A stretch of 64,000 nt of DNA, from assembly GCA_035327665.1 (NCBI GenBank), contig DAOLCW010000004.1, positions 2,598-66,597 of the forward strand, given 5' to 3'. The translations under genes and the position numbers were made by a program. How positions within the stretch are numbered: position 1 is the first letter of the stretch; each line of letters starts with the position of its first letter. Origin of the DNA: Kiritimatiellia bacterium (GTDB lineage: Bacteria; Verrucomicrobiota; Kiritimatiellia; CAIVKH01). Shown piece after piece: positions 1 through 64,000 of this stretch. The notes beneath the pieces were generated by a model that was given only the letters and a program-made list of their open reading frames with translations, was not told the DNA's origin and searched no databases.

Positions 1-1097
1 AGGAACCCCGCCGCCGCAATCGTTTCCCCTCGTCGGTCAGCCGGAGCCCGGTACTGAATGAACGCCTCAATCGGAATAATGTAAATCCCCGCCCCCACTC
101 CCGCTACGAACATCAAGATCGCCGTCATCCAAAGCCCGGGCGTTAGAAGACTGAGCAGGATCATCGCCGCCGCCATCAACAAGGCCCCCACCGGAATCGC
201 CCCGAATTCAATATTCCGCCCGGACAGTTTCCCTGCGATCCACGATCCCGCCCCAATCCCGATCGCCGCAAAAAAGAACAGGTACCCCCCCGCCGTTTCC
301 GCAACCTCCAGATGCACCAGCGCATAAGGAATCAAGTTGATCTGCATGAACGCCCCGATCAGCGAAAAGTACGCCGAGGCCAGCGTCGCTAATACCAAAT
401 AGCGGTCGCTCCCAATCGATCGGTAGGTCTTCACCACATCCCGGATCACCCACCAGGAAATCCTCGCCTCCGATCCTGCCGCTGGCGTCCGACCGATGCG
501 CCGGCTCGCCAACAAGCCGCCGCACGCCAACCCCACGCAAACCAGCGCCGCTACCGCAAACATCCGGTTCGAACCATCCACCGACGCCGGGCCGACAAGG
601 ACATCCGTAAGCGTCGGACCCGCCACCGTGCCGAGAATGATCGCCAGGTACGTGAACAAGATCAGAAAACTGTTGGCCTTCGACAACTCATGCGATTGCA
701 CCAGCTCGGGAATCAACCCGTACTTTGAAGGTCCGAAAAAGGCGCTCTGAGCCGACATCAGAAAAAGGATCAGAAATGCCGCATAATAGATCTCCGACCA
801 GAACATGACCGCCGCCGCGATCATCACTCCGACTTCCGCCCACCTCGTCCAAACCGTGATCACTTGCTTGCTATGACGGTCCGCCAGCACCCCCGCAGCC
901 GGAGTGAACAATACAAATGGAAGCGCGAACAGAATCACCCCCGCCGCCGCGATCCGGTCTGCGAATTCCGCTCCCAATCCCCGGATCAGGAAAAAGGTCA
1001 CCAGCAATTTGAAAATGTTGTCGTTCATCGCCCCCAGAAACTGGGTGGCGTTCAGCCATAAAAACGACCGGTTCAACGGTTGGATGGTATCTGGCAT
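1..1097 (-). CDS. MFS transporter, lysophospholipid transporter LplT-like (3' end lies beyond window start; partial)
   Basis: Manual reverse-complement translation from ATG at 1097..1095 gives MPDTIQPLNRSFLWLNATQFLGAMNDNIFKLLVTFFLIRGLGAEFADRIAAAGVILFALPFVLF... with multiple hydrophobic helices running off the window edge; resembles LplT (AQFLSAFGDNALLFATLAL). Absent from ORF track because no stop codon within window. Confidence 0.7.
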   Translation of the reverse strand, partial: MPDTIQPLNRSFLWLNATQFLGAMNDNIFKLLVTFFLIRGLGAEFADRIAAAGVILFALPFVLFTPAAGVLADRHSKQVITVWTRWAEVGVMIAAAVMFWSEIYYAAFLILFLMSAQSAFFGPSKYGLIPELVQSHELSKANSFLILFTYLAIILGTVAGPTLTDVLVGPASVDGSNRMFAVAALVCVGLACGGLLASRRIGRTPAAGSEARISWWVIRDVVKTYRSIGSDRYLVLATLASAYFSLIGAFMQINLIPYALVHLEVAETAGGYLFFFAAIGIGAGSWIAGKLSGRNIEFGAIPVGALLMAAAMILLSLLTPGLWMTAILMFVAGVGAGIYIIPIEAFIQYRAPADRRGETIAAAGF

Positions 1098-1264
1098 GGG
1101 TAACGTGCTCTCCGACTGCACGATAAGGGTTGCCCCGATTGTTGGCAAGGGAATGCCACCCTCTGTCCCACCCGGTCCATTTCCGTTTTTTCCCTTTTCA
1201 AATAGACCTTTCCCCCCTCCTCATTTACGGTATTCATTCTCTAACAACCCCATCCCTGACCTCC

Positions 1265-1864
1265 ATGCCCTCGCTCCATCGTCAATTCAGCCTTTCCGCC
1301 CTCGCCCTCGCAGGCCGACTCCTTCTTGTCACATTGTTCATCCCCCTCGCCACCTCCTGCAAACCCGGCAGGAAGATCACCGACCTCGATCCTGCTCACC
1401 CCGACTTGCTTCAAATCATCATCGAATCCGCCGCGATTTGCCCCGAAGGCTACGAGCTCGTTCAAAATCCCGAAGTGCTCAGAGGCATGGGCATGAAACA
1501 AAATCCCGACTTCATTTCCAACACCTCCGAACTCGAAGCCATGGCCCGCTTCGGAGGCACCAACCCCTTCCTCGCCGTCTACGGCATCAATGGGTCGGTA
1601 CGCATGATGGTCAATGGCGTCTTCTTCCGCGATGCTAACCGGGTCGATGCCTTCGTCCGCGACCAGGAAAAACGGAAACGCCTCCGTATCGCCGTATATG
1701 AAAAACCCCTCGAACACGGAACCTGGGTCTTGATTTGCGCTGTGGATCCCAAGCGGACCTATCCCGAATCCGAGCGACAGGCCATCCAAGCGGCCCTTGA
1801 ACGCAAGGAAAACAACCTGGAAACCCAGTTGCGATTCATCCGCCTCTGGGAAGATCCCTCTTGA
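1265..1864 (+). CDS. hypothetical lipoprotein (signal peptide, lipobox LATSC)
   Basis: Internal ATG at 1265 of track ORF 1130..1864; N-terminus MPSLHRQFSLSALALAGRLLLVTLFIPLATSC is a lipoprotein signal; 4-bp ATGA overlap with next gene. Confidence 0.5.
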   Translation: MPSLHRQFSLSALALAGRLLLVTLFIPLATSCKPGRKITDLDPAHPDLLQIIIESAAICPEGYELVQNPEVLRGMGMKQNPDFISNTSELEAMARFGGTNPFLAVYGINGSVRMMVNGVFFRDANRVDAFVRDQEKRKRLRIAVYEKPLEHGTWVLICAVDPKRTYPESERQAIQAALERKENNLETQLRFIRLWEDPS

Positions 1865-2937
1865 ATGGCATGCGCGGCCCCCCGCTGATTTTTTTCTGCC
1901 TCCTGGCCATCACCGCCGCCGCTTCCGACTCCACCGACCCGCAGGCACTCCATCCTTCCACGAATGCCCTCCCAAAACCTCGCCCTCCCCTCACCCCGCC
2001 CGCTTGGGCCAACGAAGTCCTGAACGAAGCCGGCCGCCAGCAGGAAAGAGCCTCCGGCTGGGTCCGAAGCTCCGCCGAATGGCTCGACCGCTTCTTCTTC
2101 AACCTCTCCGCACCTGTCCATGCGCGCCGCAATCCCACCTTCGACCGCTTCTTCGATGACCGGCGGCTCGACAGTTCCGAGCAAGATACCGTCCTCCGAC
2201 TGTCCCCCGGCATGACCCTGAAAGAAGGCGAAGGCATCGATGCCTCATTCCGCTTCTCCCTTCGCCTCCATTTGCCCCGCTTCGAGGACCAGGTCGACCT
2301 CGTCATCGCAAACTTCGGGCGAGACGATGCCGTGGATGACACCTTCCGCACCGGACGCTTCAACGACTCCCCTCTCGAAGAAGAGACCGACCGCAGCATT
2401 AGCCTACGCACCACCGTTCGCGAAACCCGGCGCCTCCGCCTCTCCTTCAATGCCGGCCTCAATTTCCGTCCCGAACCCGTCCCCAAACTCGCCGCCCGCC
2501 TCCGTCTTGAAGAGCGAGAAGGAATCTACACCCGGCGCCTCAGCCCCAGCCTGATCTGGGACCAGCGCGACGGCTTCGGGCAAAACGCCCGACTCGACTT
2601 CGAGCGGCAGCCTGCCCCGGATTGGAAACAGCGCGCCAGCACCTTCTTCCTCTGGTCGGAAACCAGCGAAGGTGTCCAAGCCTCCGAAACCCTTTCGTTT
2701 ATGCATACCCCCAGCCGGAAAAGAACCCATGCCATCCATCTCGGCGCCACCGGAAAGCTCGAACCCTCCACCCACATGACCGCGTACATCATTCGCTACA
2801 ACCACTATCGCTCCATTTACCGGAATTGGGCCTATCTGGAAATTGAGCCCGGCCTTCAATTTCCCCGCGAACGCGACTGGGAAGCCACCCCATTTATCAA
2901 TATCCAACTCCATATCCTTCTCGGAGCCGTCCGATAA
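1861..2937 (+). CDS. hypothetical secreted protein
   Basis: 358-aa ORF with N-terminal signal-like segment (LIFFCLLAITAAAS); translationally coupled to upstream lipoprotein gene; no recognisable family. Confidence 0.45.
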   Translation: MNGMRGPPLIFFCLLAITAAASDSTDPQALHPSTNALPKPRPPLTPPAWANEVLNEAGRQQERASGWVRSSAEWLDRFFFNLSAPVHARRNPTFDRFFDDRRLDSSEQDTVLRLSPGMTLKEGEGIDASFRFSLRLHLPRFEDQVDLVIANFGRDDAVDDTFRTGRFNDSPLEEETDRSISLRTTVRETRRLRLSFNAGLNFRPEPVPKLAARLRLEEREGIYTRRLSPSLIWDQRDGFGQNARLDFERQPAPDWKQRASTFFLWSETSEGVQASETLSFMHTPSRKRTHAIHLGATGKLEPSTHMTAYIIRYNHYRSIYRNWAYLEIEPGLQFPRERDWEATPFINIQLHILLGAVR

Positions 2938-3024
2938 ACCGGAATCCGACCCCTCCGGCAATCCCGTACTTGCGTTTTCGGCCAACTGACTATACCGTGC
3001 CCACGATTTTACAAGGAAACCACT

Positions 3025-5700
3025 ATGACCGACATGACACCTACGCTAAACGAAGCCGACCGGCTTGAGCACCGTGAATGGCTGGAATCCCTCGACGAAG
3101 TCCATGCCCGAAAAGGATCCGAGCATGTGCGCCACCTGCTCCGTGACCTCCAAATCCAAGCCCAAAAAGCAGGCGTCAAACTTCCCGTAACCTCCGTAAC
3201 CCCTTACACCAATACCATTTCCGTAAACCATCAACCCGCCTATCCCGGCGACCGCGAACTCGAGCGCCGGATCAAGAGCATTCTCCGCTGGAACGCCATG
3301 GCCATGGTTGTGCGGGCCAACAAACTCGACAGCAGCGTAGGCGGACATATCTCCACCTATGCCTCCGCCGCTACCCTCTATGAAGTAGGTTTCAACCACT
3401 TTTTTCGTGGCCGCAGCGAAAACAGCCTCGGCGATTTCGTTTACTTTCAAGGCCATGCTTCTCCCGGCATCTACGCTCGCGCCTTCCTTGAAGGCCGGTT
3501 GAGCCCAAAACACCTCGAAAACTTCCGTCGCGAACTCGCTCCCGGTGGCGGCCTCTCCTCCTATCCGCATCCCTGGCTCATGCCCGACTTCTGGCAGTTT
3601 CCCACTGTCTCCATGGGCCTCGGACCCATCATGGCCATCTACCAGGCCCGGTTCATCCGCTACCTTGAAGATCGCGGCCTCATCCCCCCCAACGACTCCA
3701 AAGTCTTCTGCTTTATGGGCGATGGCGAAACCGATGAGCCGGAATCCCTCGGCGCCATCAGCCTCGCTGCCCGCGAAAAACTCGACAACCTCATCTTTGT
3801 CATCAATTGCAACCTCCAGCGCCTCGACGGCCCCGTCCGCGGCAACGGACAAATCATTCAGGAGCTCGAAGCCGTCTTCCGCGGCACCGGATGGAATGTC
3901 CTCAAGGTCATCTGGGGGGGCGATTGGGATCAACTCCTCGCCCGCGACACCGACGGCATCCTCGTCAAGCGCATGGGCGAAATCGTCGACGGGGAATTCC
4001 AGAAGTACTCCACCGAGTCCGGCGATTACATCCGCAAAAACTTCTTCGGCAAATATCCCGAAACCCTCGAGATGGTCAAACACCTCTCCGACGACCAACT
4101 CCTCAAAATGCGCATGGGCGGACACGACCCCGAAAAAGTTTACGCCGCCTATCGCGCTGCCACCACCAACCAGGGCTCCCCCACCGTCATCCTTGCCCGA
4201 ACCATCAAAGGCTACGGACTCGGCGAAAGCGGCGAAGGCAAAAACATCACCCACCAGCAGAAAAAGCTCAACGAAGAGGAGCTTCGTACCTTCCGCCGCC
4301 GTTTCGACATCCCCATTTCCGAGGATGATATCGGCTCCGCTCCCTTCTACCGGCCCGCCAAGGACAGCCTCGAGATCCAATACCTCCTCGAACGCCGCAA
4401 AGCCCTCGGCGGATTCCTCCCCCGCCGCATCGACACCTCCCCCAAACTCAATGCCCCCAGCGATGCCTTCTTTGAAGAATTCCACAAAGGAACCGAAGGC
4501 CGGGAGGTCTCCACCACCATGGCTTTCGTCCGCATGCTTACCAAACTCCTCAAGGATAAAGAGTTGGGTAAACTTGTGGTCCCGATCGTACCCGACGAAG
4601 CCCGCACCTTCGGCATGGAAGCCCTGTTCCGCCAGTGTGGAATCTATTCCCACGTCGGACAGCTCTACGAACCGGTCGACCGGGAAAGCCTACTCTATTA
4701 CAAGGAAGCCAAGGACGGCCAAATCCTCGAGGAAGGCATCACCGAAGCGGGTGCCTCCTGCTCGTTCATCGCCGCCGGAACCGCCTACGCCAACTACGGC
4801 GTAAGCACCATCCCCTTCTATATCTATTATTCGATGTTCGGCTTCCAGCGGGTTGGCGATCTCTACTGGGCCGCTGGCGACCTCCGCTGCAAAGGCTTCC
4901 TCATCGGGGGCACCGCCGGTCGCACCACCCTTGCCGGTGAAGGTCTCCAGCATCAGGACGGGCATAGCCACCTCCTCGCCTACCCCATCCCCAATTGCTT
5001 GACCTATGACCCCGCCTACGCCTACGAAATGGCAGTCATTATTCAGGACGGCATCAAGCGCATGTACCACGACGGCGAAAGCATCTTCTACTACCTCACC
5101 GTCGGAAATGAAAACTACACCATGCCCGCCATGCCCCAAGGTGCCCGCGAAGGTATTCTCAAAGGCATGTACCTCCTCAGCAAGTCCACCCTCGAAAAAC
5201 CCAAGCACAAAGCCCAACTTTGGGGCAGTGGCGCCATCCTCAATGAAGTCGTCAAGGCCCAAAAGATTCTTGAAGAAACCTACGGCGTGGCCGCTGACGT
5301 GTGGTCCATCACCAGCTACAAGGAACTCCGCCGCGATGCCATGGAAGCCGATCGCTGGAATATGTTCCACCCCGAGGAAAAACCCAAGGTCCCTTACGTC
5401 ACCCAGCAGATGAAGGAAACCGAAGGCGTCATCGTGGCCGCATCCGATTACGTCAAGGCCCTCCCCGACATGCTCTCCCGCTGGCTGCCCCGCCCCATGC
5501 TCTCTCTCGGCACCGAAGGCTACGGCCGTAGCGAAAACCGCGCATCCCTTCGCGATTTCTTCGAAGTCGATGCCCGCTACGTCGTCCTCGGCACCTTGAC
5601 CGCACTCGCCCGCGATGGCCAAATCCGGCCCTCCGTCGTATCCAAAGCGATCAAGGACCTCAACATCGACCCCGATAAACTCAACCCCCTCATTGCTTGA
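3025..5700 (+). CDS. aceE: pyruvate dehydrogenase E1 component, homodimeric type
   Basis: 891-aa product, length and sequence typical of AceE (TPP-binding region, [13 protein letters not shown] motif). Confidence 0.92.
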
Positions 5701-5732
5701 TTCATTGTTTCGTGTTCGGAAAGGAAAGACCC

Positions 5733-7052
5733 ATGGCTATCGAATTCAAACTCCCGGAACTGGGCGAAAACATCGCGGAAGGCGATGTCGTAGGCGTACT
5801 CGTGAAAGTCGGTGACACCATCGCCACCGATCAACCCGTCCTTGAAATGGAAACCGGCAAAGCCACCATCGAAATTCCCAGCGATGTGGCGGGAACCGTC
5901 ACCGAAATCCACGTCAAAGAAGGCGGAAAAGCCAAAGTCGGCCAAGTCATCCTCACCCTCGATGCCGCCGAGGCCGCCAAACCCGCGAAAAAAGAGAAGA
6001 AAGCCGAGCCAGCAGCCGAGAAAGCCCCTGAGCCAGCACCTGCCAAGAAAGAGGAAGCTGCCCCCGCGCAAAAAGAAGAGGCTGCGCCCGCTCCAGCTCC
6101 CGCCGCCGCTCGCAAACCCAGCCCCGGCCCCGCCGCCGCCTCGAAATCCTCCACCTCCGTTCCCGCATCTCCCTCCACCCGCCAGTTCGCCCGGGAAATC
6201 GGCGTCGACATCAACGAAGTCGAAGGAACCGGACCCGGTGGACGCGTCTCGGTCGAAGACGTGAAGGCCTTTTCCCGCTCTTCCCACGCCGGAACCGGAT
6301 CCGGCGGCGGCGCCATCCCCACTCCCGCCCTCCCCGACTTCGGGCGTTGGGGCGAGGTTGAGCACGAACCCCTCAACAACATCCGGGAAGCCACCGCCCA
6401 GCACATGCGGATGTCCTGGAACACCATCCCCCACGTCACCATTCATGACAAAATCGATCTCACCTCGATCGAAACCCTTCGCAAGTCCAGCAAGGATCGC
6501 GCGGCCGCAAACGGAGCCAAACTCACCCTCACCGCCTTCCTGATCAAGATCACCGCATCCGCGCTGAAGCTCTTCCCCCGCTTTAACGCCGCCATCGATA
6601 CCGTCAACCACCAGATGATCTATCGAAAATACATCAACATCGGCGTGGCCGTGGATACCGATCGAGGCCTCGTCGTTCCCGTCATCCGCAATGCTGACAA
6701 ACTCAATGTCGTCGAGATCGCCCTCGAGCTTGCCCGGCTTGCCGAAAAGGCCAAGACCCGCAAACTCGCCCCCGACGATATGCAGGGCGGATGCTTCACC
6801 ATCACCAACATCGGCGCCCTTGGCGGAACCTTCTTCACCCCTATCGTCAACTTCCCCGAAGCGGCGATTCTCGGGGTGGGTCGAGCCAGCTTCGAACCCG
6901 TCCTCGTCGACGGCTTCTTCCAGCCTCGCCAGATGCTCCCTCTCTCCCTGTCCTTTGATCACCGCAGCATCGACGGCGCCGACGGCGCCCGCTTCCTCAA
7001 ATGGATCAACGATGCCTTGCAACAGCCAACACTTCTCACCTTGGAGGGCTAA
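5733..7052 (+). CDS. aceF: dihydrolipoyllysine-residue acetyltransferase (PDH E2)
   Basis: ATG at 5733 preceded by aaggaaag RBS; lipoyl domain (METGKATIEIPS), Ala/Pro-rich linker, E3-binding domain, catalytic DHRSIDGA motif. Confidence 0.9.
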   Translation: MAIEFKLPELGENIAEGDVVGVLVKVGDTIATDQPVLEMETGKATIEIPSDVAGTVTEIHVKEGGKAKVGQVILTLDAAEAAKPAKKEKKAEPAAEKAPEPAPAKKEEAAPAQKEEAAPAPAPAAARKPSPGPAAASKSSTSVPASPSTRQFAREIGVDINEVEGTGPGGRVSVEDVKAFSRSSHAGTGSGGGAIPTPALPDFGRWGEVEHEPLNNIREATAQHMRMSWNTIPHVTIHDKIDLTSIETLRKSSKDRAAANGAKLTLTAFLIKITASALKLFPRFNAAIDTVNHQMIYRKYINIGVAVDTDRGLVVPVIRNADKLNVVEIALELARLAEKAKTRKLAPDDMQGGCFTITNIGALGGTFFTPIVNFPEAAILGVGRASFEPVLVDGFFQPRQMLPLSLSFDHRSIDGADGARFLKWINDALQQPTLLTLEG

Positions 7053-7055
7053 TCC

Positions 7056-8477
7056 GTGGCCGCTGAAACCCTGCATTCCCAACTCGTCGTCATCGGGGGA
7101 GGCCCCGGCGGCTATCCCGCCGCATTTCAAGCCGCCGACCTCGGCTATCAAGTCACCATCATCGATATGGAAGACAACCCCGGCGGGGTCTGCCTCTACC
7201 GGGGCTGCATCCCCTCCAAGGCCCTCCTCCATGTCGCTCGCGTGGTCAACGAAGCCAAAGACGCCCATGAATGGGGTGTTACCTTCACCGAACCCAAGAT
7301 CGACATCGAAAAAATGCGCTCCTGGAAAAATCAAGTCGTATCCAAGCTCACCGGCGGCCTCGGCAGCCTCAGCAAAGCCCGGAAAATCAAATTCATCAAA
7401 GGCAAAGCCACCTTCGAATCGAACAAGAGCCTCTCCGTAGAAAAAGCCGACGGAAAAACCATCACTCTGACCTTCGACCATGCCATCCTCGCCACCGGCT
7501 CCCGACCCTTCATCCCAGGACCCCTCGCCATCGGCTCCCCCCGCGTCATGGACTCCACCGGCGCCCTCAACATCGAAGATGTGCCCGGATCCCTCCTCGT
7601 CATCGGTGGCGGATACATCGGGTGCGAACTCGGAAGCGTCTATGCCGCCCTCGGAACCAAGGTCACCATGGTCGAGATGCTCCCCCATCTCGTCAATGGA
7701 CCCGACCGCGACCTCGCCGACATCCTCGTCAAGCGACTTGAGAAACTCTTCCACAAGATTTACACCAAGACCAAAGTCGTCGAACTCACCGATCTCGGCG
7801 ACAAGGTCCGGGTCAAACTCGAAGGCCTCCATGTCGACCAGGCCGAACAGGAATTCGATCGAGTTCTCGTCTCCGTCGGTCGCCGCCCCAACTCCGACGG
7901 CATCGGCCTCGAAAACACCCGCGTCCAAGTCGATGCCAAAGGATTTGTCGTCGTCGACAAGCAACGCCGGACCGCCGAGCCAACCATCTTTGCTATCGGC
8001 GACATCGCCGGGGAGCCCACCCTCGCCCACAAGGCCTCCCATGAAGGTCGCGTGGCGATTGAAGCCATCGCCGGGAAACCTTCCGTTTTTGACCCCCGGG
8101 CCATCCCTGCCGTGGTCTTTACCGACCCCGAACTCGCATGGTGCGGACTCACCGAACTTCAGGCCCGGCAGGAAGGCCGCTCGGTTAAAGTCGTCAGCTT
8201 CCCCTGGGCTGCCTCCGGACGGGCCACCACCCTCGGGCGCAACGACGGCTTGACCAAAATGATTCTCGACCCCCACACCGAACAGGTGTTAGGCGTTGGC
8301 GTCGTTGGGGTTGGAGCCGGAGAACTTATCGCCGAAGGCGTGCTCGCAGTCGAAATGGCCGCCCGCGCCTCCGACCTCAAGATGACCATCCATGCCCATC
8401 CCACCCTCTCCGAAACCATGATGGAATCCGCAGAAATCTTCTTCGGTCACGGTACCCATTACCATAGCAAGAAGTAG
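7056..8477 (+). CDS. lpdA: dihydrolipoyl dehydrogenase (E3)
   Basis: GGGPGGY FAD motif, redox-active CLYRGCIPSK disulfide, C-terminal HAHPTLSE interface motif; completes aceE-aceF-lpd operon. Confidence 0.9.
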   Translation: MAAETLHSQLVVIGGGPGGYPAAFQAADLGYQVTIIDMEDNPGGVCLYRGCIPSKALLHVARVVNEAKDAHEWGVTFTEPKIDIEKMRSWKNQVVSKLTGGLGSLSKARKIKFIKGKATFESNKSLSVEKADGKTITLTFDHAILATGSRPFIPGPLAIGSPRVMDSTGALNIEDVPGSLLVIGGGYIGCELGSVYAALGTKVTMVEMLPHLVNGPDRDLADILVKRLEKLFHKIYTKTKVVELTDLGDKVRVKLEGLHVDQAEQEFDRVLVSVGRRPNSDGIGLENTRVQVDAKGFVVVDKQRRTAEPTIFAIGDIAGEPTLAHKASHEGRVAIEAIAGKPSVFDPRAIPAVVFTDPELAWCGLTELQARQEGRSVKVVSFPWAASGRATTLGRNDGLTKMILDPHTEQVLGVGVVGVGAGELIAEGVLAVEMAARASDLKMTIHAHPTLSETMMESAEIFFGHGTHYHSKK

Positions 8478-8506
8478 CCCCCTTCAATTCCTCAGCCCTT
8501 TCACAT

Positions 8507-8537
8507 CCCTACCCGTAACGGTAAGGGAGGTTTTTTA
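8507..8537 (+). terminator. putative Rho-independent terminator after lpd
   Basis: ccctacccgtaacggtaaggg hairpin followed by tttttt run immediately downstream of the lpd stop. Confidence 0.5.
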
Positions 8538-8596
8538 TCTCGCCGAGCGGCTTTCCCGGCTTGATTTTTCTGACCCACCCGGGTATTCCATTATCT

Positions 8597-9796
8597 ATGA
8601 ATTGGAAAAGAGCGATTTGGTTTTTCGGCTCTCTGGCCGTTATCGGGATGCTTTCCGCCGGCTTTGTCACCCATCGTGGCTATCGTCTCTACGAGACGGC
8701 CGTCGACTTCCAAAAACACATCAATTATCTGATCGAAAACGGCGAGTCCATGGCCGGTATTCCCGCCTCCCGGGCCTTCTCCCCCGTTTTCCTCCAGGGT
8801 ATGTTCGGGGATGACCCCGTCCTCAACGAACAATTAAATACCGCGCTCCAACGGGCGATGCGCGAAGATCCCTCACTTCGTCAGGGCGAAATTGCCGCCA
8901 TGCTCGTCACCTATCGCAAAAATGGCGATGACCAGGCTCAAGATGTCGTCGTGCAAATCTTCGGCGACTTCCCCCTCACCGGACATCGCGTAAGCATGCA
9001 CCGTGACGGTTTCTTCAGCTCTCAAATTGACCGCAACCTTTGGGACACCGGAAACACCATGATCAGCCTCCTTGGACGCGACTTGCTCGTCATAGGCGCC
9101 AACGAAGATGTTCAGCGACGTCAGAACGACCTTAATGAAGCCATTCTGAGCGGGGATATCCTCCCCTTGGCGGAAGTCCTCGCCGAAGCCGCCATGCATT
9201 ACGTGCTTGTTTTCCCCGCACCTCGGGACATCCTGCCCCACCGCATGCGCGCCCATGTATCCGTATTGATCGCCAAAGGGTTTCTTTCCCCCAATCAGGC
9301 TCAACACGAACTCACCGTTCTCTCTCCCAACGCCCGCTCGGCCAGCCATATGACCACCATGATGTACGACCTGCGTACCGCCATGATCCTTGCCTTGCGT
9401 TCGCGGTTTCACGGAGTCGTTAACGAAACTGCATGGGGCCCCCACATCCCCGTTTGGTGGGCCTATGAAATGGCGGAAACCCTCGAAAGAACCTCTGTTC
9501 AGCGGGAAGACAATGTCGTCACCCTTCAGGCTGGCTACGAGCGGGTGATGGTGAACGCCACCCTCAAATCAATCGAACGGTTCGGACGCGACCTCACTCA
9601 CATCCGTGGCGTGAAACAGGAACGGCTCGACCCCCGGATCGTCGATGAACGCATGCGCAGCCGCAGTCCCCTCCATTATTGGAGCGACGCTCACAAGTGG
9701 GGTCCCAACTGGCCGATCGCCGCCCCGCGATCGGAAGAAGACATCATGCTAGACCAGGAACCCGTGGATCTCCCCCCGGTTACCCTGCCCCTCTAA
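8597..9796 (+). CDS. hypothetical membrane-anchored protein
   Basis: Internal ATG (MNWKRAIWFFGSLAVIGMLSAGFV) gives single N-terminal TM anchor; no family recognised. Confidence 0.45.
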   Translation: MNWKRAIWFFGSLAVIGMLSAGFVTHRGYRLYETAVDFQKHINYLIENGESMAGIPASRAFSPVFLQGMFGDDPVLNEQLNTALQRAMREDPSLRQGEIAAMLVTYRKNGDDQAQDVVVQIFGDFPLTGHRVSMHRDGFFSSQIDRNLWDTGNTMISLLGRDLLVIGANEDVQRRQNDLNEAILSGDILPLAEVLAEAAMHYVLVFPAPRDILPHRMRAHVSVLIAKGFLSPNQAQHELTVLSPNARSASHMTTMMYDLRTAMILALRSRFHGVVNETAWGPHIPVWWAYEMAETLERTSVQREDNVVTLQAGYERVMVNATLKSIERFGRDLTHIRGVKQERLDPRIVDERMRSRSPLHYWSDAHKWGPNWPIAAPRSEEDIMLDQEPVDLPPVTLPL

Positions 9797-9897
9797 CCAC
9801 CCTTTTTCTGGTAGAGGCGTTACCCCCATGCAAAAAATGGGTTAGCGGTGATTTCAGACTAGCCACTTGACCCGCTTTTCCACTATGGTTTCCGCGA

Positions 9898-11286
9898 GTG
9901 TGGAACCAAACCATGGTTGTTGAGCATCACCTTAAACAAAGATTTCCTTCGCGTCAGCGACTCAGCTTGACCATGGGTCTTCTCGTATGGGCAATGATTG
10001 ACGTATCTGCCCAACCCTTGTTTCAACCTCCGTACCAGCAAATTGCCAACGACCGCATCATCAATCGCGACCCCGTGATTAGCTCGACCGGACTCGCGGT
10101 ATGGATGAGCTGGAATACCAACGATGTCACTACGGCTGAAACCTTCATCACCGTATACTACAATGGCGAGCGCACCGACCTTACCGCAGAATTGGGTTCA
10201 ACGATGTTCGGGGCGGTGAAGCCTCAAGTTCATAGCAACCACCTCATCTTCGTCGCCAACTATAACACCTTTGACCGCAACGCAGTAACCTGGCGCCTGC
10301 GTGAAGTCCCCTGGCGCGATGAAGGAGGCCTTCGCGAACTCGATGCCCGCTTCATCGCCACTGAAGATGACGATGGAACCCCCGTGTTGACTCCATTTAT
10401 CGATGACCGGGAAATCGAACGAACCGAAGATGAGAGGCCTCCCGAAGATCCCGAAAATCTCGAAGCAAGAAGAGTGCCCTCCGGAAAAAATGAAATCTGG
10501 AAATGGACCGTGGGCGACATCGACGTCCAACGCATCACCCAAGACAACCGCAACGATTTCAATCCCAGCATATGGGGCGACATCATCACCTGGCAGAAGG
10601 CCCGGGGCTTCCCCTTCGGATGGGAAATTATGGCCCTTATTGGTGATAAACGCATTCAGCTTACCACCAACTTCTACTATGACATGGGCCCTAAAGTACA
10701 TGGACGACAAATCGTCTGGTACGGATGGGACGGGTATGACTACGAAATCTTCCTCTTTGACGCAGATCGCGAAGAAACCATCCAAATCACCGACAACCGC
10801 TTTGATGACATCGCCCCCGTAATTTGGAATGGAGTCATCGCCTGGGAAGGCTATGCGAGCGTCGAAGCCGACATCTATATGTACAAAGACGGCCAAGTCA
10901 CCCGGATCAGTGATAATGTCGAAGATGACATCAACCCCCGAATCTGGGACCGCTTCATCACCTGGCAGGGCTATGACGGAGATGATTACGAAATTTTTCT
11001 CTATGACCACGTCGCCGGAGGACCCGCCCGGAAAATTACCACCACCAACTACGACGACATCAACCCCATCGTCTATGACGACCTCCTCGTCTGGATGGGC
11101 TTCGTAGACAATTTTGACGCGGAAATCTTCTACGTGGACCTTTCCCGCCCCCCTCCTTACGACATCGTCAGACTTACCGAAAATGACGAGGATGATCTCG
11201 ACCCTCAAACCGCAGGACGACGGATCATTTGGAGAACCGAGCGGGAAGGCCGCAACATGATCATGCTTGCGGAACCCACGCGGTGA
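9898..11286 (+). CDS. secreted protein with tandem ~45-aa beta-propeller-like repeats
   Basis: Repeated motif DD(I/F)(N/A)PxIWxxxItWxGYDGdDYEIFLyD about 5 times; signal-like N-terminus; start ambiguous (9898/9973). Confidence 0.5.
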   Translation: MWNQTMVVEHHLKQRFPSRQRLSLTMGLLVWAMIDVSAQPLFQPPYQQIANDRIINRDPVISSTGLAVWMSWNTNDVTTAETFITVYYNGERTDLTAELGSTMFGAVKPQVHSNHLIFVANYNTFDRNAVTWRLREVPWRDEGGLRELDARFIATEDDDGTPVLTPFIDDREIERTEDERPPEDPENLEARRVPSGKNEIWKWTVGDIDVQRITQDNRNDFNPSIWGDIITWQKARGFPFGWEIMALIGDKRIQLTTNFYYDMGPKVHGRQIVWYGWDGYDYEIFLFDADREETIQITDNRFDDIAPVIWNGVIAWEGYASVEADIYMYKDGQVTRISDNVEDDINPRIWDRFITWQGYDGDDYEIFLYDHVAGGPARKITTTNYDDINPIVYDDLLVWMGFVDNFDAEIFYVDLSRPPPYDIVRLTENDEDDLDPQTAGRRIIWRTEREGRNMIMLAEPTR

Positions 11287-12368
11287 AGCAAGCTGGCCTT
11301 ACCCCTGAAGAACCCATACGGCCCAGGTTTTTACGCGCCTGCCACGGGCAACCCGTCGACCGCACCCCCATCTGGCTCATGCGTCAAGCCGGACGCTACA
11401 TGGCCGAATATCGAGCCCTTCGCTCCAAACACGCCTTGCTCGACATGATCAAGCAACCCGACCTCGCCGCCGAAGTCACCCTTCAACCCGTCAACGCTTT
11501 CGGGGTCGATGCCGCCATCATTTTCGCCGATATTCTCCCCCTTCTGGAATCCCTCGGCCTCCCCCTCCGCTTCGAATCCGGACGCGGACCCATCATCGAC
11601 CGACCCCTCCGGCAAACCACAACCATCACATCCCTTTCCCGCCAACCCGCTGCCGAAGCCCTTCCTTACACCCTCGAAGCCATTCGCATTGCCCGAAACG
11701 CCCTTCCTCCCGACATTCCTCTCATCGGCTTTTCCGGTGCACCCTTTACCCTTGCCTGCTACGCCATCGAAGGCGGCACCTCCAAGGAATATGAAAACGC
11801 TCGGAGGCTCATGTTCGAAGATCCCGCCGCATGGAACCGCCTCATGGATCTCCTCGCCGACGCCGTCTTCGATTACCTTCACGAACAACGTAAGGCGGGC
11901 GCCCAAGCCCTTCAGATTTTCGATAGCTGGGCCGGCCTCCTCAGCCCTGATCGCTACCGGGAAGTGGCCCTGCCCTGGACATCATCCATCATTCGCCGAC
12001 TCAAAGATACCGAAGACCCCCTCCATCCCGTACCCATTATCCACTTCGCCACCGGAAACCCCCTCCTCCTCCCCGCTCTTCGCGAGGCCGGACCCGATGT
12101 CGTCGGAATCGACTGGAAAATTTCCATCCACGACGCCCTCACCCTCCTCGGTCCCGGCATCGCATTTCAGGGCAACCTCGACCCCGTCTCCCTTCTTGCC
12201 CCCCCTCATGTTTTCCTCCGCGAAGCCAAAGCCATCCTTGATCACGTCGCAGGCCGACCCGGCCACATCTTCAACCTTGGCCATGGCGTCCTCAAGCACA
12301 CCCCCGAGCATCACGTGAAGGAACTCGTCGACTTCGTGCAAAGCCACCTCCTTCCTCCGGTCGCCTGA
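11283..12368 (+). CDS. hemE: uroporphyrinogen decarboxylase
   Basis: PIWLMRQAGRYM signature; likely GTG start at 11283 overlapping upstream stop (GTGA); track ORF begins 11229. Confidence 0.85.
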   Translation: MKQAGLTPEEPIRPRFLRACHGQPVDRTPIWLMRQAGRYMAEYRALRSKHALLDMIKQPDLAAEVTLQPVNAFGVDAAIIFADILPLLESLGLPLRFESGRGPIIDRPLRQTTTITSLSRQPAAEALPYTLEAIRIARNALPPDIPLIGFSGAPFTLACYAIEGGTSKEYENARRLMFEDPAAWNRLMDLLADAVFDYLHEQRKAGAQALQIFDSWAGLLSPDRYREVALPWTSSIIRRLKDTEDPLHPVPIIHFATGNPLLLPALREAGPDVVGIDWKISIHDALTLLGPGIAFQGNLDPVSLLAPPHVFLREAKAILDHVAGRPGHIFNLGHGVLKHTPEHHVKELVDFVQSHLLPPVA

Positions 12369-13783
12369 TGACCGCCTCGCCCGAGCCGAGGATCGCAATT
12401 GTTGGTGCGGGAATCGCCGGACTCGCTGCTGCGCATGCCCTGCGCACCGCTCATCCAAAGTGGCCGGTCCGCATCTTCGATCCCAACTCCCGCGCCGGCG
12501 GGAAGATCGTCACCGACACCGAAGACGGCTTCGTTATCGAAGGCGGTCCCGACTCCTTTGTCACCGACAAACCCTGGTGCCTCGACCTCTGCCGTAACCT
12601 CGGCCTCGAACACCGCCTCGTTCCCTGCAACACCGCAGGGCAATCCGTATTCATCCTGCGCAACGGGAAATGGGTCCAGTTCCCCGGAGGACTCCGCCTC
12701 ACCATACCCACCCAGTTTCGCCCTTTCCTTGCCTCCTCGATTCTTCCCTGGTCGGCCAAACTCAGGATGCTTGGCGACCTTGTACTTCCACGCGGTCCTG
12801 CCACCGACGATGAGTCCCTCGCCGACTTTATCCGCCGTCGTTTCGGCCACGAATGCCTTGAAGGTCTCGCCGGCCCCATGATGGCTGGTATCTACGTGAG
12901 CGACCCACAGCGCATGAGCATGGAGGCAACCTTCCCCACCTTCCGGACCATGGAACGGGATCATCGTAGCCTTATCCTTGCTGCCCAACGGGCCAAGCGA
13001 AAACGTAAACCCGGCACAAACCCGCCTCCGATGTTCCAATCCCTGATCGGCGGCATGGGTGAACTCGCCCGCACTCTCCAGGAAAACCTTTCCCATGGCT
13101 TTGAGCCCGGCTCAAACGTCGAATCCATCACCCGTGAACCCGGCGGATATACCCTTGAAATCACCCGGGGTACGTCCACCCGCCGCGAACACGCCACCGA
13201 CATCCTCCTCGCGGTACCGGCCTGGGAAGCCGCCCGCCTGCTTCGTCCCCTCCACGCCGCACTCGCCGACGCCCTCGAAGCCATCCGATACGTCAGTACG
13301 GCCACCCTTTCCCTCGCCTTTGCCGAATCCGACCTCCCTCCCCACCTCCCTTGCCGGGGCTTCGGTGGACTCATCCCCCCTCGCGAAAATCGCCGCCTCA
13401 TCGCCATGACCTGGGCCTCCACAAAATTCCCCGGAAGAGCCCCCGAAGGCTATCGCCTCCTTCGCGTGTTCGTGGGCGGCCCCCGCCATGAAGCCGATGT
13501 CGATCTCGACGATCAAGCCATGCTCTCCCTCGTTCGCTCCGAACTTCGCGACCTCCTCGGCATTACCCACCCCCCGCAACATGTCCGCCTCTACCGTTGG
13601 CCCCGCGCCAACCCTCAATACGATGTCGGACACCTCCTCCGGGTCAGCCGGATGGAGCAGCAAGCCGATTCCCTCCCCGGAATCTTTCTCGCCGGAAGCG
13701 CATACCGGGGCATCGGCATGCCCGATTGCATTCGCGACGGACAGCGAGCCGCCCAGCGCCTCGCCGGACGCTACACCTTCTGA
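12368..13783 (+). CDS. hemY: protoporphyrinogen oxidase (FAD-dependent)
   Basis: IAIVGAGIAGLAAAH dinucleotide-binding motif, amine-oxidase fold; ATGA overlap with hemE stop. Confidence 0.8.
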   Translation: MTASPEPRIAIVGAGIAGLAAAHALRTAHPKWPVRIFDPNSRAGGKIVTDTEDGFVIEGGPDSFVTDKPWCLDLCRNLGLEHRLVPCNTAGQSVFILRNGKWVQFPGGLRLTIPTQFRPFLASSILPWSAKLRMLGDLVLPRGPATDDESLADFIRRRFGHECLEGLAGPMMAGIYVSDPQRMSMEATFPTFRTMERDHRSLILAAQRAKRKRKPGTNPPPMFQSLIGGMGELARTLQENLSHGFEPGSNVESITREPGGYTLEITRGTSTRREHATDILLAVPAWEAARLLRPLHAALADALEAIRYVSTATLSLAFAESDLPPHLPCRGFGGLIPPRENRRLIAMTWASTKFPGRAPEGYRLLRVFVGGPRHEADVDLDDQAMLSLVRSELRDLLGITHPPQHVRLYRWPRANPQYDVGHLLRVSRMEQQADSLPGIFLAGSAYRGIGMPDCIRDGQRAAQRLAGRYTF

Positions 13784-14019
13784 TGTTGTCCTTTCCCTCC
13801 CCCCCGCGACCTCCGCGAAACGAATTAAGCCCAAATTCAGAAGTCGTAACCGCAGATTACGCGGATCATAAAGAGGCTAGAAGGAACAGGGCACGGAACT
13901 TTTTTGTTTATTTTCAATCGTTGCCCTCTTGAATTTTTTCTGTGGTCTTCTGAGTCTTCGGCGGTTCCAATTCCGGTTTTCGGGTTAAAGATGCCGGTGA
14001 TTCATTGGCATCAGATGCT

Positions 14020-15054
14020 CTATCGGGACCCCCACGGAACCAAAAGGTCGTGCTTGTAAAGCAACCGAAGAGCCTGACAGTCCAATTCGTGCCCCGCTTT
14101 GTAAGACTCGATATGCCCGCAAAAGCGGCCCTCCTCCAGCAACGCCACCGCGGCCAAAAGATCCAATACCGCCCGGTGCCAAACCGCCTCCAGCGACTTG
14201 CTCCCATGACGAAGCTTCGCCTCGTTCATATACCCCCACCGGCTTGCGATCAGGATATTGTCTTTCGAGTAGCCGAGGTTCCGTACATCCGCAAACAGCT
14301 TCCCGATCGTCCGGCAATACAGCATCTTGATGAACGAAGTATTCGTTCGCGCCTCCGACCCGTACTTGAACAACTCGGTATTTAATGGAAAACGTATTCG
14401 CTGACGTCCGATTGCCGTGGGAAAATCCACCGCACAATCCAGCGTCAACGCGGGTTTATCCCCCTCGCAGGGATGGAAAATCAGAAAACTACCATTGGAA
14501 GCCGCCACCGTGACCTTTTCTTTCACCGTAAACCAACGTACCGGACGTTCGGTTTCCCGAACCCCCGCCGCCTCGATCGCCTCCACCAAATCCAAACTGC
14601 CCCTCTGGAACAACGGAGGATCCCCGGAGTCCACCCGGATCAGCACATTATCAACCGGCGTTCCGCACTTTAGCGCCACGATATGCTCGACCATCCGGAC
14701 ATAATTCTGAGGCATCCCGCTTCGCAGCACGATATTGCTTACCACATCCCCCGTCGTCCACACGTTGCGGATCGAGACCCGGATCGGGAGGCAATCCGCC
14801 AGGTCCTCCCGTACAAACCACCAACCCTCTAAATCCGTTGGCTCAAACCGAAGCGTACGCGTCGCCTTGCCAAAAAACGTCCCCGGACCCGCCACCGAAA
14901 AAGGTGCGGCCAGCGTGCACTGTCGCTCCGGGGTAAAGGTTTGGTTTACCGGGAGCAAATCCCAGTCGACCGTCTGTTTGGAAAAGGCCTCGTAGGCGGG
15001 TCGCAAGGTATCGATCGACCCCGCCAACATCTGACCAAAAAGTTCGTGGCTCAT
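14020..15054 (-). CDS. UDP-3-O-acyl-N-acetylglucosamine deacetylase (LpxC) family protein, possible paralog
   Basis: C-terminal HRAVLDLLAAVALLEEGRFCGHIESYKAGHELDCQALRLL resembles the LpxC HKxLDLxGDLxLxG...KSGH region; N-terminal GPGTFFGK also LpxC-like; 344 aa is longer than canonical LpxC. Confidence 0.65.
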   Translation of the reverse strand: MSHELFGQMLAGSIDTLRPAYEAFSKQTVDWDLLPVNQTFTPERQCTLAAPFSVAGPGTFFGKATRTLRFEPTDLEGWWFVREDLADCLPIRVSIRNVWTTGDVVSNIVLRSGMPQNYVRMVEHIVALKCGTPVDNVLIRVDSGDPPLFQRGSLDLVEAIEAAGVRETERPVRWFTVKEKVTVAASNGSFLIFHPCEGDKPALTLDCAVDFPTAIGRQRIRFPLNTELFKYGSEARTNTSFIKMLYCRTIGKLFADVRNLGYSKDNILIASRWGYMNEAKLRHGSKSLEAVWHRAVLDLLAAVALLEEGRFCGHIESYKAGHELDCQALRLLYKHDLLVPWGSR

Positions 15055-15112
15055 GGTGAAAATCCTTAAAGGTCACCACTCTACCCGAAGCCCCCGCCGC
15101 TTGCCAACGGAT

Positions 15113-17563
15113 TTACCGCACCGCCGATTCCCAAACCCCATCCGCGCTCTGTTGCCAGGGCATCCACACCAAACCTAATTGCGTTACCGATAGGTCCGAC
15201 TTGCGCGGACGTATCGAAATCGTCTCCACATGAGGCTCCGGCTGACCTTTTACCAACTCCATCCGCTCCTGCTCGAATCTCTCCTCAAGTTCCTGAAGCT
15301 GCTGCTGAAGGGTTTCCAAGGTATCCTCCGCCCTCTCCACATCCGCTTTCTTACCCGCCACCCGGCCCGCGCTCCGCATCGTCGACGACGCCCGCGACAC
15401 ATTTCCCACGCTCACCGCTTTCCTCCCCAAAAGCGCTCCCAACAAGGTCGTCCCGAAATTCATCGCCGTCTGCATTTTTTGCTGGCTCACCATATCCCGC
15501 TGACGCCCCACCCGCTGGCTCGCCACCCGGATGCGCTCCTGAAGCCGGGCCAGTTGCGTCTCATACTTCGACTTCAGTTTCTCCAAGTCACCATCCCGCC
15601 GCTCCCGGGCAAGCTGGGCAATCCTTGCCTGAAAGTCCCCCGCTTCCTCCCCTGCCCGCGAGAACAGCTTGAACTCCGGACACTCCAACAAATCCATGGT
15701 TACATCCTGATAAAGATAACTTTCCAGCGCTTTGCCCCAGTCTCGAAGATTCTTTGCATTCGATACTCCCGAAGGCAGCTCCGCATACCCCACCCCTTCC
15801 AGAGGTCTTCTCTCCAGATCCGCTTCCTCGTCGATCAGGATGTCCGCATCCTTCCAACGCACCTCCGCCCCTTCAAAGCCGAACGGCGCCAGAAACGTTC
15901 GGGTCTGCCACAGGTCAACTTTCGACCGGGCATGCACAAACCGGAGCCGGGCGATCCCCATCATCCTCGGCCGGTACAGCAGCCGCTGGGGGTCCGCATA
16001 CGAACTCGAACGGATAAAATACTCATTCAATTCCGCCGGAACCACCGGCTTCACCCCCACCGGAGCGCTGCCTCCCGGGGAAACTTGAGGAACAGCCGCT
16101 GCGGATCCCGGTGACGACTCTCCTCTCCCGCTCTCTGCCGGAACCGGTGTCGGACGCCGGGGGGAAAACCTCTCGATCTGGGCCATCGTCATCGGTCCCC
16201 GCAAATACGTCATCGCCCACCGGGTCTGAAACAAAACCGGCTGCGTGTCATGAACATTTCGCATCAGAAAAACCCGGCTCCCTAGATTCGACAACACCGC
16301 GTCCATCTCCGACCGCGACATCATCGCCCCCCCCGCCGCACTTTCCAGCCCCTCCATGATCCGCGCCTTGTCCCGCTCCGTTTGTAACCGTCCAATGAAC
16401 CACGTCCCCGTGTTCGACAATCCCTTGTAATCCAGATCCACCGGGTTCTGGGTCGCCAGCACCACCCCCAACCCGAACGCCCTCGCCTGCTTCAGCAACG
16501 TCAACATCGGCATCTTCGACGGAGGATTCGCAGTCGGCGGGAAATACCCGAAGATTTCATCCATGTACAACAGGGCCCGCAAGCTCGATGTCCCCGACTG
16601 CGAACGCATCCACCCCAGCACCTCATTCAACAGCAGCGTCACGAAAAACATCCGCTCCGCGTCCGACAAGTGCGCGATCGACAGGATCGAAACCCGTGCC
16701 TTCCCCTCCGGCGTGTAGAGCAACCGCTGCACATCCAGCGGCTCCCCGGTGATCCACGCCGAGAAGCCGGGCGAGGCCAGCAGGTTGTTGATCATCATCG
16801 CCAGACCCAGCCGGTCCTTCGCCGGATAAAACGTTTCCAGATCAAACACCCCCACCCGGTCAAACGGCGGACGCTGAATCAACTGAATCAAGTCCGGCAA
16901 CTCAAGATCCTTCCCTTGATTCCAGGCGGAATCGAACAGGTTGGAAAGCAGAATATGCTCCCGGCTCGAAATCGGATCCGCGGTAATCCCCAGCAGCCCC
17001 AGCAACCCCGAAACCGCCGTCATGATGCGCTCCCGCATCGCCGTGACATCGTTGCGAAATGCCGGATCCGGCGCCTCAAACGAGCGCAACACCGTCAGCG
17101 GACGCCCCGAGGTGCTGCCCGGTGTGTAAATCGCAAATTCCGCGGCCTCCTTCAGTCGGGCAATCCGTTCCGGTTGCTGGTCCCACGAAGCGAGACCCTT
17201 CCGCCAGAGATCTGCCGTCGCCTTCGCAAACTCCGACGGACTCATCCCCTTCCGGGCCGCCTCCTGCGCATCCACCCACGGCTCAAAATCACCTGCATTC
17301 AACTCCGGAAACGCCAACAGCAAATTCCCAAGATCCCCCTTCGGATCGATCACGATCGCCGGAATCCCATCGATCGCCGCCTCCTCGATCAACGATACGC
17401 ACAACCCTGTCTTCCCGCTCCCCGTCATCCCCACGCAAACCGCGTGTGTCGTCAAATCCTTCGCATCGTAAAGAAGATAATCATCCGTCGTCTTGCCCGC
17501 ACCTGTGTCGAACAATCTGCCCAGATAAAATGCCCCCAGCTTCTCATAGTCCGCCATAACCAC
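15113..17563 (-). CDS. HerA-like P-loop ATPase, DUF853 (YjgR-like) family, with ~300-aa C-terminal coiled-coil extension
   Basis: VCVGMTGSGKTG Walker A, VIDPKGDL, YMDEIFGYFPP, LATQNPVDLDYKGLSNTGTWFIGRLQTERDK all parallel E. coli YjgR; 816 aa versus ~500 aa typical. Confidence 0.7.
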   Translation of the reverse strand: MVMADYEKLGAFYLGRLFDTGAGKTTDDYLLYDAKDLTTHAVCVGMTGSGKTGLCVSLIEEAAIDGIPAIVIDPKGDLGNLLLAFPELNAGDFEPWVDAQEAARKGMSPSEFAKATADLWRKGLASWDQQPERIARLKEAAEFAIYTPGSTSGRPLTVLRSFEAPDPAFRNDVTAMRERIMTAVSGLLGLLGITADPISSREHILLSNLFDSAWNQGKDLELPDLIQLIQRPPFDRVGVFDLETFYPAKDRLGLAMMINNLLASPGFSAWITGEPLDVQRLLYTPEGKARVSILSIAHLSDAERMFFVTLLLNEVLGWMRSQSGTSSLRALLYMDEIFGYFPPTANPPSKMPMLTLLKQARAFGLGVVLATQNPVDLDYKGLSNTGTWFIGRLQTERDKARIMEGLESAAGGAMMSRSEMDAVLSNLGSRVFLMRNVHDTQPVLFQTRWAMTYLRGPMTMAQIERFSPRRPTPVPAESGRGESSPGSAAAVPQVSPGGSAPVGVKPVVPAELNEYFIRSSSYADPQRLLYRPRMMGIARLRFVHARSKVDLWQTRTFLAPFGFEGAEVRWKDADILIDEEADLERRPLEGVGYAELPSGVSNAKNLRDWGKALESYLYQDVTMDLLECPEFKLFSRAGEEAGDFQARIAQLARERRDGDLEKLKSKYETQLARLQERIRVASQRVGRQRDMVSQQKMQTAMNFGTTLLGALLGRKAVSVGNVSRASSTMRSAGRVAGKKADVERAEDTLETLQQQLQELEERFEQERMELVKGQPEPHVETISIRPRKSDLSVTQLGLVWMPWQQSADGVWESAVR

Positions 17564-17658
17564 TTCCTCTCGTTAAACTAAGATGCACCCCAACGACACC
17601 AACCATCACTACCCTTGCAAAAAAGCGGATGCCGGGCAACTTAACTCTATCCTCCGAC

Positions 17659-19134
17659 TTATTGCTCCCCCGCCATCAACGCCTCCGCTCCCGTCGTCGG
17701 TATCGCTGGCAAAACGGCCGGAGCCTCGATCACCTTGATCTCTTTCCAGCGGCCGACCTTGAAACGCCAGATAAAACCAATCGCCAACAGCATGATGTAG
17801 ACCATCACCCATCCCCAAATCCACAAAATGCCCAGGTCGAGCCAAACTGCGATCATCAGCGACCCGGGCACCATGATCCCCCACGCCGCCACCACCGAAT
17901 AGATCATGACAAACCGCGTATCCCCTGCCCCTTTCAATGCTCCCGCCAGCACCAGATTCCCCACATCCAACGCCCCCCAGATCGCCATCATCAATAGGAG
18001 CCACCGCCCAATCCCCACCAACTCCTCCAGCTGAAACCCGCTCCCGTCCCGGCTCAGGAACCATGAATACATCTGCGATGGAAAAACCACAAACAACACC
18101 CCCGCCGCCGTCACATACCCCACCCCCACCTTGAACGAGGACCACCCCGCCCGCTCCGCCGTATCCGCGTCGCCCCGGCCCTGGTACTGCCCGACCAGCG
18201 TGGTCGCCGCGATGCTGATCCCGATCAGAGGAAGAAAGGCCAGCGTGTTGATGCTCAACGCAATGTTGCTCGCCGCCAACGCCAGCTCTCCCATCCGCCC
18301 CGTCAACAGCACAAAGATCGAAAACGATCCAATATCCAACGCAAGGTGAAATCCCGCCGGAACCCCGAACCGGATCATTCGCTTCATCAGCGCCAAGTCC
18401 AACCCAAGATGCAATCGCGTCCGGTAGATCCGGTTCATTTGGGGACCAAGAAACAATGCAAACAAAAGGATGGGAGGAACCATTCCCCCGACAATCGTCG
18501 CATACGCCGCCCCCCGAATACCCATCGCGGGAAACCCGAAATGCCCGAAGATCAGCACATAATCCAAGCCGATGTTCACAACATTGCCCGCGATCACCGC
18601 GTACATGTTGGTTAGCGTATCCCCCCGCCCGGTAAAAAAGCTACTAATCGCCGCCCCCACCGGAACCACCACGCTTCCCACCATCAGAATCGTGAAATAC
18701 TCCAACTCCTCCACCAGCACCTCCGGGGCATGCCCCGAAATCGAGAGAATCCACCTCCCCGCCGGAATCAAGGCAATCAGGATCGGCCATGCCAACACCC
18801 CCAACCACATCCCTTGCGCCGTCGCCTTGGAACATCCCGCCAAGTCCCCCGCTCCGTGATACTGGGCCACGAACGTATTCGCATAACCGCTCAACGCCAT
18901 GAATCCGCAGATCAAAGTAAACGACAGGATCCCCGCGGGCAGGGCCGCCTGGATCGAAATCGGACTGTGCCACGCAAGGAACATCCGGTCCACAAACTGC
19001 ATCACCGTAAACGAGCCCATGCTCACCACCAACGGCCACGCAATCCGCAACACCTCGGGAATCCCTCCCGGTTCCTCCTTGAACCCCAATCTCCACCAAC
19101 CGCTCACGCCAGCTCCTTCATCGCCCCGGAACAT
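17659..19134 (-). CDS. MATE family efflux transporter
   Basis: 12-TM product with MATE-type N-terminus and repeated halves; start codon uncertain. Confidence 0.8.
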   Translation of the reverse strand: MFRGDEGAGVSGWWRLGFKEEPGGIPEVLRIAWPLVVSMGSFTVMQFVDRMFLAWHSPISIQAALPAGILSFTLICGFMALSGYANTFVAQYHGAGDLAGCSKATAQGMWLGVLAWPILIALIPAGRWILSISGHAPEVLVEELEYFTILMVGSVVVPVGAAISSFFTGRGDTLTNMYAVIAGNVVNIGLDYVLIFGHFGFPAMGIRGAAYATIVGGMVPPILLFALFLGPQMNRIYRTRLHLGLDLALMKRMIRFGVPAGFHLALDIGSFSIFVLLTGRMGELALAASNIALSINTLAFLPLIGISIAATTLVGQYQGRGDADTAERAGWSSFKVGVGYVTAAGVLFVVFPSQMYSWFLSRDGSGFQLEELVGIGRWLLLMMAIWGALDVGNLVLAGALKGAGDTRFVMIYSVVAAWGIMVPGSLMIAVWLDLGILWIWGWVMVYIMLLAIGFIWRFKVGRWKEIKVIEAPAVLPAIPTTGAEALMAGEQ

Positions 19135-20473
19135 CTCGCGACGCCAATGCCTTCAAGCAAATCCGGGCAAATCGCGGCAAGTCCGGATCCCGCGCACCCA
19201 TCCCGAGAATCGTGTCCCCCACCCGCGCCTCGGCCAGAATCTCGTCCTGCAGCGCCCCGTAATCCCCGGTAAACCCCACCGAGCCATGCGTCGACTGCAA
19301 ATCCCCCACCAGATCTGAAGATTCCACCGATCGCGTCGCCGTGCCTCCCGCATAGTACACCGGCAAAATCCATAACCGGTCATCCGGTCCCAGAGTCTGT
19401 CGGAACATCTCCCCAAGATCTGTTCGCATCGCGGCCAGCGGGCCGTAGCCATGAGGACGCCAAAACCCCAGCACCCGCCCCCCTCGCTCCGCCGCCGCTT
19501 GCCAGGAGGCCCGGATCTTCGCCGGATTGTGAGCATAATCATCCACCACCCGCACCCCTCCCGCTTCGCCCACCTCCTCCAGCCGCCGGTGAATCCCCCG
19601 GAAACGTCCCATTGCTTCCGCGCACGCCTCCACATCGCACCCCATCGCATCCAGCGTCGCCATCGCCGCAATCGCATTCTCCGCATTGTGCCGCCCCGGA
19701 ACCTGCAGCGTAAACGTCACATCCTCGTAACGAACGCTCCATCGCCCCTGCTCCAAATGCATCGCTACATCCGGAAACGCCGGATCCAACCCCATCGCCC
19801 GCGCCGCCTCCGGCAACGCCACCACCCGCCCGCACTGACGTGCGAACTGCTGGAACAACTCCACGCTTTCCTCAAAACTGAAATGGTCCCGCGAAATATT
19901 GTTGATCACCGCCAACTCCGGATAAAACTTCAACAGCGAGCGGTCGCTCTCATCCACCTCCACCACACACCACGGTGACGCACCCCACCGGACATTCCCG
20001 ATTCGCTCCTCGTCCATCCACTCCAACACCGCCCCCCCGTTCACCACCATCGGATCCCAGCCGATCTTCGCCAACACGCTCCCGATCATCCCCGTCAACG
20101 TCGTCTTTCCCGACGTTCCCGCCACCGCCACACACCGCCGCGCCCCTGCCAGCTCCGCCAACAGCCGCGCCCGGTGAACCACCGGAATCCCCAACCGCTT
20201 CGCGGCCAGCCAATCCGGATTGTCCTCCTCAATTGCCGTGCTCACCACCAGGGCCGATGTCTCCTCCGTAACCCCCGACCCGTCCTGAGCCACCAACGAA
20301 ATTCCCACCCCCCGCAACTTCCTGAACACATCCAGCTCATCCCCCTGATCCAGATAGCGGTCCGAGCCCGACACCTTCGCCCCACTCAACGCCAGAGCCT
20401 GGGCCAGCGGATTCATCCCCACCCCCGCCACCCCGCACACATGGTAACTCCGTCCGCTCATTGCCCCGCTCAT
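19118..20473 (-). CDS. Mur ligase family protein (MurC/Mpl-like)
   Basis: YHVCGVAGVGMNPLAQALALSGAKVSGSD N-terminal motif and VAVAGTSGKTTLT P-loop; track ORF extended to 20761 by a Gly-rich stretch judged non-coding; start set to ATG at 20473. Confidence 0.75.
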   Translation of the reverse strand: MSGAMSGRSYHVCGVAGVGMNPLAQALALSGAKVSGSDRYLDQGDELDVFRKLRGVGISLVAQDGSGVTEETSALVVSTAIEEDNPDWLAAKRLGIPVVHRARLLAELAGARRCVAVAGTSGKTTLTGMIGSVLAKIGWDPMVVNGGAVLEWMDEERIGNVRWGASPWCVVEVDESDRSLLKFYPELAVINNISRDHFSFEESVELFQQFARQCGRVVALPEAARAMGLDPAFPDVAMHLEQGRWSVRYEDVTFTLQVPGRHNAENAIAAMATLDAMGCDVEACAEAMGRFRGIHRRLEEVGEAGGVRVVDDYAHNPAKIRASWQAAAERGGRVLGFWRPHGYGPLAAMRTDLGEMFRQTLGPDDRLWILPVYYAGGTATRSVESSDLVGDLQSTHGSVGFTGDYGALQDEILAEARVGDTILGMGARDPDLPRFARICLKALASRDVPGR

Positions 20474-21276
20474 CAACGACCGCTCCTTCCCGTCACCGCC
20501 TTCGGCTTCGGTGGCGGTTCCGGTTCTGCCTCCGGAACCACCTCCAGCGACGCCGTCAATCCGCCCCCGTCCTCCACCGAAAGATGCGGCGTGACCACCC
20601 GTCCCCGAAGATGCCCGCCCGCCTTCACCGCTACCCGGCTCGCCCGCAACGTCGCCGTGAACGTCCCCGCGATCTCCACCCGCTCCGCCTCCACCGGCTC
20701 CGCATACGTATGATCCGCCCCCGCCGCCACCACCAGCAATGGCGTTTGCAGGCAACCCCACGGCACCTTCGCCCCCGCGTCGAGGATCACCTTTTGATAC
20801 CCTCGAAGCATCGCCCGCTCCACCCCGCCCCGCACCACGATTTCCCGCGCGATAATCTCCGTATCCCGGACCCGGCCCTCCGGCTCCACCACCACCCGGC
20901 CCGTCGTTTTCACCGGCTCGGAATGGTCACCAGTGATCGAAACATCCCCCTTCTCCAGAATCGTCCGGCACTTCGGGCAATACAACGTCTGCACCTTCCC
21001 CGCGATCGGGAACGTGTACCCGCACTCATAACAGACAATCTCCGTCTTCGTCGGAATCGCCGTCTGCCTGACCTTCGCCACCCGCCCTCCCGGCGGCGAC
21101 GTCGACGCCGGAGCAGGCTTCTCAGGACCCGGGGCGCGGACAGACGGATCCTTCCCCTGGTCCTTCACATGGCGCACCGCCCGGACCAGATCGAATCCGT
21201 CTACCTCTCCCGATTTTTTAGGACTGACCATACCCGTGACCCGCCGGTCCCACATCGAACCGGCGCGAATCAACAC
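20473..21276 (-). CDS. zinc-ribbon protein with bactofilin-like C-terminal beta-helix region
   Basis: CYECGYTF...CPKCRT zinc ribbon followed by bactofilin-like repeats (VVEPEGRVRDTEIIAREIVVRGGVE...). Confidence 0.5.
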   Translation of the reverse strand: MLIRAGSMWDRRVTGMVSPKKSGEVDGFDLVRAVRHVKDQGKDPSVRAPGPEKPAPASTSPPGGRVAKVRQTAIPTKTEIVCYECGYTFPIAGKVQTLYCPKCRTILEKGDVSITGDHSEPVKTTGRVVVEPEGRVRDTEIIAREIVVRGGVERAMLRGYQKVILDAGAKVPWGCLQTPLLVVAAGADHTYAEPVEAERVEIAGTFTATLRASRVAVKAGGHLRGRVVTPHLSVEDGGGLTASLEVVPEAEPEPPPKPKAVTGRSGR

Positions 21277-21338
21277 CTGTTCCCGAACCCGGCATCAAAC
21301 CCCCGGGCCCGGAAACAAGCGGCCTGTTGGGAGTTGGG

Positions 21339-21767
21339 TCAGCGCCGGACTTGTGGTTGTCCGCCCTGCGCATCCGGGGGCTTCGGAGCCGACGCATCCG
21401 CAGGCTTCGGAGTCGAACCCCCGCCCATCGCCGAACCCGAAGGATTGACCTCCGAACGCCCGATGAACGTCACCCCGTCCTCCACCGACAACCGCTTCGC
21501 CACAATGTCCCCGAGGATCTTCGCCGTCGACTTCATGTCGATCTTGTCCTTCGCGGTCACATTCCCGTTGATCGTACCCTCGATCACCACCGAGTTCACC
21601 TGGATGTTCCCCTTCACCACCGCCGACTTGCCGATCACCGCATCCGCGCTGCACACCAACTCCCCATCCAGTTTCCCATGCAGATGAATCGACCCCGAGC
21701 TTTTCAGGGTACCGGTAATTTCCACATCGGCCGCGATCGTGGATTGTGTTGTCTGTTCGTTGCTCAT
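21339..21767 (-). CDS. bactofilin (polymer-forming cytoskeletal protein, CcmA-like)
   Basis: Classic bactofilin domain: IGKSAVVKGNIQVNSVVIEGTINGNVTAKDKIDMKSTAKILGDIVAKRLSVEDGVTFIG with disordered Pro/Ala-rich tail. Confidence 0.8.
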   Translation of the reverse strand: MSNEQTTQSTIAADVEITGTLKSSGSIHLHGKLDGELVCSADAVIGKSAVVKGNIQVNSVVIEGTINGNVTAKDKIDMKSTAKILGDIVAKRLSVEDGVTFIGRSEVNPSGSAMGGGSTPKPADASAPKPPDAQGGQPQVRR

Positions 21768-21872
21768 GCGTTGCTCCTTCTTAGGTTAGGACGTGAATAA
21801 AACGAGGCTAGTCTGCCCGTTTACCCCCCTCCCGGCAAGCGCGGGTTCCACCTCTCCCGCCGCGGGGTTTCT

Positions 21873-23492
21873 TCAACCAAGCCGGGGAAATTCAACCACA
21901 AACATCGACCCCTCTTCGTGTGGTTCGTACCACACTCGACCCTTCATCAAATCCACCAAAAGCTTTACCGCCGCCAAACCCAGCCCGTTTGACCTCTCCC
22001 CGCCCGTCGGCTGATTCCGGGTCCGATGATACGGCGAAAACAACTTCGCCCGGTCTTCCTCGGGAATACCCAGTCCCTCATCCCGCACCGAGATGTGAAA
22101 CATCGTCCCCACCACATCCACCTTCATGGTGATTCCATGATCCCGTTCCGTATATTTAATCGCATTCGAAAGCAAATTGTCCACCACCTGGTCCAGCGCA
22201 TCCGGATCAGCATAAATCCGCGTCGCAAAGGGAGCGAGCGCCTCCACCTGTAACCCGATGTCCTTCTTGCGGGCCAGTGGAAGGTAGCGATCGATAATCC
22301 TCTGCACCAACGGAACCGGATGAATCTCCGAAAACGATACCCACCCCGCCCCGTGCTCCACCGCATCCACATGCAAAAGGTTTCGTATCATCCGGCTCAT
22401 TCGACTCGACCCCTCGAGAATCGCCCGCGCTCGCTGATCACCTCCCGCCGCATCCTCATCCATACTTTCCGCGTTCAAGAGAATCGTCGTCAATGGATTG
22501 TTCAAGTCATGCGCAACCATCCGCATGAACATCTCTTTCTCCTCCTGACGAAGTTCCAGACGCCGATTCGCCTCTTTTAACTCCTCCGTTCGCCCCCGTA
22601 GCTCCGCTTCCACCCGGTGCCGCTCCGCCAACTCCCCGCTCAACCTCCGGTTCCACCACCACATCAATCCCAAACAGGGCAGCGCAACCGACACCCCCCA
22701 CAACACGGTCCGCCGCACCGATTGCCATCGAATCGCACGCCGGTAATCCACCGGAATCCAGGCATCCACAATCTCCTGCACCCGGCTTTTTTGACTCTCC
22801 TCCGCCAACGCGAGATTCAAGGACCGCGCCAAATCCCCGCGCTCCGGTCGTACTGCAAACCGAAGGGTAAACTCCTCATCCATCAACCCCGCGATCTTCA
22901 GGTTCGTCAATCCTCGCTTGCGAATTATGTGGCTGGCCGTCGCCAGATTCTCCACCACCACATCCGCATCACCCCGCGCCACGCTCAACAGCGCGTCCTC
23001 CGCGTGATCCACCAGAAGAAGGTCGATCCCCGGAAAGCGACGAGCCACATCCTCCGTCGTTACATGCCCGGCCGGCATGGCCATTCGCCCCCCGTCAAAT
23101 CCACGTAAGCCGGTCAAAAACGGCCCCTCCACCCGTGTGATTAACGCCACCGGATAGCGAATGTACGGGTTCGTGAACAAGGCGAGTTCTCTGCGCGCCT
23201 CGCTCTTCGCCGTCCCCAACGTCACATCCACTTCGCCCGCCAGAAACCTCTCCCACACCTCGCTCCACGTCGCACCCCGAACCCACTCGATCTCCCACCC
23301 CAAACCCGAAGCCAGATGACGGATGATTTCAATATCAATCCCTACCGGCTCATCCTTCCCCGCAACGACCTCGGAAAACGGGGGCCAAGCCGGATCGAAT
23401 CCCACCCGAACCACCGCAGAGTCAGCGATTCGCTCTCCCCGCGCACCCCACGATCCTGCCACCAGACACGCTAACAACAACATGAATCGCAC
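21873..23492 (-). CDS. sensor histidine kinase with periplasmic solute-binding (SBP-type) domain
   Basis: Signal peptide, SBP-like periplasmic domain, TM, HisKA H-box (HDLNNPLTTI), HATPase (GLGLAAVKLLVDLMKG). Confidence 0.8.
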   Translation of the reverse strand: MRFMLLLACLVAGSWGARGERIADSAVVRVGFDPAWPPFSEVVAGKDEPVGIDIEIIRHLASGLGWEIEWVRGATWSEVWERFLAGEVDVTLGTAKSEARRELALFTNPYIRYPVALITRVEGPFLTGLRGFDGGRMAMPAGHVTTEDVARRFPGIDLLLVDHAEDALLSVARGDADVVVENLATASHIIRKRGLTNLKIAGLMDEEFTLRFAVRPERGDLARSLNLALAEESQKSRVQEIVDAWIPVDYRRAIRWQSVRRTVLWGVSVALPCLGLMWWWNRRLSGELAERHRVEAELRGRTEELKEANRRLELRQEEKEMFMRMVAHDLNNPLTTILLNAESMDEDAAGGDQRARAILEGSSRMSRMIRNLLHVDAVEHGAGWVSFSEIHPVPLVQRIIDRYLPLARKKDIGLQVEALAPFATRIYADPDALDQVVDNLLSNAIKYTERDHGITMKVDVVGTMFHISVRDEGLGIPEEDRAKLFSPYHRTRNQPTGGERSNGLGLAAVKLLVDLMKGRVWYEPHEEGSMFVVEFPRLG

Positions 23493-23606
23493 AACGCCGA
23501 ACCTCCGTTTTTGAAAGGTTAGACTGGAAATGCGAAGACTTCAAGACTCACTCGTTCATGTCCACAAACCATTCACCACCTCCACAACCCTTGCAATTTC
23601 CCACGA

Positions 23607-24137
23607 TTGCCCGAAATTAACCTCATGACCGCCCTTTCCGCCGCCGATCCATCCAAACCCGTCATCGTCTGGTTCCGCCGCGATCTCCGCCTCGCTGACC
23701 AACCCGCCCTTCACCATGCCCTCGCCACCGGCAAACCCGTAATCCCTCTTTTCATCTGGGCCCCCGAAGAGGAAGCTCCCTGGGCCCCCGGCGCCGCCTC
23801 ATGCTGGTGGCTTCACTACTCCCTCGCCACCCTCTCCCTCGACCTTCAAAAACTCGGCTCCCGCCTCATCCTCCGCCACCAGCCCTCCCTCGACGCCCTC
23901 ATCGAACTCATCGAAGAAACCCGCGCCGACACCCTCGTCTGGAACCGCCTCTATGAACCCGCCATCATCTCCCGCGATGCCGACATCAAGAAAACCCTTC
24001 GCGGACGCGGTGTTCAGGTCACATCCTACTCCTCCCACCTTCTCCACGAACCCTGGACCATCCTCAACCAGCAAGACAAACCCTACCAAGTCTTCACCCC
24101 CTTCTACCGCGCCACCCAAATCCACGGAAACCCCGAC
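23607..24137 (+). pseudogene. DNA photolyase/cryptochrome N-terminal domain only, truncated at poly-C tract
   Basis: VIVWFRRDLRLADQPALHHA...LVWNRLYEPAIISRDADIKKTL is the photolyase alpha/beta domain; downstream of the poly-C no FAD-binding domain motifs exist; the track ORF 23607..25148 reads through low-complexity DNA. Confidence 0.55.
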
Positions 24138-24138
24138 T

Positions 24139-24202
24139 CCCCCCTCCCCCCCCCCCCCCCCCCCCCCCCCCCGCCCCCCCGCCCCCCCCTCCCCCCCCCC
24201 CC
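24139..24202. repeat. poly-C homopolymer tract (27 uninterrupted C at 24146..24172; 64 nt with only 4 non-C)
   Basis: Read directly from sequence. Confidence 0.95.
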
Positions 24203-24264
24203 AACTCCGCCTCCAATGGACACGCCCCCCCCGCCGCGTCCATCCCGCCACCCCCCGCAACTTC

Positions 24265-24314
24265 GTTTCCAAACCTTGGAAAACCACCCTCCCCGCGTTT
24301 CCAAACCTTGGAAA
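24265..24314. repeat. two direct copies of an 18-bp palindrome gtttccaaaccttggaaa, 32 bp apart
   Basis: Read directly; TTCCAA/TTGGAA inverted half-sites; possible operator. Confidence 0.8.
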
Positions 24315-24401
24315 CCCAATCCCCTTCGCCCCGGAACAACAACGCGCCCCCCCCGCGCAAACCACTCCGCACAAAGCACCAACCACCAAGCACTCCCTGC
24401 C

Positions 24402-24490
24402 CCACCTTGCCACCTTGCCACCTTGCCACCTTGCCACCTTGCCACCTTGCAACCTTGCCACCTTGCCACCTCCCCACCTCCCCACCCTCT
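24402..24490. repeat. tandem 8-bp repeat (ccaccttg) x about 8 perfect copies, then degenerating copies
   Basis: Read directly from sequence; not CRISPR-like (no spacers). Confidence 0.9.
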
Positions 24491-24491
24491 C

Positions 24492-24908
24492 TCACTCCAC
24501 CGCCAACAACTCCAGTCCTTGCTTCTTCAGGCCCACATCAAAAGAATAAACGCCGACGCGTTTTTGATCATGACACCACGCGGCGAGCCATGCATCAACC
24601 AGGTCATCCGCGCCGCTCTGCATCCGATCCAGGCAATCAAGCATCAGGTGCTTCTGCGTCATCTGGATACCTCGAAACGAAATCAGGCGGACGAGTTTTT
24701 CCGCCGCCACCGGGGCTGGAACCTCATAATGCGAAGTCAGCACGAAAATGGTTTGAAATACCACGAGGTCCGGCAAATGGACCGAAATTTCCGCCGCCTC
24801 GAGTTTGCCGAAAAAGGAAAACACCCCGCGGAACTTCGCAGGCATGGAGGCAGGCGTCTCGACCAGAAATCGGAGCAGGACGTTCGTGTCGATGGCATCA
24901 ACCGTCAC
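24492..24908 (-). CDS. vapC: PIN-domain toxin VapC
   Basis: VTVDAIDTNVLLRFLV N-terminal PIN motif; likely GTG start at 24908 overlapping antitoxin stop by 11 bp. Confidence 0.65.
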   Translation of the reverse strand: MTVDAIDTNVLLRFLVETPASMPAKFRGVFSFFGKLEAAEISVHLPDLVVFQTIFVLTSHYEVPAPVAAEKLVRLISFRGIQMTQKHLMLDCLDRMQSGADDLVDAWLAAWCHDQKRVGVYSFDVGLKKQGLELLAVE

Positions 24909-25152
24909 GAGAAAGACCTCCGGAGAGCGCCGCAGCCATCGACCTCTTGTTCGGGAAGGACTTGCCGTGCTTGTAGACAAAAAGAGACCCGGCCAACTCG
25001 CCGGCTGCATTCGTCTGGACTCGGCTCAATTCAATCACACCCCGTTTTTCGTCCACGCGAACATCCAGGTTATCACCCACGGCAATCCCGAGCGTGCGGC
25101 GAATGTGCGAAGGAATCACCACTTGCCCCTTGGCAAAAACTTTCATGATCAT
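24898..25152 (-). CDS. vapB: AbrB/SpoVT-type antitoxin VapB
   Basis: MIMKVFAKGQVVIPSHIRRTLGIAVGDNLDVRVDEKRGVIEL swapped-hairpin AbrB fold; ATG at 25152. Confidence 0.65.
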   Translation of the reverse strand: MIMKVFAKGQVVIPSHIRRTLGIAVGDNLDVRVDEKRGVIELSRVQTNAAGELAGSLFVYKHGKSFPNKRSMAAALSGGLSRDG

Positions 25153-25201
25153 AGAACACCTCGAATAGATATACACCACCGTATAACCATCCGCCTCCCT
25201 G

Positions 25202-25312
25202 TCAAGAAATCCCGCATCCCTTCCCCTCCTCCCGGCCCGCCCGGATCAACACGTCCAGAGCAACGTCGATGTCCGCCTCGGTGTGGGTCGTCATCACGCA
25301 GGTCTGCCGAAA
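25202..25312 (-). pseudogene. C-terminal remnant of a class III (HemL-like) aminotransferase
   Basis: Short frame encodes ...CVMTTHTEADIDVALDVLIRAGREEGK-stop, resembling aminotransferase C-termini (LAHTEEDID..L); only about 35 codons, preceded by in-frame stop. Weak. Confidence 0.25.
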
Positions 25313-25523
25313 TCAAGGAAAAGGCTTGCCCTACGACCTTGCATCGGGACACTTCTCTCATCTGCACGCTTTGAATGGATCATCAAGGATAACCCTTTGA
25401 GCAAGCAGCCACGGACGTCCTTTCGCCAGAACCAACCCGCATGGAAACACCTTCTTCTCCTCGCCCTCCTTCTCTGGCTCATCCCCTAGCCGCCCCCTCC
25501 CATTCCCCGTCCTCACCCACCCC

Positions 25524-26771
25524 ATGAAGCGTCTTGGCTCCAACCTTTTGACCCTTCCCGCCTCCATTCGGTCCGGCATCGCATCCTCCCTCCTCGTCAT
25601 CAAAACCTCCCTGCGCTCCTTCGGGGCCAATCGCAACCTAGAAAACGCGGCCACCCTTGCCTTCTATGGGTTCCTTTCCCTCATGCCGCTGCTCCTCCTC
25701 AGCCTCCTTGTCACCGCCGCCGTGCTTCGATCCTCCGAACAAGCCGGAGAGCTAATCACCTCCCTCCTCCGCGACCTCTTTCCCGCCCTCCAGATCGATG
25801 TCGTCCGCGACCTCAACGCCATCGCTGGCGGCCGCACCCTCGGCCTCATCAGCTTCCTTCTCCTCATCTGGGCCATGACCCCCTTGTCCGGGGCCCTCCG
25901 CACCGCCCTTGCCCGCATGTTCAACATGCCCATCCAACGCCCCTTCTTAAAATCCAAACTCCTCGACCTCGCCGCCGTCCTTGTCTTCCTCCTCCTGTTC
26001 CTCCTCCTCCTCGGGTTCCGCGCCTTCGATCCCGAAACCTCCGGCGCCCACCTCCGGCCCTTCGCCCAAACCCTTCTGTCCGCCATTCACCTCCTTGCCA
26101 GCCTCGCCGTCCTCGGCCTCTTCTTTCGCGTCTTTGCCCCCGTCCGTCTGACCGTGCGCCAGTGGCTGCTCGGGGCCGTGTGCGTCATCCTCCTCTGGTC
26201 GCTCATGCGCAACCTCTTTGTTGCCTTCATCCAATACAACCCCGACTACGGATTCGCCTTCGGATCCCTCAAAGCCATCTTCCTCCTCATCGTCTGGGTC
26301 TACTACTCCTTCGCCACCCTCCTCTTCGGCGCCGAAATCATGGCCAACACCTTCCGCCGCGACGCCCTCGTCCTTCGCCGCCTCCTGCAACCCGCCACCC
26401 CCGACGCCCCCCCCACCGCCTCCACCTCCCTCATGTCCAAATTCGAGCGAAGGCTTCCCGCAGGACAAATCCTCTTCCGTGAAGGCGATCCCGGGTCCGA
26501 AATGTTCGTCGTCCTCGACGGACAAATTCGCCTGACCCATGCCGGCCATGAACTCGCCGTCCTTGATCGTGGACGTTACTTCGGCGAGATGTCCCTACTC
26601 ACCCATGCCCCCCGCTCAGCCACCGCCACCGCCATCGACGACACCCGCCTCGCCGCCGTCACCCAGCGCAACTTCGACCTCCTCATCCGTGAAAACCCCC
26701 TCCTCGTCCGTTCCATGCTTCAGGAACTCGCCCGCCGCCTCAATGAAACCAACCGCAAACTCCAAACCTAA
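25524..26771 (+). CDS. YihY/BrkB family membrane protein fused to C-terminal cyclic-nucleotide-binding (cNMP) domain
   Basis: About 6 TM helices typical of YihY/BrkB, then FREGDPGSEMFVVLDGQIRL...GRYFGEMSLLTHAPRSATATAID cNMP-binding motif. Confidence 0.75.
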   Translation: MKRLGSNLLTLPASIRSGIASSLLVIKTSLRSFGANRNLENAATLAFYGFLSLMPLLLLSLLVTAAVLRSSEQAGELITSLLRDLFPALQIDVVRDLNAIAGGRTLGLISFLLLIWAMTPLSGALRTALARMFNMPIQRPFLKSKLLDLAAVLVFLLLFLLLLGFRAFDPETSGAHLRPFAQTLLSAIHLLASLAVLGLFFRVFAPVRLTVRQWLLGAVCVILLWSLMRNLFVAFIQYNPDYGFAFGSLKAIFLLIVWVYYSFATLLFGAEIMANTFRRDALVLRRLLQPATPDAPPTASTSLMSKFERRLPAGQILFREGDPGSEMFVVLDGQIRLTHAGHELAVLDRGRYFGEMSLLTHAPRSATATAIDDTRLAAVTQRNFDLLIRENPLLVRSMLQELARRLNETNRKLQT

Positions 26772-26802
26772 AGCCTCCCCCCTTTCCCCCACCAAGCACC
26801 CC

Positions 26803-27606
26803 ATGACACCCCTCGCCCTTCTTCCCGTCCACGGTATGGGTAGCACCCAACCTTCCTACGCCGAACCCCTCCGCAAACGCCTGCGCCGGGAACTCGGACC
26901 AGCCCCACGGGCCAACATCACCTTCGAGCCCATCTACTACCAGGACATCATTCAAGACCATCAGGAAAGGGTCTGGCGCGACATGAACCAAAACGCCCGC
27001 CTGTCCTGGAAACGCGCACGCCGGTTCATGCTCTACGCCTTCAGCGACGCCGCCTCCCTCGAGCATCAATCCCACCGTCCCGACAGCGCCTACATCCTCG
27101 CCCAGGAACGCATCCGCGACACCTTGCACAACCTCCTTCATCGCGGTCTTCCTCCCTCCACCCCCACCGTCCTGCTTCCCTACTCCCTCGGCTGCCAAGT
27201 CCTTTCCAACTACATCTGGGACGCCAACAAAGATCAAGGCATCTGGGCGCTCAAGCCTCTGGACGAACCTCCCGAGGTCCTCGACTTCCTCAAATTCCGC
27301 ACCCTCCGCCTCATCCTCTCCACCGGTTGCAACATCCCCCTCTTCGTCGCCGGTCTCAAAACCATCCGCCCCATCTCCCGCCCCCATCCCAAATTCCGGT
27401 GGCTGAACTTCTACGACAAAGACGACGTCCTCGGCTGGCCCCTCAAACCCCTCTCCCCCGGCTACGATCGCCTCGTCGAACAAGACATCCCCGTCAACAG
27501 CGGCAACCTCTTCACCGCCTGGACCCCCTTCAGCCATACCGGTTACTGGACCAACTCAACCTTCCTGCGCCACACCGCCCGCGCCTTGCACAACCTAACC
27601 TCGTAA
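26803..27606 (+). CDS. alpha/beta-hydrolase-like protein (putative esterase/lipase)
   Basis: Internal ATG at 26803; HGMGS N-terminal motif, YSLGC nucleophile elbow, later Asp and His candidates. Confidence 0.5.
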   Translation: MTPLALLPVHGMGSTQPSYAEPLRKRLRRELGPAPRANITFEPIYYQDIIQDHQERVWRDMNQNARLSWKRARRFMLYAFSDAASLEHQSHRPDSAYILAQERIRDTLHNLLHRGLPPSTPTVLLPYSLGCQVLSNYIWDANKDQGIWALKPLDEPPEVLDFLKFRTLRLILSTGCNIPLFVAGLKTIRPISRPHPKFRWLNFYDKDDVLGWPLKPLSPGYDRLVEQDIPVNSGNLFTAWTPFSHTGYWTNSTFLRHTARALHNLTS

Positions 27607-27635
27607 ATATCGCCCATGCCGTATCGATGCCATGC

Positions 27636-30600
27636 TCAAGCGACAGCCCACTCCGCGCAGAGCAATTCCGCCTGCATCAACACCGTCTTGACCGCTTCTT
27701 CCTGTAAATCCGGAGGATAGCCGTATTTGTTCAGGATGCGCTTCACCATCACCTTGATCTTGGCCCGGGCGCTCTCGCGCAAGGTCCAGTCAATGGTTAC
27801 ACTCTTGCGCACCTGAGTGATAAGTTCCGCCGCGATCACCCGCAATTTGGCGTCGCCCATCGCAACCACTGCGGATTCATTGGCGGCAAGCGCGTCGTAG
27901 AAGGCGACTTCGTCGTCGGTCAGCCCGAGGTCTTCGCCGCGTTTGGTCGCTGTGTCGAGGTCCTTGGCAAGCTTGATCAGCTCTTCGATGACCTGCATCG
28001 TGGAAATGGCCCGGTTGTGGTACGCATTAAGGGTCTTCTTGAGCTTTTCAGAAAAGACCTGGCTTTGTACGAGATTGCGCTTGGAGCGGACCTTGAGTTC
28101 GTCCTTGAGAAGCTTTTCCAGAAGCTCGGCGGCGACGTTCTTATGCTTGAGGCCGCGCACTTCGGCCAGAAATTGGTCGCTGAGGATGCTGATGTCCGGC
28201 TTGGGCAAGCCAGCCGCAGTGAACACGTCGATCACCTCGCCCTCGGTGGTGATGGCCTTGCTCGCGAGCTGGCGGATCGCCGCATCGATCTGCTCCGGCG
28301 TCTTCGTGCTGCCAGCGCTTTGCTTGTTGAGCGCGGCTTGCAGCGCTTGGAAAAAGCTTACGTCGTCGCGGATCTCCGTGGCTTCATCGCTGGCGGCACA
28401 AAGGGCAAAGGCGCGGGAAAGCTCCGTCACCACTTGTACCCAGCGTTTCTTGCCGTCGTCCTGAGCGAGGATATGCTCCTGTCCGGCGGGAAGGAGGGCA
28501 AGGCGCTCGGCGGGTTTGCCGGTGGTCCAATTGCGCCAATCGAACCCGTGCATGATATCGCACGCGATGCCGTGTTTCTCCAGCATCACGGCAATGGCCT
28601 GCCGGGTGTCATAGGTCGGATCGCCTTGCCCGCCACTTTCGGTGTACACCGCTAACGCGCGCTTCAGTTGGTCGGCGAGACCGAGGTAATCCACGACCAA
28701 CCCGCCCGGCTTGTCCCGGAACACCCGGTTGACCCGGGCAATGGCCTGCATCAGTCCGTGCCCCTGCATCGGCTTGTCTGCATACATCGTGTGCAGACAG
28801 GGCGCGTCAAAGCCGGTCAGCCACATATCGCGAACGATCACGATCTTGAACGGGTCCTTGGCATCCTTGAACCGGTTGGCCAACGCGCGCCGTTTGTCCT
28901 TGCTGCGGATATGCGGCTGCCAGTCCGGACCGTCCTCCGCACTGCCGGTCATCACAACCTTGAGTGTTTCCTCCTCCCACCCGGGACGGAGTTTGATCAG
29001 CGCATCGTAAAGATCCACGCAAATGCGGCGGCTCATGCAGACCACCATCGCCTTGCCGTCCATCGCCTCCAGCCGCTTCTCGAAATGCGCCACCAAATCG
29101 GCGGCAATCAGGGCGATGCGCTTCGGATCGCCCACCAACGCCTCCAGCGCCGCCCATTTGGTCTTCAGCTTCTCTTTCCGGGTCAGCTCCTCACCCTCGG
29201 TGATCGCCTCAAACTCCGCATCAAGCTTCGGCAACTCCGCCGCATTCAGGGACAACTTGGAAATCCGGCTCTCGTAATAAATTGGCACTGTCGCCTTGTC
29301 CGCCACCGCCCGCTGGATATCGTAAATGGAAATGTAATCGCCAAACACCGCCCGCGTGTTCGCATCGGTTTTCTCGATGGGCGTGCCGGTAAACCCGATA
29401 AAGGAGGCATGGGGCAAAGCATCCCGCATGTCACGGGCGAGACCATCGATGAGATCATACTGACTGCGATGCGCTTCATCGGCGATCACCACGATATTTC
29501 GCCGCGCGCTCAGCGCGTCATTACGGCCGCCCTTTTCCGCCAGGAACTTCTGAATGGTCGTGAAGACCACGCCACCACTGGCCACGGAAAGTAGATCCCG
29601 CAACTGTTCCCGGCTTTCGGCTTGAACCGGAGTTTGTCCGAGCATGTCATGGCAGCGCTGAAACTGGCCGAAAAGCTGATCATCGAGGTCGTTGCGGTCG
29701 GTCAGAACCACCAGGGTCGGATTCCGCATCGCCGGATGCCGGATCACCCGCGCCGCGTAGAACAGCATGGATAAACTTTTCCCGCTGCCCTGGGTATGCC
29801 ACACCACCCCCGCCCGACGGTCGCCCGGCTTGCCCCCGTGCATCGCCCTCGCCCACGAGGCGCCCATCGGATCGCGAACCGGCTCACCCACCGCGAGGTC
29901 GGCCGCCCGGAGTGTTTCCTGAACCGCAATCGTGACCGCGTGGAATTGATGATAACCCGCGATGATCTTATGGACCTCCCCGGAATCGGGATTCTCCTCA
30001 AACGCGATGAAATGTAGCAGCAGCTTGAGAAAGCGTTCCCGCTCGAAGACACCATAAATCAGGGTTTGGAGTTCGAGCGTGGCCTTGGGTCGCTGCTGCC
30101 CCTCATCCCCGGCCCTTCTCCCGGTGGAAGAAGGGAGATGTGATCCGATTTCCTGTAGAACGGCGTCTGTGTCATTCAAGACACGTTCGTTCGCGAACCG
30201 GACAACCGTCAGTCCCTGCGACCTGAGATAAGCATCCCGTTTGCCGTCGTGCTTCGAGCGTGCCGCTTCGGAATGCGGTTCGCCATCGCATTCCACGACC
30301 AGTTTTGCTTCGTGGCAGAAGAAATCACAGATGTATTCACCGAACTGGTGCTGCCGCCGGAATTTCGCCCCCATCAACTGACGATCACGCAGCAACTCCC
30401 AGAGTGCATCCTCTGCGGGAGTTTGATTCAGTCTCAACGCCCTCGCTTTGTCCGTCATTCCGGCAAAATCGAGCCCTCCGCGATAATGTTCACTCCCTCT
30501 CCCCCTGGGAGAGGGCTGGGGTGAGGGTGGAGGCGAGCCATCCGGCTCCCTCCATACCTTAAACCACTCCTGATTCGCGGTCAGTGACCCGATCCGGGCC

Positions 30601-31196
30601 TGCAAGCCATCGCTGATCACCAGCACCGCGTTGTACTGAAGCATTGACGAAATCTCGGCTTTGTAGGTTCGAATCTGGGCGTAAGCATCCCAGATCGTGG
30701 TGTCCTCATCCGCCGCGTTCTTTAACTCGATCAAACCCAAGGGCAAACCGTTCACGAAGACGATGAGGTCCGGTCGCCGGTTGTGTTGCCCCTCAATCAC
30801 TGTGAATTGGTTCACAACGAACCAGTCGTTCGCCAGCACATCCGTAAAGTCGATCAGCCAGGCCTTGTCGTGTTTGATGCTGCCATCAGGTCGGGCATAC
30901 TCAACATCCACCCCGTCGCGCAGCAACTTGTGAAACGCCCGGTTCGTCTGCACGAGCGACGGAGTCGCCAACCGCAAAACTTTCCGCAACGCCTCCTCCC
31001 GCGCCTCCCCGGGAACATCTGGATTCAAACGCCCGATCGCCTCACGCAGACGCCCCACCAAAACCACGTCCCCAAATCCATTCCGCTCCGAGGACGCTTC
31101 ACCCGGCGCAAGTTGCGGCCCGTGCCCGGTCGCATAGCCAAGATCCCCGAACCATTCGAGGGCGGCGTCTTCGACGATGGATTCGTTGAGGGTCAT
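27636..31196 (-). CDS. hsdR: type I restriction enzyme R subunit HsdR carrying an in-frame DUF559 (Vsr-like endonuclease) domain insertion
   Basis: N-terminal PD-(D/E)xK ([12 protein letters not shown]), helicase Walker A (TQGSGKS), DEAH (IADEAH), C-terminal HsdR domain; insertion ...[30 protein letters not shown]...[15 protein letters not shown] is DUF559-like. Confidence 0.9.
30098..30140. repeat. REP/MITE-like palindromic element, copy d (in hsdR)
   Basis: gcccctcatccccggcccttctcccggtggaagaaggg; imperfect inverted repeat cccttctccc/ggaagaaggg. Confidence 0.6.
30493..30535. repeat. REP/MITE-like palindromic element, copy c (in hsdR, opposite orientation)
   Basis: ccctctccccctgggagagggctggggtgagggtgg; palindrome ccctctcccc/gggagaggg. 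Confidence 0.6.
31157..31190. repeat. 34-bp direct repeat, copy 1 (hsdR start region)
   Basis: cgagggcggcgtcttcgacgatggattcgttgag identical to 32358..32391. Confidence 0.9.
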
Positions 31197-32260
31197 GGTT
31201 GGTCGCGCTCCGGCGGCAATTCTTTGAGCAAACGATCAAAGTCCGACTCGAACAACCGGTCCTGCACGATGCGGTATTTCTCGAATTCGCTCTCCGCGTG
31301 TGCTTGGGCGATTTCGGCGGTGACTTTGCCGGCATCGTGCAGGATTTCGCGGTCAGTCGCGGCAATGAAGCGGTTGAGGCGGGTTTCCCAGTCCTGCATG
31401 GTCATGGGAATCTCACGCAGCGCCATGTCCTCGGCAATATCCAAGTAGGCGGAAACGAGCCGCTGGAGCTGCTCCATTTCGTTTTCCGTCAGGTAGTTCT
31501 TTGCCACAACCACATCGAACTTCTGGATTTTACCTTTGGGCGCGTCCTTCCAGGTGGTCAGGCCCATGCGGTCTTTCGCTGCATCGGCGCGAGCGACGAT
31601 GACCTCGGCTGCCGTCTGGCCGTGGATGGCCCAGTGGAGCTTGTTCTGTACGGTGGCGAAGAAACGCTGCGTGGCGATGGCAGTGACGTCGTAATCGATG
31701 GAGGTCGCGTAAATATCCGTGATCTTCTGGTAGAACTTGCGCTCGCTTAGACGTATTTCGCGGATGCGTTGGAGTTGTTCCTCGAAGTATTTTTTGCCGA
31801 GGATCGAGCCGTCGTTCTTGAGACGCTCGTCATCCATCGCGTAGCCCTTGATGGTGAAGGATTCGATGATGCCGGTGGCCCACTTGCGGAACTGCACGGC
31901 ACGCTCCGAGTTCACCTTGTAGCCGACCGCGATGATGGCGGAGAGATTGTAGTGCTGGGTGTCGTAGGTTTTGCCGTCGGCGGCAGTTATTCGAAAATTT
32001 CGAATAACTGAACCGGCCTCCAGTTCGGCGTCGTCGAAGACCTTTTTGAGGTGGTAATTGATCGTGTGCGTCTCCACGTCGTAGAGCAGCCCCATCATCT
32101 TCTGGCTGAGCCAGACATTCTCATCGGAGTAAACCGCCTCGACGCCACCCTGCCCGCTGGCCGCCACAAAGGTCAGGTATTCCGCCGCCGAGGAGCGGAC
32201 GAGCGAGACTTCGTCCTTCTTCTTGGCGCGACCGCCCGGGGTGGGTTTCTTTTTACTCAC
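31193..32260 (-). CDS. rhuM: RhuM family virulence-like protein (common type I RM accessory gene)
   Basis: [15 protein letters not shown]...[43 protein letters not shown] matches RhuM; GTG start at 32260; stop overlaps hsdR start. Confidence 0.8.
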
Positions 32261-32317
32261 GGGTTTGTCCTCCTCGCGATTTGAACTCTTCGAGATTGCC
32301 GAATGGTTGCCCGCGAC

Positions 32318-32348
32318 TCCTCGGAAAGGGCCGGGGTGAGGGATGCCA
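32318..32348. repeat. partial REP/MITE-like element, copy e
   Basis: gggccggggtgaggg is the reverse complement of the ccctcaccccggccc arm of copies a and d. Confidence 0.45.
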
Positions 32349-32397
32349 CAGGCATTACGAGGGCGGCGTCTTCGACGATGGATTCGTTGAGTTTCAT
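32341..32397 (-). pseudogene. hsdR 5' remnant (first ~13 codons [13 protein letters not shown]) displaced by cassette insertion
   Basis: Compare hsdR N-terminus [16 protein letters not shown]; the remnant diverges after EDAAL into a REP-like element. Confidence 0.5.
32358..32391. repeat. 34-bp direct repeat, copy 2 (hsdR 5' remnant)
   Basis: Identical to 31157..31190; encodes [13 protein letters not shown] on minus strand. Confidence 0.9.
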
Positions 32398-33230
32398 TTG
32401 TCTTTCAACCACACCAGCGCTTCGGGGTGCGCCTTCCACGCCATGCCCAGAACATCGGCAAAACACACTGCCTCCTCCTTGCTGCCTGAAGCATAGAAGG
32501 AAGGCAGGATTCTCGGCAGACGTTTTCCCAGCAAATACGCCTCAACGTGGGCATTTTGCTTACGGGCGGTATTGATGGCCTTGGCTGCGGCTTTGAAGTC
32601 ATCCCGCAGCCACAAATCCAGAACCTTGCCCCAGGCAAAAACCATACTCAGCTTGGCTTCGTTGTATTGTTTGAACAGGCGCGCGGTTTGTTGAAGCCGC
32701 TTGAGAGCGAGCAGGGTCGGCAATAGATAATAGCGCAATCCCTGATTGTCGTTGGGATTCAACTCCAGAAGGGCCGTCCATTCCGCTGCAGCCTCTTCAA
32801 GATTGCCGGACCGGCGCAACGCTTCGGCCAAATCCGCCCGCGCCCGCATGTAGGGACGTGTTTCCATGAATCCCCAAAAGCTGCCTTTCAGATGCAAAAA
32901 CACCTCCGGCCCCAACTGGTGGGCAGCCAGCTCTACCAGCTTGCGCAGGACGTCAATGCGCTGCCTGATTGAAAGACCAAGATCGTGAAGCAAGACCAGC
33001 CAGGCATCAACATGGGTCGGATCCAGTTCCAAGGCATTTTCCAACATTGCGTTCTGATCCTCATTCGAACGCGCCTCCATCGCGTCGTAATACAGTTCAC
33101 GCGATGCCTCGCTCAACGGACGCGCCGGTTCGCCCAACGCCCGATCCAGCGTTTTGATGATCCCGGCAAAACTGTACCGGTTCCCCCCGTTGCCAAGCCC
33201 CCCCTCAATCACACGTAGTTGCATTATCAA
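32394..33230 (-). CDS. hypothetical all-helical (TPR-like) protein embedded in type I RM locus
   Basis: 278-aa ORF, good codon usage, no family recognised; stop overlaps ATG of hsdR remnant (ATGA). Confidence 0.5.
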   Translation of the reverse strand: MIMQLRVIEGGLGNGGNRYSFAGIIKTLDRALGEPARPLSEASRELYYDAMEARSNEDQNAMLENALELDPTHVDAWLVLLHDLGLSIRQRIDVLRKLVELAAHQLGPEVFLHLKGSFWGFMETRPYMRARADLAEALRRSGNLEEAAAEWTALLELNPNDNQGLRYYLLPTLLALKRLQQTARLFKQYNEAKLSMVFAWGKVLDLWLRDDFKAAAKAINTARKQNAHVEAYLLGKRLPRILPSFYASGSKEEAVCFADVLGMAWKAHPEALVWLKDK

Positions 33231-33351
33231 GACTCCTCATTTGCGGATAATCGATTAGCGATCAGCGTGGCAGAACTCATAACCATCTTTGTCCCTTCAG
33301 ACTTCAGGGAAGATTAGTACAGATTGCGGTGTTCGACCATTAAGAAGGTAC

Positions 33352-34773
33352 TCATGCCGGAACCTCCTTTTCGACCTCCGCCACACTCAACTCCCCGCTC
33401 AGCAGCTTCGGCAACAACGTGTCGCGCAGGGTGGCGAGGGTGCGGGATTGGTGGAGGTTGGCATGGATGCGGTCGAGCATTGGTTGAATGATCCGCGTGA
33501 AGGCGGCGGCGATGGGTTTCGACGGCACGGCGACCTTGAAGGAACTGATGTCGCTCCAGTTCGTTCGCGGCATCTTGGTTCCAGTGGATGCGAGATCGGT
33601 GAATTGAATCAGTTCGTCGCTGCTTGCGTGGCCGAGGAGGAACCCGAACCACTCGGGGCTTTTCGGTGCGAGGACGAGGATGTCGGTGGAGCATACGCCA
33701 TCGAACGGGGCGACGCCGACTTTGTGGAAGTAAGGCCGCAGCTTGCCGAAGAGGATTTCGCCTTTATTGAACGCGGACTTGCCGCTCGCCACGTCGGCGG
33801 AGTCGTCCCAATCGCCGAGCGCGATGCAGCGACGCGGCATGTGTTCCAAGGCGATGTAGGGCGTGTTCGGTGCGATGTCGCCGGGCTGGACGCCGCGCCG
33901 CGAGTTCGTGCCGATGTCACCGACTGTTCCCACCGTCCATCCTTTGGGAATGTAACCGAGGGGTGAGTCTTCCAAGTGCTCGGGAAAGAGGGCGGCGATG
34001 GCGGGGTCTAGCGCGAAGCGCCCCTCTTCCCCGCCCCTTCTCCCACTGGGAGAAGGGTGGCCGGCAGGCCGGGTTGAGGGTTGATTCCGATCCATGTTCC
34101 GCCGAACTGGATCGAAATCAATAAACCAGCTCTGGAACAGCGCCCGCGCCATCCCCTCCAGCGTCTCGTTCATCCGCCGGTTCAACTCGATATTGTCATC
34201 GAGCGTGCCGAGTATGTGGGCGATGCGTTTTTGGATGGGGAGGGGTGGGAGTGTGAGCGGTGTGTTGCGAAGAATACCAAGGTTAGTGTGTGGAACGCCG
34301 GTTTGGATCGCATTCTGTCGAATGTAATCCTGCTGCTCCGCGCTGGTGAAGACGTAGTAGAGAAACACGGTATCTGCCTTCTCGGCATCGACCGTGAGCT
34401 TCATCTGGCTCTGAGAAATCAGGTATCTGTCCACGCCCTTCTTTGGCACTATGGCGACTTGGCCAAGCGTGCCGCGTTGAGTGAAAACTATGTCTCCGGG
34501 TTTCGCGCAGTTTGAGGAAAGAGATTCGGCCTTCTCTGGCGTGACATAAGCGAACTCGCCATCGACCCAACGGCCATGGCCCATGTTCGTTCCGCGAATG
34601 ACGGGGACTCCCGCAGGCACATAGTCTTTTGAGACCAAGTCAGAGCCGAACGGACCGCCGACGAGCGCATTTCGAGTCTTTACGGCGAGTTCGCCGACGG
34701 TGCAGTCAATGAACGCTTCAGTCGCCATACCCCAGCCCCCTTCCTCCTGCGCACTGCTCGCTATAGCGAGCAT
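33352..34773 (-). CDS. hsdS: type I restriction-modification specificity subunit HsdS (with in-frame palindromic-element insertion in central conserved region)
   Basis: Two TRD halves, central conserved LPPLPIQKRIAHILGTLDDNIELNRRMNETLE and C-terminal LPKLLSGEL repeats; extra segment NQPSTRPAGHPSPSGRRGGEEGRF coincides with element copy b. Confidence 0.82.
   Translation of the reverse strand: MLAIASSAQEEGGWGMATEAFIDCTVGELAVKTRNALVGGPFGSDLVSKDYVPAGVPVIRGTNMGHGRWVDGEFAYVTPEKAESLSSNCAKPGDIVFTQRGTLGQVAIVPKKGVDRYLISQSQMKLTVDAEKADTVFLYYVFTSAEQQDYIRQNAIQTGVPHTNLGILRNTPLTLPPLPIQKRIAHILGTLDDNIELNRRMNETLEGMARALFQSWFIDFDPVRRNMDRNQPSTRPAGHPSPSGRRGGEEGRFALDPAIAALFPEHLEDSPLGYIPKGWTVGTVGDIGTNSRRGVQPGDIAPNTPYIALEHMPRRCIALGDWDDSADVASGKSAFNKGEILFGKLRPYFHKVGVAPFDGVCSTDILVLAPKSPEWFGFLLGHASSDELIQFTDLASTGTKMPRTNWSDISSFKVAVPSKPIAAAFTRIIQPMLDRIHANLHQSRTLATLRDTLLPKLLSGELSVAEVEKEVPA
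34017..34085. repeat. REP/MITE-like palindromic element, copy b (in hsdS)
   Basis: agcgcccctcttccccgccccttctcccactgggagaagggtggccggcaggccggg; palindrome cccttctccc/gggagaaggg. Confidence 0.6.
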
Positions 34774-34929
34774 GCCGGTTTGCTTTGCTAGGTTGCTCCA
34801 GCCTTACATCCCCGGCGAGCCGGGTCGCAGGGGTCGCCTGTGTCCCATGGGACCGGTGCGACCCGGGGGACGGTTTGGGGCTGGGTGAGTCAGGGGGCGA
34901 CAGGGTCTTGAGTGAACTTCCGGGGGATT

Positions 34930-35586
34930 TCACGGGGGGCTTCTCCGGCTTTGCTTGGCCCGGGCTTGAAGGCGGGCCCGGGTCATGCGTTCGCGGAGAC
35001 CGCCTTCCTTCAAAAAATCCTGTTCGAGGCGACGGAGCTGCCGGTCGATCAGGTAATTGGCCTGGTTGATGAGGCAGATCAGGATATTGGCCACGGTTTC
35101 ACCGGGCCGGGTCTCGATAAACTCCCGGAAATGATCATACTTCAGATCATCGCGGGCGCTGAGCTTGCGCACATACAGCGCTTCCTTGCTGTTCTTGTCC
35201 CACGGGGTCAAATCCTGGTGAATCAGAAAATCCTCATAATCACCCAGCAACTCTTCCAAGCTCCCCCTCGCCACCGACGTCAGCTTAATCTCCGATTCTT
35301 TCGATGTCCCCGAAACCTGGCTCGCCTCGGCAATATTTTTGTTCCCGCTCCGCGCCGCCTGCACCATCTGGTCATGCGTCCGCGACCGTCGGCTGATAAA
35401 CCTGTCGCAGAACACCTTCGTCGCCCGGTAAATCACCTCCGTTTTCCGGTATCCGTGCAGATTGGCATACCCCCCATGCGGCGGGATAAACCCTTCTTCC
35501 GGCTCATCCCGGCTCCCGCGCGGCGATCGCCGCGCCCGATCCGTCCCCCGCGTCCCCCGGGTCCCATTCTCCCCGGAATCAGCCAT
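34930..35586 (-). CDS. four-helix-bundle protein (TIGR02436-like; frequent type I RM locus passenger)
   Basis: [12 protein letters not shown] and [16 protein letters not shown] match the family; overlaps hsdM stop by 8 bp. Confidence 0.65.
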
Positions 35587-37270
35587 ACCCCAACCCCTTC
35601 AAATTTTCCCGGATCGCTGCCTCCAGCCTCGCCGATTCCGCAAACTGTCCATCCAGCTCGGTCACCAGCCGCTTCATCTTCACCTCAAACGGCTCCCCGT
35701 CGTCCTCGACCGCTTCCGCTCCGACATACCGGCCCGGAGTAAGCACATAGCCATGCGCGGCAATTTCGGCGGTGGTGGCGGACTTGCAAAAACCCGGCGT
35801 ATCGGAATAGGACAAATGGGACGCGTGGGACCGATCCCCACGCCAGGCATGGTAGGTCGCTGTGATCTTTTCCAGATCGGCATCGGTCAGTTCTCGGTGG
35901 ACCCGGTCGATCAGCGTGCCGAGTTTGCGGGCGTCGATGAATAGCGTTTGCTTCCTTCGGTCGCGCAAACGCCCCTCACCCCCAGCCCCTCTCCCACTGG
36001 GAGAGAGTTTCCCGCCTGATTTGTCGCGGGAAATAAACCAGAGGCAGACGGGAATCTGCGTGCTGTAAAAAAGCTGTCCCGGCAAGGCGACCATGCAGTC
36101 CACGAGGTCGGCTTCGATCAGAGCTTTGCGGATCTCGCCTTCGCCGGACTGGTTCGAGGACATGCTCCCGTTGGCGAGAACGAAGCCGGCCATGCCCTGC
36201 GGCGCGAGGTGGTGGATGAAGTGTTGGACCCAGGCAAAGTTCGCGTTGCCCTTGGGCGGGACGCCATACAGCCAGCGCACGTCGTCGTCCTTGCGGAACC
36301 AGTCGGAATCGTTGAACGGCGGATTGGCGAGCACATAGTCGGCGCGGAGGTCGGGGTGGAGATCGCGGCGGAAGGTGTCGGCGTGTTCGGGACCGAAGTC
36401 GGCCTCGATCCCGCGGATGGCGAGGTTCATGATCGCGAGGCGCCGCGTGGTGGCATTGCTCTCCTGCCCGTAAATGCTAATGTCCCCCACCCGCCCACCG
36501 TGGGACTCCACAAACTTCTCCGACTGCACGAACATCCCGCCCGACCCGCAGCAGGGGTCATAGATGCGTCCCTTGTAAGGCGCCAGCATTTCCACCAGGC
36601 AGCGCACCACGCAACTTGGGGTATAGAACTGTCCCCCGTTCTTGCCTTCGGCCGAAGCGAAGCGGGTCAGAAAATACTCATAGACCCGGCCGAGCAAATC
36701 CACCGAACGGTGCGAGGGCAACGGAGCGGTTTCCAGGACCCCGGCCGCCTCACCGGCCCCGAGGTCGGGTGGGAGGTCGGCCTTGGCCACATCCACGCCG
36801 TCCGAGGACGGAACAAGGGTGATGGTCCCGATCAAATCAATCAACTCTCCCAAGCGATGCTTATCCAGGGCCGGACGCGCGTAATCTTTGGGGAGGACGC
36901 CCTTGAGGCGCGGATTGTCCCGTTCAATGGCAACCATGGCGTCGTCGACGATTTTGCCGATGGTCGGCTGCTTGGCGCTGTTCTGGAGGTATGACCACCG
37001 GGCGGCGGGCGGCACCCAAAACACATTCTCCGCCTTGTATTCGTCCTGATCTTCCGGATCAGCCCCCTCGTAGTCGCCCTTCCCCAACAGCAGTTTAGCC
37101 CGATGCTCCTCGAACGAATCGGAGATGTACTTCAGGAAGATCAACCCCAGCACCACATGCTTGTACTCCGCCGCGTCCATATTGTTGCGGAGCTTGTCAG
37201 CGGCAAGCCAAAGCTTGGCCTCGAAACCGATGGTAGCCGTCGATTTTTCAGTTTTGCGTTTAGCGGCCAT
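35579..37270 (-). CDS. hsdM: type I restriction-modification DNA methyltransferase subunit HsdM (with in-frame palindromic-element insertion)
   Basis: HsdM N-domain ([13 protein letters not shown]), NPPFN catalytic motif, AdoMet motif (DPCCGSGGM); extra [18 protein letters not shown] before [10 protein letters not shown] coincides with element copy a. Confidence 0.9.
35968..36012. repeat. REP/MITE-like palindromic element, copy a (in hsdM)
   Basis: aacgcccctcacccccagcccctctcccactgggagagagtttcccgcc; palindrome cctctccc/gggagag. Confidence 0.6.
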
Positions 37271-37428
37271 GATTGCCGCAAATTCTAGCTACGGCCTCCA
37301 TGCGAGTCAACGAATCCGACACAGCCGCATCTGCGATGGAGGACATCCCTCCAACGGCGTCTTTTCCTGAAGGTAAATTCCATGATTTCAACTTGCGGGG
37401 GGTGACGGGTTCGGGGATAGTCCCGACC

Positions 37429-37800
37429 ATGAACACACGACGCGGAGAACTGGAAGCGCGGATTACCGAAGCGATGATCAAATTCGAACGGGAATTCATG
37501 GGCCGCGGACCCACCGAAGCCCGGACCTACCTGATCGATGACATGGTTCTGGTGCGCATGAAGGGCATCATCACCCGGGCCGAACACCACCTCGCCTCCG
37601 CCGATCCCACCGGGCGCGGGCGCGACCTCGTCAAACAAAGCCGCACCGAACTGATCGAAAAAGCCCGCCCGATGCTGAATCAATTGATCCAGGACACCCT
37701 CGGGGCCTCCGTGGTCAGCCTCTACACCGACATCTCGGTAAAATCCGGGGAACGCATGGTGTTGTTCACCCTCGACCGAAAACTTTCCCTTCCCGCTTGA
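37429..37800 (+). CDS. DUF2294 (MpsC-like) family protein
   Basis: Internal ATG at 37429; RGELEARITEAMIKFEREFMGRGPTEARTYLIDDMVLVRMKGIIT...VSLYTDISVKSGERMVLFTLD matches my recollection of the DUF2294 consensus. Confidence 0.65.
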   Translation: MNTRRGELEARITEAMIKFEREFMGRGPTEARTYLIDDMVLVRMKGIITRAEHHLASADPTGRGRDLVKQSRTELIEKARPMLNQLIQDTLGASVVSLYTDISVKSGERMVLFTLDRKLSLPA

Positions 37801-38003
37801 CAACTCGTCCCTGATCCTTAATTCTCACCCCCAAGTTAGCAATCAAACGGCTCGGGACACTGTCTTGGTCCGGTGGGTTGCTGGCGAAGAGAAACGTGTT
37901 GCAAGTTCCGGCCGAGCCCCCGGGGGAGCGGTTGGAAAGTGAGGCTGAAAGCGTCCATGATGGATGGTTCAGTCTTTTTTTTATGCCGAAAAGGAATGCA
38001 AAC

Positions 38004-39911
38004 ATGAAGTTAAAAGATATCGAGTTCGAAATCCCGTCCGCCCTCCAGGAGGTCCTCGCCGCCTGTCCCAGCTACACCGTGGCCCACAACAAGACCGAAC
38101 TGTTCAACCTCGCGATTCGCGATGCCGTCAACGGCATTCACGAAGTCGCCTACGACGTGCCCGGAAAGGGCCGGGTGGTCGAAGTTGAGGTGTGCCGGGT
38201 CAAGAACGGCATCGCCGCCAACTACACCGAACCCTACATGCGCCGCCGCGATCCCGACTGCATGGTGATTGCCGATGAGCGCCCGACCGACAAGCCCCGT
38301 TTCAATGAGCTTTACGGGAAGGATTTCGACACCCTTCGTGCCGAGACCTTCGAATGGTTGAAGACCCAGGAACTCGCGTTGTTCCCGTTCTTCGCCGGGG
38401 CTCCCGGTAAAGGGGCCGACGCGCTTGTGGTCGCCCCCGCCAATGCGGGCTTCTTCGCCCTCGGCCTCGCCTTGCTCCAAGGCATTCTCGACGCCGACTC
38501 GGTCCCCCACAACTTCAACCCCAAAGCCGTGATCTACGTGGCCCCGGTCTTCCGCCATACCCATTTCAATGGCAAGCAGATGGTCGTCCACAACCGGCGC
38601 GACAACCGGCATGAGTTGTTCAGCTACAACCTCTATCCCGGACCGAGCGCCAAGAAGGGGATCTACGGCGTGCTCCTCAACCTCGGCGAACAGGAAAAAT
38701 GGGTCACCGCCCACTGCTCGACCGTCCAGGTCATCACTCCCTACGCGAACAAAATCAGCATCATGCATGAAGGGGCGAGCGGCGGCGGCAAGAGCGAAAT
38801 GCTCGAGCAGGTCCACCGCGAAAAGGATGGGAGTCTCCTCCTCGGCGAGAACATCGACACCGAAGAAAAGCGCACCATCGTGATGCCCCGCAACTGCGAA
38901 CTGCGCCCGGTCACCGATGACATGGCCCTCTGCCACCCCTCCCTCGCCCGCCGCGACGGCCGCCTCGCCCTCATGGACGCGGAGCGGGGATGGTTCGTGC
39001 GGGTAAACCACATCACCAAGTACGGGATTGACCCCCACCTTGAAGAGATGACCATTCATCCCTCCGAGCCCCTGCTCTTCCTCAACATCGAGGCCCAACC
39101 CGGCAGCACCGCCCTCATCTGGGAACATATCCAGGATGAGCCCGGCAAACCCTGTCCGAATCCCCGGGTCATCATTCCCCGCAAGGCGGTGCCCGGGATC
39201 GTCAACGGCGCGGTATCGGTTGATGTGCGGAGCTTCGGTGTGCGCACCCCGCCCTGCACCAAGGAGAAGCCTTCCTACGGGATCATCGGGATGTTCCACC
39301 TCCTCCCCGCTTCCCTCGCATGGCTGTGGCGGCTGGTCGCTCCCCGCGGCCATGCCAATCCCAGCATCGTCGCCACCGAAGGCATGAGCTCCGAAGGCGT
39401 CGGTTCCTATTGGCCCTTCGCCACCGGGCGGATGGTTGATCAGGCCAACCTGCTCCTTCAGCAGGTCCTCGACACCCCCAAAGTCCGTTACATTCTCTGC
39501 CCCAACCAGCACATTGGGGCGTGGAAGACCGGCTTCATGCCCCAGTGGATCGCCCGCGAATACATCGCCCGCCGCGGCGGGGCGAAATTCAGCGACGAAC
39601 AGGTCGTGGCGGCCCGCTGCCCGCTCCTCGGCTATGCCCTCAAGACCATCACCGTGGAAGGCCAGACCATCCCCAGCATCATGCTCCGGGTGGAATTGCA
39701 AAAGGAAGTTGGACCCGACGCCTATGATCTCGGCGCCCTCCAGCTCACCGAGTTCTTCCACTCCCAGCTCGAGAACTTCATTCACCCTGACCTGCATCCT
39801 CTCGGGAAGCAGATCATTGAGAAGTGTCTCGCCGGAGCGAGCGTAACCGAGTACGAAAAACTGATTCCCCACGCCTGCATCGATCGTGAAGACGTGGAGC
39901 CGGAGGAATAG
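38004..39911 (+). CDS. uncharacterised large protein with HprK/PEPCK-like P-loop (GASGGGKSE...LLLGEN)
   Basis: ATG at 38004 preceded by aaggaa RBS; central IMHEGASGGGKSEMLEQVHREKDGSLLLGENID resembles HprK (GDSGVGKSE..LEL...LV.DD) and PckA (GLSGTGKTTLS...LIGDDEH) kinase P-loops; no other domain recognised. Confidence 0.65.
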   Translation: MKLKDIEFEIPSALQEVLAACPSYTVAHNKTELFNLAIRDAVNGIHEVAYDVPGKGRVVEVEVCRVKNGIAANYTEPYMRRRDPDCMVIADERPTDKPRFNELYGKDFDTLRAETFEWLKTQELALFPFFAGAPGKGADALVVAPANAGFFALGLALLQGILDADSVPHNFNPKAVIYVAPVFRHTHFNGKQMVVHNRRDNRHELFSYNLYPGPSAKKGIYGVLLNLGEQEKWVTAHCSTVQVITPYANKISIMHEGASGGGKSEMLEQVHREKDGSLLLGENIDTEEKRTIVMPRNCELRPVTDDMALCHPSLARRDGRLALMDAERGWFVRVNHITKYGIDPHLEEMTIHPSEPLLFLNIEAQPGSTALIWEHIQDEPGKPCPNPRVIIPRKAVPGIVNGAVSVDVRSFGVRTPPCTKEKPSYGIIGMFHLLPASLAWLWRLVAPRGHANPSIVATEGMSSEGVGSYWPFATGRMVDQANLLLQQVLDTPKVRYILCPNQHIGAWKTGFMPQWIAREYIARRGGAKFSDEQVVAARCPLLGYALKTITVEGQTIPSIMLRVELQKEVGPDAYDLGALQLTEFFHSQLENFIHPDLHPLGKQIIEKCLAGASVTEYEKLIPHACIDREDVEPEE

Positions 39912-39916
39912 GACGA

Positions 39917-40882
39917 GTGGATTTCCAGCTCGTCCTCGACAACCTGCTGCAACCCCCCATCCTGTTCTTTATGCTCGGGATGGCGGCGGTTGCGGCAAGG
40001 TCCGACCTCAGTATCCCTGAAACACTGGTCAAGCTGTTCTCCCTCTACCTCCTGCTCTCCATCGGCTACAAGGGCGGAGTGAAGCTCGCCGAAAGCGGCC
40101 TCAGCATCGACGCCCTCAAGGCGGTGCTCGCAGGCATCGCCCTCTCTGCGGTCGTACCTGTTTACACCTTCTTTTTATTCCGGAAAAGGGTTTCGGTGTC
40201 GAACGCCGCCGCGATCGCCGCCACCTACGGATCGATCAGCGCGGTGACCTTTCTCACCGCAATGAACTTCCTCATCCGCATCGACCTCCCGTTCGGCGGC
40301 TACATGGTCGCGGTGATGGCCCTCATGGAATCACCCGCGATCATTCTCGGGGTGATCCTCGCCCGCAAGTTCGGGGACATCGCCTCGCCCAGCGTTAAAA
40401 AACGCGTGTTGGTCCGGGAGGCCCTCACCAATTCCTCGGTCTTTCTCCTCCTCGGAAGCATGCTCGTAGGGATGCTGAGCGGTTCTCGCGGCTGGGAAGC
40501 CATGGAACCATTTACCGACAACCTGTTTCAAGGGATGCTGTGCTTCTTTCTGCTGGATATCGGGATGATGTCCGCCCGCCAGCTCGGGGAAATTCGCCGG
40601 GCCGGATCGTTCATCGTGGTATCCGCCCTCGCCCTGCCCCTGTTTAACGGAATGATCGGCATGATCGTGGCCTACCTTCTCGGCATGAGTCCTGGCGACA
40701 GCGTGTTGTTCTGCATCCTCGCCGGAAGCGCGTCCTACATTGCCGTTCCCGCCGCCATGCGGAATGCCGTTCCCGACTCCAGTCCCGGCCTCTACACCGC
40801 GATGGCCCTAGCGATCACCTTCCCGCTGAACATTGCCATCGGCATCCCTCTCTACACCTGGGCGGTTACCACTTTCTGGTAA
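39917..40882 (+). CDS. SbtA-like sodium-dependent bicarbonate transporter family permease
   Basis: MDFQLVLDNLLQPPILFFMLGMAAVAA and IAATYGSISAVTFLTAMNFL parallel cyanobacterial SbtA (MDFLSNFL...SPTLAFLIGGMV; ATGGLFGAVSGSTMAAALTTL); 10 TM inverted-repeat topology; no SbtB (PII-like) gene adjacent. Confidence 0.75.
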   Translation: MDFQLVLDNLLQPPILFFMLGMAAVAARSDLSIPETLVKLFSLYLLLSIGYKGGVKLAESGLSIDALKAVLAGIALSAVVPVYTFFLFRKRVSVSNAAAIAATYGSISAVTFLTAMNFLIRIDLPFGGYMVAVMALMESPAIILGVILARKFGDIASPSVKKRVLVREALTNSSVFLLLGSMLVGMLSGSRGWEAMEPFTDNLFQGMLCFFLLDIGMMSARQLGEIRRAGSFIVVSALALPLFNGMIGMIVAYLLGMSPGDSVLFCILAGSASYIAVPAAMRNAVPDSSPGLYTAMALAITFPLNIAIGIPLYTWAVTTFW

Positions 40883-40892
40883 GCCGGCGGAA

Positions 40893-43800
40893 TCACCGCA
40901 GCGAGGCTTCCTTCCAGGCGCAATACAGAACCGGGGCCATCAAGGTCGTGAACACTTGGATCAGCATGCCCCCGAATGAGGGGATGGCCATGGGAATCAT
41001 CAAATCCGCCCCGCGGCCGGTCGAAGACAGAATCGGAATCAAGGCGAGGATGGTGGTGGCGGTGGTCATCATGCAGGGGCGGATGCGCTTCATGCCCGCA
41101 TCAAGGGCGGCGGCCCGGATCTCCTCGCGGGTGGACAGGTTCGCGTCCTTAAACCGTTGGTCGAGGTAGGTGCACATCACGACGCCGTCGTCGGTGGCGA
41201 TTCCGAACAAGGCGAGGAACCCGACCCATACCGCGACGCTGAGGTTGATGGCATGGACCCCGAAGAGGTCGCGGAGGTTGATCCCGAACAGGGCGACATC
41301 AAGGAACCAGGCCTGCGCGTACAGCCAGATCAGGATAAACCCTCCCGACCACGCCATGAAGATCCCCGCGAACACGAACAAGGTCACGGGAATGCGATGG
41401 AACTGGAGGTAAAGGATGAGGAAGATGATGAACAAGGAAAAGGGAACGACGAGGGCGAGCTTGCGGGCGGCCCGGAGCTGGTTCTCGTAGCTCCCGGCGA
41501 AGGTGTAGCTGACTCCCGGCGGGAGCTCGAGGTCACCGGAAGCGATCCGGGCCTGAAGGAGGTCGCGGGCTTGTTCAACCACCTCGACTTCGGCATGGCC
41601 GGGGTGCTTGTCGAACAACACATACCCGAGCAGGCGGGTGTCCTCCCCCTTGATCATGTCGGGTCCGCGCACATAGCGGATTTCGGCAACCTGACTCAGC
41701 GGGACCATCGCCCCGGAGGCGGTCGAAACCAACAGCCGCTCGAGGGCGTCGATGGAGTCGCGGGTTTCGCGGGCATAACGAACACGCACGGGATACCTTT
41801 CCCGGCCTTCGACGGTCCGGGTGACTTCGAGGCCACCCACCGCAACTTCAATTATGTTCATGAATTCCGCGACCGCGATCCCGTAGCGGGCCAGCGCGGC
41901 CCGGTCGGGATGGATTTCGAGGTAGGGCTTGCCGACAATCCGGTCGGCGATCACGGTGGCGGGGTTGATCGACGGCACCTCCTTGAGCGCTTCCTCGAGC
42001 AAGATCCCCGCCGCCTCAATCGCTTCGAGCGAGGGGCCGAGCACCCGCAACCCCATCGGCGCCCGCATACCGCTTTGAAGCATGACAATCCGGGCTGAGA
42101 TCGGCTGGAGCCACGGGGCTGAGGTCATGCCGGGGACGTGGCCGGCCCGGACGATTTCGTCCCAAATGTCGCGCGGCGAGCGGATGCCGGCCCACTCCTC
42201 GCGTTCGGGGTTGAGTTCGGGATCGAGGGCGGGACGCCACTGCCGGAACGGATGGCCACGCCGGTCGGGAATGAGTCGTCCCTCCTCGTCGCGCAGGAAC
42301 TTGCCCTGAACCACGTACGGCTCCCCGTCGAGGGCGGGAAGCGGATGGCCTGCGGCGTCGCGGAACAAATCGGTTTCCCGGGGGTCGTACGCGAAGGTCA
42401 GCCGCCGCCCCGAGGCGTCGGCGAGGAACTCATCCTTGTAGTTGATGACCGTCTCGATCATCGACACCGGGGCGGGATCGAGCGGGCTTTCCGCACGTCC
42501 GAGCTTGCCCACCGCGAGGTCGACTTCGGGGATGGCATAGAAGGCCATGTCCTGGATTTGCATGAGGTCGAGAACTTCGTTGAGCCCGGCATGAGGCATG
42601 GCGGTCGGCATGTAAAGGAAGGCCCCTTCATCGAGCGGGGGCATAAACTCGCGACCGAGTCCGGGGAAGGCATGATAGAGGGAAACCACCGGCTTCCATT
42701 GTCTGACCGAACCGGGAAGCCATCCGAAAAGCTTCGGGAAGCCGAGCCAGACCATCAGACCGAACACCATGATGAATCCGGGGATGAGCAGAAACGCGCG
42801 CTTGTGGTCGAGGCACCAGCGGAGGATGACTGGGTACAGCCGCTGGTACAACAGCAGCAGTCCAAGCACGGAACCGACCAGCAGACCGACCAGCAACGTA
42901 TTGCGGGCGATTCCGCGGTCGGGTCCGAGGGGCATCCAGTCATAAGCGAGTAAAACCGCCAGCCCGCCCGCGCAAAGGTAGGCCAAGATCCCCCCGCCCC
43001 CGGTTCGAGTTCGTGCAGACCGTCCCGATCGGAAAAACAGATGAGCCAACGCAGGCAGGATGGTCAGGGCCACCACCACCGAACCGAACAGCACGAAGGT
43101 CTTGGTGTAGGCCAGCGGCTTGAAAAGTTTGCCTTCGGCCGCCTCCATGGTGAATACGGCAAGGAAACTGACGATGGTGGTGGCGATCGCGGTCAGCACC
43201 GCCCCCCCCACTTCGGTCACCGCCCGGTGAATGATGTCGAGCCGGCGGGCCCGGTCCTCGCGGTCCGCCCGGTCGGCCTCGCCAAGGTGCCGGAGGATGT
43301 TCTCGGTAACGATGATCCCCATGTCCACGATGGTGCCGATCGCGATGGCAATCCCGGCCAGTGAAACAAGATTGGCATCGATGCCGAACTGACGCATCGC
43401 GATGAAGCATCCGAGCACGGTCATCGGCATCACAAGGGCGATGAGGAGCGAGCTGGCGAAATGCCGGACCATGATCAGGACCACAATCGAGGTCACGAGA
43501 ATCTGGGCGTACAACGCGCGATTCAAGGTCCCGAGGGTTTCCCCGATCAACTCGGAACGGTCGTAGAACGGAACGATGGTGACCTGGCTGATCCGTCCGT
43601 CGTCGAGGGTCTTGCGAGGAAGCGACGGGGCGATTTCCTCGATTTTCCGCTTCACATTCTGGATGGCGGCGAGGGGATTTTCTCCATACCTCACCACCAC
43701 CACCCCGCCGACCGCTTCCGTGCCCTCCTTGTCGAGAGCGCCCCGGCGGAATTGGGGGCCGAGTCCCACTGAAGCAACGTGATGCACGTACACCGGAACC

Positions 43801-44639
43801 CCATCCACCACCTTTACCACCGCTTGTTCGAGGTCAGAAACCGATTTGATGAACCCTACCCCGCGCACCGCATACTCCACCTGATTGACCTCAATCACGT
43901 TCGCCCCGACATCGAGGTTCGAAGCCCGCACCGCATCCACGACATCCATCAGGGTGACCCCCCGCAACCTCATCGCTCCGGGATCGACATCGACCTGGTA
44001 TTCCTTCACGTAGCCGCCGATCGAGGCGACTTCGCTGACTCCCTCGGCGGCGAGCAAGGCATATTTCACCGTGAAGTCCTGAAGGCTTCGCAGTTCTTGA
44101 AGATCCCAGCCCCCCGCCGGATTGCCGTCGGCATCCCGCCCCTCGAGGGTGTACCAGAAGACCTGGCCGAGGGCGGTCGCGTCGGGACCGAGCATCGGCT
44201 GGACCCCGTCGGGGAGGGTTCCCGTCGGCAGGCTGCCCAGCCGTTCAAGGATGCGCGAACGGGTCCAATAGAACTCCGCATCATCGTTGAAGATCACGAA
44301 GATGGTGGTGAAGCCGGTCATCGAGATCGAGCGCACGGTCTTGACCTCCGGCACCCCGAGCAGGGCCACGGTCAGAGGATAGGTGACCTGGTCCTCCATG
44401 TCCTGCGGCGACCGCCCCATCCATTCCGCAAACACGATCTGCTGGTTCTCCCCGATGTCGGGTATCGCATCCACCGGAACCGGATCGCGCAACTCGCGGG
44501 CAAGGTCCCAGTCGAACGGGGCATGAAGCACCCCTCCCACCACCAGCCCCGCCGCGAGCAGAAATACGACTAGCTTGTTTTCCAGACAGAACCGCAGCGA
44601 GGCATCAAGAACGGATCGCCGCTCAATGGGCGTGGTCAT
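40893..44639 (-). CDS. cusA: heavy-metal efflux RND transporter, CusA/CzcA family (oversized, ~1248 aa)
   Basis: ATG at 44639 (MTTPIERRSVLDASLRFCLENKLVVFL...) matches CusA start (IEWIIRRSVANRFLVL); 12 TM plus large periplasmic loops; extra ~200 aa relative to canonical. Confidence 0.85.
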   Translation of the reverse strand: MTTPIERRSVLDASLRFCLENKLVVFLLAAGLVVGGVLHAPFDWDLARELRDPVPVDAIPDIGENQQIVFAEWMGRSPQDMEDQVTYPLTVALLGVPEVKTVRSISMTGFTTIFVIFNDDAEFYWTRSRILERLGSLPTGTLPDGVQPMLGPDATALGQVFWYTLEGRDADGNPAGGWDLQELRSLQDFTVKYALLAAEGVSEVASIGGYVKEYQVDVDPGAMRLRGVTLMDVVDAVRASNLDVGANVIEVNQVEYAVRGVGFIKSVSDLEQAVVKVVDGVPVYVHHVASVGLGPQFRRGALDKEGTEAVGGVVVVRYGENPLAAIQNVKRKIEEIAPSLPRKTLDDGRISQVTIVPFYDRSELIGETLGTLNRALYAQILVTSIVVLIMVRHFASSLLIALVMPMTVLGCFIAMRQFGIDANLVSLAGIAIAIGTIVDMGIIVTENILRHLGEADRADREDRARRLDIIHRAVTEVGGAVLTAIATTIVSFLAVFTMEAAEGKLFKPLAYTKTFVLFGSVVVALTILPALAHLFFRSGRSARTRTGGGGILAYLCAGGLAVLLAYDWMPLGPDRGIARNTLLVGLLVGSVLGLLLLYQRLYPVILRWCLDHKRAFLLIPGFIMVFGLMVWLGFPKLFGWLPGSVRQWKPVVSLYHAFPGLGREFMPPLDEGAFLYMPTAMPHAGLNEVLDLMQIQDMAFYAIPEVDLAVGKLGRAESPLDPAPVSMIETVINYKDEFLADASGRRLTFAYDPRETDLFRDAAGHPLPALDGEPYVVQGKFLRDEEGRLIPDRRGHPFRQWRPALDPELNPEREEWAGIRSPRDIWDEIVRAGHVPGMTSAPWLQPISARIVMLQSGMRAPMGLRVLGPSLEAIEAAGILLEEALKEVPSINPATVIADRIVGKPYLEIHPDRAALARYGIAVAEFMNIIEVAVGGLEVTRTVEGRERYPVRVRYARETRDSIDALERLLVSTASGAMVPLSQVAEIRYVRGPDMIKGEDTRLLGYVLFDKHPGHAEVEVVEQARDLLQARIASGDLELPPGVSYTFAGSYENQLRAARKLALVVPFSLFIIFLILYLQFHRIPVTLFVFAGIFMAWSGGFILIWLYAQAWFLDVALFGINLRDLFGVHAINLSVAVWVGFLALFGIATDDGVVMCTYLDQRFKDANLSTREEIRAAALDAGMKRIRPCMMTTATTILALIPILSSTGRGADLMIPMAIPSFGGMLIQVFTTLMAPVLYCAWKEASLR

Positions 44640-46050
44640 GGCCGCCTCCTTCCACCGGGGCTCGTTCCGGCTCGATACCTTGAGCGCGCATCTCTTCAAG
44701 ATACCGTTCAGGATCGCGGAGAAACTCGTCGTCACAACCGGGACAACAAAAGTAAATGCGGTACCCTTGATAATCCACGAAGTCCTTGGGATCAATCCGT
44801 CCCCCGGCGATTGGACAATGGATCTGCGGACGCATCGCCGCTCCTTCCGAAGTCAGGCTCATCATCGACGGCTTGGCGAGGATTTGCAGGGACCCGTCGA
44901 TCCGCATGGCGCCCCGCGACACCACAAGCTCACCCGTCTCCAGTCCGTCGAGGATCACCACCTGATCCCCGGCCCGTGGCCCCACCCTCACCACCCGGCC
45001 CTCGAAGATCGATGGATCCTCGGGCGACTGGACATAAACCACGGCCCGTTTTCCGGTCTGCAGGACGGCGGTGGCCGGAACAAGCAGAACATCATCGGCC
45101 ACCTTCACATCCATCCGGGCCCGGGCCAGCATCCCCGGCTTGAGCGCGCCCTCGGGGTTCGGAAGGTCCACCCGGGCCCGGAGGCTCCGGGTTCCGGGAT
45201 CGAGATCGGCGGGAAGAAATGAAACCGTGCCGGTCCAGGTGGTTCCGGCCAAGGCCTCGACATCCACCAGCGCCCCCTCGCCACGTCGTACATGCTGAAG
45301 ATCACGCTCGTAGACATCAAACAAGCCCCAGATCACCGAGGTGTCGGCGAGCTCAAGCAGCCGGGCCCCCCGCATCGCCCACGCCCCTTCGCGAATCGCA
45401 AGATCCGTAACCACGCCATTCACCGGGCTGCGTACCGTGAACGTTTCGGGGACATCGCCGCCGCTGCTGCGGATGCGGTCGATCTCCGCCTCCTCCATAC
45501 CGAGCAAGAGCAGCTTGCGCCGGGCGGCCTCGGCGACCGGAGGCGACCCGGCTACCGCGAGTTCCCGGGAGGCGGCATACACCTCCGGACTGTACACCTC
45601 GGCCAGCGGATCGCCGGCCGCCACCGCCATGCCGGGAACGTTGGCATGGAGGACGCGGAGTTGTCCGTCGGCCAGCAGGACCACCTCGCGGACCCGCGCG
45701 AGATCATAGGCAAGTGTTCCGGCAACCCGGAGATCGGCCCGGGCTTCCCCCCGGACCACCGGAGCGGTTTCGATCCGGGCGAGTTCGCGGGCCGCATCCG
45801 ACATTTTCAGCGCCCTCGGACCGGCATCGGCGGCATCGTCACCGACCGGGATCAGGTCCATCGCGCACAACGGGCACAAGCCCGGCCCGGGTTGGCGGAT
45901 CTGCGGATGCATAGAGCAGGTGTAGGTCGTTTCCGCATCGCCGGCCCCGGCGACCGCATCGGAGCCATCATGGGATGAACGCAGCCCGCCGAGGCCATAG
46001 CCAAGGGCGAGACCGGCCAGCAGGACCCATAGGAGTTGATGTTTTTTCAT
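44623..46050 (-). CDS. cusB: efflux RND periplasmic adaptor (CusB-like) with N-terminal heavy-metal-binding domain and C-terminal YHS domain plus His-rich tail
   Basis: YTCSMHPQI...CPLCAMDL HMBD; membrane-fusion-protein core; IYFCCPGCDDEFLRDPERY YHS domain; ...GGGHDHAH tail. Confidence 0.8.
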   Translation of the reverse strand: MKKHQLLWVLLAGLALGYGLGGLRSSHDGSDAVAGAGDAETTYTCSMHPQIRQPGPGLCPLCAMDLIPVGDDAADAGPRALKMSDAARELARIETAPVVRGEARADLRVAGTLAYDLARVREVVLLADGQLRVLHANVPGMAVAAGDPLAEVYSPEVYAASRELAVAGSPPVAEAARRKLLLLGMEEAEIDRIRSSGGDVPETFTVRSPVNGVVTDLAIREGAWAMRGARLLELADTSVIWGLFDVYERDLQHVRRGEGALVDVEALAGTTWTGTVSFLPADLDPGTRSLRARVDLPNPEGALKPGMLARARMDVKVADDVLLVPATAVLQTGKRAVVYVQSPEDPSIFEGRVVRVGPRAGDQVVILDGLETGELVVSRGAMRIDGSLQILAKPSMMSLTSEGAAMRPQIHCPIAGGRIDPKDFVDYQGYRIYFCCPGCDDEFLRDPERYLEEMRAQGIEPERAPVEGGGHDHAH

Positions 46051-46059
46051 AAGAATACC

Positions 46060-47325
46060 TCAGTGTTCAAGGGGAAGACCGGTCAGGACTTCGTCGGGGG
46101 TCCAGGGTTGAGCCACCGCCATGAGCTTGGCGTGGGCGGCGGCATAGGCGGCGGTTTCGCGCCGCCACGTCGTCTCCGCATCGAGAACGAGGCGGAGGGA
46201 CTCGATCACATCCGCAGCGGAAGCCGCGCCAGCGGGATAGGCCTCGCGAACCGCTTCGGCCAAGGCCCGGGCTTCGGGAAGGATCGACGCCTCATAGCGC
46301 TCCATCGTCCGCTTGCGGGTTTCGGCCACCGTGTAAAGCTCGCGGATTTCCGTCAGGGTCATTGCGACCTCGCCTTCCAGTTCGGCCTGAGCCATCCGGT
46401 AGTCCGCCTCGGCCTCGGCCCGAATGCCCTTGTATCGGCCCGACCACAACCAGGGCACATTCACCGCCACCCCGGTATCCACTTCGTCGATCGACCCCGA
46501 ACCTTCCAACTGCCGGGCCGCAACCTGCAACGAGAGCATCGGCCTCTGTTCGAGGCGGGCGGCATGGCGGGCAAGATCGCGGGCCTTTTCCCGCCAGACC
46601 ATCGCCATCAGGATACAGCAGTATTGACGGGCATCCTCCTGGAGTTGTTCGACCGGTAGATCGAGGGACGGAAGCGGCGGCAGGTCATCGGTCGAACGCG
46701 GCGTGGCGGGATCGGCATCGAGGAGAGCGTTGAGCTGGGCCAGCGCCACCTTCCCCTCGGCGGCCATCGTTTCCGCATCGAGGGCGGCCCGCTCCTGCTC
46801 GATCCTCATCCGCAGCCAGTCGGTCTGGCGGGCATCCCCGGATTCAAAACGAATCCGGACCGCATCGGTCAGTTGTCCGGTCAACCGGGCATTTTCCGCC
46901 GCCAGATTGGCGGCGGACCGGAGGTACCACAGGTTCCATGCCGCCGCCGTAATCGCCGCCCGGGCCTGGCGACGAACTTCGAGGAACTCGAAGCCGGCCG
47001 CCTCCCCCTCGAGCCGGGCAACCTCCCGTTCCACCCTCAGCCGGCCCGGCCATGGCAGCGATTGTTCCACCATGTACTCATACGCCATCACGTCGTCGAA
47101 CCGGGTCGACGATCGTTCAAGGTTCACCCCGACCATGGGGTCCGGCCACCCCCCGCCCGCTTGGGCGACCCTTGCCTCAGCGGCCCGCCATCGAGCCTCG
47201 GCGGCCCGAACAGCAGGATTCAGCCGGTCAACCTCGGCCAGCCATGTTGCAAGTCCGCTTTGCGCGGATTGCGTGAAATTGATAAGAACGATAAAAATGA
47301 TCCATCCATAAAGATGCGTACGCAT
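46060..47325 (-). CDS. cusC: TolC-family outer-membrane efflux protein
   Basis: Signal peptide, repeated coiled-coil halves typical of OMF proteins; first gene of cusCBA-like operon. Confidence 0.75.
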   Translation of the reverse strand: MRTHLYGWIIFIVLINFTQSAQSGLATWLAEVDRLNPAVRAAEARWRAAEARVAQAGGGWPDPMVGVNLERSSTRFDDVMAYEYMVEQSLPWPGRLRVEREVARLEGEAAGFEFLEVRRQARAAITAAAWNLWYLRSAANLAAENARLTGQLTDAVRIRFESGDARQTDWLRMRIEQERAALDAETMAAEGKVALAQLNALLDADPATPRSTDDLPPLPSLDLPVEQLQEDARQYCCILMAMVWREKARDLARHAARLEQRPMLSLQVAARQLEGSGSIDEVDTGVAVNVPWLWSGRYKGIRAEAEADYRMAQAELEGEVAMTLTEIRELYTVAETRKRTMERYEASILPEARALAEAVREAYPAGAASAADVIESLRLVLDAETTWRRETAAYAAAHAKLMAVAQPWTPDEVLTGLPLEH

Positions 47326-47853
47326 GTTTGATCTCCTCCGTGGTGAAGCGCCAACGACACAACCAGGGAGAACATCAGCAAAGGATGGAACATTTCAGCA
47401 GATAGATCTGTCCCCGCGCGGGCGGGGAGGACGTGATGCGAACGGGATGAACCGCCTGATCGGACGGCAGCAACCATCCGGCGGGGTTTTCAATTCGGAG
47501 CAAACATCCGTTGCCAACCGGTCGATCAGATCCGGCTACCGTCGCTACGAGCGGAGCTTCTTCGCGAGCGGGATGAAAACAGCAGGGGCAAGCCGACGCG
47601 CAGATCCCGGTTGGTTCGGGTCCGCTGGCGCAACAGTCGGTCGGCAACGAAACGGTCACCACGCAACAACAGGTAGATCCAGCCCCCGAATTTCCGGACA
47701 CCTCAAGGATCGGAAAGACGCAAACAAAGAAGCCCAACCAAAGAGCCATCATGGAGCGAAGAACCTGCACATCATTTGAGATACCCGAATTCCCCGCATT
47801 GTTCAATCCAGGGACGACTTGACAGATCAAGACGTTATAACTATTGTTGTTAC
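47326..47853. promoter_or_regulatory. 528-bp non-coding region between divergent cus operon and TA module (promoters; possible sRNA or regulatory element)
   Basis: ORFs here have T/A-rich third positions unlike genuine genes; contains hairpin ccccgcgcgggcgggg. Confidence 0.3.
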
Positions 47854-48084
47854 ATGAGCGCGAAATCCAAAGTCCGCAAAATCGGCAATTCCTACGGAAT
47901 CATCCTGCCCAAGGAGACCCTTCAGACCCTCAAGGTCAAGGAAGGCGACACCCTGTATCTGACCGAGGCCCCGGAGAATTCGATCCGGGTGACCGTTGAT
48001 CATAGCGATTTTGCCGAGAAAATGGATATCGTCGACGATCTCATGAATCGGTATCGAAACGCTCTGCGAGAATTGGCCAAATGA
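47854..48084 (+). CDS. AbrB/MazE/SpoVT-type antitoxin
   Basis: ATG at 47854: MSAKSKVRKIGNSYGIILPKETLQTLKVKEGDTLYL; stop overlaps doc start (ATGA). Confidence 0.65.
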   Translation: MSAKSKVRKIGNSYGIILPKETLQTLKVKEGDTLYLTEAPENSIRVTVDHSDFAEKMDIVDDLMNRYRNALRELAK

Positions 48085-48479
48085 ACGAGCCTCGTTGGGT
48101 TGAGGTGGCAGACTGCATCGCCCTACACGAAAAAATGGTCGCGCGTTTCGGAGGGCTGCCAGGCATCCGGGACGAAGGACTTTTGGAGTCCGCAGTTTAT
48201 CGGGCGAAACAACTTTTTGCTTACGGAGCCCCCTCCCTTTTTGACATGGCAGCCGCGTACGCATCAGGAATCATCCGAAATCATCCCTTTCTCGACGGCA
48301 ACAAACGGGCTGGACTTGTCGCGGCTGGACTTTTTATCGAACTCAACGGGTATCAACTCGAATGTCCAGAAGAAGAGGCCTTGCTCAACACGCTCGCCCT
48401 TGCCGCGGGCGAGATGGAGGAAGAGGCTTACGGAAAATGGTTGGAGAACGCCTGCCGACCGAGAAACGCCCTTGATTAG
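48081..48479 (+). CDS. doc: Doc (death-on-curing) Fic-family toxin
   Basis: HPFLDGNKRAG Fic/Doc motif. Confidence 0.8.
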   Translation: MNEPRWVEVADCIALHEKMVARFGGLPGIRDEGLLESAVYRAKQLFAYGAPSLFDMAAAYASGIIRNHPFLDGNKRAGLVAAGLFIELNGYQLECPEEEALLNTLALAAGEMEEEAYGKWLENACRPRNALD

Positions 48480-48592
48480 ACCGGGTTAAGAAACGTAGAC
48501 CTATACCAACACTTGATTACGGCTCGGCGAGACCCTCTAGAGGCGGGCAGGAAGCCTCGCCCTAGCTGATCATGCCAACCGAGTTTGCCGGC

Positions 48593-48940
48593 TCAGGGAT
48601 TCTCCTCATCCAGCGGCACGTCGTAGCCGCACTTCCAACAAGTGGTGAACTGACCCTCGATGGTTTCCCGGCACCGGGGACAGATCCAAGGGGCTTGAGA
48701 AACCTCCTCCGGGGCCTGCATGGCGGCAATCAAGGACAACGCCACGTTTTCATGCTCGTCGTTGACCCAGACTTCCGGCCACGCGAAGGTCATGGAGATC
48801 ATAAACGGAATCGGATTTCCGATTCCGGCCAGCGCGGACCCGCGCTCGTTTTTGAGCATGGCGGGGATCCCCTCCCCTTCGAGACGGGCCTTGATCATGT
48901 CACAGGGCACAACGCTGGGGTCCGTAAATACTTTCTTCAC
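48593..48940 (-). CDS. small protein with DUF2007-like N-terminal domain and C-terminal CxxC...CxxC zinc ribbon
   Basis: WICPRCRETIEGQFTTCWKCGY zinc ribbon; assignment of N-domain uncertain. Confidence 0.45.
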   Translation of the reverse strand: MKKVFTDPSVVPCDMIKARLEGEGIPAMLKNERGSALAGIGNPIPFMISMTFAWPEVWVNDEHENVALSLIAAMQAPEEVSQAPWICPRCRETIEGQFTTCWKCGYDVPLDEENP

Positions 48941-48954
48941 GTGTGGACCTCAGG

Positions 48955-49776
48955 TTAAGGCCGGCGCGGGAACTTGCTGAAGTCCGGCTTGCGCTTCTCG
49001 ACAAAGGCGTTTTTGCCTTCCTGGGCTTCCTCGCTCATGTAGTAGAGCAAGGTGGCATTGCCGGCCAATTCCTGGAGACCGGCCTGACCATCGCAGTCGG
49101 CGTTGAGGGCGGCTTTGAGGCAGCGGAGGGCCAGCGGGGACATCTGGAGGATTTCCCGGCACCACTGCACGGTTTCCTGTTCGAGTTGCGCCAAGGGAAC
49201 CACCGTGTTGACCAAGCCCATGTCCAACGCTTGTTGGGCATTGTATTGGCGGCACAGGAACCAAATCTCGCGGGCCTTCTTTTGCCCGACGATCCGGGCA
49301 AGGTAGGAGGCGCCGAATCCTCCGTCGAACGAGCCGACTTTGGGTCCGGTCTGCCCGAAGATCGCGTTGTCGGCGGCAAGGGTCAGATCACACATGACAT
49401 GAAGCACATGCCCTCCCCCAATCGCATAACCGGCAACCATGGCCACGATCGGCTTGGGACAGGTCCGGATCTGCCGCTGAAAATCGAGAACGTTGAGGCG
49501 ATGCACTCCCTTCCCGTCGACGTAGCCGGCATCGCCCCGGATCTTTTGGTCGCCGCCCGAGCAAAAGGCTTTTTCGCCCTGTCCGGTGAGAATGATCACT
49601 CCGATTTCATTGTCTTCGCGGGCGTCCTCGAGGGCCTTGATCATTTCCATGACGGTGAGGGGCCGGAACGCGTTGCGCACCTCGGGCCGGTTGATGGTGA
49701 TTTTGGCGATGCCCTCGGCCTTGTGGTAAAGGATATCGGTAAAGTCTCCAGCGGATTTCCAGTCGGGAAGGGACAT
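48955..49776 (-). CDS. menB: 1,4-dihydroxy-2-naphthoyl-CoA synthase
   Basis: ATG at 49776; crotonase fold with MenB signature ([16 protein letters not shown]...[15 protein letters not shown]); track ORF has spurious 134-aa N-extension. Confidence 0.9.
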
Positions 49777-49778
49777 GT

Positions 49779-50564
49779 TCAGCTCCTTTGCAAAAAATGG
49801 TTGATTGCCTTCGCCACCGCTCCGGGGGCGACCCGGAGCAAGGCATGGCCTGCTTTGGGTACAATAACCGCTTGGGCCCCCCGGCTCAAGCGCTGGACCC
49901 GCTCGACGATGTCCACATAGCGGGCATCCCGCTCTCCCGCCATCGCGAGGAGTGGGATGGAAAGGCGGCGGATGCGATGCCACATCGAGGGAAGCTCGCC
50001 GGGGCTCATTCCGACGATGACCTTCGCCAAACCTTCCCGGCATGCCTCGAGAGGCATCCGGGAGGCAAGAAGCGCGTCGAACTGGACGGGATCGTCGAGG
50101 AGATCTTGAAAGACCGGCTGGGTATACCAGGCCCGGAGCAGTCCGCTCCAGGCTTCGGAACGAATGCGAGCGGCCCACTGAGCATCCGCCCGCCGACGGG
50201 CGGTTCGCTCGCGGGCGTCTTCGAGGCCCGGCGAGGAGGACACAAGAAGGACCGCCTCGGGAGAAATCAGTCCGGAGCCCAGAGCCTGCAGCAACAGCCG
50301 CCCCCCCATGGAATAGCCAGCTACGGCGAGCCGGCGGGAAGGGTCCACCCGGGAAATCGCCGCGACCAATGCCTTCAAGGCCTCATTTAAACTATGGCCC
50401 TCGGCGAGGGCGTTCCCGGGTTGATGTCCGGGCAAACAAACCGACGTGGCGGCGATTCCGGAGTCCAAGCCGGCGAGGACGGGATCCCAGTCGAACGGGG
50501 AGCCCATGAAGCCGTGAACCGTGACGAGATGCCAGGGCGGCAGAGGGGAGGCGTCGTCGTTCAT
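49779..50564 (-). CDS. menH: 2-succinyl-6-hydroxy-2,4-cyclohexadiene-1-carboxylate synthase (alpha/beta hydrolase)
   Basis: GYSMGG nucleophile elbow; position between menD and menB; ATG at 50564 overlaps menD stop (ATGA). Confidence 0.7.
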
Positions 50565-52417
50565 GATGGAAACGCAGGCGCGTCGGAGGCGGACGATCCA
50601 CAACGGGCGAGGGCCGTGGTGAGATCACGATGCAACTGCAGGTTGGCCTCTCGGTTGGTTTGTACCTCGATCAAGGTCCATGCACGGCCGGCGGCGGCGG
50701 AACGGTAGGCCGAGCGGAAGGAGTCGGGGTCGGTGGCGAGGTGATAGGGAAGGGAAAACAGGTCGGCGGCGGAGCGGAAGGTTCTTCCATGCGGGGTGCC
50801 GAACAAGGTCTCGAACCGCTCGGTGGGCTCAGCGACGGGAAGAAAATGAAAGATGCCCCCACCGTTATTGTTGACGACCACGATCACGCCTCCCTGAGGA
50901 AGACGACCGGCGAGGGCGAGGGAATTTAGATCATGCAGGAGGGCGAGGTCGCCGAGGACAAGGGTAAGTTTGGCCCCCGCCCCGTTGGCGAATCCGATCG
51001 CGCTGGCGACGGTTCCGTCGATCCCGCTCGCCCCCCGGTTGGCTGCGGTCCATGCCGACGAACCGGGCACACCGGCAAGGTCCATGTCCCGCACCGGCAT
51101 GCTGCTGCCGAGGAACAACACATGGTCATGAGGGATTTCCGACGAAACGATTCGGGCAACCCCCGGTTCGGAAAGGACCGCTCCCGGCCCGAGGTTTTCG
51201 TCGAGGATGTCCCCGGCTTGCCGGTTGGCCCGGGACCAACTGCGCGTCCACGCTCCCATCCGTTCCGGGGTGTCGGGACATGGGCCCTGCTCCTCCCAAA
51301 TCCCCAACAGATTCTCGATCCATTCGGGATCGGCATCGATGCATTCATGAATGCCACGCTCGGGGTCGATCCGGTGCCCGTGCCTTCCCACGAGAACATG
51401 CAAAGGGGCCCCGCTCCGGTTGAGGAAGGCGGTGATCCGCTTGGAGGTCATCCGCCCTCCAGCATGGAGAATCGCCCGGGGGAGGTGGTCGTCAAAGAAA
51501 CCGCCACACCCCATGGCATCGGCGTAGTGGATCACCCACGGATGATCGACCAGCCGGAGACCGGAGGTGACGTCGGGAAGGATCGGCCAGTTGAGGGCGA
51601 CCGCCGCCTTCAAGAGGGCGGAACGGGCGGCCAGACTCAAGCCACCCCCCGCAACAATCACTCCCCGCTCCTCCGCGGAGAGCCGTGCGGCCAGCGAGCG
51701 GGCTTCCCGTTCGGACGGAGCGAAACGGGACGGAGCATGCCGGACCAGCGGGCCGGTCTGGGAGCGCCACGCGGAGAGGTTCTCCCACGCCTCGGCAGTC
51801 CCATCCTCGACCGGAACCGGAGCGAGGGGCTCCCGGAAGGCAATATTCACATGAACCGGACCGGGGGTCCGCCCGGTGGCCATCCACATGGCATGGTCTA
51901 CGACCGATAAGACCTGGGAAGGAGGGGTGGCGATGTCCGGCGGCCCAAGATCGCAGAACCAGCGGACGTACGTTCCGAAGATCCGGGCCTGGTCGATGGT
52001 TTGGTTGGCTCCGGTTTCCCGCAACTCGGGCGGGCGGTCGGCAGTGAGCAGAATCAGGGGCAGGTGCTCCATCGATGCCTCGACCACGGCGGGGAAAAGG
52101 TTGGCCACGGCGGTGCCGGAGGTGGTGATCACCACCGGGGGCTTTCCCGACGAACGGGCCCAGCCCGAAGCAAGGAATCCACACCCGCGCTCATCCCAAT
52201 GCACGATGGATGACGAAGCGAGATCGAACGCGGCGAGGGCAAGCGGACTGGATCGCGACCCCGGAGCGATAATGAACGGACCCGCTCCGAGCCGAAGCAG
52301 CTCCTCGACGGCCAGCCTTGCCCATAACCCATTCCGGTTCGGTGGAGGCAGCCCCGCGCTCACGTTGTGGATATCCTTTGTAAAAACTGGTTCATTTTCC
52401 GCTCGATTTCTTCCCAC
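50561..52417 (-). CDS. menD: 2-succinyl-5-enolpyruvyl-6-hydroxy-3-cyclohexene-1-carboxylate synthase (TPP-dependent)
   Basis: IIAPGSRSSPLALAAF N-terminal MenD motif; TPP-binding GDLALLHDLNSL; true start probably downstream of 52417 (track ORF overlaps menF). Confidence 0.8.
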   Translation of the reverse strand: MGRNRAENEPVFTKDIHNVSAGLPPPNRNGLWARLAVEELLRLGAGPFIIAPGSRSSPLALAAFDLASSSIVHWDERGCGFLASGWARSSGKPPVVITTSGTAVANLFPAVVEASMEHLPLILLTADRPPELRETGANQTIDQARIFGTYVRWFCDLGPPDIATPPSQVLSVVDHAMWMATGRTPGPVHVNIAFREPLAPVPVEDGTAEAWENLSAWRSQTGPLVRHAPSRFAPSEREARSLAARLSAEERGVIVAGGGLSLAARSALLKAAVALNWPILPDVTSGLRLVDHPWVIHYADAMGCGGFFDDHLPRAILHAGGRMTSKRITAFLNRSGAPLHVLVGRHGHRIDPERGIHECIDADPEWIENLLGIWEEQGPCPDTPERMGAWTRSWSRANRQAGDILDENLGPGAVLSEPGVARIVSSEIPHDHVLFLGSSMPVRDMDLAGVPGSSAWTAANRGASGIDGTVASAIGFANGAGAKLTLVLGDLALLHDLNSLALAGRLPQGGVIVVVNNNGGGIFHFLPVAEPTERFETLFGTPHGRTFRSAADLFSLPYHLATDPDSFRSAYRSAAAGRAWTLIEVQTNREANLQLHRDLTTALARCGSSASDAPAFPS

Positions 52418-53709
52418 TCTTCTTCCGGCCGGGATCCCTCCACCAATCCTGCCCCTGCATACACGAGAAGGCGGCGTCCGGCAATCAATCCGCTCCGGAT
52501 GGCCACCGCGAATTCCGCCGAATCCCGGCTGATCCAGCCTAGGGGTCCGGTATACCAGCCCCGGTCGAAGGGCTCGATGGCCCGCAGAAGTTCCAAGGCC
52601 GCTTCGCGGGGATGGCCACCCACCGCCGGAGTGGGATGCAAAGCCCGGAGAAGATCAGCGGAGGATGCCGACGTCGAAAGCGTACCTTCGAAGGAGGTGA
52701 TCAGGTGCTGCAGCCGGTCCAGACGCAGAATGTCCGGCCCATGGATCCGGGTCACCTCGACCCCTACGGATTCGAGTGAGGCGCGTACCCGGTCGGTAAC
52801 GATCTGCTGCTCAACCCGGAGCTTTTCCGAATGAAGGAGCTGCCCGGCGAACTCATCGTCCTCCTGCGTATCCGCACCCCGGGGCACCGTTCCCGCGACC
52901 GATTCGCTGAACACGCGGTCCCCGTCGCGAAGAAACAACCGCTCCGGGGTCAGGCCAAGAAAGGCGAGGTGGTTTCCGTACAGGAAACCAAAGTGATAGC
53001 AACGGCGGTTGCGGTCGATCATGTGGGCAAGCAGTCCGAGCGGGGAAAGTTTCCGGGCGAACCAAAAGGAACTGCGGCGGGCGAGCACGAGCTTGCGAAT
53101 CCGTCCGGCGCGAATGGCCTCGAGGGCCCGGGCGACCCGTCGCCGCCACCCTCTCCATCCGGGTCGATTGATCTGAATCCGAAAACCCGGAAGTGCCCCG
53201 GGCTGGATCGCTACCGTCCATGGATCAAGAGCGGACCGGATCCGGGGCCACGGATCATCCCCGGCTTCCCCGGCCCGGAGGTTGAGGGCAAGGCAGCAGC
53301 GGCCCTCGCCGCGGATCAATTCCATTTCCGGAAGCACAAACAAGTACCCCCCGATCGAACGCCAAATCCCCCGGGGCGGGCGACCGGAATCGAACCGCAC
53401 CCCTCCGTAATAACGGCAGCCCGGGGGCAGGTCGGCCAGCGCTGCCTGAATGAGGTCAAGGGGCTCGGCGGGATCTCCGGACACCTCCCCTTTCCGCCAG
53501 TCCGCCCGGCCTGCAGCGGCAATGGATAGACGGTCCTCGCGATCGGAACAGTAGAGTCTGACGTTATCCCGGCGGGCGGAAAGCCAGGCCAGGGGATCGG
53601 TATCGGGAACCTCAATCTCAACCCGGACCATCGAACCGGACAAGGCTTCAGCCAATCTCTTTCGTATCGCCTGCTCGAGGGCCGGCCAATCTGGAAGTAG
53701 GGAGGGCAT
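52360..53709 (-). CDS. menF: isochorismate synthase
   Basis: Chorismate-binding C-terminal region (PTPAVGGHPREAALELL...GWYTGPLGWI...AGAGLVEGSRPEEEWEE). Confidence 0.8.
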   Translation of the reverse strand: MPSLLPDWPALEQAIRKRLAEALSGSMVRVEIEVPDTDPLAWLSARRDNVRLYCSDREDRLSIAAAGRADWRKGEVSGDPAEPLDLIQAALADLPPGCRYYGGVRFDSGRPPRGIWRSIGGYLFVLPEMELIRGEGRCCLALNLRAGEAGDDPWPRIRSALDPWTVAIQPGALPGFRIQINRPGWRGWRRRVARALEAIRAGRIRKLVLARRSSFWFARKLSPLGLLAHMIDRNRRCYHFGFLYGNHLAFLGLTPERLFLRDGDRVFSESVAGTVPRGADTQEDDEFAGQLLHSEKLRVEQQIVTDRVRASLESVGVEVTRIHGPDILRLDRLQHLITSFEGTLSTSASSADLLRALHPTPAVGGHPREAALELLRAIEPFDRGWYTGPLGWISRDSAEFAVAIRSGLIAGRRLLVYAGAGLVEGSRPEEEWEEIERKMNQFLQRISTT

Positions 53710-53715
53710 GGCCGC

Positions 53716-54450
53716 TCAACGGGTCGGACAGTTGCCTTCGTAAATCGCAGCGATTCCAAGGGTTTGCTGGTGAACCGACGCGCGGGCAAAACCAGCGTTC
53801 AGCATGAGTTCGGAGAAGGCCGCACCATGGGGGAAGTCTTCGATGGTCAGATTCAGATACCGGTAGGCATAGGGATCGCCGGAAATGACTCTTCCGAGCA
53901 GGGGCAGAGTCCAGCGCAGGTAGCAAAAATAAAAGCGCCGGATGGAAACCGAAGGAGGAATGGAGAATTCAAGGATCAGGGCCCGTCCGCCCGGACGGAG
54001 GACACGACGGATTTCTTTTAGGGTCTCGAGGACATCGACCACATTCCGGATTCCAAAGGACATGGTCACCGCGTCGAAGCTCTGGTCGGGGAAGGGCAAG
54101 GCCATGGCGTCCCCGGACCGCAACTCCAGCCGGTCCCCCAACCCGCGGGCTTCGATCTTTCGCCTGCCGACTTCAAGCATTCTCTCCGACAGGTCAATTC
54201 CCACCCCCCGCCGGATGATTAAGCCCCGGTCGACGAGGGCGAAAAGCTGGTCGGCAGTGCCGGTAGCGAGATCCAACACCTCAATCTCCCGCTCCCTTGG
54301 AAGCAGCCGGGCGACCCGCCGCCGCCAGACCACATCTTTGCGAAACGAAAGAAGCCGATTGATACAATCGTAGCGGGGGGCGATCCGGTCGAACATGGAC
54401 CAGACCCCGTCCCGGGAGGTCGCGAGATCGGTCTGGGTCGAATAATTCAT
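53716..54450 (-). CDS. ubiE: demethylmenaquinone/ubiquinone C-methyltransferase
   Basis: ATG at 54450; FDRIAPRYDCINRLLSF, VLDLATGT SAM motif, class I MTase. Confidence 0.8.
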   Translation of the reverse strand: MNYSTQTDLATSRDGVWSMFDRIAPRYDCINRLLSFRKDVVWRRRVARLLPREREIEVLDLATGTADQLFALVDRGLIIRRGVGIDLSERMLEVGRRKIEARGLGDRLELRSGDAMALPFPDQSFDAVTMSFGIRNVVDVLETLKEIRRVLRPGGRALILEFSIPPSVSIRRFYFCYLRWTLPLLGRVISGDPYAYRYLNLTIEDFPHGAAFSELMLNAGFARASVHQQTLGIAAIYEGNCPTR

Positions 54451-54571
54451 GCGAAAAACTATACCACAACCCATGCCCTCCGCAATCGCGAGGGTTTTCC
54501 CCCCATCGCAGGCCTTTCCGCGATGAATGTGCTTGTGCGATCCTTAAAAAACGGTATCAGAAAAGGCGCTC

Positions 54572-55378
54572 ATGAAAAAACCTCCGGCTCATTCCCTGTT
54601 CAAAGCTCTTCTCCGGCTGGCCATTGCCTCGGTGACCCTGCTTGCGGCCTGCAAGGATGCCCCGGTTGCCCCGGACCTCAAGGAGCGCTTCGAACTCGTC
54701 GCGACCTACCCCACCGATCCGACGGCTTACACCCAGGGTCTGTTGTTCCATAACGGATTCCTTTACGAAAGCACCGGGTTATACGGGCAATCCTCCCTGC
54801 GCAAGGTGGAACTGGAAACCGGACGGGTCATCAAACGGAGGATGCTGCCCCCCCAGTATTTCGGTGAGGGGCTGACCGTGTACAGCAACCGTCTGTACCA
54901 ACTGACCTGGATGGAGGAGGTGGTGCTGGTTTACGACCTCGAAACCCTCGCCTTTCTTGGAACCTTCCCCTTTGAGGGTGAGGGATGGGGGGTGACCACC
55001 CTGAACGGGGAACTGGTGGTCAGCGACGGCACGGATTCCCTGCGGTTTTACGACCCCGCAAGCATGCAGCGGATCCGGCGCCTTTCTGTGACCGAACAAG
55101 GGCGCCCGTTGTTCCGTCTCAATGAGTTGGAAGCAATCGACGGACAGATTTATGCCCATCTCTTCATGACCGACGATCTCGTCCGGATCGATCCGGTCAC
55201 CGGGGAAGTCACCGGACGATGGTCATTTCCCGACCTCCATCCGTCCGCGCTCCGCTCCAGCGTCGAAGAGGTCTTTAACGGCATTGCCTACGATGTGGAA
55301 ACCGGCCGAATCTTCATGACGGGAAAAAACTGGCCGCATCTTTTCGAGTTCAAAAAGGTTCGCGCAATCACCCGGTGA
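54572..55378 (+). CDS. glutaminyl-peptide cyclotransferase family lipoprotein
   Basis: YTQGLLFHNGFLYESTGLYGQSSLRKVELETG...GEGLTVYSNRLYQLTW beta-propeller glutamine cyclotransferase motifs; lipobox LLAAC. Confidence 0.75.
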   Translation: MKKPPAHSLFKALLRLAIASVTLLAACKDAPVAPDLKERFELVATYPTDPTAYTQGLLFHNGFLYESTGLYGQSSLRKVELETGRVIKRRMLPPQYFGEGLTVYSNRLYQLTWMEEVVLVYDLETLAFLGTFPFEGEGWGVTTLNGELVVSDGTDSLRFYDPASMQRIRRLSVTEQGRPLFRLNELEAIDGQIYAHLFMTDDLVRIDPVTGEVTGRWSFPDLHPSALRSSVEEVFNGIAYDVETGRIFMTGKNWPHLFEFKKVRAITR

Positions 55379-55384
55379 ACGACA

Positions 55385-57556
55385 TCAAGGTGTCGTGCCA
55401 CAACCTGCGGGGGGATTCGACCACTTTCCGATTTCCTCGAACTCGTTCCAACAGGTCTCGAACACTTCAACCACTTTCGGATCGAAAAACAACCCGGAAC
55501 CCTCCTGAATAACTTTAACGGCAACGTCAGCGGGACGTGAAGGGGAATAGGGCCGCTCGGAACGGATCGCATCGTAGGTGTCAACGATGGCAAAGATCCG
55601 TGCGCCCAGACAAATCTCTTCGCCTTTGAGGCCAAGAGGATAGCCGGATCCATCGTATCGCTCCTGATGTTGATAGACAATTTGAGCAATTTCCGCCAGA
55701 TGGGGGCGACGGGCAAGAATACGGTACCCGATTTCGGGGTGTTGGCGCATGACCGTCCATTCCTCCTCGGTCAACTGGCCGGGTTTAAGAAGAATGGCAT
55801 CCGGAACACCGACTTTACCAATATCATGCAGGAGGCCTCCGTGTTCAATTTCATCGACGAGCTTCTGCGGCAATCCCATGCGCTGGGCAAGTAACCGGGA
55901 CATTTTAGATACCCGATAGCTGTGCTCGCCCGTCGCGGCTTCTTTTGCATCAAGCAGGGCGGAAAGGGCATTGAGGGTGAAGGCATGGGATTCTTTAAGC
56001 TGAGTCAACGCGGTGGACAATTCCCGGTTGCGGGCCCGGACCATGCTTTCCAATTGATGCTGATAGTTTCGATTTTCCTTGATCAGCGCATGGTATTCCA
56101 AGGCGCGCTGCACAGAACTGGATAAATGATCGAGATTAAAAGGTTTTTCGATGAAGTCGTAGGCCCCAGCCCGCAAACTCGCGATGGCATTTTCCATCGT
56201 TGCCTGACCGGTCATGACGATCTTCACCATCGCTTCATCCATTCGTTCCAGGTCATTGACGAGATCAAGTCCGCTTTCACCGTCGAGGTTGACATCGATC
56301 AAGGCGAGGTTGAACGCAGGCTTGGCCTCCCGGATGCGAGCCCGTGCGGCGGTCGCGGATTGTTCGGTGACCACCTCGTGACCTTCCCGGCCAAGAAATC
56401 CCTGAAGAACCCGGCAAATCCCCGTTTCGTCATCAACAACAAGAATTCGACCCTTCCATCCGTTTTTCTCCGCGCGCGATTCCAGAGGATCGGTCGCGTC
56501 AGCAGCACGGGATGAGGTCATCGCTTCAGAGCCTGATCCCTTCCAGGATCGAAGGCGGTCCCGGCCCTCCGCCTTGGCCATATACAGGGATTGATCGGCT
56601 TGGCGAAGCAACGTTTCCGAATCAACGCGATCTTCGCGCGGAACACACGTGGATAGTCCGATGGATACCGTGGCATGGATGCTCTGGGCAATGGTGAGAA
56701 AAGGAGTTTTCCGGACTTCATCAAGGATCCTCTGGGCGAGCGCCTCCGCTTGCGTCAACGTGGCCCGGGGTAGAAGGATGATGATTTCATCTCCGCCCAA
56801 TCGTCCGACACAATCGGTGGTTCGCACGCAGGTGGATAGTCGCTGACTGATATCCCGTAGCACATCATCACCAACCGCATGACCGAAGCTGTCGTTGATC
56901 AACTTGAAATGATCGACATCCAGGGAAAGGATGCTGAGAGCACCTCCATAACGATCCAGATAGTTCCAAATCCGATTTAACTCATGCTGTATTCCGCGGC
57001 GATTGAACAGTCCCGTCAAGGGGTCATGACGCGAGACGTCCCGAATTTTCTGCAATCCGGCCAGCATCCCGGAAACCACAAGTGTGAAACGATCCACGAA
57101 CGAGCGAGCAGGTTCATCAAATGTTCGGCCCGGCTTCAACCACATCCAAAAGGCATGGTGGCTATTTTCCTCCGAAGACCGCAGTGGGATCTCCAGAACC
57201 TCGCCCGTTTCACGCCGCGTAGACCGTTCATCAGGGGATTCACCCTGCCACTCCACTTGTAATCCGGAATGTCCCGAAAGCCCCCCGCCCGCTCCGATCA
57301 GCGACCCCTCAAGGGCCGTACGCATATTCAAGGCAAGTTCAGGATGAACCGACACCCGCATATTCAAAATGACTCGAGGGGCGTCAGGATCGGCGATCTT
57401 GATCCCCATGGCAAGTACCGCATCGGACTCAAGTAGAGCTTGAGCTTGATACATCACGCGGGAAATCGACTCGGTCCGGTACCCCTCTTCCCATAGCACG
57501 GACCAGGCATTCAGACCTGGTCCGTGGTTATTTGTCGGGGATGGATTTCCGTTCAC
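55385..57556 (-). CDS. c-di-GMP signalling protein: N-terminal sensory region - GGDEF - REC - HD-GYP
   Basis: RLGGDEIIILLP (GGDEF), ILVVDDETGICRVL receiver, HDIGKVGVPDAIL and YDGSGYP (HD-GYP). Confidence 0.8.
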   Translation of the reverse strand: MNGNPSPTNNHGPGLNAWSVLWEEGYRTESISRVMYQAQALLESDAVLAMGIKIADPDAPRVILNMRVSVHPELALNMRTALEGSLIGAGGGLSGHSGLQVEWQGESPDERSTRRETGEVLEIPLRSSEENSHHAFWMWLKPGRTFDEPARSFVDRFTLVVSGMLAGLQKIRDVSRHDPLTGLFNRRGIQHELNRIWNYLDRYGGALSILSLDVDHFKLINDSFGHAVGDDVLRDISQRLSTCVRTTDCVGRLGGDEIIILLPRATLTQAEALAQRILDEVRKTPFLTIAQSIHATVSIGLSTCVPREDRVDSETLLRQADQSLYMAKAEGRDRLRSWKGSGSEAMTSSRAADATDPLESRAEKNGWKGRILVVDDETGICRVLQGFLGREGHEVVTEQSATAARARIREAKPAFNLALIDVNLDGESGLDLVNDLERMDEAMVKIVMTGQATMENAIASLRAGAYDFIEKPFNLDHLSSSVQRALEYHALIKENRNYQHQLESMVRARNRELSTALTQLKESHAFTLNALSALLDAKEAATGEHSYRVSKMSRLLAQRMGLPQKLVDEIEHGGLLHDIGKVGVPDAILLKPGQLTEEEWTVMRQHPEIGYRILARRPHLAEIAQIVYQHQERYDGSGYPLGLKGEEICLGARIFAIVDTYDAIRSERPYSPSRPADVAVKVIQEGSGLFFDPKVVEVFETCWNEFEEIGKWSNPPAGCGTTP

Positions 57557-57569
57557 AACGGAAACAATG

Positions 57570-60500
57570 TCACATTCCCGGCTTTACCCTGTCAATGATC
57601 TTGAGACCGTGATCCCCTACCACAACGGCCTCAGTAGCAGCAGGATCGGGAAGGCTGAAATAGATTCCGGTTCCATGATCGTCCCAGAACGTTTCGGCGC
57701 CGAAGAGAAGCACAGGAGCCATCGGTCTGGAGATATCGAGTACCCAGGCATTGCCGGTGGTGAGACCGCTGACAAAATATTGGGAGAATGCGGGAGAAAC
57801 GGGGATCCTCAACCATTGGTCATTCCCCATCGAACCGACCCAGGTTTGTCCATCCGACCATGTCGGCCCGGCATAATCTTCGAGCATATGCACAGGATCA
57901 TCCATTTCCGTCAATGCGACCTCGGCACCTGATCCGATCGAAGCATCCACGTAAAAGAGAATCGCATCGTTGGGCCGAAGGGAGGCGCCCCACGCGAGAA
58001 TATAGGCCGCCACCGGCTCGTCCCCGACAAGGACTTGAAGGCGGGAAGGCGAAACCGCCGTGAGTTCGATTCCGGCATTGGCAAGCGTGCGCGCAGGAAG
58101 CACGTACAGCCCGGATTCCTTGACGTTAAGCGAGGCAATCACCCCGGCACGGGCAGCGGCAAGGCTAACCCTGACTGGACCATGACGCTTGGTCGTCATG
58201 TCGAATTCGATATCATCCAACCAGTAGTAATAGGTCTGGCCGGACTCAACATCTTTATCCAACCAGGCGTAAGCCTGTCCTTCACCCGTTCCCATTCCAT
58301 CGATCAATCCCTGAGTGATGCGCACCGGCGAACCGTTTACATCTCCTGCCCGGTACAGATGGAAGCCCAGGTTGTTCAACTCGGCAGCGGTTTCCCATTC
58401 AAGCAGGATCCCCTCCTCAGTCGGAGTGCCGGTGAAGGAAACCAGTTCCACCGCCGTAGGACTAGCGGGGAAGAATCCGAAATCGGCATCAAGAAAAATG
58501 CCCGAGGGTGGGATCGGCGGAATAGTATACCGAAGCGGAGTGGTCGGGATCAACGGCACCGGAGGCAAGCCCGGGAAGCCACCCCCCGGCGGATTGGCCG
58601 AAGGAACGGAGGACAAATCGACTTCCACCACATAATTCGCAAACGGCAGGTTGGTGAAGATATAGTATCCGCGCCAGTTGGTATTGGAGAAGGTAACCGT
58701 GGTTGCCACAAGGTTGGTTATCCCCCCGGTCACATCCAGCAACCGGATGGTCACTCCGTTTAATCCTTGCACGGCGAGGTTTTCATCGGGAATCCCATTG
58801 CCGTTGAGATCGAGCCAAACCGTATCGCCTATGGTCAGCGTCATGATTTCGTAGGGAACATCATTGGTCCGGGGAGGAACGGGAGGCTCATCCGGAGGCG
58901 TGGTGGGACGGGCAACTACGGCATTGGTCTCCGGAGCCACCGTGACTTGTAGCGCGGTGAAGGTGACCACGACACCGGTCGATGCACCCGGTGGCAGCGG
59001 ACCTATATTATCCCAGGCCAACGCACCGGGAGCGGGATCGCTGGGCGGAGGGGTGGCTGTGCTAAAGGCAAAATAGGCTGGGTCATAGAGGTCCTCAAGG
59101 GGAACGGTGACAAGAACCACGTCCCCGGTGTTCACGACGCTCAAAGAGAATACAACCGGCTCTCCAACAACCGCAGGACGACCGAGCGGGGATACCAGCG
59201 TCTTGATCAGGTCATAGCCGGGATTGCTGACCCGGTAAGGCACGTCATTGGTTTGCGGCGGAACCGGAGGCTCATCGGGAGGTGTAGTCGGAGCAGCAAC
59301 CACCCGGTTGGTTTCCGACGCGCCGACCGTACTCGCCAATGCGATTGTATTGACAACGATCGAAGTCGAAGCCCCTGCCGGTAAGGGTCCGACATTGTTC
59401 CACACCAGGCTCCCGGGCAGGGAATTGTTAACCGGGGGAACCGAACTGACGAATTCGAGGATCGCCGAATTGTAGAAGTCAACTAGAGGCACGGTGACCA
59501 GATCGACATCTCCATTGTTTTGGACGGTCAGACTGAATTGGATCGCTTCTCCAACTTCAGCAGCACGTCCGACCGGGGATATAACCGATTTGGTCAACAG
59601 GTAACTCGGATCGCTGATCCGGAAGGGGGTTTCATTGGTTCGGGGAGGTACGGGAGGGAATTCCGGAGGCGTGGTCGGAGTGGCAACAACCGTATTGGTC
59701 CGGTTTTCGCCCACCGTGCTTCCAATTGCGGTAAAATTGACCACCACTGAGGTTGTCGCGCCGGGATTCAAGGGGCCAAGGTTCACCCAGCCGACCAATC
59801 CCGGGGCCACATTGTTCGCCGGGGGTACCGAACTGGCAAATTCGAGGAGGGAAGCATCGAAGGTATCCACCAGCGGAATGGTGACAAGGACCACATCGCC
59901 GGTGTTGATCACCGAGAGACTGAATTGGAGCGGTTCCCCCAGCGCGGCGGCCCGGCCTACGGGTGAAATCAACGTCTTTATCAAAGCATACCCGGGGTTG
60001 CTGATCTGATAGGGCACCTCATTGGTGCGGGGCGGAACCGGCGGCTGACCCGGGGGAGTGGTCGGGGCGGCAACCACGCGGTTGGTTCGATCCCCTCCTC
60101 CTGAACTTGCCACTGCGGTGAATTGGACAATCACCGAGGTGGATGCCCCTGCAGGCAAGGGACCGAGATTGTTCCAGACGAGGCTTCCGGCAACCGAGGC
60201 GTCCGGAGCGGGCACGGCATTATTAAATAGCAGGAAGGCCGGCTCAAAGGTGTCGGTAAGTGGCACCGTAACCAGGGTGACATCCCCGGTATTGACTACG
60301 GTCAGCGTGAATTGAAGGGTCTCCCCCACTTCGGCGGACCGGCCAATCGGCGCATCGAGGGTCTTGGACAAACCATACCCGGGATTGCTGATTTCGTAAG
60401 GAACCTCGTTGGTCTGAGGTGGGACCGGCGGCTGATCGGGAGGGGTGGTGGGCGAAGCCACGACAAGGTTGGTTTCGGCAAAACCATCGGTTGTGGCCAG

Positions 60501-62384
60501 TGCGGTAAAGGTGACGACAATCGAGGTACTGGAACCGACCGGGAGAGGGCCAATGTCATTCCAGGTCAAGACACCGGGGGCAATATCGTCAGCCGGAGGC
60601 ACCGCTGATTCATACCCGAGAAACGCGGGCAGGAAGGTGTCCTGAACCGGAACCGTGACCAACGAAACATCGCCCGTGTTTTCGATGTTGAGCGAAAACT
60701 GGATCGGTTCGCCCACCGCAGCCGCCCGTCCCAAGGGAGAGAGAATCGTTTTGGTCAGCAGAAAGCCGGGATTGCTGATTTCGTAGGGGACATCGTTGGT
60801 TTGCGGGGGAACCGGGGGAAGCTCGGGCGGTGTGGTCGGAGTCGCCACGACGGTGTTGGTCTCCGAAAATCCATCTGTGCTGGCCAGGGCCGTGAAGGTC
60901 ACAACCACGGATGTACTGGCGCCGGGAATCAACGATCCCAAATCATTCCAAACCAGTACGCCTCCACCGACGCTATCTGCGGAAGGACTCGCGGACTGGA
61001 AATCGAGGAACGATGAATCATAGGTATCAATCAGGGGAACCGTAACCAAGGGGACATCGCCGGTGTTCAGAACCGAAATACTAAATACAATATCTTCCCC
61101 TACCCCGGCCGCACGGCCGGAGGGACTGATGACCGACTTGATCAGGCCGAAGCCGGGATTACGAATCTCATACGGCGCGTCATTGGTTTGAGGAGGTGTC
61201 CCCGGCACATTGGGAGGAGTGGTGGGAGAGGCCACAACCCGGTTGGTTTGGGCATTGGGGGAACTTGCCACTGCGGTAAACGTCACGACGAGGCTGGTGC
61301 TTGCCCCGATCGGTAAGGGACCCACATTCGCCCAGTTGATGATTCCATCGTTGACCGTATCGATGGTGGGCGGGACTGCGCCGACAAAGGCAAGGAAAGA
61401 GGTATCATAGGTGTCTTCAACCGGGACGGTGACAAATCCGACATCACCGGTGTTCTCGATGGTGATGGTGAATACAATCGATTCGCCAATCGCGGCAGCC
61501 CGCCCCTCTGGCTCGGTCACGTCCTTTTCCAGGGTAAATCCCGGCGTGACCACGATGACCACCGCATCGTCTTCCGCCGTGACGGGGTCGAAATCACCAA
61601 GCAAGTCGCAGGTCTTGAAGTCGATCACCAACGCCTCTACAAACGCGATGTTGGTCACGCTCGCATTGATCACCGTCTGGGTGGTAAAAACAATGACGTC
61701 ACCAGGGGCCATAAATTCCGGGTTTTCGGGATCGAAGCAGTTGGCCAACTCCACCACATCGTCCCCCCCTTCCGGAAATAAAACGTCGTCAAACAACCCG
61801 ATAAAGGAAAGATGCACATTCCCGGTATTGGTAACGATGTACGTATAGGTAACGATGGTACCATTGGTAACGAACAGAGGCTCCCCGTCCGGGGCGTCAT
61901 TGGCGAGCTTGGTTAGGGAAATTCCGGGCTGGAGTTGGAAGAAGCCTGCATCGAGATTTTCCACCGGTGTTCCGTCAAAAACAAACGGCGGCGTCTGGCC
62001 CGCCGAGTTGATGTCGCTGTCCAAGGTGGGATCTCCTCCTGCATTGTTGGTCGTGATGCTGAAGGTGGAAGGCGGGAAAAACCGGAGAAAATACGACCCG
62101 TTTGCGACATCGGTGAAGATGTAAATCCCATCCGCATCGGTGACCACACCTTCGACAATGTTGGAGGAGGGAAATTCGAACAACTGAACGACAACGTTGG
62201 AGATACCCGGCTCCCCGACATCTTGTATCCCGTTGACATTGAGATCGTTCCATGCAAACCCCGTAATGAAGTTAGCGTGGGCGGAGGCCGAGAACAAAAG
62301 GCCGCTGACAAGGATCATCGACGTTAGCCATGGAGAGGTCAATCTCTGCCCATCAATCATGGAGATACACTTTCTTGACTTCAT
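57570..62384 (-). CDS. giant secreted surface protein: SdrD B-like (Cna-B type) domains flanking at least 7 tandem DUF11-type repeats, unique C-terminal region
   Basis: ATG at 62384 with signal peptide (MKSRKCISMIDGQRLTSPWLTSMILVSGLLFSASAHA); NGIQDVGEPGISNVVVQLF...DADGIYIF and NGNGIPDENLAVQGLNGVTIRLL SdrD-B-like modules; repeats with NTGDVxLVTVPL...PTTPPxxPPVPPxTN. Confidence 0.8.
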   Translation of the reverse strand: MKSRKCISMIDGQRLTSPWLTSMILVSGLLFSASAHANFITGFAWNDLNVNGIQDVGEPGISNVVVQLFEFPSSNIVEGVVTDADGIYIFTDVANGSYFLRFFPPSTFSITTNNAGGDPTLDSDINSAGQTPPFVFDGTPVENLDAGFFQLQPGISLTKLANDAPDGEPLFVTNGTIVTYTYIVTNTGNVHLSFIGLFDDVLFPEGGDDVVELANCFDPENPEFMAPGDVIVFTTQTVINASVTNIAFVEALVIDFKTCDLLGDFDPVTAEDDAVVIVVTPGFTLEKDVTEPEGRAAAIGESIVFTITIENTGDVGFVTVPVEDTYDTSFLAFVGAVPPTIDTVNDGIINWANVGPLPIGASTSLVVTFTAVASSPNAQTNRVVASPTTPPNVPGTPPQTNDAPYEIRNPGFGLIKSVISPSGRAAGVGEDIVFSISVLNTGDVPLVTVPLIDTYDSSFLDFQSASPSADSVGGGVLVWNDLGSLIPGASTSVVVTFTALASTDGFSETNTVVATPTTPPELPPVPPQTNDVPYEISNPGFLLTKTILSPLGRAAAVGEPIQFSLNIENTGDVSLVTVPVQDTFLPAFLGYESAVPPADDIAPGVLTWNDIGPLPVGSSTSIVVTFTALATTDGFAETNLVVASPTTPPDQPPVPPQTNEVPYEISNPGYGLSKTLDAPIGRSAEVGETLQFTLTVVNTGDVTLVTVPLTDTFEPAFLLFNNAVPAPDASVAGSLVWNNLGPLPAGASTSVIVQFTAVASSGGGDRTNRVVAAPTTPPGQPPVPPRTNEVPYQISNPGYALIKTLISPVGRAAALGEPLQFSLSVINTGDVVLVTIPLVDTFDASLLEFASSVPPANNVAPGLVGWVNLGPLNPGATTSVVVNFTAIGSTVGENRTNTVVATPTTPPEFPPVPPRTNETPFRISDPSYLLTKSVISPVGRAAEVGEAIQFSLTVQNNGDVDLVTVPLVDFYNSAILEFVSSVPPVNNSLPGSLVWNNVGPLPAGASTSIVVNTIALASTVGASETNRVVAAPTTPPDEPPVPPQTNDVPYRVSNPGYDLIKTLVSPLGRPAVVGEPVVFSLSVVNTGDVVLVTVPLEDLYDPAYFAFSTATPPPSDPAPGALAWDNIGPLPPGASTGVVVTFTALQVTVAPETNAVVARPTTPPDEPPVPPRTNDVPYEIMTLTIGDTVWLDLNGNGIPDENLAVQGLNGVTIRLLDVTGGITNLVATTVTFSNTNWRGYYIFTNLPFANYVVEVDLSSVPSANPPGGGFPGLPPVPLIPTTPLRYTIPPIPPSGIFLDADFGFFPASPTAVELVSFTGTPTEEGILLEWETAAELNNLGFHLYRAGDVNGSPVRITQGLIDGMGTGEGQAYAWLDKDVESGQTYYYWLDDIEFDMTTKRHGPVRVSLAAARAGVIASLNVKESGLYVLPARTLANAGIELTAVSPSRLQVLVGDEPVAAYILAWGASLRPNDAILFYVDASIGSGAEVALTEMDDPVHMLEDYAGPTWSDGQTWVGSMGNDQWLRIPVSPAFSQYFVSGLTTGNAWVLDISRPMAPVLLFGAETFWDDHGTGIYFSLPDPAATEAVVVGDHGLKIIDRVKPGM
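58655..61550 (-). repeat. tandem ~115-aa (about 345-bp) DUF11-like coding repeats, at least 7 copies, diverged at DNA level
   Basis: Periodic recurrence of ...NPGxxLxKxxxSPxGRAAxVGExIxF...NTGDVxLVTVPLxDT...TNxVVAxPTTPPxxPPVPPxTNxVPY in the translated product. Confidence 0.6.
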
Positions 62385-62666
62385 TTCGGATGCCCCTTCG
62401 GTGAATGCATTATCACTTTCCTCATACGAGAGATGAAAGCGGCGCGGCTCAAGGCCATGGCACAACGGTTCATTCGGGGATGCTAAAGGCCTTGGGAGTA
62501 AACATCAAGTCCGATGTTACCAAGAGATGAACCGGTTTCCCTTTAAAATCACGGGGGGTTTCACCAATCCACACCCAGAGCGTGTACAGAACTAATCGCA
62601 CATCTCATACGGTCCGTCCCAACCGGCAAAAAGGGGGGGCAAACTGCCTTTCCAATGTATGCCAAA

Positions 62667-64000
62667 TCAAGGAATGGCGACCCGGAAGAACCTGGCCTGT
62701 GGTGGCAATCCGGTGGGAATCAATTGATTCACCGGGGCCGTGGCCGGGATGTCGTCGGCAAGAACGTGATAGGGTCCACCGATGGAGGAGGACCATTCTA
62801 GACGGTAAGTGCGTTGCGCAACTGAAGGCCACTCAAAGGCGACTTGGCCATTCACCAGTCGTTTGAGTTCCACGACCTGCAAGGAGGAGTGAACATTCAA
62901 AGGATCGGTCCCGGCCAGATACTCCTGGTAATTTGACAACCCATCCCCATCGGAATCCTCGTCAGGATCGGGAAGCATGCCATGGTCGAAAAGGGAGGGA
63001 GGAAAGGTCATTTCAACCCACTCCTCATAGCTACCCATGACCGGAGAAGGAGCCCCAAGGCGGGGCGAGGATGCACTGCCCACCGCCATGGCAGGATCTC
63101 CAAGCAATTGGAAACCGTTGAAGGCGGGGAAGAGCCCGAACTCAGAAAGCTTGGCTTGCCCGGCCAACCAGGCATCCCCCATCCGGTCGCGGTTGTTTTG
63201 ATACAATTCGTCAAGCATGGTTTCAATCATGACGCGACCATCGACAACGGAAATCAAGGTCGCAGCGGCGATCATCGCCGAAGCTCCCCCTTGAGCTTCG
63301 ATAAAGCCTTCGCCAATACTGGTCAAACCAGGATTGCCAAAGGTGCCGATCAAACAACCCAATCCAAAAAATGCGGTTGGAGCCGAGCGGTTGGTCATGG
63401 ATGCGGTGTCGGCAGTGACCAGAATCGACTGGAGCGAAAGCGCGTTGGGTGTGCCGTGACCGATGTACACGGCAACTTCCTTGCCGGCATTGATCCCATC
63501 CAACATCTGCTCCCTGGTCATTTCCGCTCCGATCAAATCCATATCGGCCCGGACCACCGTACGGTCGGTAATGATTTGCTGAAGGAGATTGCCTTCTTCC
63601 AGATAATTTCCGGCGAAGTCACTGAGGTCGGTGGAAATGAGGGTATTATCGCGCCAGACCCCGCCCACTTCATACTCGATCAACTTGGCGATGTAATTTG
63701 AAACCGACGCCGCGGAGTTTACCGGGATGCGGCCGACCGCCATGCGGGGGAAACCATCATTAAAAATATCACCGTAAGGAGCGTCAGTAACATACATGCC
63801 GTAGAACCACACGACGGGGAAGGCGGGAATACGCGAATCACCAAATCCGAGTTCATCTTTGTAGTCGAAGGAGCCATCGCCCACGAGCACGACGTAACGG
63901 GGAGCCAGCGCCCAATGGTGGTAGGTATAGGCGAGAAAGTTTTTAATCGCACGGGCATCGCGAATACCAAAATTGAACTCGTCATAGATTGAGTTTGCGC
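62667..64000 (-). CDS. C25 family (gingipain-like) cysteine peptidase with C-terminal Ca-binding-type DxDGD motif; 5' end beyond window
   Basis: Catalytic VYIGHGTPNA (His) and FFGLGCLIGTF (Cys), 34 residues apart as in gingipains; RMAVGRIPVNSAASVSNYIAKLIEYE; manual upstream translation (...EFNFGIRDARAIKNFLAYTYHHWALAPRYVVLVGDGS) shows the open frame continues to the window edge, so the track ORF start (63890) is artificial. Confidence 0.7.
   Translation of the reverse strand, partial: ANSIYDEFNFGIRDARAIKNFLAYTYHHWALAPRYVVLVGDGSFDYKDELGFGDSRIPAFPVVWFYGMYVTDAPYGDIFNDGFPRMAVGRIPVNSAASVSNYIAKLIEYEVGGVWRDNTLISTDLSDFAGNYLEEGNLLQQIITDRTVVRADMDLIGAEMTREQMLDGINAGKEVAVYIGHGTPNALSLQSILVTADTASMTNRSAPTAFFGLGCLIGTFGNPGLTSIGEGFIEAQGGASAMIAAATLISVVDGRVMIETMLDELYQNNRDRMGDAWLAGQAKLSEFGLFPAFNGFQLLGDPAMAVGSASSPRLGAPSPVMGSYEEWVEMTFPPSLFDHGMLPDPDEDSDGDGLSNYQEYLAGTDPLNVHSSLQVVELKRLVNGQVAFEWPSVAQRTYRLEWSSSIGGPYHVLADDIPATAPVNQLIPTGLPPQARFFRVAIP

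Follow-up and report, generated by a model that had tools for sequence, protein, structure and literature searches.

Vsr is a mismatch-nicking repair enzyme and the partner of C5-cytosine methylases. A Vsr-like fold is common to the EDxHD homing endonucleases, such as I-Bth0305I (PMC3239194, PMC2677866), and to the cassette that is described here in a type I restriction gene. Both lie inside insertions in conserved DNA-metabolism genes, and both are polymorphic for presence. The EDxHD enzymes are either free-standing or housed in a group I intron or (split) intein, and possess an extra N-terminal DNA-binding region. The cassette, on the other hand, contains no splicing element, its nuclease stays in the host protein, it is bounded by terminal inverted repeats (TIRs), and its hosts are restriction-modification (R-M) genes.

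Homing-endonuclease inteins are likewise in frame in conserved genes with an endonuclease inside, and exist as filled, degenerate and empty alleles. Their Hint domain and splice-junction residues are absent from the cassette, the removal of which is not expected.

Rickettsia palindromic elements, reportedly described by Ogata and co-workers in 2000 and mentioned in PMC1779305, differ from the cassette in that they are not known to encode an enzyme or to be bound to one class of host genes.

The REPIN/RAYT system (PMC3116915, PMC3337134) resembles the cassette in its nuclease-type gene bracketed by inverted hairpin repeats, in its enzyme-less repeat singlets and doublets, and in its long-term persistence under purifying selection. 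However, RAYT is a HUH tyrosine transposase and the REPs are extragenic, whereas the cassette encodes a PD-(D/E)xK nuclease and the clade studied here lies within coding sequences. The gene bracketed here is a DUF559 gene instead of a Y1 HUH transposase flanked by REPs, and the arrangement alone is alike.

The free-standing DUF559 protein NGO0050 of N. gonorrhoeae (PDB 3HRL) belongs to the same family as the cassette nuclease. The cassette clade differs from such free-standing proteins by an N-terminal HYRGG extension, the loss of start and stop codons, and its position as an internal domain. The CoCoNuT type III-B systems (PMC11090510; Pfam MTES_1575) also combine a Vsr-like nuclease with an ATP-driven DNA/RNA motor in a restriction-type system, but there the Vsr-like fusions are terminal, without reported repeats or polymorphic insertion sites.

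No description of such a cassette was found in the literature searched. We interpreted positions 30093-30536 of the window (the whole 64-kb stretch of DNA analysed) as a copy of a mobile endonuclease-domain cassette that is translated within its host protein and lives in R-M genes, with a probability of about 0.6.

The host hsdR gene and its locus

The genes hsdM, hsdS and hsdR, with their typical domains, lie on the same strand in one locus (27636-37270), as in a type I R-M system. Between them are rhuM, a TPR ORF and a four-helix-bundle ORF.

27636-31196, minus strand: hsdR, restriction subunit of type I with 1186 aa and about 133 kDa, gene that hosts the cassette (ORF and Pfam domains)
29460-29486, minus strand: DEAH box of HsdR (IADEAHRSQ), present
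30720-30779, minus strand: native nuclease motif of HsdR, present
32310-32397, minus strand: 13-codon stub of the hsdR start, then a degenerate repeat (SLTPALSEES), upstream of rhuM
33352-34773, minus strand: hsdS, specificity subunit (Pfam Methylase_S)
35579-37270, minus strand: hsdM, methylase subunit (Pfam HsdM_N and N6_Mtase)

The Pfam architecture of HsdR was HSDR_N (aa 3-211), DUF559 (PF04480, aa 248-353), SWI2_SNF2 (aa 416-674) and then T1RH-like_C, with further matches to ResIII and T1R_D3-like. D143, E157 and K159 as well as the DEAH box were invariant in the HsdR alignment. The canonical PD-(D/E)xK region that the initial annotation saw in HsdR is indeed present, with both its native nuclease motif and the DEAH box intact.

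The stub upstream of rhuM duplicates 40 nt of the hsdR 5' end at 95% identity. The repeat pattern was matched inside the stub region, at 32322-32342, with 2 mismatches, and an element at the corresponding N-terminal place was found in other HsdR proteins.

Boundaries, repeats and reading frame of the cassette

30093-30536, minus strand: whole cassette (left repeat, DUF559 core, right repeat), HsdR aa 221-368, from codon alignment with empty orthologs
30489-30536, minus strand: left TIR, outer block CCCTCACCCC and hairpin CCCTCTCCC-AGG-GGGAGAGGG, encoding 16 residues
30135-30488, minus strand: conserved cassette core, including the HYRGG extension
30138-30455, minus strand: DUF559 / Vsr-like PD-(D/E)xK endonuclease domain, Pfam match at aa 248-353 (E 7.6e-35)
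30093-30137, minus strand: right TIR, hairpin and outer block GGGGATGAGGGG, encoding 15 residues (nhmmer E 2.6e-8)

The cassette is 444 bases long, is in frame with hsdR, and lacks start and stop codons of its own. The interval from EWFKVWR to LEL measured 157 residues in the window HsdR versus 12 in insert-free orthologs. The initial annotation had proposed about 145 extra residues in a segment at 30098-30535 (438 nt, 146 codons), and the ortholog alignment that it called for confirmed this excess and the insertion boundaries. The cassette is thus an insertion, in the sense orientation and in frame, into the hsdR linker between the nuclease and motor domains. With this orientation and frame the ribosome must read through it, which gives HsdR an additional domain.

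At its two ends the cassette has the same GC-rich element of about 40 nt in inverted orientation, each copy with a 9-bp stem and a 3-nt loop. After reverse-complementing, 34 of 43 aligned columns were identical. This bracketing by oppositely oriented palindromes, with the hsdR sense frame kept open, had been described from the outset, and it is the terminal-inverted-repeat arrangement of a TIR transposon or MITE. The inner hairpin reads the same on both strands, and the two hairpins therefore also stand to each other as direct repeats.

A small nhmmer model found three window copies with E values between 2.6e-8 and 2.6e-6, and the fourth, the left arm of the cassette, with 1.5e-3. The 21-mer repeat consensus (at most 3 mismatches) had 2 matches in the window versus 0.02 expected from shuffles. 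DUF559 occurred once in the 64 kb.

The same element was seen in hsdS and hsdM, as had been claimed.

34018-34059, minus strand: solo repeat HPSPSGRRGGEEGR in the central conserved region of hsdS (nhmmer E 1.3e-7)
35969-36009, minus strand: solo repeat in hsdM, site M-2 (nhmmer E 2.6e-6)
36713-36814, minus strand: 34-aa extra segment in hsdM, site M-1

Full cassettes were found at the position of the hsdS solo in five proteins (P0224, P0228, P0232, P0238 and P0253), and at site M-2 in HsdM of other phyla (L056, L065 and L074). Site M-1 holds a full cassette in P0121, P0214, P0125 and L018-L023 and a repeat pair in L006, while L001 and L003 have an HsdM without the segment. The window segment at M-1 is probably an eroded repeat pair, which we hold with moderate confidence, its DNA resemblance to the pair in L006 being weak.

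As in inteins, the insertion is in frame in a conserved gene and polymorphic for presence, and the two repeats could pair in mRNA. Removal of the cassette in the manner of an intein or intron, yielding a mature HsdR without it, is nevertheless hardly credible. Pfam revealed neither a Hint domain nor any intein family in HsdR, the junctions (DGS/PPPSP and EGQQ/RPKA) are not intein-like, and the flanks are about 15 low-complexity residues in varying frames. To our knowledge, no ligation mechanism exists for such a stem. Homing endonuclease genes are usually, though not obligatorily, carried by an intein or self-splicing intron; the cassette is translated through.

The DUF559 nuclease domain

The PF04480 profile matched the insert with 119.5 bits (cut-off 20.6; E 7.6e-35) over profile positions 4-107 of 109, and a weak match to Pfam MTES_1575 was also obtained. 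Sequence comparison with solved structures returned PDB 3HRL (E 5e-28) and 3R3P, which is I-Bth0305I (E 1.5e-3). The AlphaFold model of the insert had a pLDDT above 90 in the core, and Foldseek aligned it with 3HRL (TM 0.81), 3R3P (TM 0.74) and Vsr proper, 1VSR (TM 0.51). Profile, sequence match to solved structures and predicted fold all upheld the identification of the insert as DUF559.

The model predicted that the DUF559 domain folds independently, flanked by two low-confidence Pro/Ser/Gly linkers that are encoded by the repeats. Modelling of the full-length HsdR (18-sequence alignment) gave a mean pLDDT of 45, too poor to place the insert on the enzyme.

Core residues D55, E66, D68 and H72 were conserved in 81/81 copies, including the window copy. 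By analogy with Vsr and I-Bth0305I, they would be the catalytic residues. Among cassette copies the nuclease had a dN/dS of 0.06-0.13 at a dS of 0.8-1.8, a constraint about equal to that on the host helicase motifs. The nuclease is thus kept intact by strong purifying selection. From this selection and the conserved putative catalytic residues we infer a second nuclease activity in HsdR. No biochemical activity of a DUF559 protein was reported in the literature searched.

Insertion sites and host range

Orthologous HsdR proteins (80-88% identical) contained no insert, a cassette at one of three positions, or repeats only (solos). The ortholog set comprised 120 HsdR proteins that were 73-100% identical to the window HsdR. 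Full, solo and empty alleles numbered 6, 6 and 86 at site A, 15, 11 and 79 at site B, and 27, 3 and 82 at site C. P0044 and P0049 are among the proteins with an empty site B. At all three sites, therefore, the insertion is present in some orthologs and absent from others at the same site, as in homing endonuclease genes. Codon alignments showed an identical cassette architecture at the three sites. Every ortholog bearing the segment also had the repeats and many lacked the segment, and no case of a segment without flanking repeats was seen.

A search of 185,579 species-representative genomes was followed by examination of the 80 top-ranking relatives of the cassette, with 4-10 kb of DNA read around each match. 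In 74 of them the cassette lay inside an R-M ORF (HsdR, HsdM or a methylase-specificity fusion), in the sense orientation and without a frame break. These best genome matches placed the same cassette at about 12 positions in R-M genes and in at least 8 phyla. The other six copies were outside R-M ORFs, and the adjoining DNA contained no R-M sequence on either strand.

Additional repeats in the 80 loci were concentrated in the host R-M ORF, which held 36 of 43 with 37% of the sequence (P = 3e-10). Four HsdS ORFs were among the additional element-bearing ORFs that were scanned.

The cassette query matched about 24,700 cluster representatives in a separate protein search of 1.84 billion. Among the best 150 matches were 73 long proteins, dominated by HsdS hosts: Methylase_S in 38, N6_Mtase in 12, Eco57I in 7, MmeI in 6 and HSDR_N in 5. 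Carriers included a Limisphaerales genome (OZ260084.1) and two cultured strains, Haloferula luteola YC6886 (NZ_JACHFD01) and Luteolibacter algae KCTC 22040 (NZ_JBHUIT01). Plasmid and viral collections, queried with the cassette core, yielded only distant free-standing DUF559 genes (at most 54% identity) and none of the R-M cassette clade.

The suggestion in the initial annotation of a cassette invading a restriction enzyme was strengthened by finding the same cassette elsewhere in hsdR and in hsdM, hsdS and other R-M genes. It is extremely improbable that DUF559 was an original part of HsdR that was lost from the orthologs, with the repeats adjacent by chance. Copies at the same site are indeed old and roughly co-diverge with the host gene. 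However, the same domain with its repeats occurs at three places in HsdR and also in HsdM, HsdS and other methylases, and the empty alleles are the majority. This multi-site distribution already contradicts an ancestral domain, and the repeats also bracket free-standing DUF559 genes.

Orientation likewise bears on whether the repeats flip the cassette and so make restriction phase-variable. The segment 30098-30535 is open only in the hsdR sense frame, and stop codons in all three antisense frames would truncate HsdR upon inversion. 'DUF559 domain-containing protein' was also 14-fold enriched among predicted programmed-inversion targets beside R-M methylases (PMC9881135), which would favor a switch, although this enrichment may merely reflect the inverted repeats. 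All 74 cassettes inside R-M ORFs were sense and none was antisense, the six outside copies had no R-M sequence beside them, and no consistently neighboring recombinase gene was found. A switch is therefore very unlikely.

Repeats, solos and the wider palindrome family

The left repeat was read in three frames (34, 29 and 9 copies), even inside one site lineage. The hairpin arms co-varied, and in 107 of 162 unique copies the stem was perfectly paired over 9 bp or more. These observations indicated that the repeats are conserved as DNA and not as peptide. In a cyanobacterial copy the repeats were retained despite containing a stop codon there. Folding energies of single-repeat hairpins were unexceptional versus shuffles of equally GC-rich sequence (z -0.5 to -2.3); what supports the hairpin is that its arms co-vary.

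Solos, such as those in the window hsdS and hsdM, sit exactly at positions that hold full cassettes in other genes. They were found in 15 of 47 proteins with an intact copy versus 3 of 73 without (P = 5e-5), and 83 of 87 loci had exactly one intact copy. The retention of an intact copy beside solos suggests that the host is selected for a single functional nuclease.

Restriction of the palindromic repeat to R-M genes was also considered. It held for the window and 87 R-M loci, but was overturned by an unbiased pattern scan of metagenome contigs, in which 141 of 147 sampled copies of the palindrome had no DUF559 nearby and most were also distant from R-M genes. The palindromic element is a member of a widespread REP-like family and is not special to the hsd locus or to R-M genes, and its spread need not depend on the DUF559 nuclease.

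Free-standing DUF559 genes had an inverted-repeat bracket of the same kind in 4 of 5 cultured-strain records checked (Deinococcus, Azospirillum, Sphingomonas and Picosynechococcus), and also in metagenome copies. The Deinococcus repeats were 56 nt long and 95% complementary. These relatives are TIR-bounded units between unrelated genes, one of them between two transhydrogenase subunit genes.

We tentatively propose, at clearly less than even odds, that DUF559 proteins supply the nuclease of a novel class of mobile element in bacteria. The element would be a unit of about 450 bp, with one PD-(D/E)xK nuclease gene and two hairpin-bearing TIRs, and its enzyme-less repeats would be one among the common GC-rich REP-like palindromes. 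One lineage would have become an R-M 'domain transposon'. Having shed both start and stop codon, it would employ its repeats, which are open in all frames, as linkers and would multiply in frame within R-M genes with no splicing.

Mobility and age

The site-C cassette of one locus (L025) shared 86% identity with a site-A cassette but just 66% with the remaining site-C cassettes. Another site-C cassette (L040) was nearest to the site-D lineage. By these sequence comparisons, the cassette has moved from one site to another on a few occasions or more.

Most cassettes clustered by site. Identity within sites was 0.75-0.87 in 5 of 9 site classes and 0.62-0.71 in the others, including site C, while identity between sites was 0.54-0.72. 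It follows that colonization of each site was rare, and most spread may be inheritance with the host gene. Synonymous sites between same-site copies were near saturation.

No recent insertion was found, a near-identical filled/empty pair being absent from the aligned HsdR orthologs. The junctions are too diverged from the empty alleles for a target-site duplication or an exact insertion point to be read, and no duplication was obvious in the Deinococcus copy. Host residues adjoining the site were almost wholly different in occupied and empty alleles. This difference would fit co-conversion and equally one old insertion. The cassette codes for DUF559 only and not for a known transposase (DDE, HUH, serine or tyrosine).

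These ages give weight to a rival reading, in which the cassette was an old mobile arrival that no longer moves by itself and is now selected in the host as an R-M domain. It would be a second cutter for the complex, or the cutter for methylase-specificity complexes, with the polymorphism arising from recombination of hsd alleles and loss. Consistent with this, same-site copies are old, their constraint equals that of the helicase motifs, nearly all loci hold a single intact copy, extra copies decay to solos, and solos are rare where no intact copy remains. The hosts are almost exclusively DNA-targeting R-M proteins, and Vsr-like effector domains are fused to helicases in other defense systems (PMC11090510).

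Against such recruitment, HsdR already has an intact nuclease motif, the domain is missing from most close orthologs, and about 12 different loops in three different subunits would be an odd route to a functional fusion. Conservation of the repeats as DNA in three frames points to a DNA-level function, and the free-standing relatives amid unrelated genes are like selfish elements. We consider a recruited, immobile nuclease a serious alternative, but an unlikely one.

Under the preferred reading, a mobile cassette, the encoded nuclease would cut DNA, and recombinational repair would copy the cassette into empty alleles. It would spread in this homing-like manner among R-M genes, which often meet by horizontal transfer, and occasional ectopic copying would open new insertion sites. 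A solo would result when slippage or recombination between the hairpins removes the nuclease.

The same nuclease may add to restriction as well, which would explain the usual single intact copy per invaded system. Homing, a benefit to restriction, or both may account for its persistence.

Significance

If true, this would be the first biological role for DUF559, a very large family of unknown function, and would add a non-splicing, in-frame lifestyle to the habits of selfish endonucleases. R-M genes, which are themselves selfish and highly mobile, would then host parasites of their own or recruited modules. The two cultured carriers make the question directly testable.

R-M enzymes with a second nuclease in the R, M or S subunit may cut DNA unlike textbook type I enzymes. 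Annotation pipelines label such genes plain 'HsdR', or break them up into pieces called 'DUF559 domain-containing protein'. The repeats serve as natural linkers with which many loops of large enzymes accept an insertion, and this is of use in protein engineering.

The DUF559 insert in HsdR

ORF calls and Pfam searches identified a type I restriction-modification (R-M) locus on the minus strand of the window, with the following features.

27636-31196, minus strand: hsdR
31193-32260, minus strand: rhuM
32394-33230, minus strand: TPR ORF
33352-34773, minus strand: hsdS
34018-34059, minus strand: single repeat copy in hsdS
34930-35586, minus strand: four-helix-bundle ORF (218 aa) between hsdS and hsdM
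35579-37270, minus strand: hsdM
35969-36009, minus strand: single repeat copy in hsdM

The HsdR product, which matched a protein from a Kiritimatiellia metagenome-assembled genome at every residue, had the usual HSDR_N, SWI2/SNF2 and C-terminal domains in Pfam. A DUF559 match (residues 248-353, E 7.6e-35) was placed between the nuclease and motor domains. The interval from EWFKVWR to LEL was 157 residues long, versus 12 in insert-free orthologs. These results bore out the initial annotation, which had described about 145 extra residues of DUF559 type inserted in frame: the segment 30098-30535 (438 nt, 146 codons) was open in the frame of hsdR alone. No second DUF559 was found within the 64-kb window.

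Each end of the insert consisted, from outside to inside, of an outer block (CCCTCAYCCC) and a 9-10-bp hairpin, CCCTCTCCC-NNN-GGGAGAGGG. The two ends were inverted copies of one element, as had been proposed, with 34 of 43 aligned columns identical after reverse-complementing, and the element recurred once each in hsdS and hsdM. Copies in the window far exceeded the number in shuffled sequence. Every copy in the window and the first seven related loci was within an hsd gene or a short way upstream of hsdR.

Insertion sites in HsdR

The insert was examined in the HsdR proteins most similar to the window's (73-100% identity), which came from Verrucomicrobiota, Kiritimatiellia and other groups. 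Proteins without the insert were 1036-1089 aa long. Three insertion sites were found, and the window's own was site B. At each site, some proteins carried the cassette (full), some just both repeats (solo) and others no insert (empty).

Allele states at the three sites among the best 120 HsdR matches
Site A, after DGVPVE, near residue 100: full 6, solo 6, empty 86
Site B, after FKVWR: full 15, solo 11, empty 79
Site C, after FTTIQKF, inside the motor domain: full 27, solo 3, empty 82

The existence of all three forms in the ortholog alignment indicated insertion; that DUF559 is an ancestral domain of HsdR was unlikely. Combinations of states were many in these 120 matches, some of them with full or solo states at two sites or at all three, and one protein had two cassettes.

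The cassettes at sites A, B and C shared one architecture: a left repeat (approximately PSPQPSPxGRGSE), a conserved HYRGGFDF start, the DUF559 domain and a right repeat. In codon alignments they were always sense and in frame, and an inversion switch was considered unlikely. In PMC9881135, a 'DUF559 domain-containing protein' is listed without comment among predicted inversion targets; inverted repeats of this kind could be behind that listing.

Site C of the window hsdR (about 29487-29540) contained no cassette. The residues past it were nearer to those of occupied alleles (GRNEALSERR) than of empty ones (EAMPELSARQ), and by this resemblance may be a trace of a cleanly lost cassette.

Constraint on the repeats and the nuclease

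The repeat element was open in every frame. The left repeat was read as PSPxPSPxGRG in 34 copies, PxPxPLPxGEG in 29 and LTPxLSxGER in 9, and the frame varied even inside one site lineage. The hairpin arms co-varied (CCCTTCTCCC in 41 copies, CCCCTCTCCC in 32 and CCCTCTCCC in 24, each paired with its exact complement), and 107 of 162 unique repeat copies had a perfect stem of at least 9 bp. The reading in three frames and the co-varying arms therefore placed the constraint on the DNA (or RNA), not on the peptide.

The nuclease itself was conserved. Inside site lineages dN/dS was 0.06-0.13, with synonymous sites near saturation (dS 0.8-1.8), and the core residues D55, E66, D68 and H72 were kept in 81/81 cassette copies. 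This constraint was similar to that on the host helicase motifs. In a structure model of the cassette alone, the core had pLDDT above 90 and the repeat-encoded ends about 55, as would be expected if the ends were flexible linkers. The nearest solved structures were the DUF559 protein 3HRL and the homing endonuclease I-Bth0305I.

Host range of the cassette

A word-index search found HsdM and HsdR fragments among the cassette's nearest relatives. When 1.84 billion cluster representatives were searched without filters, 24,675 matched. Among the best 150, 73 were at least 300 aa long, and their Pfam domains were Methylase_S (38), N6_Mtase (12), Eco57I (7), MmeI_Mtase (6), HSDR_N (5), HsdM_N (4) and N6_N4_Mtase (2).

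One genome from each of 185,579 species was scanned with patterns drawn from the nuclease alone, which yielded 215 confirmed copies. In the best 80 of these, 74 cassettes were internal to R-M ORFs, sense and in frame.

Hosts among the best 80 of 215 confirmed copies
HsdR family 1: site A 9, site B 11, site C 19
Second HsdR family: 10
Acidobacterial HsdR: 3
HsdM, two sites: 9 and 3
Another HsdM family: 7
Methylase-specificity fusions: 3

Verrucomicrobiota predominated among the host taxa of these 80, which also included Kiritimatiellia, Lentisphaerae, Planctomycetes, Omnitrophota, Acidobacteriota, Desulfobacterota, Gammaproteobacteria, Bacteroidota and Hydrogenedentota. The remaining 6 of the 80 were short free-standing genes, with no R-M sequence beside them on either strand.

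The cassette position in HsdS, in the central conserved region (WFIDFDP ... LFPD), was the exact place of the solo in the window hsdS. Likewise, the cassette in HsdM of other phyla occupied the exact place of the hsdM solo. The window hsdM also had 34 extra residues at a third site known to take the cassette, and these probably represent an eroded pair of repeats. The suggestion of a domain-carrying mini-cassette in a restriction enzyme was thus extended, by the same repeat-bounded cassette, to other hsdR sites, HsdM and HsdS. The in-frame cassette of the HYRGG clade (nucleases with an N-terminal HYRGG extension) is specific to R-M genes.

The palindrome and free-standing DUF559 genes

At the 80 genome loci, the host ORF accounted for 37% of the sequence and contained 36 of 43 extra repeats (P = 3e-10). 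Four HsdS ORFs were among the extra element-bearing ORFs scanned, and three or fewer extra repeats were elsewhere.

A scan of metagenome contigs with the palindrome pattern alone gave at least 147 copies on at least 120 contigs. Among the matches listed, 141 of 147 had neither DUF559 nor R-M genes nearby, five abutted free-standing DUF559 genes and one was an HsdS solo. This ruled out confinement of the palindrome itself to R-M genes. The palindrome is therefore a widespread REP-like repeat.

A similar inverted-repeat bracket was present at free-standing DUF559 genes in four of five plasmid or chromid records of cultured strains. The repeats were 56 nt long and 95% complementary in Deinococcus proteolyticus, the same CCCCTCACCCC...CCCCTCTCCC element in Azospirillum lipoferum, 27 nt long on a Sphingomonas parapaucimobilis plasmid (locus 521-968) and an AT-richer variant in Picosynechococcus PCC 7002. 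The fifth, Neisseria gonorrhoeae, had a weak inverted repeat alone (24 nt, 71% complementary). The arrangement resembles that of RAYT genes flanked by REPs (PMC3116915), but the enzyme differs.

The Sphingomonas gene was flanked by the alpha-subunit gene and its next neighbor in a cluster for a proton-translocating transhydrogenase, a kind of place that would suit a selfish insertion and not a member of an operon. On a plasmid of Synechocystis sp. B12 (CP101712, locus 828-3318), a DUF559 unit carrying the cassette's repeats split a DUF1156/N6_N4 DNA methylase gene into three annotated CDS; stop codons were present, one supplied by the left repeat. On pAQ6 of Picosynechococcus PCC 7002, a DUF559 gene was just upstream of an intact DUF1156 gene.

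Neighboring sequences

A 40-nt copy of the hsdR start (95% identical) was found at 32310-32397, 1.2 kb upstream of the real start and before rhuM; it encoded a 13-residue stub followed by a degenerate palindromic element (SLTPALSEES). This suggests a recombination event that inserted rhuM into the 5' end of some hsdR allele bearing an N-terminal element. A related locus, L007, had a similar 109-aa HSDR_N stub ahead of an inserted gene.

The four-helix-bundle ORF had a weak 23S_rRNA_IVP match, below cut-off (E 1e-5), and was bracketed by a different 33-nt inverted repeat of GGGAC-type units (34847-34879 and 35535-35567, 82% complementary). This region (34847-35586) may be another small repeat-bounded unit.

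The space from hsdM/hsdS to hsdR held different cargo in each of five related loci (L001, L003, L005, L006 and L007): Fic, Gp49/HTH, CD-NTase with Cap15 (CBASS-like), RhuM, HipA with HTH, a deaminase/HATPase_c_4 protein, AAA/SMC-like and SLFN/AlbA genes. No palindromic element was found in these cargo genes.

Plus-strand GC skew was -0.15 to -0.39 across 1-28000, then dropped away at the 3' end of hsdR and was about 0 from there to the window end (28000-64000). Genes in 1-28000 were on both strands (PDH E1 plus; MatE, Mur ligase and histidine kinase minus). The step could come from acquisition of a very large region, from a chimeric assembly with its join at the R-M locus, or from unusual replication-strand bias. 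A 64-nt C run (87% matches) and 9.8 copies of the 8-mer CCACCTTG, at 24129-24211 and 24402-24479, lay within a C-rich stretch near a histidine-kinase gene and could be slippage-prone.

Movement and loss of the cassette

Cassette sequences clustered mostly by insertion site. Identity within sites was 0.75-0.87 in five of nine site classes and 0.62-0.71 in the others; between sites it was 0.54-0.72. Sites are therefore colonized rarely. Site C, where cassettes were heterogeneous overall, gave clear exceptions to this grouping. One was 86% identical to a site A cassette and 66% to other site C ones, and another fell in the lineage of the second HsdR family.

Flanking host residues were almost wholly different between occupied and empty alleles (at site B, WRE(P/I)D versus WRTIDG). 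Two histories would account for this equally: co-conversion during homing, or a single old insertion with later recombination among alleles.

Because the inner hairpin is identical to its reverse complement, a cassette's two hairpins also form direct repeats. If slippage occurred between them, the nuclease would be deleted and outer-hairpin-outer would remain; in sequence the short solos look like this product. Solos occurred mainly in proteins keeping an intact copy (15/47 versus 3/73, P = 5e-5). Removal like that of an intein or intron was unlikely.

We interpreted the segment, with high confidence, as an inserted, repeat-bounded nuclease cassette, formerly or currently mobile and translated within HsdR. 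Cutting by its own nuclease, followed by break repair, would copy it into empty alleles and at times into new sites; we gave this a probability of about 0.6. The main rival, in which the domain has become just an additional nuclease that selection keeps in the R-M complex, was judged possible though the weaker candidate. It is favored by the age of the copies and by the presence of exactly one intact copy at 83 of 87 loci. Self-driven copying and such selection are compatible.

Full-text literature searches on DUF559, COG2852 and related terms found no published description of such a cassette. Each part has known counterparts (Vsr-like homing endonucleases, palindromic elements inserted in frame, and enzymes associated with REPs); what appears to be new is how they are combined, together with the confinement to R-M genes. 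We propose that R-M genes would be a good niche for the cassette because they are exchanged so often.

Follow-up and report, generated by a model that had tools for sequence, protein, structure and literature searches.

The GC-rich palindromes in the type I restriction-modification (RM) locus of a Kiritimatiellia MAG are copies of the known BoxC/PIT/TMECO triplex-forming repeat, and they mark the ends, or probably the remains, of a small cassette that carries a nuclease gene in-frame within defense genes. The cassette appears to spread between RM and other defense genes, and the patterns seen in the compared alleles incline us, on balance, to regard it as a selfish, homing-like element. We found no description of such a BoxC–DUF559 cassette in RM genes in the searchable literature.

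The window (the whole 64,000-nt stretch that was analyzed) contains five copies of the palindrome, all in the RM locus (Table 1), and no further copies were found in the remaining ~54 kb. Each was recovered where the first-pass annotation had placed it. As that annotation had also claimed, the coding copies keep the frame: hsdR, hsdS and hsdM are all read through, yielding the peptides it had quoted. Four of the five copies thus lie inside intact ORFs and are translated, unlike the intergenic BoxC copies of E. coli K-12. Orthologs without the inserts, up to 97% identical, were found for HsdR (reading ...EWFKVWRTIDGEGDAPKTALELE...), for HsdS (reading ...DFDPVRAKLDGRPPAALDPATAALFPEHLEDS...) and for HsdM. 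These close orthologs rule out the idea that the peptide segments are native linkers, and the segments are genuine frame-preserving additions.

Table 1. Features of the RM locus discussed in the text, in window coordinates
Feature	Position	Strand	Basis
hsdR, 1186 aa, intact ORF hosting the cassette	27636..31196	-	Pfam
In-frame cassette, ~444 nt (148 codons): BoxC arm, DUF559 ORF, inverted BoxC arm	30093..30536	-	DNA alignment, translation
BoxC-variant arm, 10-nt blocks, C-terminal side; encodes 13-residue peptide	30098..30136	-	nhmmer E 1e-9; hairpin fold
DUF559 (Vsr-like PD-(D/E)XK nuclease) core	30138..30455	-	PF04480
BoxC arm, N-terminal side of cassette; encodes 12-residue peptide	30493..30531	+	nhmmer E 5.5e-9; strict TMECO pattern
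Truncated BoxC, right half only, upstream of rhuM	32318..32348	+	
hsdS, 473 aa, solo element in central linker	33352..34773	-	Methylase_S
Solo composite BoxC: outer arm, small GGCC hairpin, main hairpin, outer arm; encodes STRPAGHPSPSGRRGGEEGRF	34017..34085	-	nhmmer E 1.4e-9
hsdM, 563 aa, with solo element	35579..37270	-	HsdM_N + N6_Mtase
Solo BoxC without outer left arm; encodes 13-residue peptide	35968..36012	-	nhmmer E 3.2e-9

A DUF559 nuclease gene between inverted arms in hsdR

The HsdR protein, 100% identical to the HsdR of an NCBI Kiritimatiellia MAG, comprises HSDR_N (aa 3-211), DUF559 (aa 248-353), SWI2_SNF2 (aa 416-674) and T1RH-like_C (aa 854-1181) domains. The ~360 nt between the two hsdR palindromes encode the DUF559 domain, which the first-pass annotation had overlooked. 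The two arms are inverted repeats of ~36 nt, and the entire ~444-nt unit is translated within HsdR; DNA alignment finds the block missing from the empty alleles L001, L006 and L008. Compared with a MITE, the unit has the inverted ends, shows no recognizable target-site duplication (in the alignment, flanks of filled alleles are replaced, not duplicated) and, as a full unit, codes for a protein. No intein or Hint domain was found in HsdR by Pfam, the ORF is continuous through the insert, and the junction residues (GS/PPP ... QQR/PK, the slash marking the junction) are unlike those of an intein.

The core matches PF04480 with E 7.6e-35 (119.5 bits, against a curated cut-off of 20.6) and PDB 3hrl with E 5.5e-20. 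Foldseek placed its AF2 model (pLDDT >90) closest, among solved structures, to 3hrl (E 1e-8) and to 3r3p, the I-Bth0305I homing-endonuclease catalytic domain (E 5e-5, prob 1.0, TM 0.76), with a weaker match to 1vsr. Both alignments examined (A3 and A4) keep the D, E, D, G and H of the DF...E.DG..H motif unchanged, and the core is predicted to fold like Vsr and to have its conserved constellation of acidic and His catalytic residues. Purifying selection acts on the nuclease core (dN/dS 0.07-0.13). In the arms it is the DNA that is conserved: dS is 0.11-0.15 there versus 0.5-1.7 nearby, and in the C-terminal arm the synonymous rate is about tenfold below that of neighboring sequence. The segments encoded by the arms are rich in Pro, Ser, Gly and Arg, and their modeled pLDDT of 50-70 is consistent with flexible linkers.

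Inverted arms could also form an invertible hsdR switch, in which inversion would bring in-frame stops and turn restriction off while methylation stays on. Each of three modeled inversions would, hypothetically, place a stop ~40 codons in and truncate HsdR, and Milman et al. 2023 (PMC9881135) report a 14-fold enrichment of 'DUF559 domain-containing protein' among predicted targets of programmed inversion, although this enrichment may simply reflect the inverted BoxC pair. We consider such a switch very unlikely, given that indels and several mismatches separate the arms, that the hsdS and hsdM copies are single and lack an inverted partner, and that the six locus proteins scanned gave no match to a recombinase or invertase family. 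The more general proposal of the first-pass annotation, phase variation of restriction, finds no sequence support. Phase-variable RM systems combine several invertible hsdS cassettes with a neighboring recombinase, or have a simple-sequence tract in hsd genes; this locus has one hsdS only, no such tract and no recombinase match among the six proteins scanned, and a repeat search leaving out 1-3-nt runs listed no tandem repeat family inside the hsd genes.

The BoxC repeat and its association with DUF559

BoxC/PIT/TMECO has been described since the 1990s and is long known but unexplained (Bachellier et al.; Hoyne & Maher 2000; Holder et al. 2015, PMC4666352). Its one 9-10-nt pyrimidine block and two purine blocks should be capable of forming a hairpin or an intrastrand triplex. 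The triplex was demonstrated for E. coli copies by CD and NMR (PMC4666352); the window copies are predicted to fold as hairpins. The strict published TMECO pattern, CCCTCNCCC N3-6 GGGNGAGGG N3 GGGNGAGGG (PMC4666352), matches the window once, exactly, at 30495-30527 (0.00 expected by chance), and the arm containing this match is almost identical to E. coli TMECO no. 1. Three of the five window copies are variants outside the strict pattern (10-nt blocks or truncations); variant copies keep the three-block layout but have blocks of 10 nt, a lengthened second loop or a truncation. The nhmmer profile was built from the window and L002 copies, and its detection of the variants (E 1e-9 to 3e-9) is thus partly circular. 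The truncated copy contains an exact 15-mer, GGGCCGGGGTGAGGG, at 32328-32342, for which 0.06 chance matches are expected; on one side of it lies rhuM and on the other, at 32358-32397, an orphan duplicate of the start of hsdR (95% identity to 31157-31196). Chance thus does not account for the copies.

The first-pass annotation had described a REP/MITE-like family. The repeat family is real and occurs across bacterial phyla, a genome scan having found it dispersed in at least 120 stretches from many of them, but the copies in the window and related loci do not look like a genome-wide dispersed population of the REP/MITE kind. In 128 kb of this sequence all 12 strong sites lie inside RM genes, which make up 18% of it.

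Seen from the nuclease side, BoxC lies within 400 nt of 80 of 83 related metagenome DUF559 copies and on both sides of 66. In 66 of the 83 the arms keep stereotyped distances from the core, ~45-60 nt on the leading side and 11 nt on the trailing side. Around DUF559 genes there are 2.2 BoxC copies per kb, versus 0.21 per kb elsewhere. More distantly related DUF559 genes, surveyed across 366 kb of viral contigs, almost never have BoxC nearby. From the repeat side, only one of 133 BoxC copies in random genomes is near a DUF559 gene and only one is in an RM gene, and a few genes of unrelated kinds that lack DUF559 (GH31, radical SAM and asparagine synthase) have an in-frame copy.

The hosts are largely RM genes. 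Eighty metagenome loci included 37 in HsdR, 17 in HsdM, 1 in HsdS and 22 free-standing, and none of the 80 had the cassette embedded in a non-RM gene. The frame is kept at every visible junction in 53 of the 57 RM-hosted copies found at the DNA level. Family matches among 76 long representative proteins, some of which may fall in one and the same protein, were to Methylase_S (39), N6_Mtase (12), Eco57I (6), MmeI_Mtase (5) and HSDR_N (4); besides HsdR, cassette contexts include HsdM, HsdS, and methylases of the MmeI/Eco57I and BREX types.

Solo copies and polymorphism across homologs

Relative to the empty orthologs L005, L006 and L007, the window HsdS has ~20 extra residues, encoded by a solo element whose DNA is predicted to fold with -23 kcal/mol (z -3.4). 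Its site and its RRNM..NQPS 5' flank are common to 33 HsdS representatives that have the full DUF559 cassette. An insert of 13 aa distinguishes the window HsdM from L001, L006 and L007. At the same site, L002 carries a longer form and the HsdM fragment P0185 a full cassette, and many HsdM homologs have BoxC peptides at this hot spot. Because both solos share sites with full cassettes in other homologs, along with their characteristic flanks, they are probably deletion remnants of the full cassette, a reading that fits better than independent MITE insertions. The counts from random genomes speak against it, and independent BoxC insertion stays conceivable for the solos because the repeat-side link to DUF559 is weak and a few in-frame copies occur in unrelated genes without DUF559.

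Extended to the whole locus, that alternative holds that BoxC, as a non-autonomous REP/MITE palindrome mobilized in trans, inserted several times independently, that only frame-preserving insertions survived, and that DUF559 lies between two of them by happenstance. It would fit with the dispersal of BoxC in very many genomes, with the 23 copies in E. coli, often as inverted pairs (PMC4666352), with the in-frame copies in unrelated genes, and with the absence of stop codons from two of the three reading frames of the element, as read from its sequence. We judge it quite unlikely in view of the confinement of the strong sites to RM genes, the stereotyped distances between arms and DUF559, and the site and altered flanks that the solos share with full cassettes. 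The RAYT/TnpA(REP)-type transposase that the first-pass annotation had suggested looking for was also not seen: no Y1/RAYT family match was obtained among the six locus proteins scanned, and the gene between the inverted repeats is DUF559.

Occupancy was counted by site among 120 HsdR homologs. Full and solo copies numbered 6 and 6 at site ~100, 0 and 13 at site ~136, 17 and 12 at site ~220, and 27 and 4 at site ~408, and one protein, P0002, has two full copies. Overall, the unit is present, absent or internally deleted at at least three HsdR sites, at least three HsdM sites and the HsdS central linker, in alleles up to 97% identical. Filled and empty pairs are 94-97% identical, and such presence or absence at a fixed site among closely related host alleles is characteristic of homing endonuclease elements. 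Occupancy is scattered over the host tree, with at least 10-18 state changes per site, and in 48 of 50 cases the nearest DUF559 neighbor is at the same site, which shows that each site has a distinct DUF559 lineage.

This distribution bears on the possibility that DUF559 is a domesticated accessory nuclease domain of RM enzymes, held on BoxC-encoded flexible linkers, whose patchiness reflects ordinary domain shuffling or recombination and not selfish spread. Purifying selection on the core, the intact and constrained host ORFs (host dN/dS ~0.09-0.2 between two filled alleles), the almost exclusive restriction to RM or defense methylase hosts, and the linker-like, low-confidence flanks would all be expected of such a domain. 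Even so, we find it unlikely. DUF559 occupies at least three alternative positions in HsdR and is also found in HsdM and HsdS, subunits with different jobs; it is missing from the 94-97% identical alleles and is often deleted, with the arms alone left; HsdR retains its own PD-(D/E)XK motif (PDLIVF...IELK); of 79 close relatives, 22 stand alone as genes between BoxC copies and without an RM gene in the vicinity; and synonymous sites in the arms are conserved beyond what a peptide linker would need.

Proposed transmission and comparison with known elements

The clearest trace of transfer is in the filled allele L005. Its identity to the empty allele L006, otherwise 92-98%, drops to 0.67-0.77 up to ~60-90 nt from the cassette, where identity to the window rises to 0.91-0.95. 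The alignments thus show L005 to be a mosaic whose immediate flanks came from a distant filled allele, as in co-conversion; this was the one clean allele pair found. Solo and full copies at site ~100 have flanks in common, a site-408 pair has short divergent flanks only, and the empty sites showed neither a common target motif nor microhomology.

We hypothesize that empty homologous RM genes acquire the cassette through recombinational repair or gene conversion, the simplest case being that the putative nuclease DUF559 first cuts the empty site. The frame would be retained for two reasons: a pre-adapted cassette is copied along with its flanks, and selection acts against hosts whose RM genes are broken. 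The nuclease could then be deleted by recombination or slippage between the palindromic arms, which would leave the solos of hsdS and hsdM. Several observations weigh against homing: clear co-conversion is confined to one allele pair, neither a target-site duplication nor a shared target motif turned up, and the association from the BoxC side is weak. Furthermore, general recombination among widely transferred RM alleles could give the same mosaics without a nuclease, and strong purifying selection on DUF559 equally fits a host-beneficial domain.

The homing-like cassette resembles the Vsr/DUF559-clade homing endonuclease genes such as I-Bth0305I (PDB 3r3p), with which it shares the catalytic fold, defined sites in conserved hosts, presence/absence polymorphism, site-specific lineages and co-converted flanks. 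Such genes lie in self-splicing introns or inteins or stand free between genes; the hsdR cassette does neither, and because no intron or intein removes it, it is translated into the host protein. It also has no separate DNA-binding domain, its ends are a widespread repeat, and cleavage of the empty site is putative here. With the BoxC elements of E. coli, the window copies share the three-block sequence, near-identical in one copy, as well as inverted pairs and a link to local rearrangement and deletion. For E. coli the element has been described as exclusively intergenic and as unconnected with any gene or mobile element, whereas the window copies lie within genes, keep the frame, are limited to RM genes and form a pair around a nuclease ORF.

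Rickettsia palindromic elements and other palindromic insertions of this in-frame kind are likewise short selfish DNAs that insert into coding genes and add tolerated peptides; they have an unrelated sequence, no known nuclease cargo and hosts of more than one functional class. REP/REPIN sequences with RAYT are, like BoxC, an orphan-looking palindromic family whose rare coding partner is recognized by the inverted copies on either side of its gene. There, a Y1 gene is flanked by the repeats, which are extragenic; here, the copies are intragenic and the partner is a PD-(D/E)XK nuclease with a predicted Vsr fold in place of a Y1 transposase. That DUF559 might mobilize solo BoxC copies is no more than a hypothesis.

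A nuclease cassette within hsdR

The hsdR gene of the type I restriction-modification (RM) locus encodes a DUF559 domain (PF04480, E 7.6e-35, Pfam), a Vsr-like PD-(D/E)XK nuclease missed by the first-pass annotation, at amino acids 248-353, between the HSDR_N nuclease domain and the SWI2/SNF2 motor. The domain falls exactly between two inverted copies of a GC-rich palindromic repeat, and therefore the unit is a cassette composed of a repeat arm, DUF559 and an inverted arm, wholly in frame and about 444 nt long (30093-30536). The encoded layout is constant: PSPQPSPSGRGS or PSPPTPLPxGEGS, (E)HYRGGFDFxGL, DUF559 and then a 14-residue segment. The left arm is translated in two different frames in different HsdR proteins, so what is conserved is the DNA and not the peptide. 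Housing of the cassette in an intein or intron is not supported by the HsdR ORF sequence or a Pfam scan of HsdR.

The first-pass annotation had reported five copies of a REP-like repeat family at this locus, all three hsd genes carrying in-frame insertions. The copies lie exactly where it placed them, with none beyond the five within the 64-kb window, and all three hsd ORFs continue through their copies to give the peptides it quoted. The alternative that these segments are native linkers is ruled out, as HsdR, HsdS and HsdM homologues without inserts exist. Among 120 HsdR homologues (73-100% identical), many are empty proteins of 1039-1055 amino acids that lack DUF559 and read EWFKVWRTIDGEGDAPKTALELE at the cassette position; in the empty allele of L006, one of the related RM loci compared, the insertion site lies around TGGCGCACGATTGATGGTGAGGGCGACGCCCCGAAG.

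The REP-like designation was correct as far as the repeat goes. The repeat is one already known under the names BoxC, PIT element and TMECO (Holder et al. 2015, PMC4666352), and it is matched across many bacterial phyla. The published pattern is CCCTCNCCC N3-6 GGGNGAGGG N3 GGGNGAGGG, and its strict form is matched exactly by window positions 30495-30527. BoxC is present in 3610 copies in 262 proteobacterial genomes, can fold as a triplex in vitro and, in E. coli K-12, is always intergenic and often in inverted pairs; it is associated with local rearrangement, and no function or mobile-element link was found for it (PMC4666352). When a genome collection was scanned with the exact arm pattern, at least 120 stretches matched, and the matches listed span Pseudomonas, Enterobacter, Xanthomonas, Variovorax, Myxococcota, Planctomycetota, Verrucomicrobiota, Chloroflexota and others. 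Rfam gave no family match in window 27-38 kb at E <=1. Within the truncated BoxC upstream of rhuM is an exact 15-mer with a chance expectation of 0.06 matches.

By sequence, the sole PDB match of the module, HsdR amino acids ~238-356, is 3hrl, a DUF559 protein. Its predicted catalytic residues include the E and D of VECDG and an H further downstream. In an AF2 model the core is predicted with confidence and the BoxC-encoded flanks with low confidence; the fold matches are, in order, 3hrl, the catalytic domain of the I-Bth0305I homing endonuclease and, more weakly, Vsr. VSR, DUF559 and DUF2726 belong to one clade, a group I intron homing endonuclease included (Steczkiewicz et al. 2012). The DUF559 core has a dN/dS of 0.07-0.13; comparison of two filled alleles shows purifying selection on the host hsdR as well, and HsdR retains a nuclease motif of its own. 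With such conservation DUF559 could be read as a domesticated accessory domain, which we consider rather unlikely. Synonymous divergence in the arms is about tenfold lower than in the surrounding sequence, which suggests constraint or homogenisation of the DNA itself. Inversion of the cassette would truncate HsdR, and DUF559 proteins are over-represented among targets predicted for inversion (PMC9881135), as might suit an invertible on/off switch; however, no recombinase family match was obtained among six locus proteins scanned, and we regard a switch as very unlikely.

Host genes, probable remnants and apparent movement between alleles

When the module was searched with phmmer against 1.84 billion cluster representatives, 24,755 hits reached E <=1e-3. 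Pfam matches in the best 76 hits of at least 280 amino acids, which may overlap within one protein, comprise 39 Methylase_S, 12 N6_Mtase, 6 Eco57I, 5 MmeI_Mtase, 4 HSDR_N, 1 Type ISP and 1 N6_N4_Mtase, and few non-RM families. The 80 metagenome loci found by a scan seeded with the DUF559 core alone hold 37 copies in HsdR, 17 in HsdM, 1 in HsdS and 22 free-standing, and none embedded in a non-RM gene. At the DNA level, 48 of 57 RM-hosted copies are in frame with the host on both sides, 5 are in frame at a contig edge and 4 have a frame break.

Full cassettes were found near three HsdR reference positions among the 120 homologues (6 near 100, 17 near 220 and 27 near 408), one protein having two copies. 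Cargo-less forms that retain one or both arms (solo) occur at the same positions (6, 12 and 4, respectively) and also near 136 (13). Filled and empty alleles are up to 94-97% identical elsewhere, and on a host-gene tree built with the insertion sites masked, occupancy requires at least 10-18 state changes per site. The DUF559 cores group by insertion site, with a same-site nearest neighbour in 48 of 50.

Eight hsdR alleles were aligned as DNA. Among them, that of L005 (filled near 220, solo near 100) shares 92-98% identity with the empty L006 allele over most of the gene. In the flanks, ~60 nt on the upstream and ~90 nt on the downstream side of the cassette, this identity drops to 0.67-0.77, and identity of the same flanks to the filled allele of the window rises to 0.91-0.95. 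Such a mosaic is the pattern that would be expected of a cassette copied in with short co-converted flanks. The pair L007/L008 at site 408, compared without a close donor, has only short divergent flanks. No target-site duplication was found in the hsdR allele alignment. Microhomology of BoxC to the empty insertion sites was considered and dismissed, the four HsdR sites scoring no better than 27-88% of gene positions. We conclude that the cassette, accompanied by its probable remnants, colonises RM genes and appears to move between alleles; nuclease-driven homing would be the most economical mechanism.

We infer that the hsdS and hsdM copies of the window are probably internal-deletion remnants of full cassettes, because full cassettes occur at the same sites, with the same flank in HsdS. 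The HsdS site reads DFDPVRAKLDGRPPAALDPATAALFPEHLEDS in L005, L006 and L007 versus DFDPVRRNMDRNQPSTRPAGHPSPSGRRGGEEGRFALDPAIAALFPEHLEDS in the window; this linker holds a full DUF559 cassette in 33 representative HsdS proteins, which share a 5' flank of the RRNxARxxxQNQPSP type with the window protein. At the HsdM site, L006 and L007 lack the insert found in the window, L002 has a longer solo form and one fragment (P0185) has a full cassette. BoxC-type peptides occur at three hot spots among 120 HsdM homologues, and these are the sites of full cassettes in P0124, P0185 and P0147. Each arm is palindromic, so inverted arms would also supply direct repeats for slippage or recombination that deletes DUF559. 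BoxC is seen in frame within unrelated genes in a few cases, and independent MITE-like BoxC insertions are an alternative that we judge unlikely for a repeat found at the very sites of full cassettes.

A second HsdM insert (amino acids ~160-185, window 36690-36790) proved not to be a decayed BoxC; it is an optional but conserved segment of 25 aa found in ~38 of 120 homologues. This segment occupies the same loop as the BoxC peptides or full DUF559 cassette of other HsdM proteins.

Organization of the RM locus

Genes of the type I RM locus in the window
Feature	Position	Strand	Remark
hsdM	35579-37270	minus	
23S_rRNA_IVP-like ORF (weak)	34930-35586	minus	218 aa, between hsdM and hsdS; PF05635 E 1e-5, below cut-off
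hsdS	33352-34773	minus	
TPR ORF	32394-33230	minus	
rhuM	31193-32260	minus	
hsdR	27636-31196	minus	

The HsdR and HsdM proteins of the window, which derives from a Kiritimatiellia MAG, are each 100% identical to an NCBI entry. A foreign island at the RM locus is not indicated, its GC content (0.58-0.60) being the same as that of the rest of the window. Upstream of rhuM, at 32358-32397, is a 95% identical 40-nt copy of the 5' end of hsdR (31157-31196), adjoining the truncated BoxC (32318-32348), and the TPR ORF ends in a stop codon that overlaps the ATG of this orphan hsdR fragment. The locus thus has the appearance of a recombinant between TPR-hsdR and rhuM-hsdR arrangements, with BoxC at the joint. 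The weak 23S_rRNA_IVP-like ORF is bracketed by a 33-nt inverted repeat (34847-34879 and 35535-35567; 82% complementary), and together they may represent another small inserted unit.

The HsdM of the window has relatives with ~80% identity (homologues P0336-P0455) among Cyanobacteria, Beta- and Gammaproteobacteria, Desulfovibrionales and Verrucomicrobia. Between hsdS/hsdM and hsdR, the loci L001, L002 and L005-L008 differ in their accessory genes, which include RhuM (twice in L005), Fic, AAA/SMC-like ATPases, DUF2290 with a UvrD-like helicase, and a nucleotidyltransferase pair. The spread of relatives and the varied accessory genes point to wide horizontal transfer of these RM loci and to a hot spot for cargo.

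Elsewhere in the window, a very long C-rich/poly-C run (24122-24220) is followed 170 nt on by about ten tandem copies of the octamer CCACCTTG (24386-24497), and the first 28 kb (1-28 kb) have an unusually strong negative GC skew (-0.25 to -0.39). Seven tandem ~387-nt units at 58844-61252, 63-74% identical, probably encode a repeated domain of a large protein.

DUF559 as a candidate partner of BoxC

In the metagenome loci, BoxC lies within 400 nt of DUF559 in 80 of 83 copies, whether free-standing or embedded, and on both sides in 66 of 83, at stereotyped arm-to-DUF559 distances; its density is 2.2 per kb near the DUF559 gene versus 0.21 per kb elsewhere. Free-standing DUF559 genes have no RM gene nearby, and their arms are in opposite orientation, sometimes in tandem arrays. 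By way of control, 80 viral loci whose DUF559 genes are distant (30-50% identity) yielded 11 profile hits over 366 kb, with a single locus flanked, and most distant DUF559 genes on plasmids are without BoxC; the association is specific to this DUF559 subfamily. The reverse association does not hold: among the 133 BoxC matches listed, at 120 genome loci, one is within 170 nt of a DUF559 gene and one is in an RM ORF, and therefore the link runs one way, from nuclease to repeat.

In E. coli K-12 (NC_000913.3), a BoxC/TMECO copy (locus L129 7204-7242, ~1351203-1351241) occupies the fabI-ycjD spacer ~165 nt downstream of ycjD, the sole DUF559 gene in the region examined, whose product shares 45% identity with the module. 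With 23 copies in 4.6 Mb, the chance of a BoxC so near ycjD is roughly 0.002-0.004. TMECO copy numbers of E. coli strains range from 1 to 29, and Salmonella lacks TMECO. On plasmids of Synechocystis sp. B12, DUF559 genes are flanked on each side by BoxC-like sequence, with only a weak match in one of the arms. In L290 (CP101712.1 33900-37217) and L291 (CP101716.1 13718-17053), the DUF559 genes adjoin a short DUF1156 methylase fragment and lie directly upstream of BREX pglX, and judged from this arrangement the Synechocystis units look like insertions that split defence methylase genes.

Because BoxC flanks nearly all metagenomic copies, recurs on the Synechocystis plasmids and adjoins ycjD, this DUF559 subfamily could be a dedicated protein partner of BoxC, much as RAYT partners REP. 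BoxC-DUF559-BoxC would then be autonomous, the thousands of solo BoxC would be non-autonomous copies or footprints, and the translated cassette embedded in RM genes would be a lineage specialised to defence genes. We offer this reading tentatively, as a possibility that is itself open to considerable doubt.

A BoxC-bounded in-frame DUF559 cassette in RM genes was not found described in the searchable literature. The element family itself is already known. BoxC/PIT/TMECO has been known for ~30 years from hundreds of genomes and linked with local genome instability, without a known origin, partner protein or function (PMC4666352), and a nuclease gene that is almost always BoxC-bracketed offers a concrete, testable candidate. 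The cassette explains many oddly long HsdR, HsdM and HsdS proteins, as well as the annotations 'DUF559' and 'very-short-patch-repair endonuclease' within RM genes in metagenomes. It represents a way of residing in a gene without an intron or intein, in that it has its own linker-encoding ends and is translated as part of the host protein, and it would be a new style of selfish element. RM and related defence methylase genes make up almost all of its hosts, and therefore the cassette may affect how defence systems diversify, recombine and decay.

Follow-up and report, generated by a model that had tools for sequence, protein, structure and literature searches.

Non-autotrophic bacteria need CO2 or bicarbonate for a handful of essential carboxylations, and to our knowledge little is known of how they sense and respond to a shortage of either. 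Phosphoenolpyruvate (PEP) carboxykinase (PEPCK) uses CO2, not bicarbonate, as its substrate. In cyanobacteria, the permease SbtA is accompanied by SbtB. Architectural parallels to the locus described here are offered by antitermination in the hut operon and by the metabolite-binding ZTP riboswitch; in the HutP-type arrangement of Bacillus subtilis hut, a small regulator gene likewise precedes an RNA hairpin with an intrinsic terminator, followed by structural genes. In Staphylococcus aureus, cells require the MpsABC/DabAB pump to grow at ambient CO2, MpsAB does not depend on mpsC, which has no phenotype, and the mpsC gene follows a weak terminator; mpsC is reported not to be located together with mpsAB homologues beyond staphylococci (PMC6689103). 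Literature searches for DUF2294, the family of MpsC, and for DUF4914 (PF16260) retrieved no relevant paper on the former and none on the latter.

The locus was examined within a window of 64,000 nucleotides from a Kiritimatiellia bacterium. Three + strand open reading frames (ORFs) delimited by an earlier sequence-only reading were confirmed by Pfam matches: an mpsC-like gene (37429..37800; 123 aa; DUF2294, PF10057, E 1e-35), a DUF4914 gene (38004..39911; 635 aa; PF16260, 1050 bits) and a gene for an Sbt_1-family permease (39917..40882; 321 aa; PF05982, E 1e-111). NCBIfam holds no model for any of the three proteins. The DUF4914 gene starts at the ATG at 38004. A longer, TTG-initiated ORF (start 37878) is unlikely to be the true gene, since it would enclose a conserved hairpin and its terminator. 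Five nucleotides separate the DUF4914 TAG stop from the GTG start of the permease gene, whose Shine-Dalgarno sequence GGAGGAA sits within the 3' end of the DUF4914 gene; the permease is translationally coupled to DUF4914. The small DUF2294 protein is common to this locus and the S. aureus pump locus. Neither MpsA/DabB nor MpsB/DabA is encoded at the locus, and mpsC here stands before a conserved leader RNA, in contrast to S. aureus mpsC with its weak terminator upstream.

By its matches the permease is a clear Sbt_1 member (Pfam score 373 bits versus a cut-off of 27) and a homologue of Synechocystis SbtA Slr1512 (7cye; phmmer E 6e-25), with bicarbonate as its presumed substrate by homology. 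It is ~50 residues shorter than cyanobacterial SbtA and is found without SbtB. As the sequence-only reading had it, no sbtB or other PII-like gene adjoins the permease gene, which is bordered by DUF4914 upstream and by a convergent CusA-type RND pump gene (cusA), ending at 40893, downstream. Also unlike the cyanobacterial system, the host is a heterotroph and the permease gene is co-transcribed with that of a carboxykinase-like enzyme. No carbonic anhydrase gene lies within the window. The permease slot is occupied in other genomes by an MFS, DUF3360 or DUF1576 protein; Sbt_1, OFA-type MFS, DUF3360 and DUF1576 proteins appear to be interchangeable permeases that may share one substrate.

The 635-aa protein, initially thought to belong to no recognizable family and to carry a P-loop as its only motif, is a full-length DUF4914 member according to both a Pfam HMM search and NCBI annotation, and it is PEPCK-like over its whole length. 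The kinase-type P-loop is present as GASGGGKSE (G257-ASGGGKSE-265), conforms to the kinase-1a pattern GxxGxGK(T/S), aligns with GLSGTGKTT of Escherichia coli Pck and is invariant across 97 DUF4914 homologues; S259, G260 and K263 are invariant down to members of 26-40% identity. DUF4914 has the two-domain PEPCK fold, comprising an N-terminal domain and a P-loop nucleotide-binding domain. A profile of the 97 sequences is colinear with E. coli Pck over a stretch that takes in R65, Y207, K212/K213, H232 and the P-loop, with hhalign pairing R81/R82, Y211, K217/K218 and H237 of DUF4914 with E. coli residues. D305/D306 (kinase-2) and R388 were assigned by eye from motifs, without superposition, as counterparts of D268/D269 and R333 in the retrieved E. 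coli sequence. The PEPCK metal and substrate ligands are all invariant or nearly so in the family, and the residues that remain invariant among members at 26-40% identity make up the PEPCK catalytic set. A soluble protein that has the PEPCK fold over its full length and retains the PEPCK catalytic residues, DUF4914 is most likely a nucleotide-dependent carboxykinase of the PEP-carboxykinase superfamily, as predicted here.

Similarity to known enzymes is distant. Against the single E. coli sequence, hhalign gave E 0.002 at a probability of just 14%; the sole non-trivial match of the DUF4914 profile in the PDB was Thermus thermophilus ATP-PEPCK (1j3b), at a non-significant E of 0.34, and a single DUF4914 sequence matched nothing there. 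Global hhalign alignment with E. coli Pck was meaningless, and local alignment with alternatives yielded one good segment, which was kept, and one mis-registered segment, which was dropped after motif comparison by eye. Relative to ATP-PEPCK (PckA; Trypanosoma cruzi 1ii2, E. coli Pck), DUF4914 shows just ~17% identity, is ~100 residues longer, has ~30 inserted residues separating the P-loop from the Asp-Asp motif, and carries extra invariant Cys/His residues. It differs from GTP- and PPi-PEPCK (9e32, 8e1u) in having a classical NTP P-loop and shows no significant sequence similarity to them; PPi-PEPCK, at 1126 aa, is also of unlike size. Just ~135-155 residues align with HPr kinase/phosphorylase, a ~310-aa protein in which the kinase domain alone forms the catalytic unit. 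HPr kinase is not the best structural match of DUF4914, which, unlike it, has full PEPCK N- and C-terminal domains and the residues of the C4-acid/CO2 site; the DUF4914 neighbourhood contains neither HPr nor PTS genes. The family is unusually uniform, forming essentially one 50%-identity cluster that spans many phyla.

Between mpsC and DUF4914 lies a structured leader with a terminator, a feature overlooked in the sequence-only reading. A -35-like hexamer, TTGACA (37797..37802, + strand), overlaps the mpsC TGA stop and may belong to a promoter for the leader and DUF4914. TTGAC is invariant in nine Kiritimatiellia loci, and pairs resembling TTGACA/TTGCAA-N17-TAxxxT were read by eye in other phyla as well, in the stretch that separates mpsC from the motif; owing to a weak -10 in the window, the TTGACA site fell short of a full promoter in a consensus scan. 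RNAalifold analysis of the nine loci revealed a conserved hairpin (37902..37941, + strand), CA-AG-UUCCGGCC-GAG-CC..GG-GAG-C-GGUUGGAA-AG-UG, with two symmetric AG/AG internal loops. It is followed by an intrinsic terminator (37942..37982, + strand) consisting of a long GC-rich hairpin (37942-37975) and eight U. In helix 1, the leader helix, 94% of cells are paired and 5/13 pairs show compensatory changes; in helix 2, the terminator, 7/13 do, for 12/26 pairs over the alignment (A4). The whole-structure covariation score is 0.412 versus 0.221 in shuffles, with 0/500 shuffles reaching the score, and the window leader has an MFE z-score of -3.4. Conserved, covarying secondary structure in a 5' UTR is as expected of a cis-regulatory leader, and the hairpin and U-run directly 3' of the conserved element in all copies are as expected of an expression platform. 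Hairpin and terminator do not overlap in the window, and thus no antiterminator alternative is evident there.

No Rfam 15 family (4227 covariance models) matched in the window at E <= 1, nor in six related loci at the gathering score; matches at E <= 10 in one further locus (L087) were just spurious hairpins. Literature on ybcI- or purK/bicarbonate-linked and orphan riboswitches likewise yielded nothing relevant. The fold of MpsC gives no clear RNA-binding or ligand-binding assignment, and the protein has no sequence or fold similarity to HutP. MpsC is a candidate regulator of the downstream leader and operon.

Leaders in the same position were found in other phyla. A covariance model of the Kiritimatiellia leader (R1) gave matches in Nitrospiraceae (E 4.5e-6), Hydrogenedentales (0.003) and a Spirochaete (0.04), each lying between mpsC and DUF4914. 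The Clostridia/Spirochaete motif (alignment A6) has 95.7% of cells paired, and 0/500 shuffles reach its score; helix 3 has 3/3 compensatory pairs, and helices 1 and 4, fixed by the search pattern, carry no information. In the Clostridial motif the outer helix pairs UUGG, its 5' strand, with a CCAA that doubles as the start of the terminator stem. Tandem copies occur, and within one genome extra copies precede purK, DUF4914 and a P-type ATPase gene. All 27 distinct full-length copies in metagenomes have mpsC upstream, and the genes 3' of them are DUF4914, purK-purE-MFS, hyp158-adk or a permease. A further 22 metagenome loci from the pattern scan were treated as chance matches, their hits falling in uninterrupted sequence and lacking the 3' half or terminator. 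The Clostridial model (R2) misses the window leader; therefore homology of the two RNA types, which we do not claim as proven, rests on position, architecture and R1 cross-matches that are weak and partly driven by the generic terminator.

Gene neighbourhoods were counted from tblastn and Pfam matches since longest-ORF calls picked antisense ORFs in GC-rich loci, such as those 3' of DUF4914 in L001 and L002, which were discarded on composition. PurE, PurK, Sua5, carbonic anhydrase or Sbt_1 is encoded <=6 kb from DUF4914 in 15 of 80 genome loci, versus a roughly estimated chance expectation of ~1. Clostridial loci are ordered mpsC - hyp165 - (adk) - DUF4914 - purK - purE - permease, and those of Maribellus and its relatives DUF4914 - class II-like purE (class by motif reading) - sua5 - beta-carbonic anhydrase. 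PurK, PurE, Sua5 and adenylate kinase (ADK) exceed NCBIfam equivalog cut-offs. About 60 of the 80 loci have no carbon-related neighbour, with DUF4914 apparently monocistronic, and the carbon link of DUF4914 is therefore facultative. A purely carbon-based theme does not cover some of the regulated genes: a Ca-type P-type ATPase, an OFA/lactate-type MFS transporter and nearby Mrp genes. The inorganic-carbon connection drawn in the sequence-only reading gains independent support from PurK/PurE, Sua5, beta-carbonic anhydrase and Sbt_1 in other phyla, whereas published work ties MpsC only weakly to carbon uptake. Conservation of the three genes as a trio did not hold up: mpsC is upstream of DUF4914 in ~16/80 loci, Sbt_1 is directly 3' in 2/80, and all three, with the DUF4914-Sbt_1 order retained, occur together only in two close relatives (L003 and L004).

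With moderate confidence, we read the locus as a PEPCK-superfamily enzyme and an Sbt_1 bicarbonate permease placed behind a conditionally terminating leader, serving a response to inorganic carbon shortage in heterotrophs. DUF4914 and Sbt_1 would form a small operon behind the structured 5' leader and its terminator, with mpsC immediately upstream. DUF4914 would be a cytosolic, NTP- and Mn/Mg-dependent enzyme catalyzing PEP + CO2 + NDP <-> oxaloacetate + NTP, or similar carboxykinase chemistry on a close analogue of PEP/oxaloacetate; the permease, by homology with SbtA, would import bicarbonate to feed this reaction and other carboxylations. The leader would gate expression through conditional termination, either with MpsC bound to the hairpin in a HutP-like arrangement or with the RNA itself sensing a small molecule. 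In this scheme the fold, the conserved catalytic residues, the covarying RNA structure and the gene associations are observed, and we infer the substrate and reaction direction of DUF4914, bicarbonate as the species transported, the inducing signal and MpsC as RNA partner. In other phyla the mpsC-leader unit stands ahead of PurK/PurE, adenylate kinase, DUF4914 and interchangeable permeases, and Sua5 and carbonic anhydrase cluster with DUF4914; therefore the module resembles an inorganic carbon shortage response.

The sequence-only reading had proposed that DUF4914 regulates or energizes bicarbonate uptake. Acting through protein contact, it would replace SbtB or serve as an ATPase subunit, which we consider highly improbable. 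DUF4914 retains, beyond the P-loop domain, the full two-domain fold with substrate- and Mn-binding residues, which fits a metabolic carboxykinase and not a regulatory or energizing SbtA subunit. Sbt_1 is missing from its nearest relatives (L001 and L002, at 87% identity), identity remains 58-65% across phyla without a nearby Sbt_1 gene, adjacency is confined to the two genomes noted above, and the varied permeases in the slot argue against a specific protein partnership. As a whole, that interpretation is partly supported. A housekeeping PEPCK isoform that serves anaerobic heterotrophs in gluconeogenesis or anaplerosis, with neighbours of no regulatory meaning, would account for the fold and catalytic residues, for monocistronic genes with unrelated neighbours in most loci, and for very high conservation befitting a central enzyme. 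We think it unlikely given the recurrent clustering with PurK/PurE, Sua5, carbonic anhydrase, ADK and permeases well above expectation and the dedicated leader common to DUF4914 and purK-purE operons; moreover, at Pfam E values up to 10 the protein matches DUF4914 alone and neither PEPCK_ATP nor PEPCK_GTP, so it is not an ordinary PEPCK isoform.

The prevalence of purK, purE and adk, the commonest partners under the motif, raises the prospect of a purine or nucleotide regulon, in which the leader senses a purine intermediate or adenine nucleotide, DUF4914 (de)carboxylates or phosphorylates a nucleotide-related substrate and the permeases import a precursor. Some Clostridial operons under the motif hold just purK-purE-MFS, and Sua5 makes an adenylate. 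Still, beta-carbonic anhydrase and an SbtA homologue fit purine salvage poorly, the carboxylation step alone represents the purine pathway, and the C4-acid/CO2-binding residues (equivalents of R65, Y207 and R333) are invariant, making such a regulon rather improbable. It would overlap with the carbon-shortage reading if the sensed molecule were AIR accumulating under carbon limitation. Very unlikely, in our estimate, is a cation or alkaline-stress module (Na+, Ca2+, pH) with an ion-sensing leader or MpsC, a Na+-coupled Sbt_1 and an incidental DUF4914. Mrp/Mnh antiporter genes do adjoin the module in four loci (L001, L002, L008, L085), the motif precedes the Ca-type P-type ATPase in two (L084, L087), tandem G-A internal loops often bind metal ions, and many carriers are metagenome-assembled genomes with CSSed/CS-Sed isolate names, which we take to denote soda-lake sediment; however, the Na+ and Li+ riboswitch families of Rfam gave no match and most regulated genes encode soluble ATP- and CO2-using enzymes.

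Collectively, the carbon-shortage reading suggests an undescribed low-CO2 response at this Kiritimatiellia locus. The locus offers an extremely conserved, unstudied enzyme family that is structurally a PEP carboxykinase, and a candidate new cis-regulatory RNA associated with DUF2294/MpsC, a small protein without a function since it was named. Several cultured carriers of the module exist, among them Maribellus luteus, Caldicoprobacter guelmensis, Petroclostridium sp. X23 and Sphaerochaeta. A broader and doubtful proposal, advanced tentatively, is that MpsC and the leader constitute an unrecognized inorganic carbon attenuation system governing a low-CO2 regulon in at least 5-6 phyla, with DUF4914 as a fourth PEPCK class. 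If confirmed, that class would join the ATP, GTP and PPi enzymes of the PEP-pyruvate-oxaloacetate node, specialized in fixing carbon into C4 acids under a scarcity of inorganic carbon. The attenuation signal would then be CO2/bicarbonate itself or a metabolite, such as AIR, that builds up once carboxylation is stalled, and the pairing of MpsC with a leader would explain why mpsC lies beside the MpsAB carbon pump in staphylococci.

Pfam assigned each of the three same-strand ORFs, which lie exactly where the sequence-only reading had placed them, to a family. The ORF at 37429-37800 encodes MpsC/DUF2294 (E 1e-35), the middle ORF (38004-39911) encodes DUF4914 (1050 bits), and the third (39917-40882) encodes an Sbt_1 permease (E 1e-111). 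The middle 635-aa protein had been described as lacking any recognizable family, an error given that its DUF4914 match spans all 612 model positions. Identical 635-aa and 123-aa proteins were found in public Kiritimatiellia MAGs under the annotations 'DUF4914 family protein' and 'DUF2294 domain-containing protein'. The permease GTG start (39917) sits 5 nt past the TAG of the DUF4914 gene and is preceded by GGAGGAA. DUF4914 and the permease thus form a translationally coupled pair, located behind a terminator-containing leader. As proposed, no PII-like gene adjoins the permease, the next downstream gene being a convergent CusA-type pump; unlike SbtA/SbtB, this Sbt_1 member is without SbtB.

A genome scan using one genome per species detected 135 DUF4914 relatives, of which 80 loci with 58–87% identity to the query were retained. 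These carried Kiritimatiellia, Planctomycetota, Bacteroidota, Spirochaetota, Hydrogenedentota, Acidobacteriota, Chloroflexota, Bacillota and other labels. By tblastn of these loci with the window proteins, mpsC was upstream of DUF4914 in approximately 16, and Sbt_1 adjoined it in just two, the close relatives L003 and L004. The permease was absent from L001 and L002, the nearest relatives of the window locus, where apparent ORFs following DUF4914 look like antisense artifacts. The sequence-only reading had staked its three-gene bicarbonate-uptake module on co-occurrence in other genomes; with Sbt_1 beside DUF4914 in two of 80 loci, the module is not conserved as such.

The surroundings of the locus have features of their own. 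Directly upstream of mpsC is a type I restriction-modification system (hsdR, hsdS, hsdM; 27636-37270, reverse strand), and scattered among its genes are a RhuM-family gene, a '23S rRNA IVP' four-helix-bundle gene and one for a TPR protein. This block looks like a strain-specific insertion because L001 and L002 carry Mrp antiporter genes in its place. Its start coincides with a jump in GC skew, which is strongly negative across the window's first 28 kb (−0.15 to −0.39) and reaches about 0 near 28 kb; the jump could mark the edge of an island or a switch related to replication. Downstream lie a CusCBA-type heavy-metal RND efflux operon (40893-47325) with a CusB-like protein containing HMBD and YHS domains, and, a short way on, a MazE-antitoxin/Fic pair (47854-48479). 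A 1631-aa surface-type protein with SdrD_B, DUF7507 and DUF11 repeats (57570-62465, reverse strand) neighbors a gingipain-like Peptidase_C25 protein with a TSP3 repeat (62667-63890, reverse strand).

An AlphaFold model of DUF4914 was built from a 97-sequence alignment (pLDDT 91, pTM 0.90). HprK/P chains scored only 7.1–7.8 against this model, with similarity confined to the P-loop domain. In its modeled structure DUF4914 is a PEP carboxykinase (PEPCK), and it is predicted to work as one, but is without a match to ATP- and GTP-family sequence models: no Pfam PEPCK model matched even at E 10, and the DUF4914 profile matched Thermus thermophilus PEPCK in the PDB at an E of 0.34, below routine significance. 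Using hhalign, profile residues 96–287 aligned with residues 62–260 of Escherichia coli Pck (E 0.002, probability 14%), pairing RRRDP with GRSPKD, NLYPGPSAKKG with WYGGEMKKG, AHCS with MHCS, and GASGGGKSE with GLSGTGKTT. Reading the sequences side by side further paired TDDMALC with GDDEHGW and PNPRVIIP with ENTRVSYP. An exhaustive search of 1.84 billion cluster representatives yielded only 824 DUF4914 matches, mostly fragments but including a few full-length members that are divergent. With members of 26–40% identity aligned, R80, R82, Y211, K217, K218, S259, G260, K263, E265, D305, D306 and R388 were invariant and H237 nearly so. By alignment and side-by-side reading, these are the predicted equivalents of E. 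coli R65, Y207, K212, K213, S250, G251, K254, D268, D269, R333 and H232, whose catalytic roles we take to be those in the PEPCK literature. We place DUF4914 in the PEPCK superfamily as a separate clade with retained catalytic machinery and an inferred substrate, and by our own, uncomputed estimate the fold assignment is close to certain. It is filed as a new clade and not as PckA because the ATP/GTP family sequence-model test failed and activity is predicted only. The family is unusually uniform. Members from different phyla are 58–65% identical, and, judging by the very few full-length representatives among the matches listed, almost every full-length protein apparently falls in one 50%-identity cluster. 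This uniformity points to a family that is under very strong constraint or that spread horizontally not long ago. In a Verrucomicrobiota MAG (L007), a 360-aa ORF downstream of DUF4914 (8054-9136) has the HprK-like P-loop GPKMSGKSTLL in translation.

Nine Kiritimatiellia loci share a conserved mpsC-DUF4914 gap, which is 203 nt long in the window. The stop codon of mpsC overlaps a TTGACA, after which comes a hairpin, CA-AG-UUCCGGCC-GAG-CC(loop)GG-GAG-C-GGUUGGAA-AG-UG, with two symmetric AG/AG internal loops and, directly 3', an intrinsic terminator with an eight-U run. The window leader folds with a z-score of −3.4. In the nine-sequence alignment 93.6% of cells are paired and compensatory changes occur at 12 of 26 pairs; none of the shuffles or slid registers approached the covariation score. 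The window leader had no match in Rfam 15, and no antiterminator alternative to its terminator was found. In our estimation, which is not a computed value, this leader is very probably a real, conserved element.

With a covariance model of the Kiritimatiellia leader (R1), the equivalent intergenic position gave matches at E 4.5e-6 in a Nitrospiraceae MAG, at 0.003 in a Hydrogenedentales MAG and at 0.04–0.3 in Spirochaetes. Gaps in Clostridia and Spirochaetes contain a sharper motif, UUGGAAGA(C/U)-N5-6-AARGGUU-loop-AACCAGU-N5-6-GUAAGCCAAU, followed by a terminator whose stem begins with the motif's own CCAAU. A pattern comprising the 5' two-thirds of this motif matched 51 metagenome loci, 29 of which extend to the full motif plus terminator and provide 27 distinct full-length sequences; the other 22, without the 3' half and terminator, look like chance matches. 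All 27 copies have mpsC immediately upstream, and downstream DUF4914, hyp158-adk, purK-purE-MFS, DUF3360-DUF4914 or an MFS permease. On these sequences 95.7% of cells are paired, with compensatory changes in all three pairs of the central helix and one pair of P1b; two helices set by the search pattern are uninformative for covariation. A covariance model of the Clostridial-type motif (R2) found more copies before purK, DUF4914 and a P-type ATPase inside single Clostridial gene clusters and weakly matched the Sedimentisphaerales version (E 0.007), but did not match the window leader. R1 made about 10 matches to Clostridial-type sites (E 0.001–0.6), with score partly from the generic terminator. 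In position and architecture the window leader corresponds to the Clostridial motif, and the two are likely, though not proven, to be homologous. We found neither an Rfam family nor a paper describing this RNA. Several copies can occur per Clostridial cluster, including one tandem pair, as in L084 (4179-4231, 6115-6167, 9858-9911 and 13889-13941) and L087 (9213-9267, 9333-9386 and 16287-16340), where some precede a Ca-type P-type ATPase and a 267-aa DUF4914 fragment gene. Group II intron domains (Rfam gathering-score matches) flank the L087 mpsC/DUF4914 cluster at 7205-7281 and 19244-19377.

In hutP, a regulator gene is followed by a conditional terminator. The mpsC gene is invariably directly upstream of the RNA motif, its stop codon less than 15 nt away in some Clostridia, and because this invariable placement resembles the hutP layout, we favor MpsC, by analogy, as the putative partner of the RNA. 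The data agree just as well with a metabolite riboswitch that sits behind a first gene. The AF2 model of MpsC is confident (pLDDT 92.8), with an alpha-beta-beta-alpha-alpha-beta-beta unit. Outside staphylococci, mpsC is reported as not collocated with mpsAB homologues (PMC6689103).

Neighborhoods were read from Pfam-annotated contigs and by tblastn. Clostridia (Petroclostridium, Caldicoprobacter and relatives) have the order mpsC, a 160-170-aa protein without a Pfam match, (adk), (second mpsC), DUF4914, purK, purE and a permease of MFS, DUF3360 or DUF1576 type. Spirochaetes have mpsC-DUF4914-adk-MFS with sua5 convergent; Planctomycetes, mpsC-DUF4914-sua5-MFS-purE; and Maribellus, Draconibacterium and other Bacteroidota, HTH-cupin regulator-DUF4914-purE-sua5-beta-carbonic anhydrase. 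PurK, PurE, Sua5 and ADK scored above NCBIfam equivalog cut-offs, and the MFS protein above that for the OFA-family 'L-lactate transporter'. Clostridial PurE contains SAHR...AGGxAHLPG, presumably the signature of class I (with PurK, bicarbonate and ATP), and Bacteroidota PurE contains SAHK...AGMSNALSG, presumably that of class II (direct CO2). PurE, PurK, Sua5, carbonic anhydrase or Sbt_1 lies within 6 kb of DUF4914 in 15 of 80 loci from some six or seven lineages; since these are single-copy genes, we estimate a chance expectation of about one locus. What these partners have in common is that they use or supply CO2/bicarbonate in combination with ATP. In many operons of Clostridia and some of Spirochaetes, the first gene past the RNA motif encodes a 158–169-aa protein without a Pfam or NCBIfam match and without a counterpart in the window (L085 8153-8629, L087 9491-10000, L058 5504-5950). 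Mrp/Mnh Na+/H+ antiporter genes (Proton_antipo_M, MNHE and others) adjoin the mpsC/DUF4914 module in several genomes (L001 1-2965, L002 1-2961, L008 5-3749, L085 15121-19134), with MnhE of L008 ending 25 nt upstream of DUF4914 on the same strand.

Elsewhere the same regulatory unit stands in front of enzymes that depend on bicarbonate or CO2. In the window, inorganic-carbon shortage would cause the leader to permit transcription read-through, the Sbt_1 permease would import bicarbonate, and DUF4914 would carboxylate PEP, or a compound closely analogous to it, with CO2; alternatively, the enzyme might run in the decarboxylating direction. Rivals were a regulator or energizer of the permease, set against a permease that seldom accompanies DUF4914; a plain housekeeping PEPCK, alongside approximately 60 of 80 loci with no carbon-related partner and a seemingly monocistronic DUF4914; a purine-centered regulon, recalling purK and purE; and a cation/alkalinity regulon. 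We consider carbon-responsive uptake and fixation, as an integrated explanation of the whole locus, an even call. Of the sequence-only reading, the observation stands and the interpretation is partly supported. Neither the chemistry nor the regulation is categorically new; their combination is undescribed and open to experiment.
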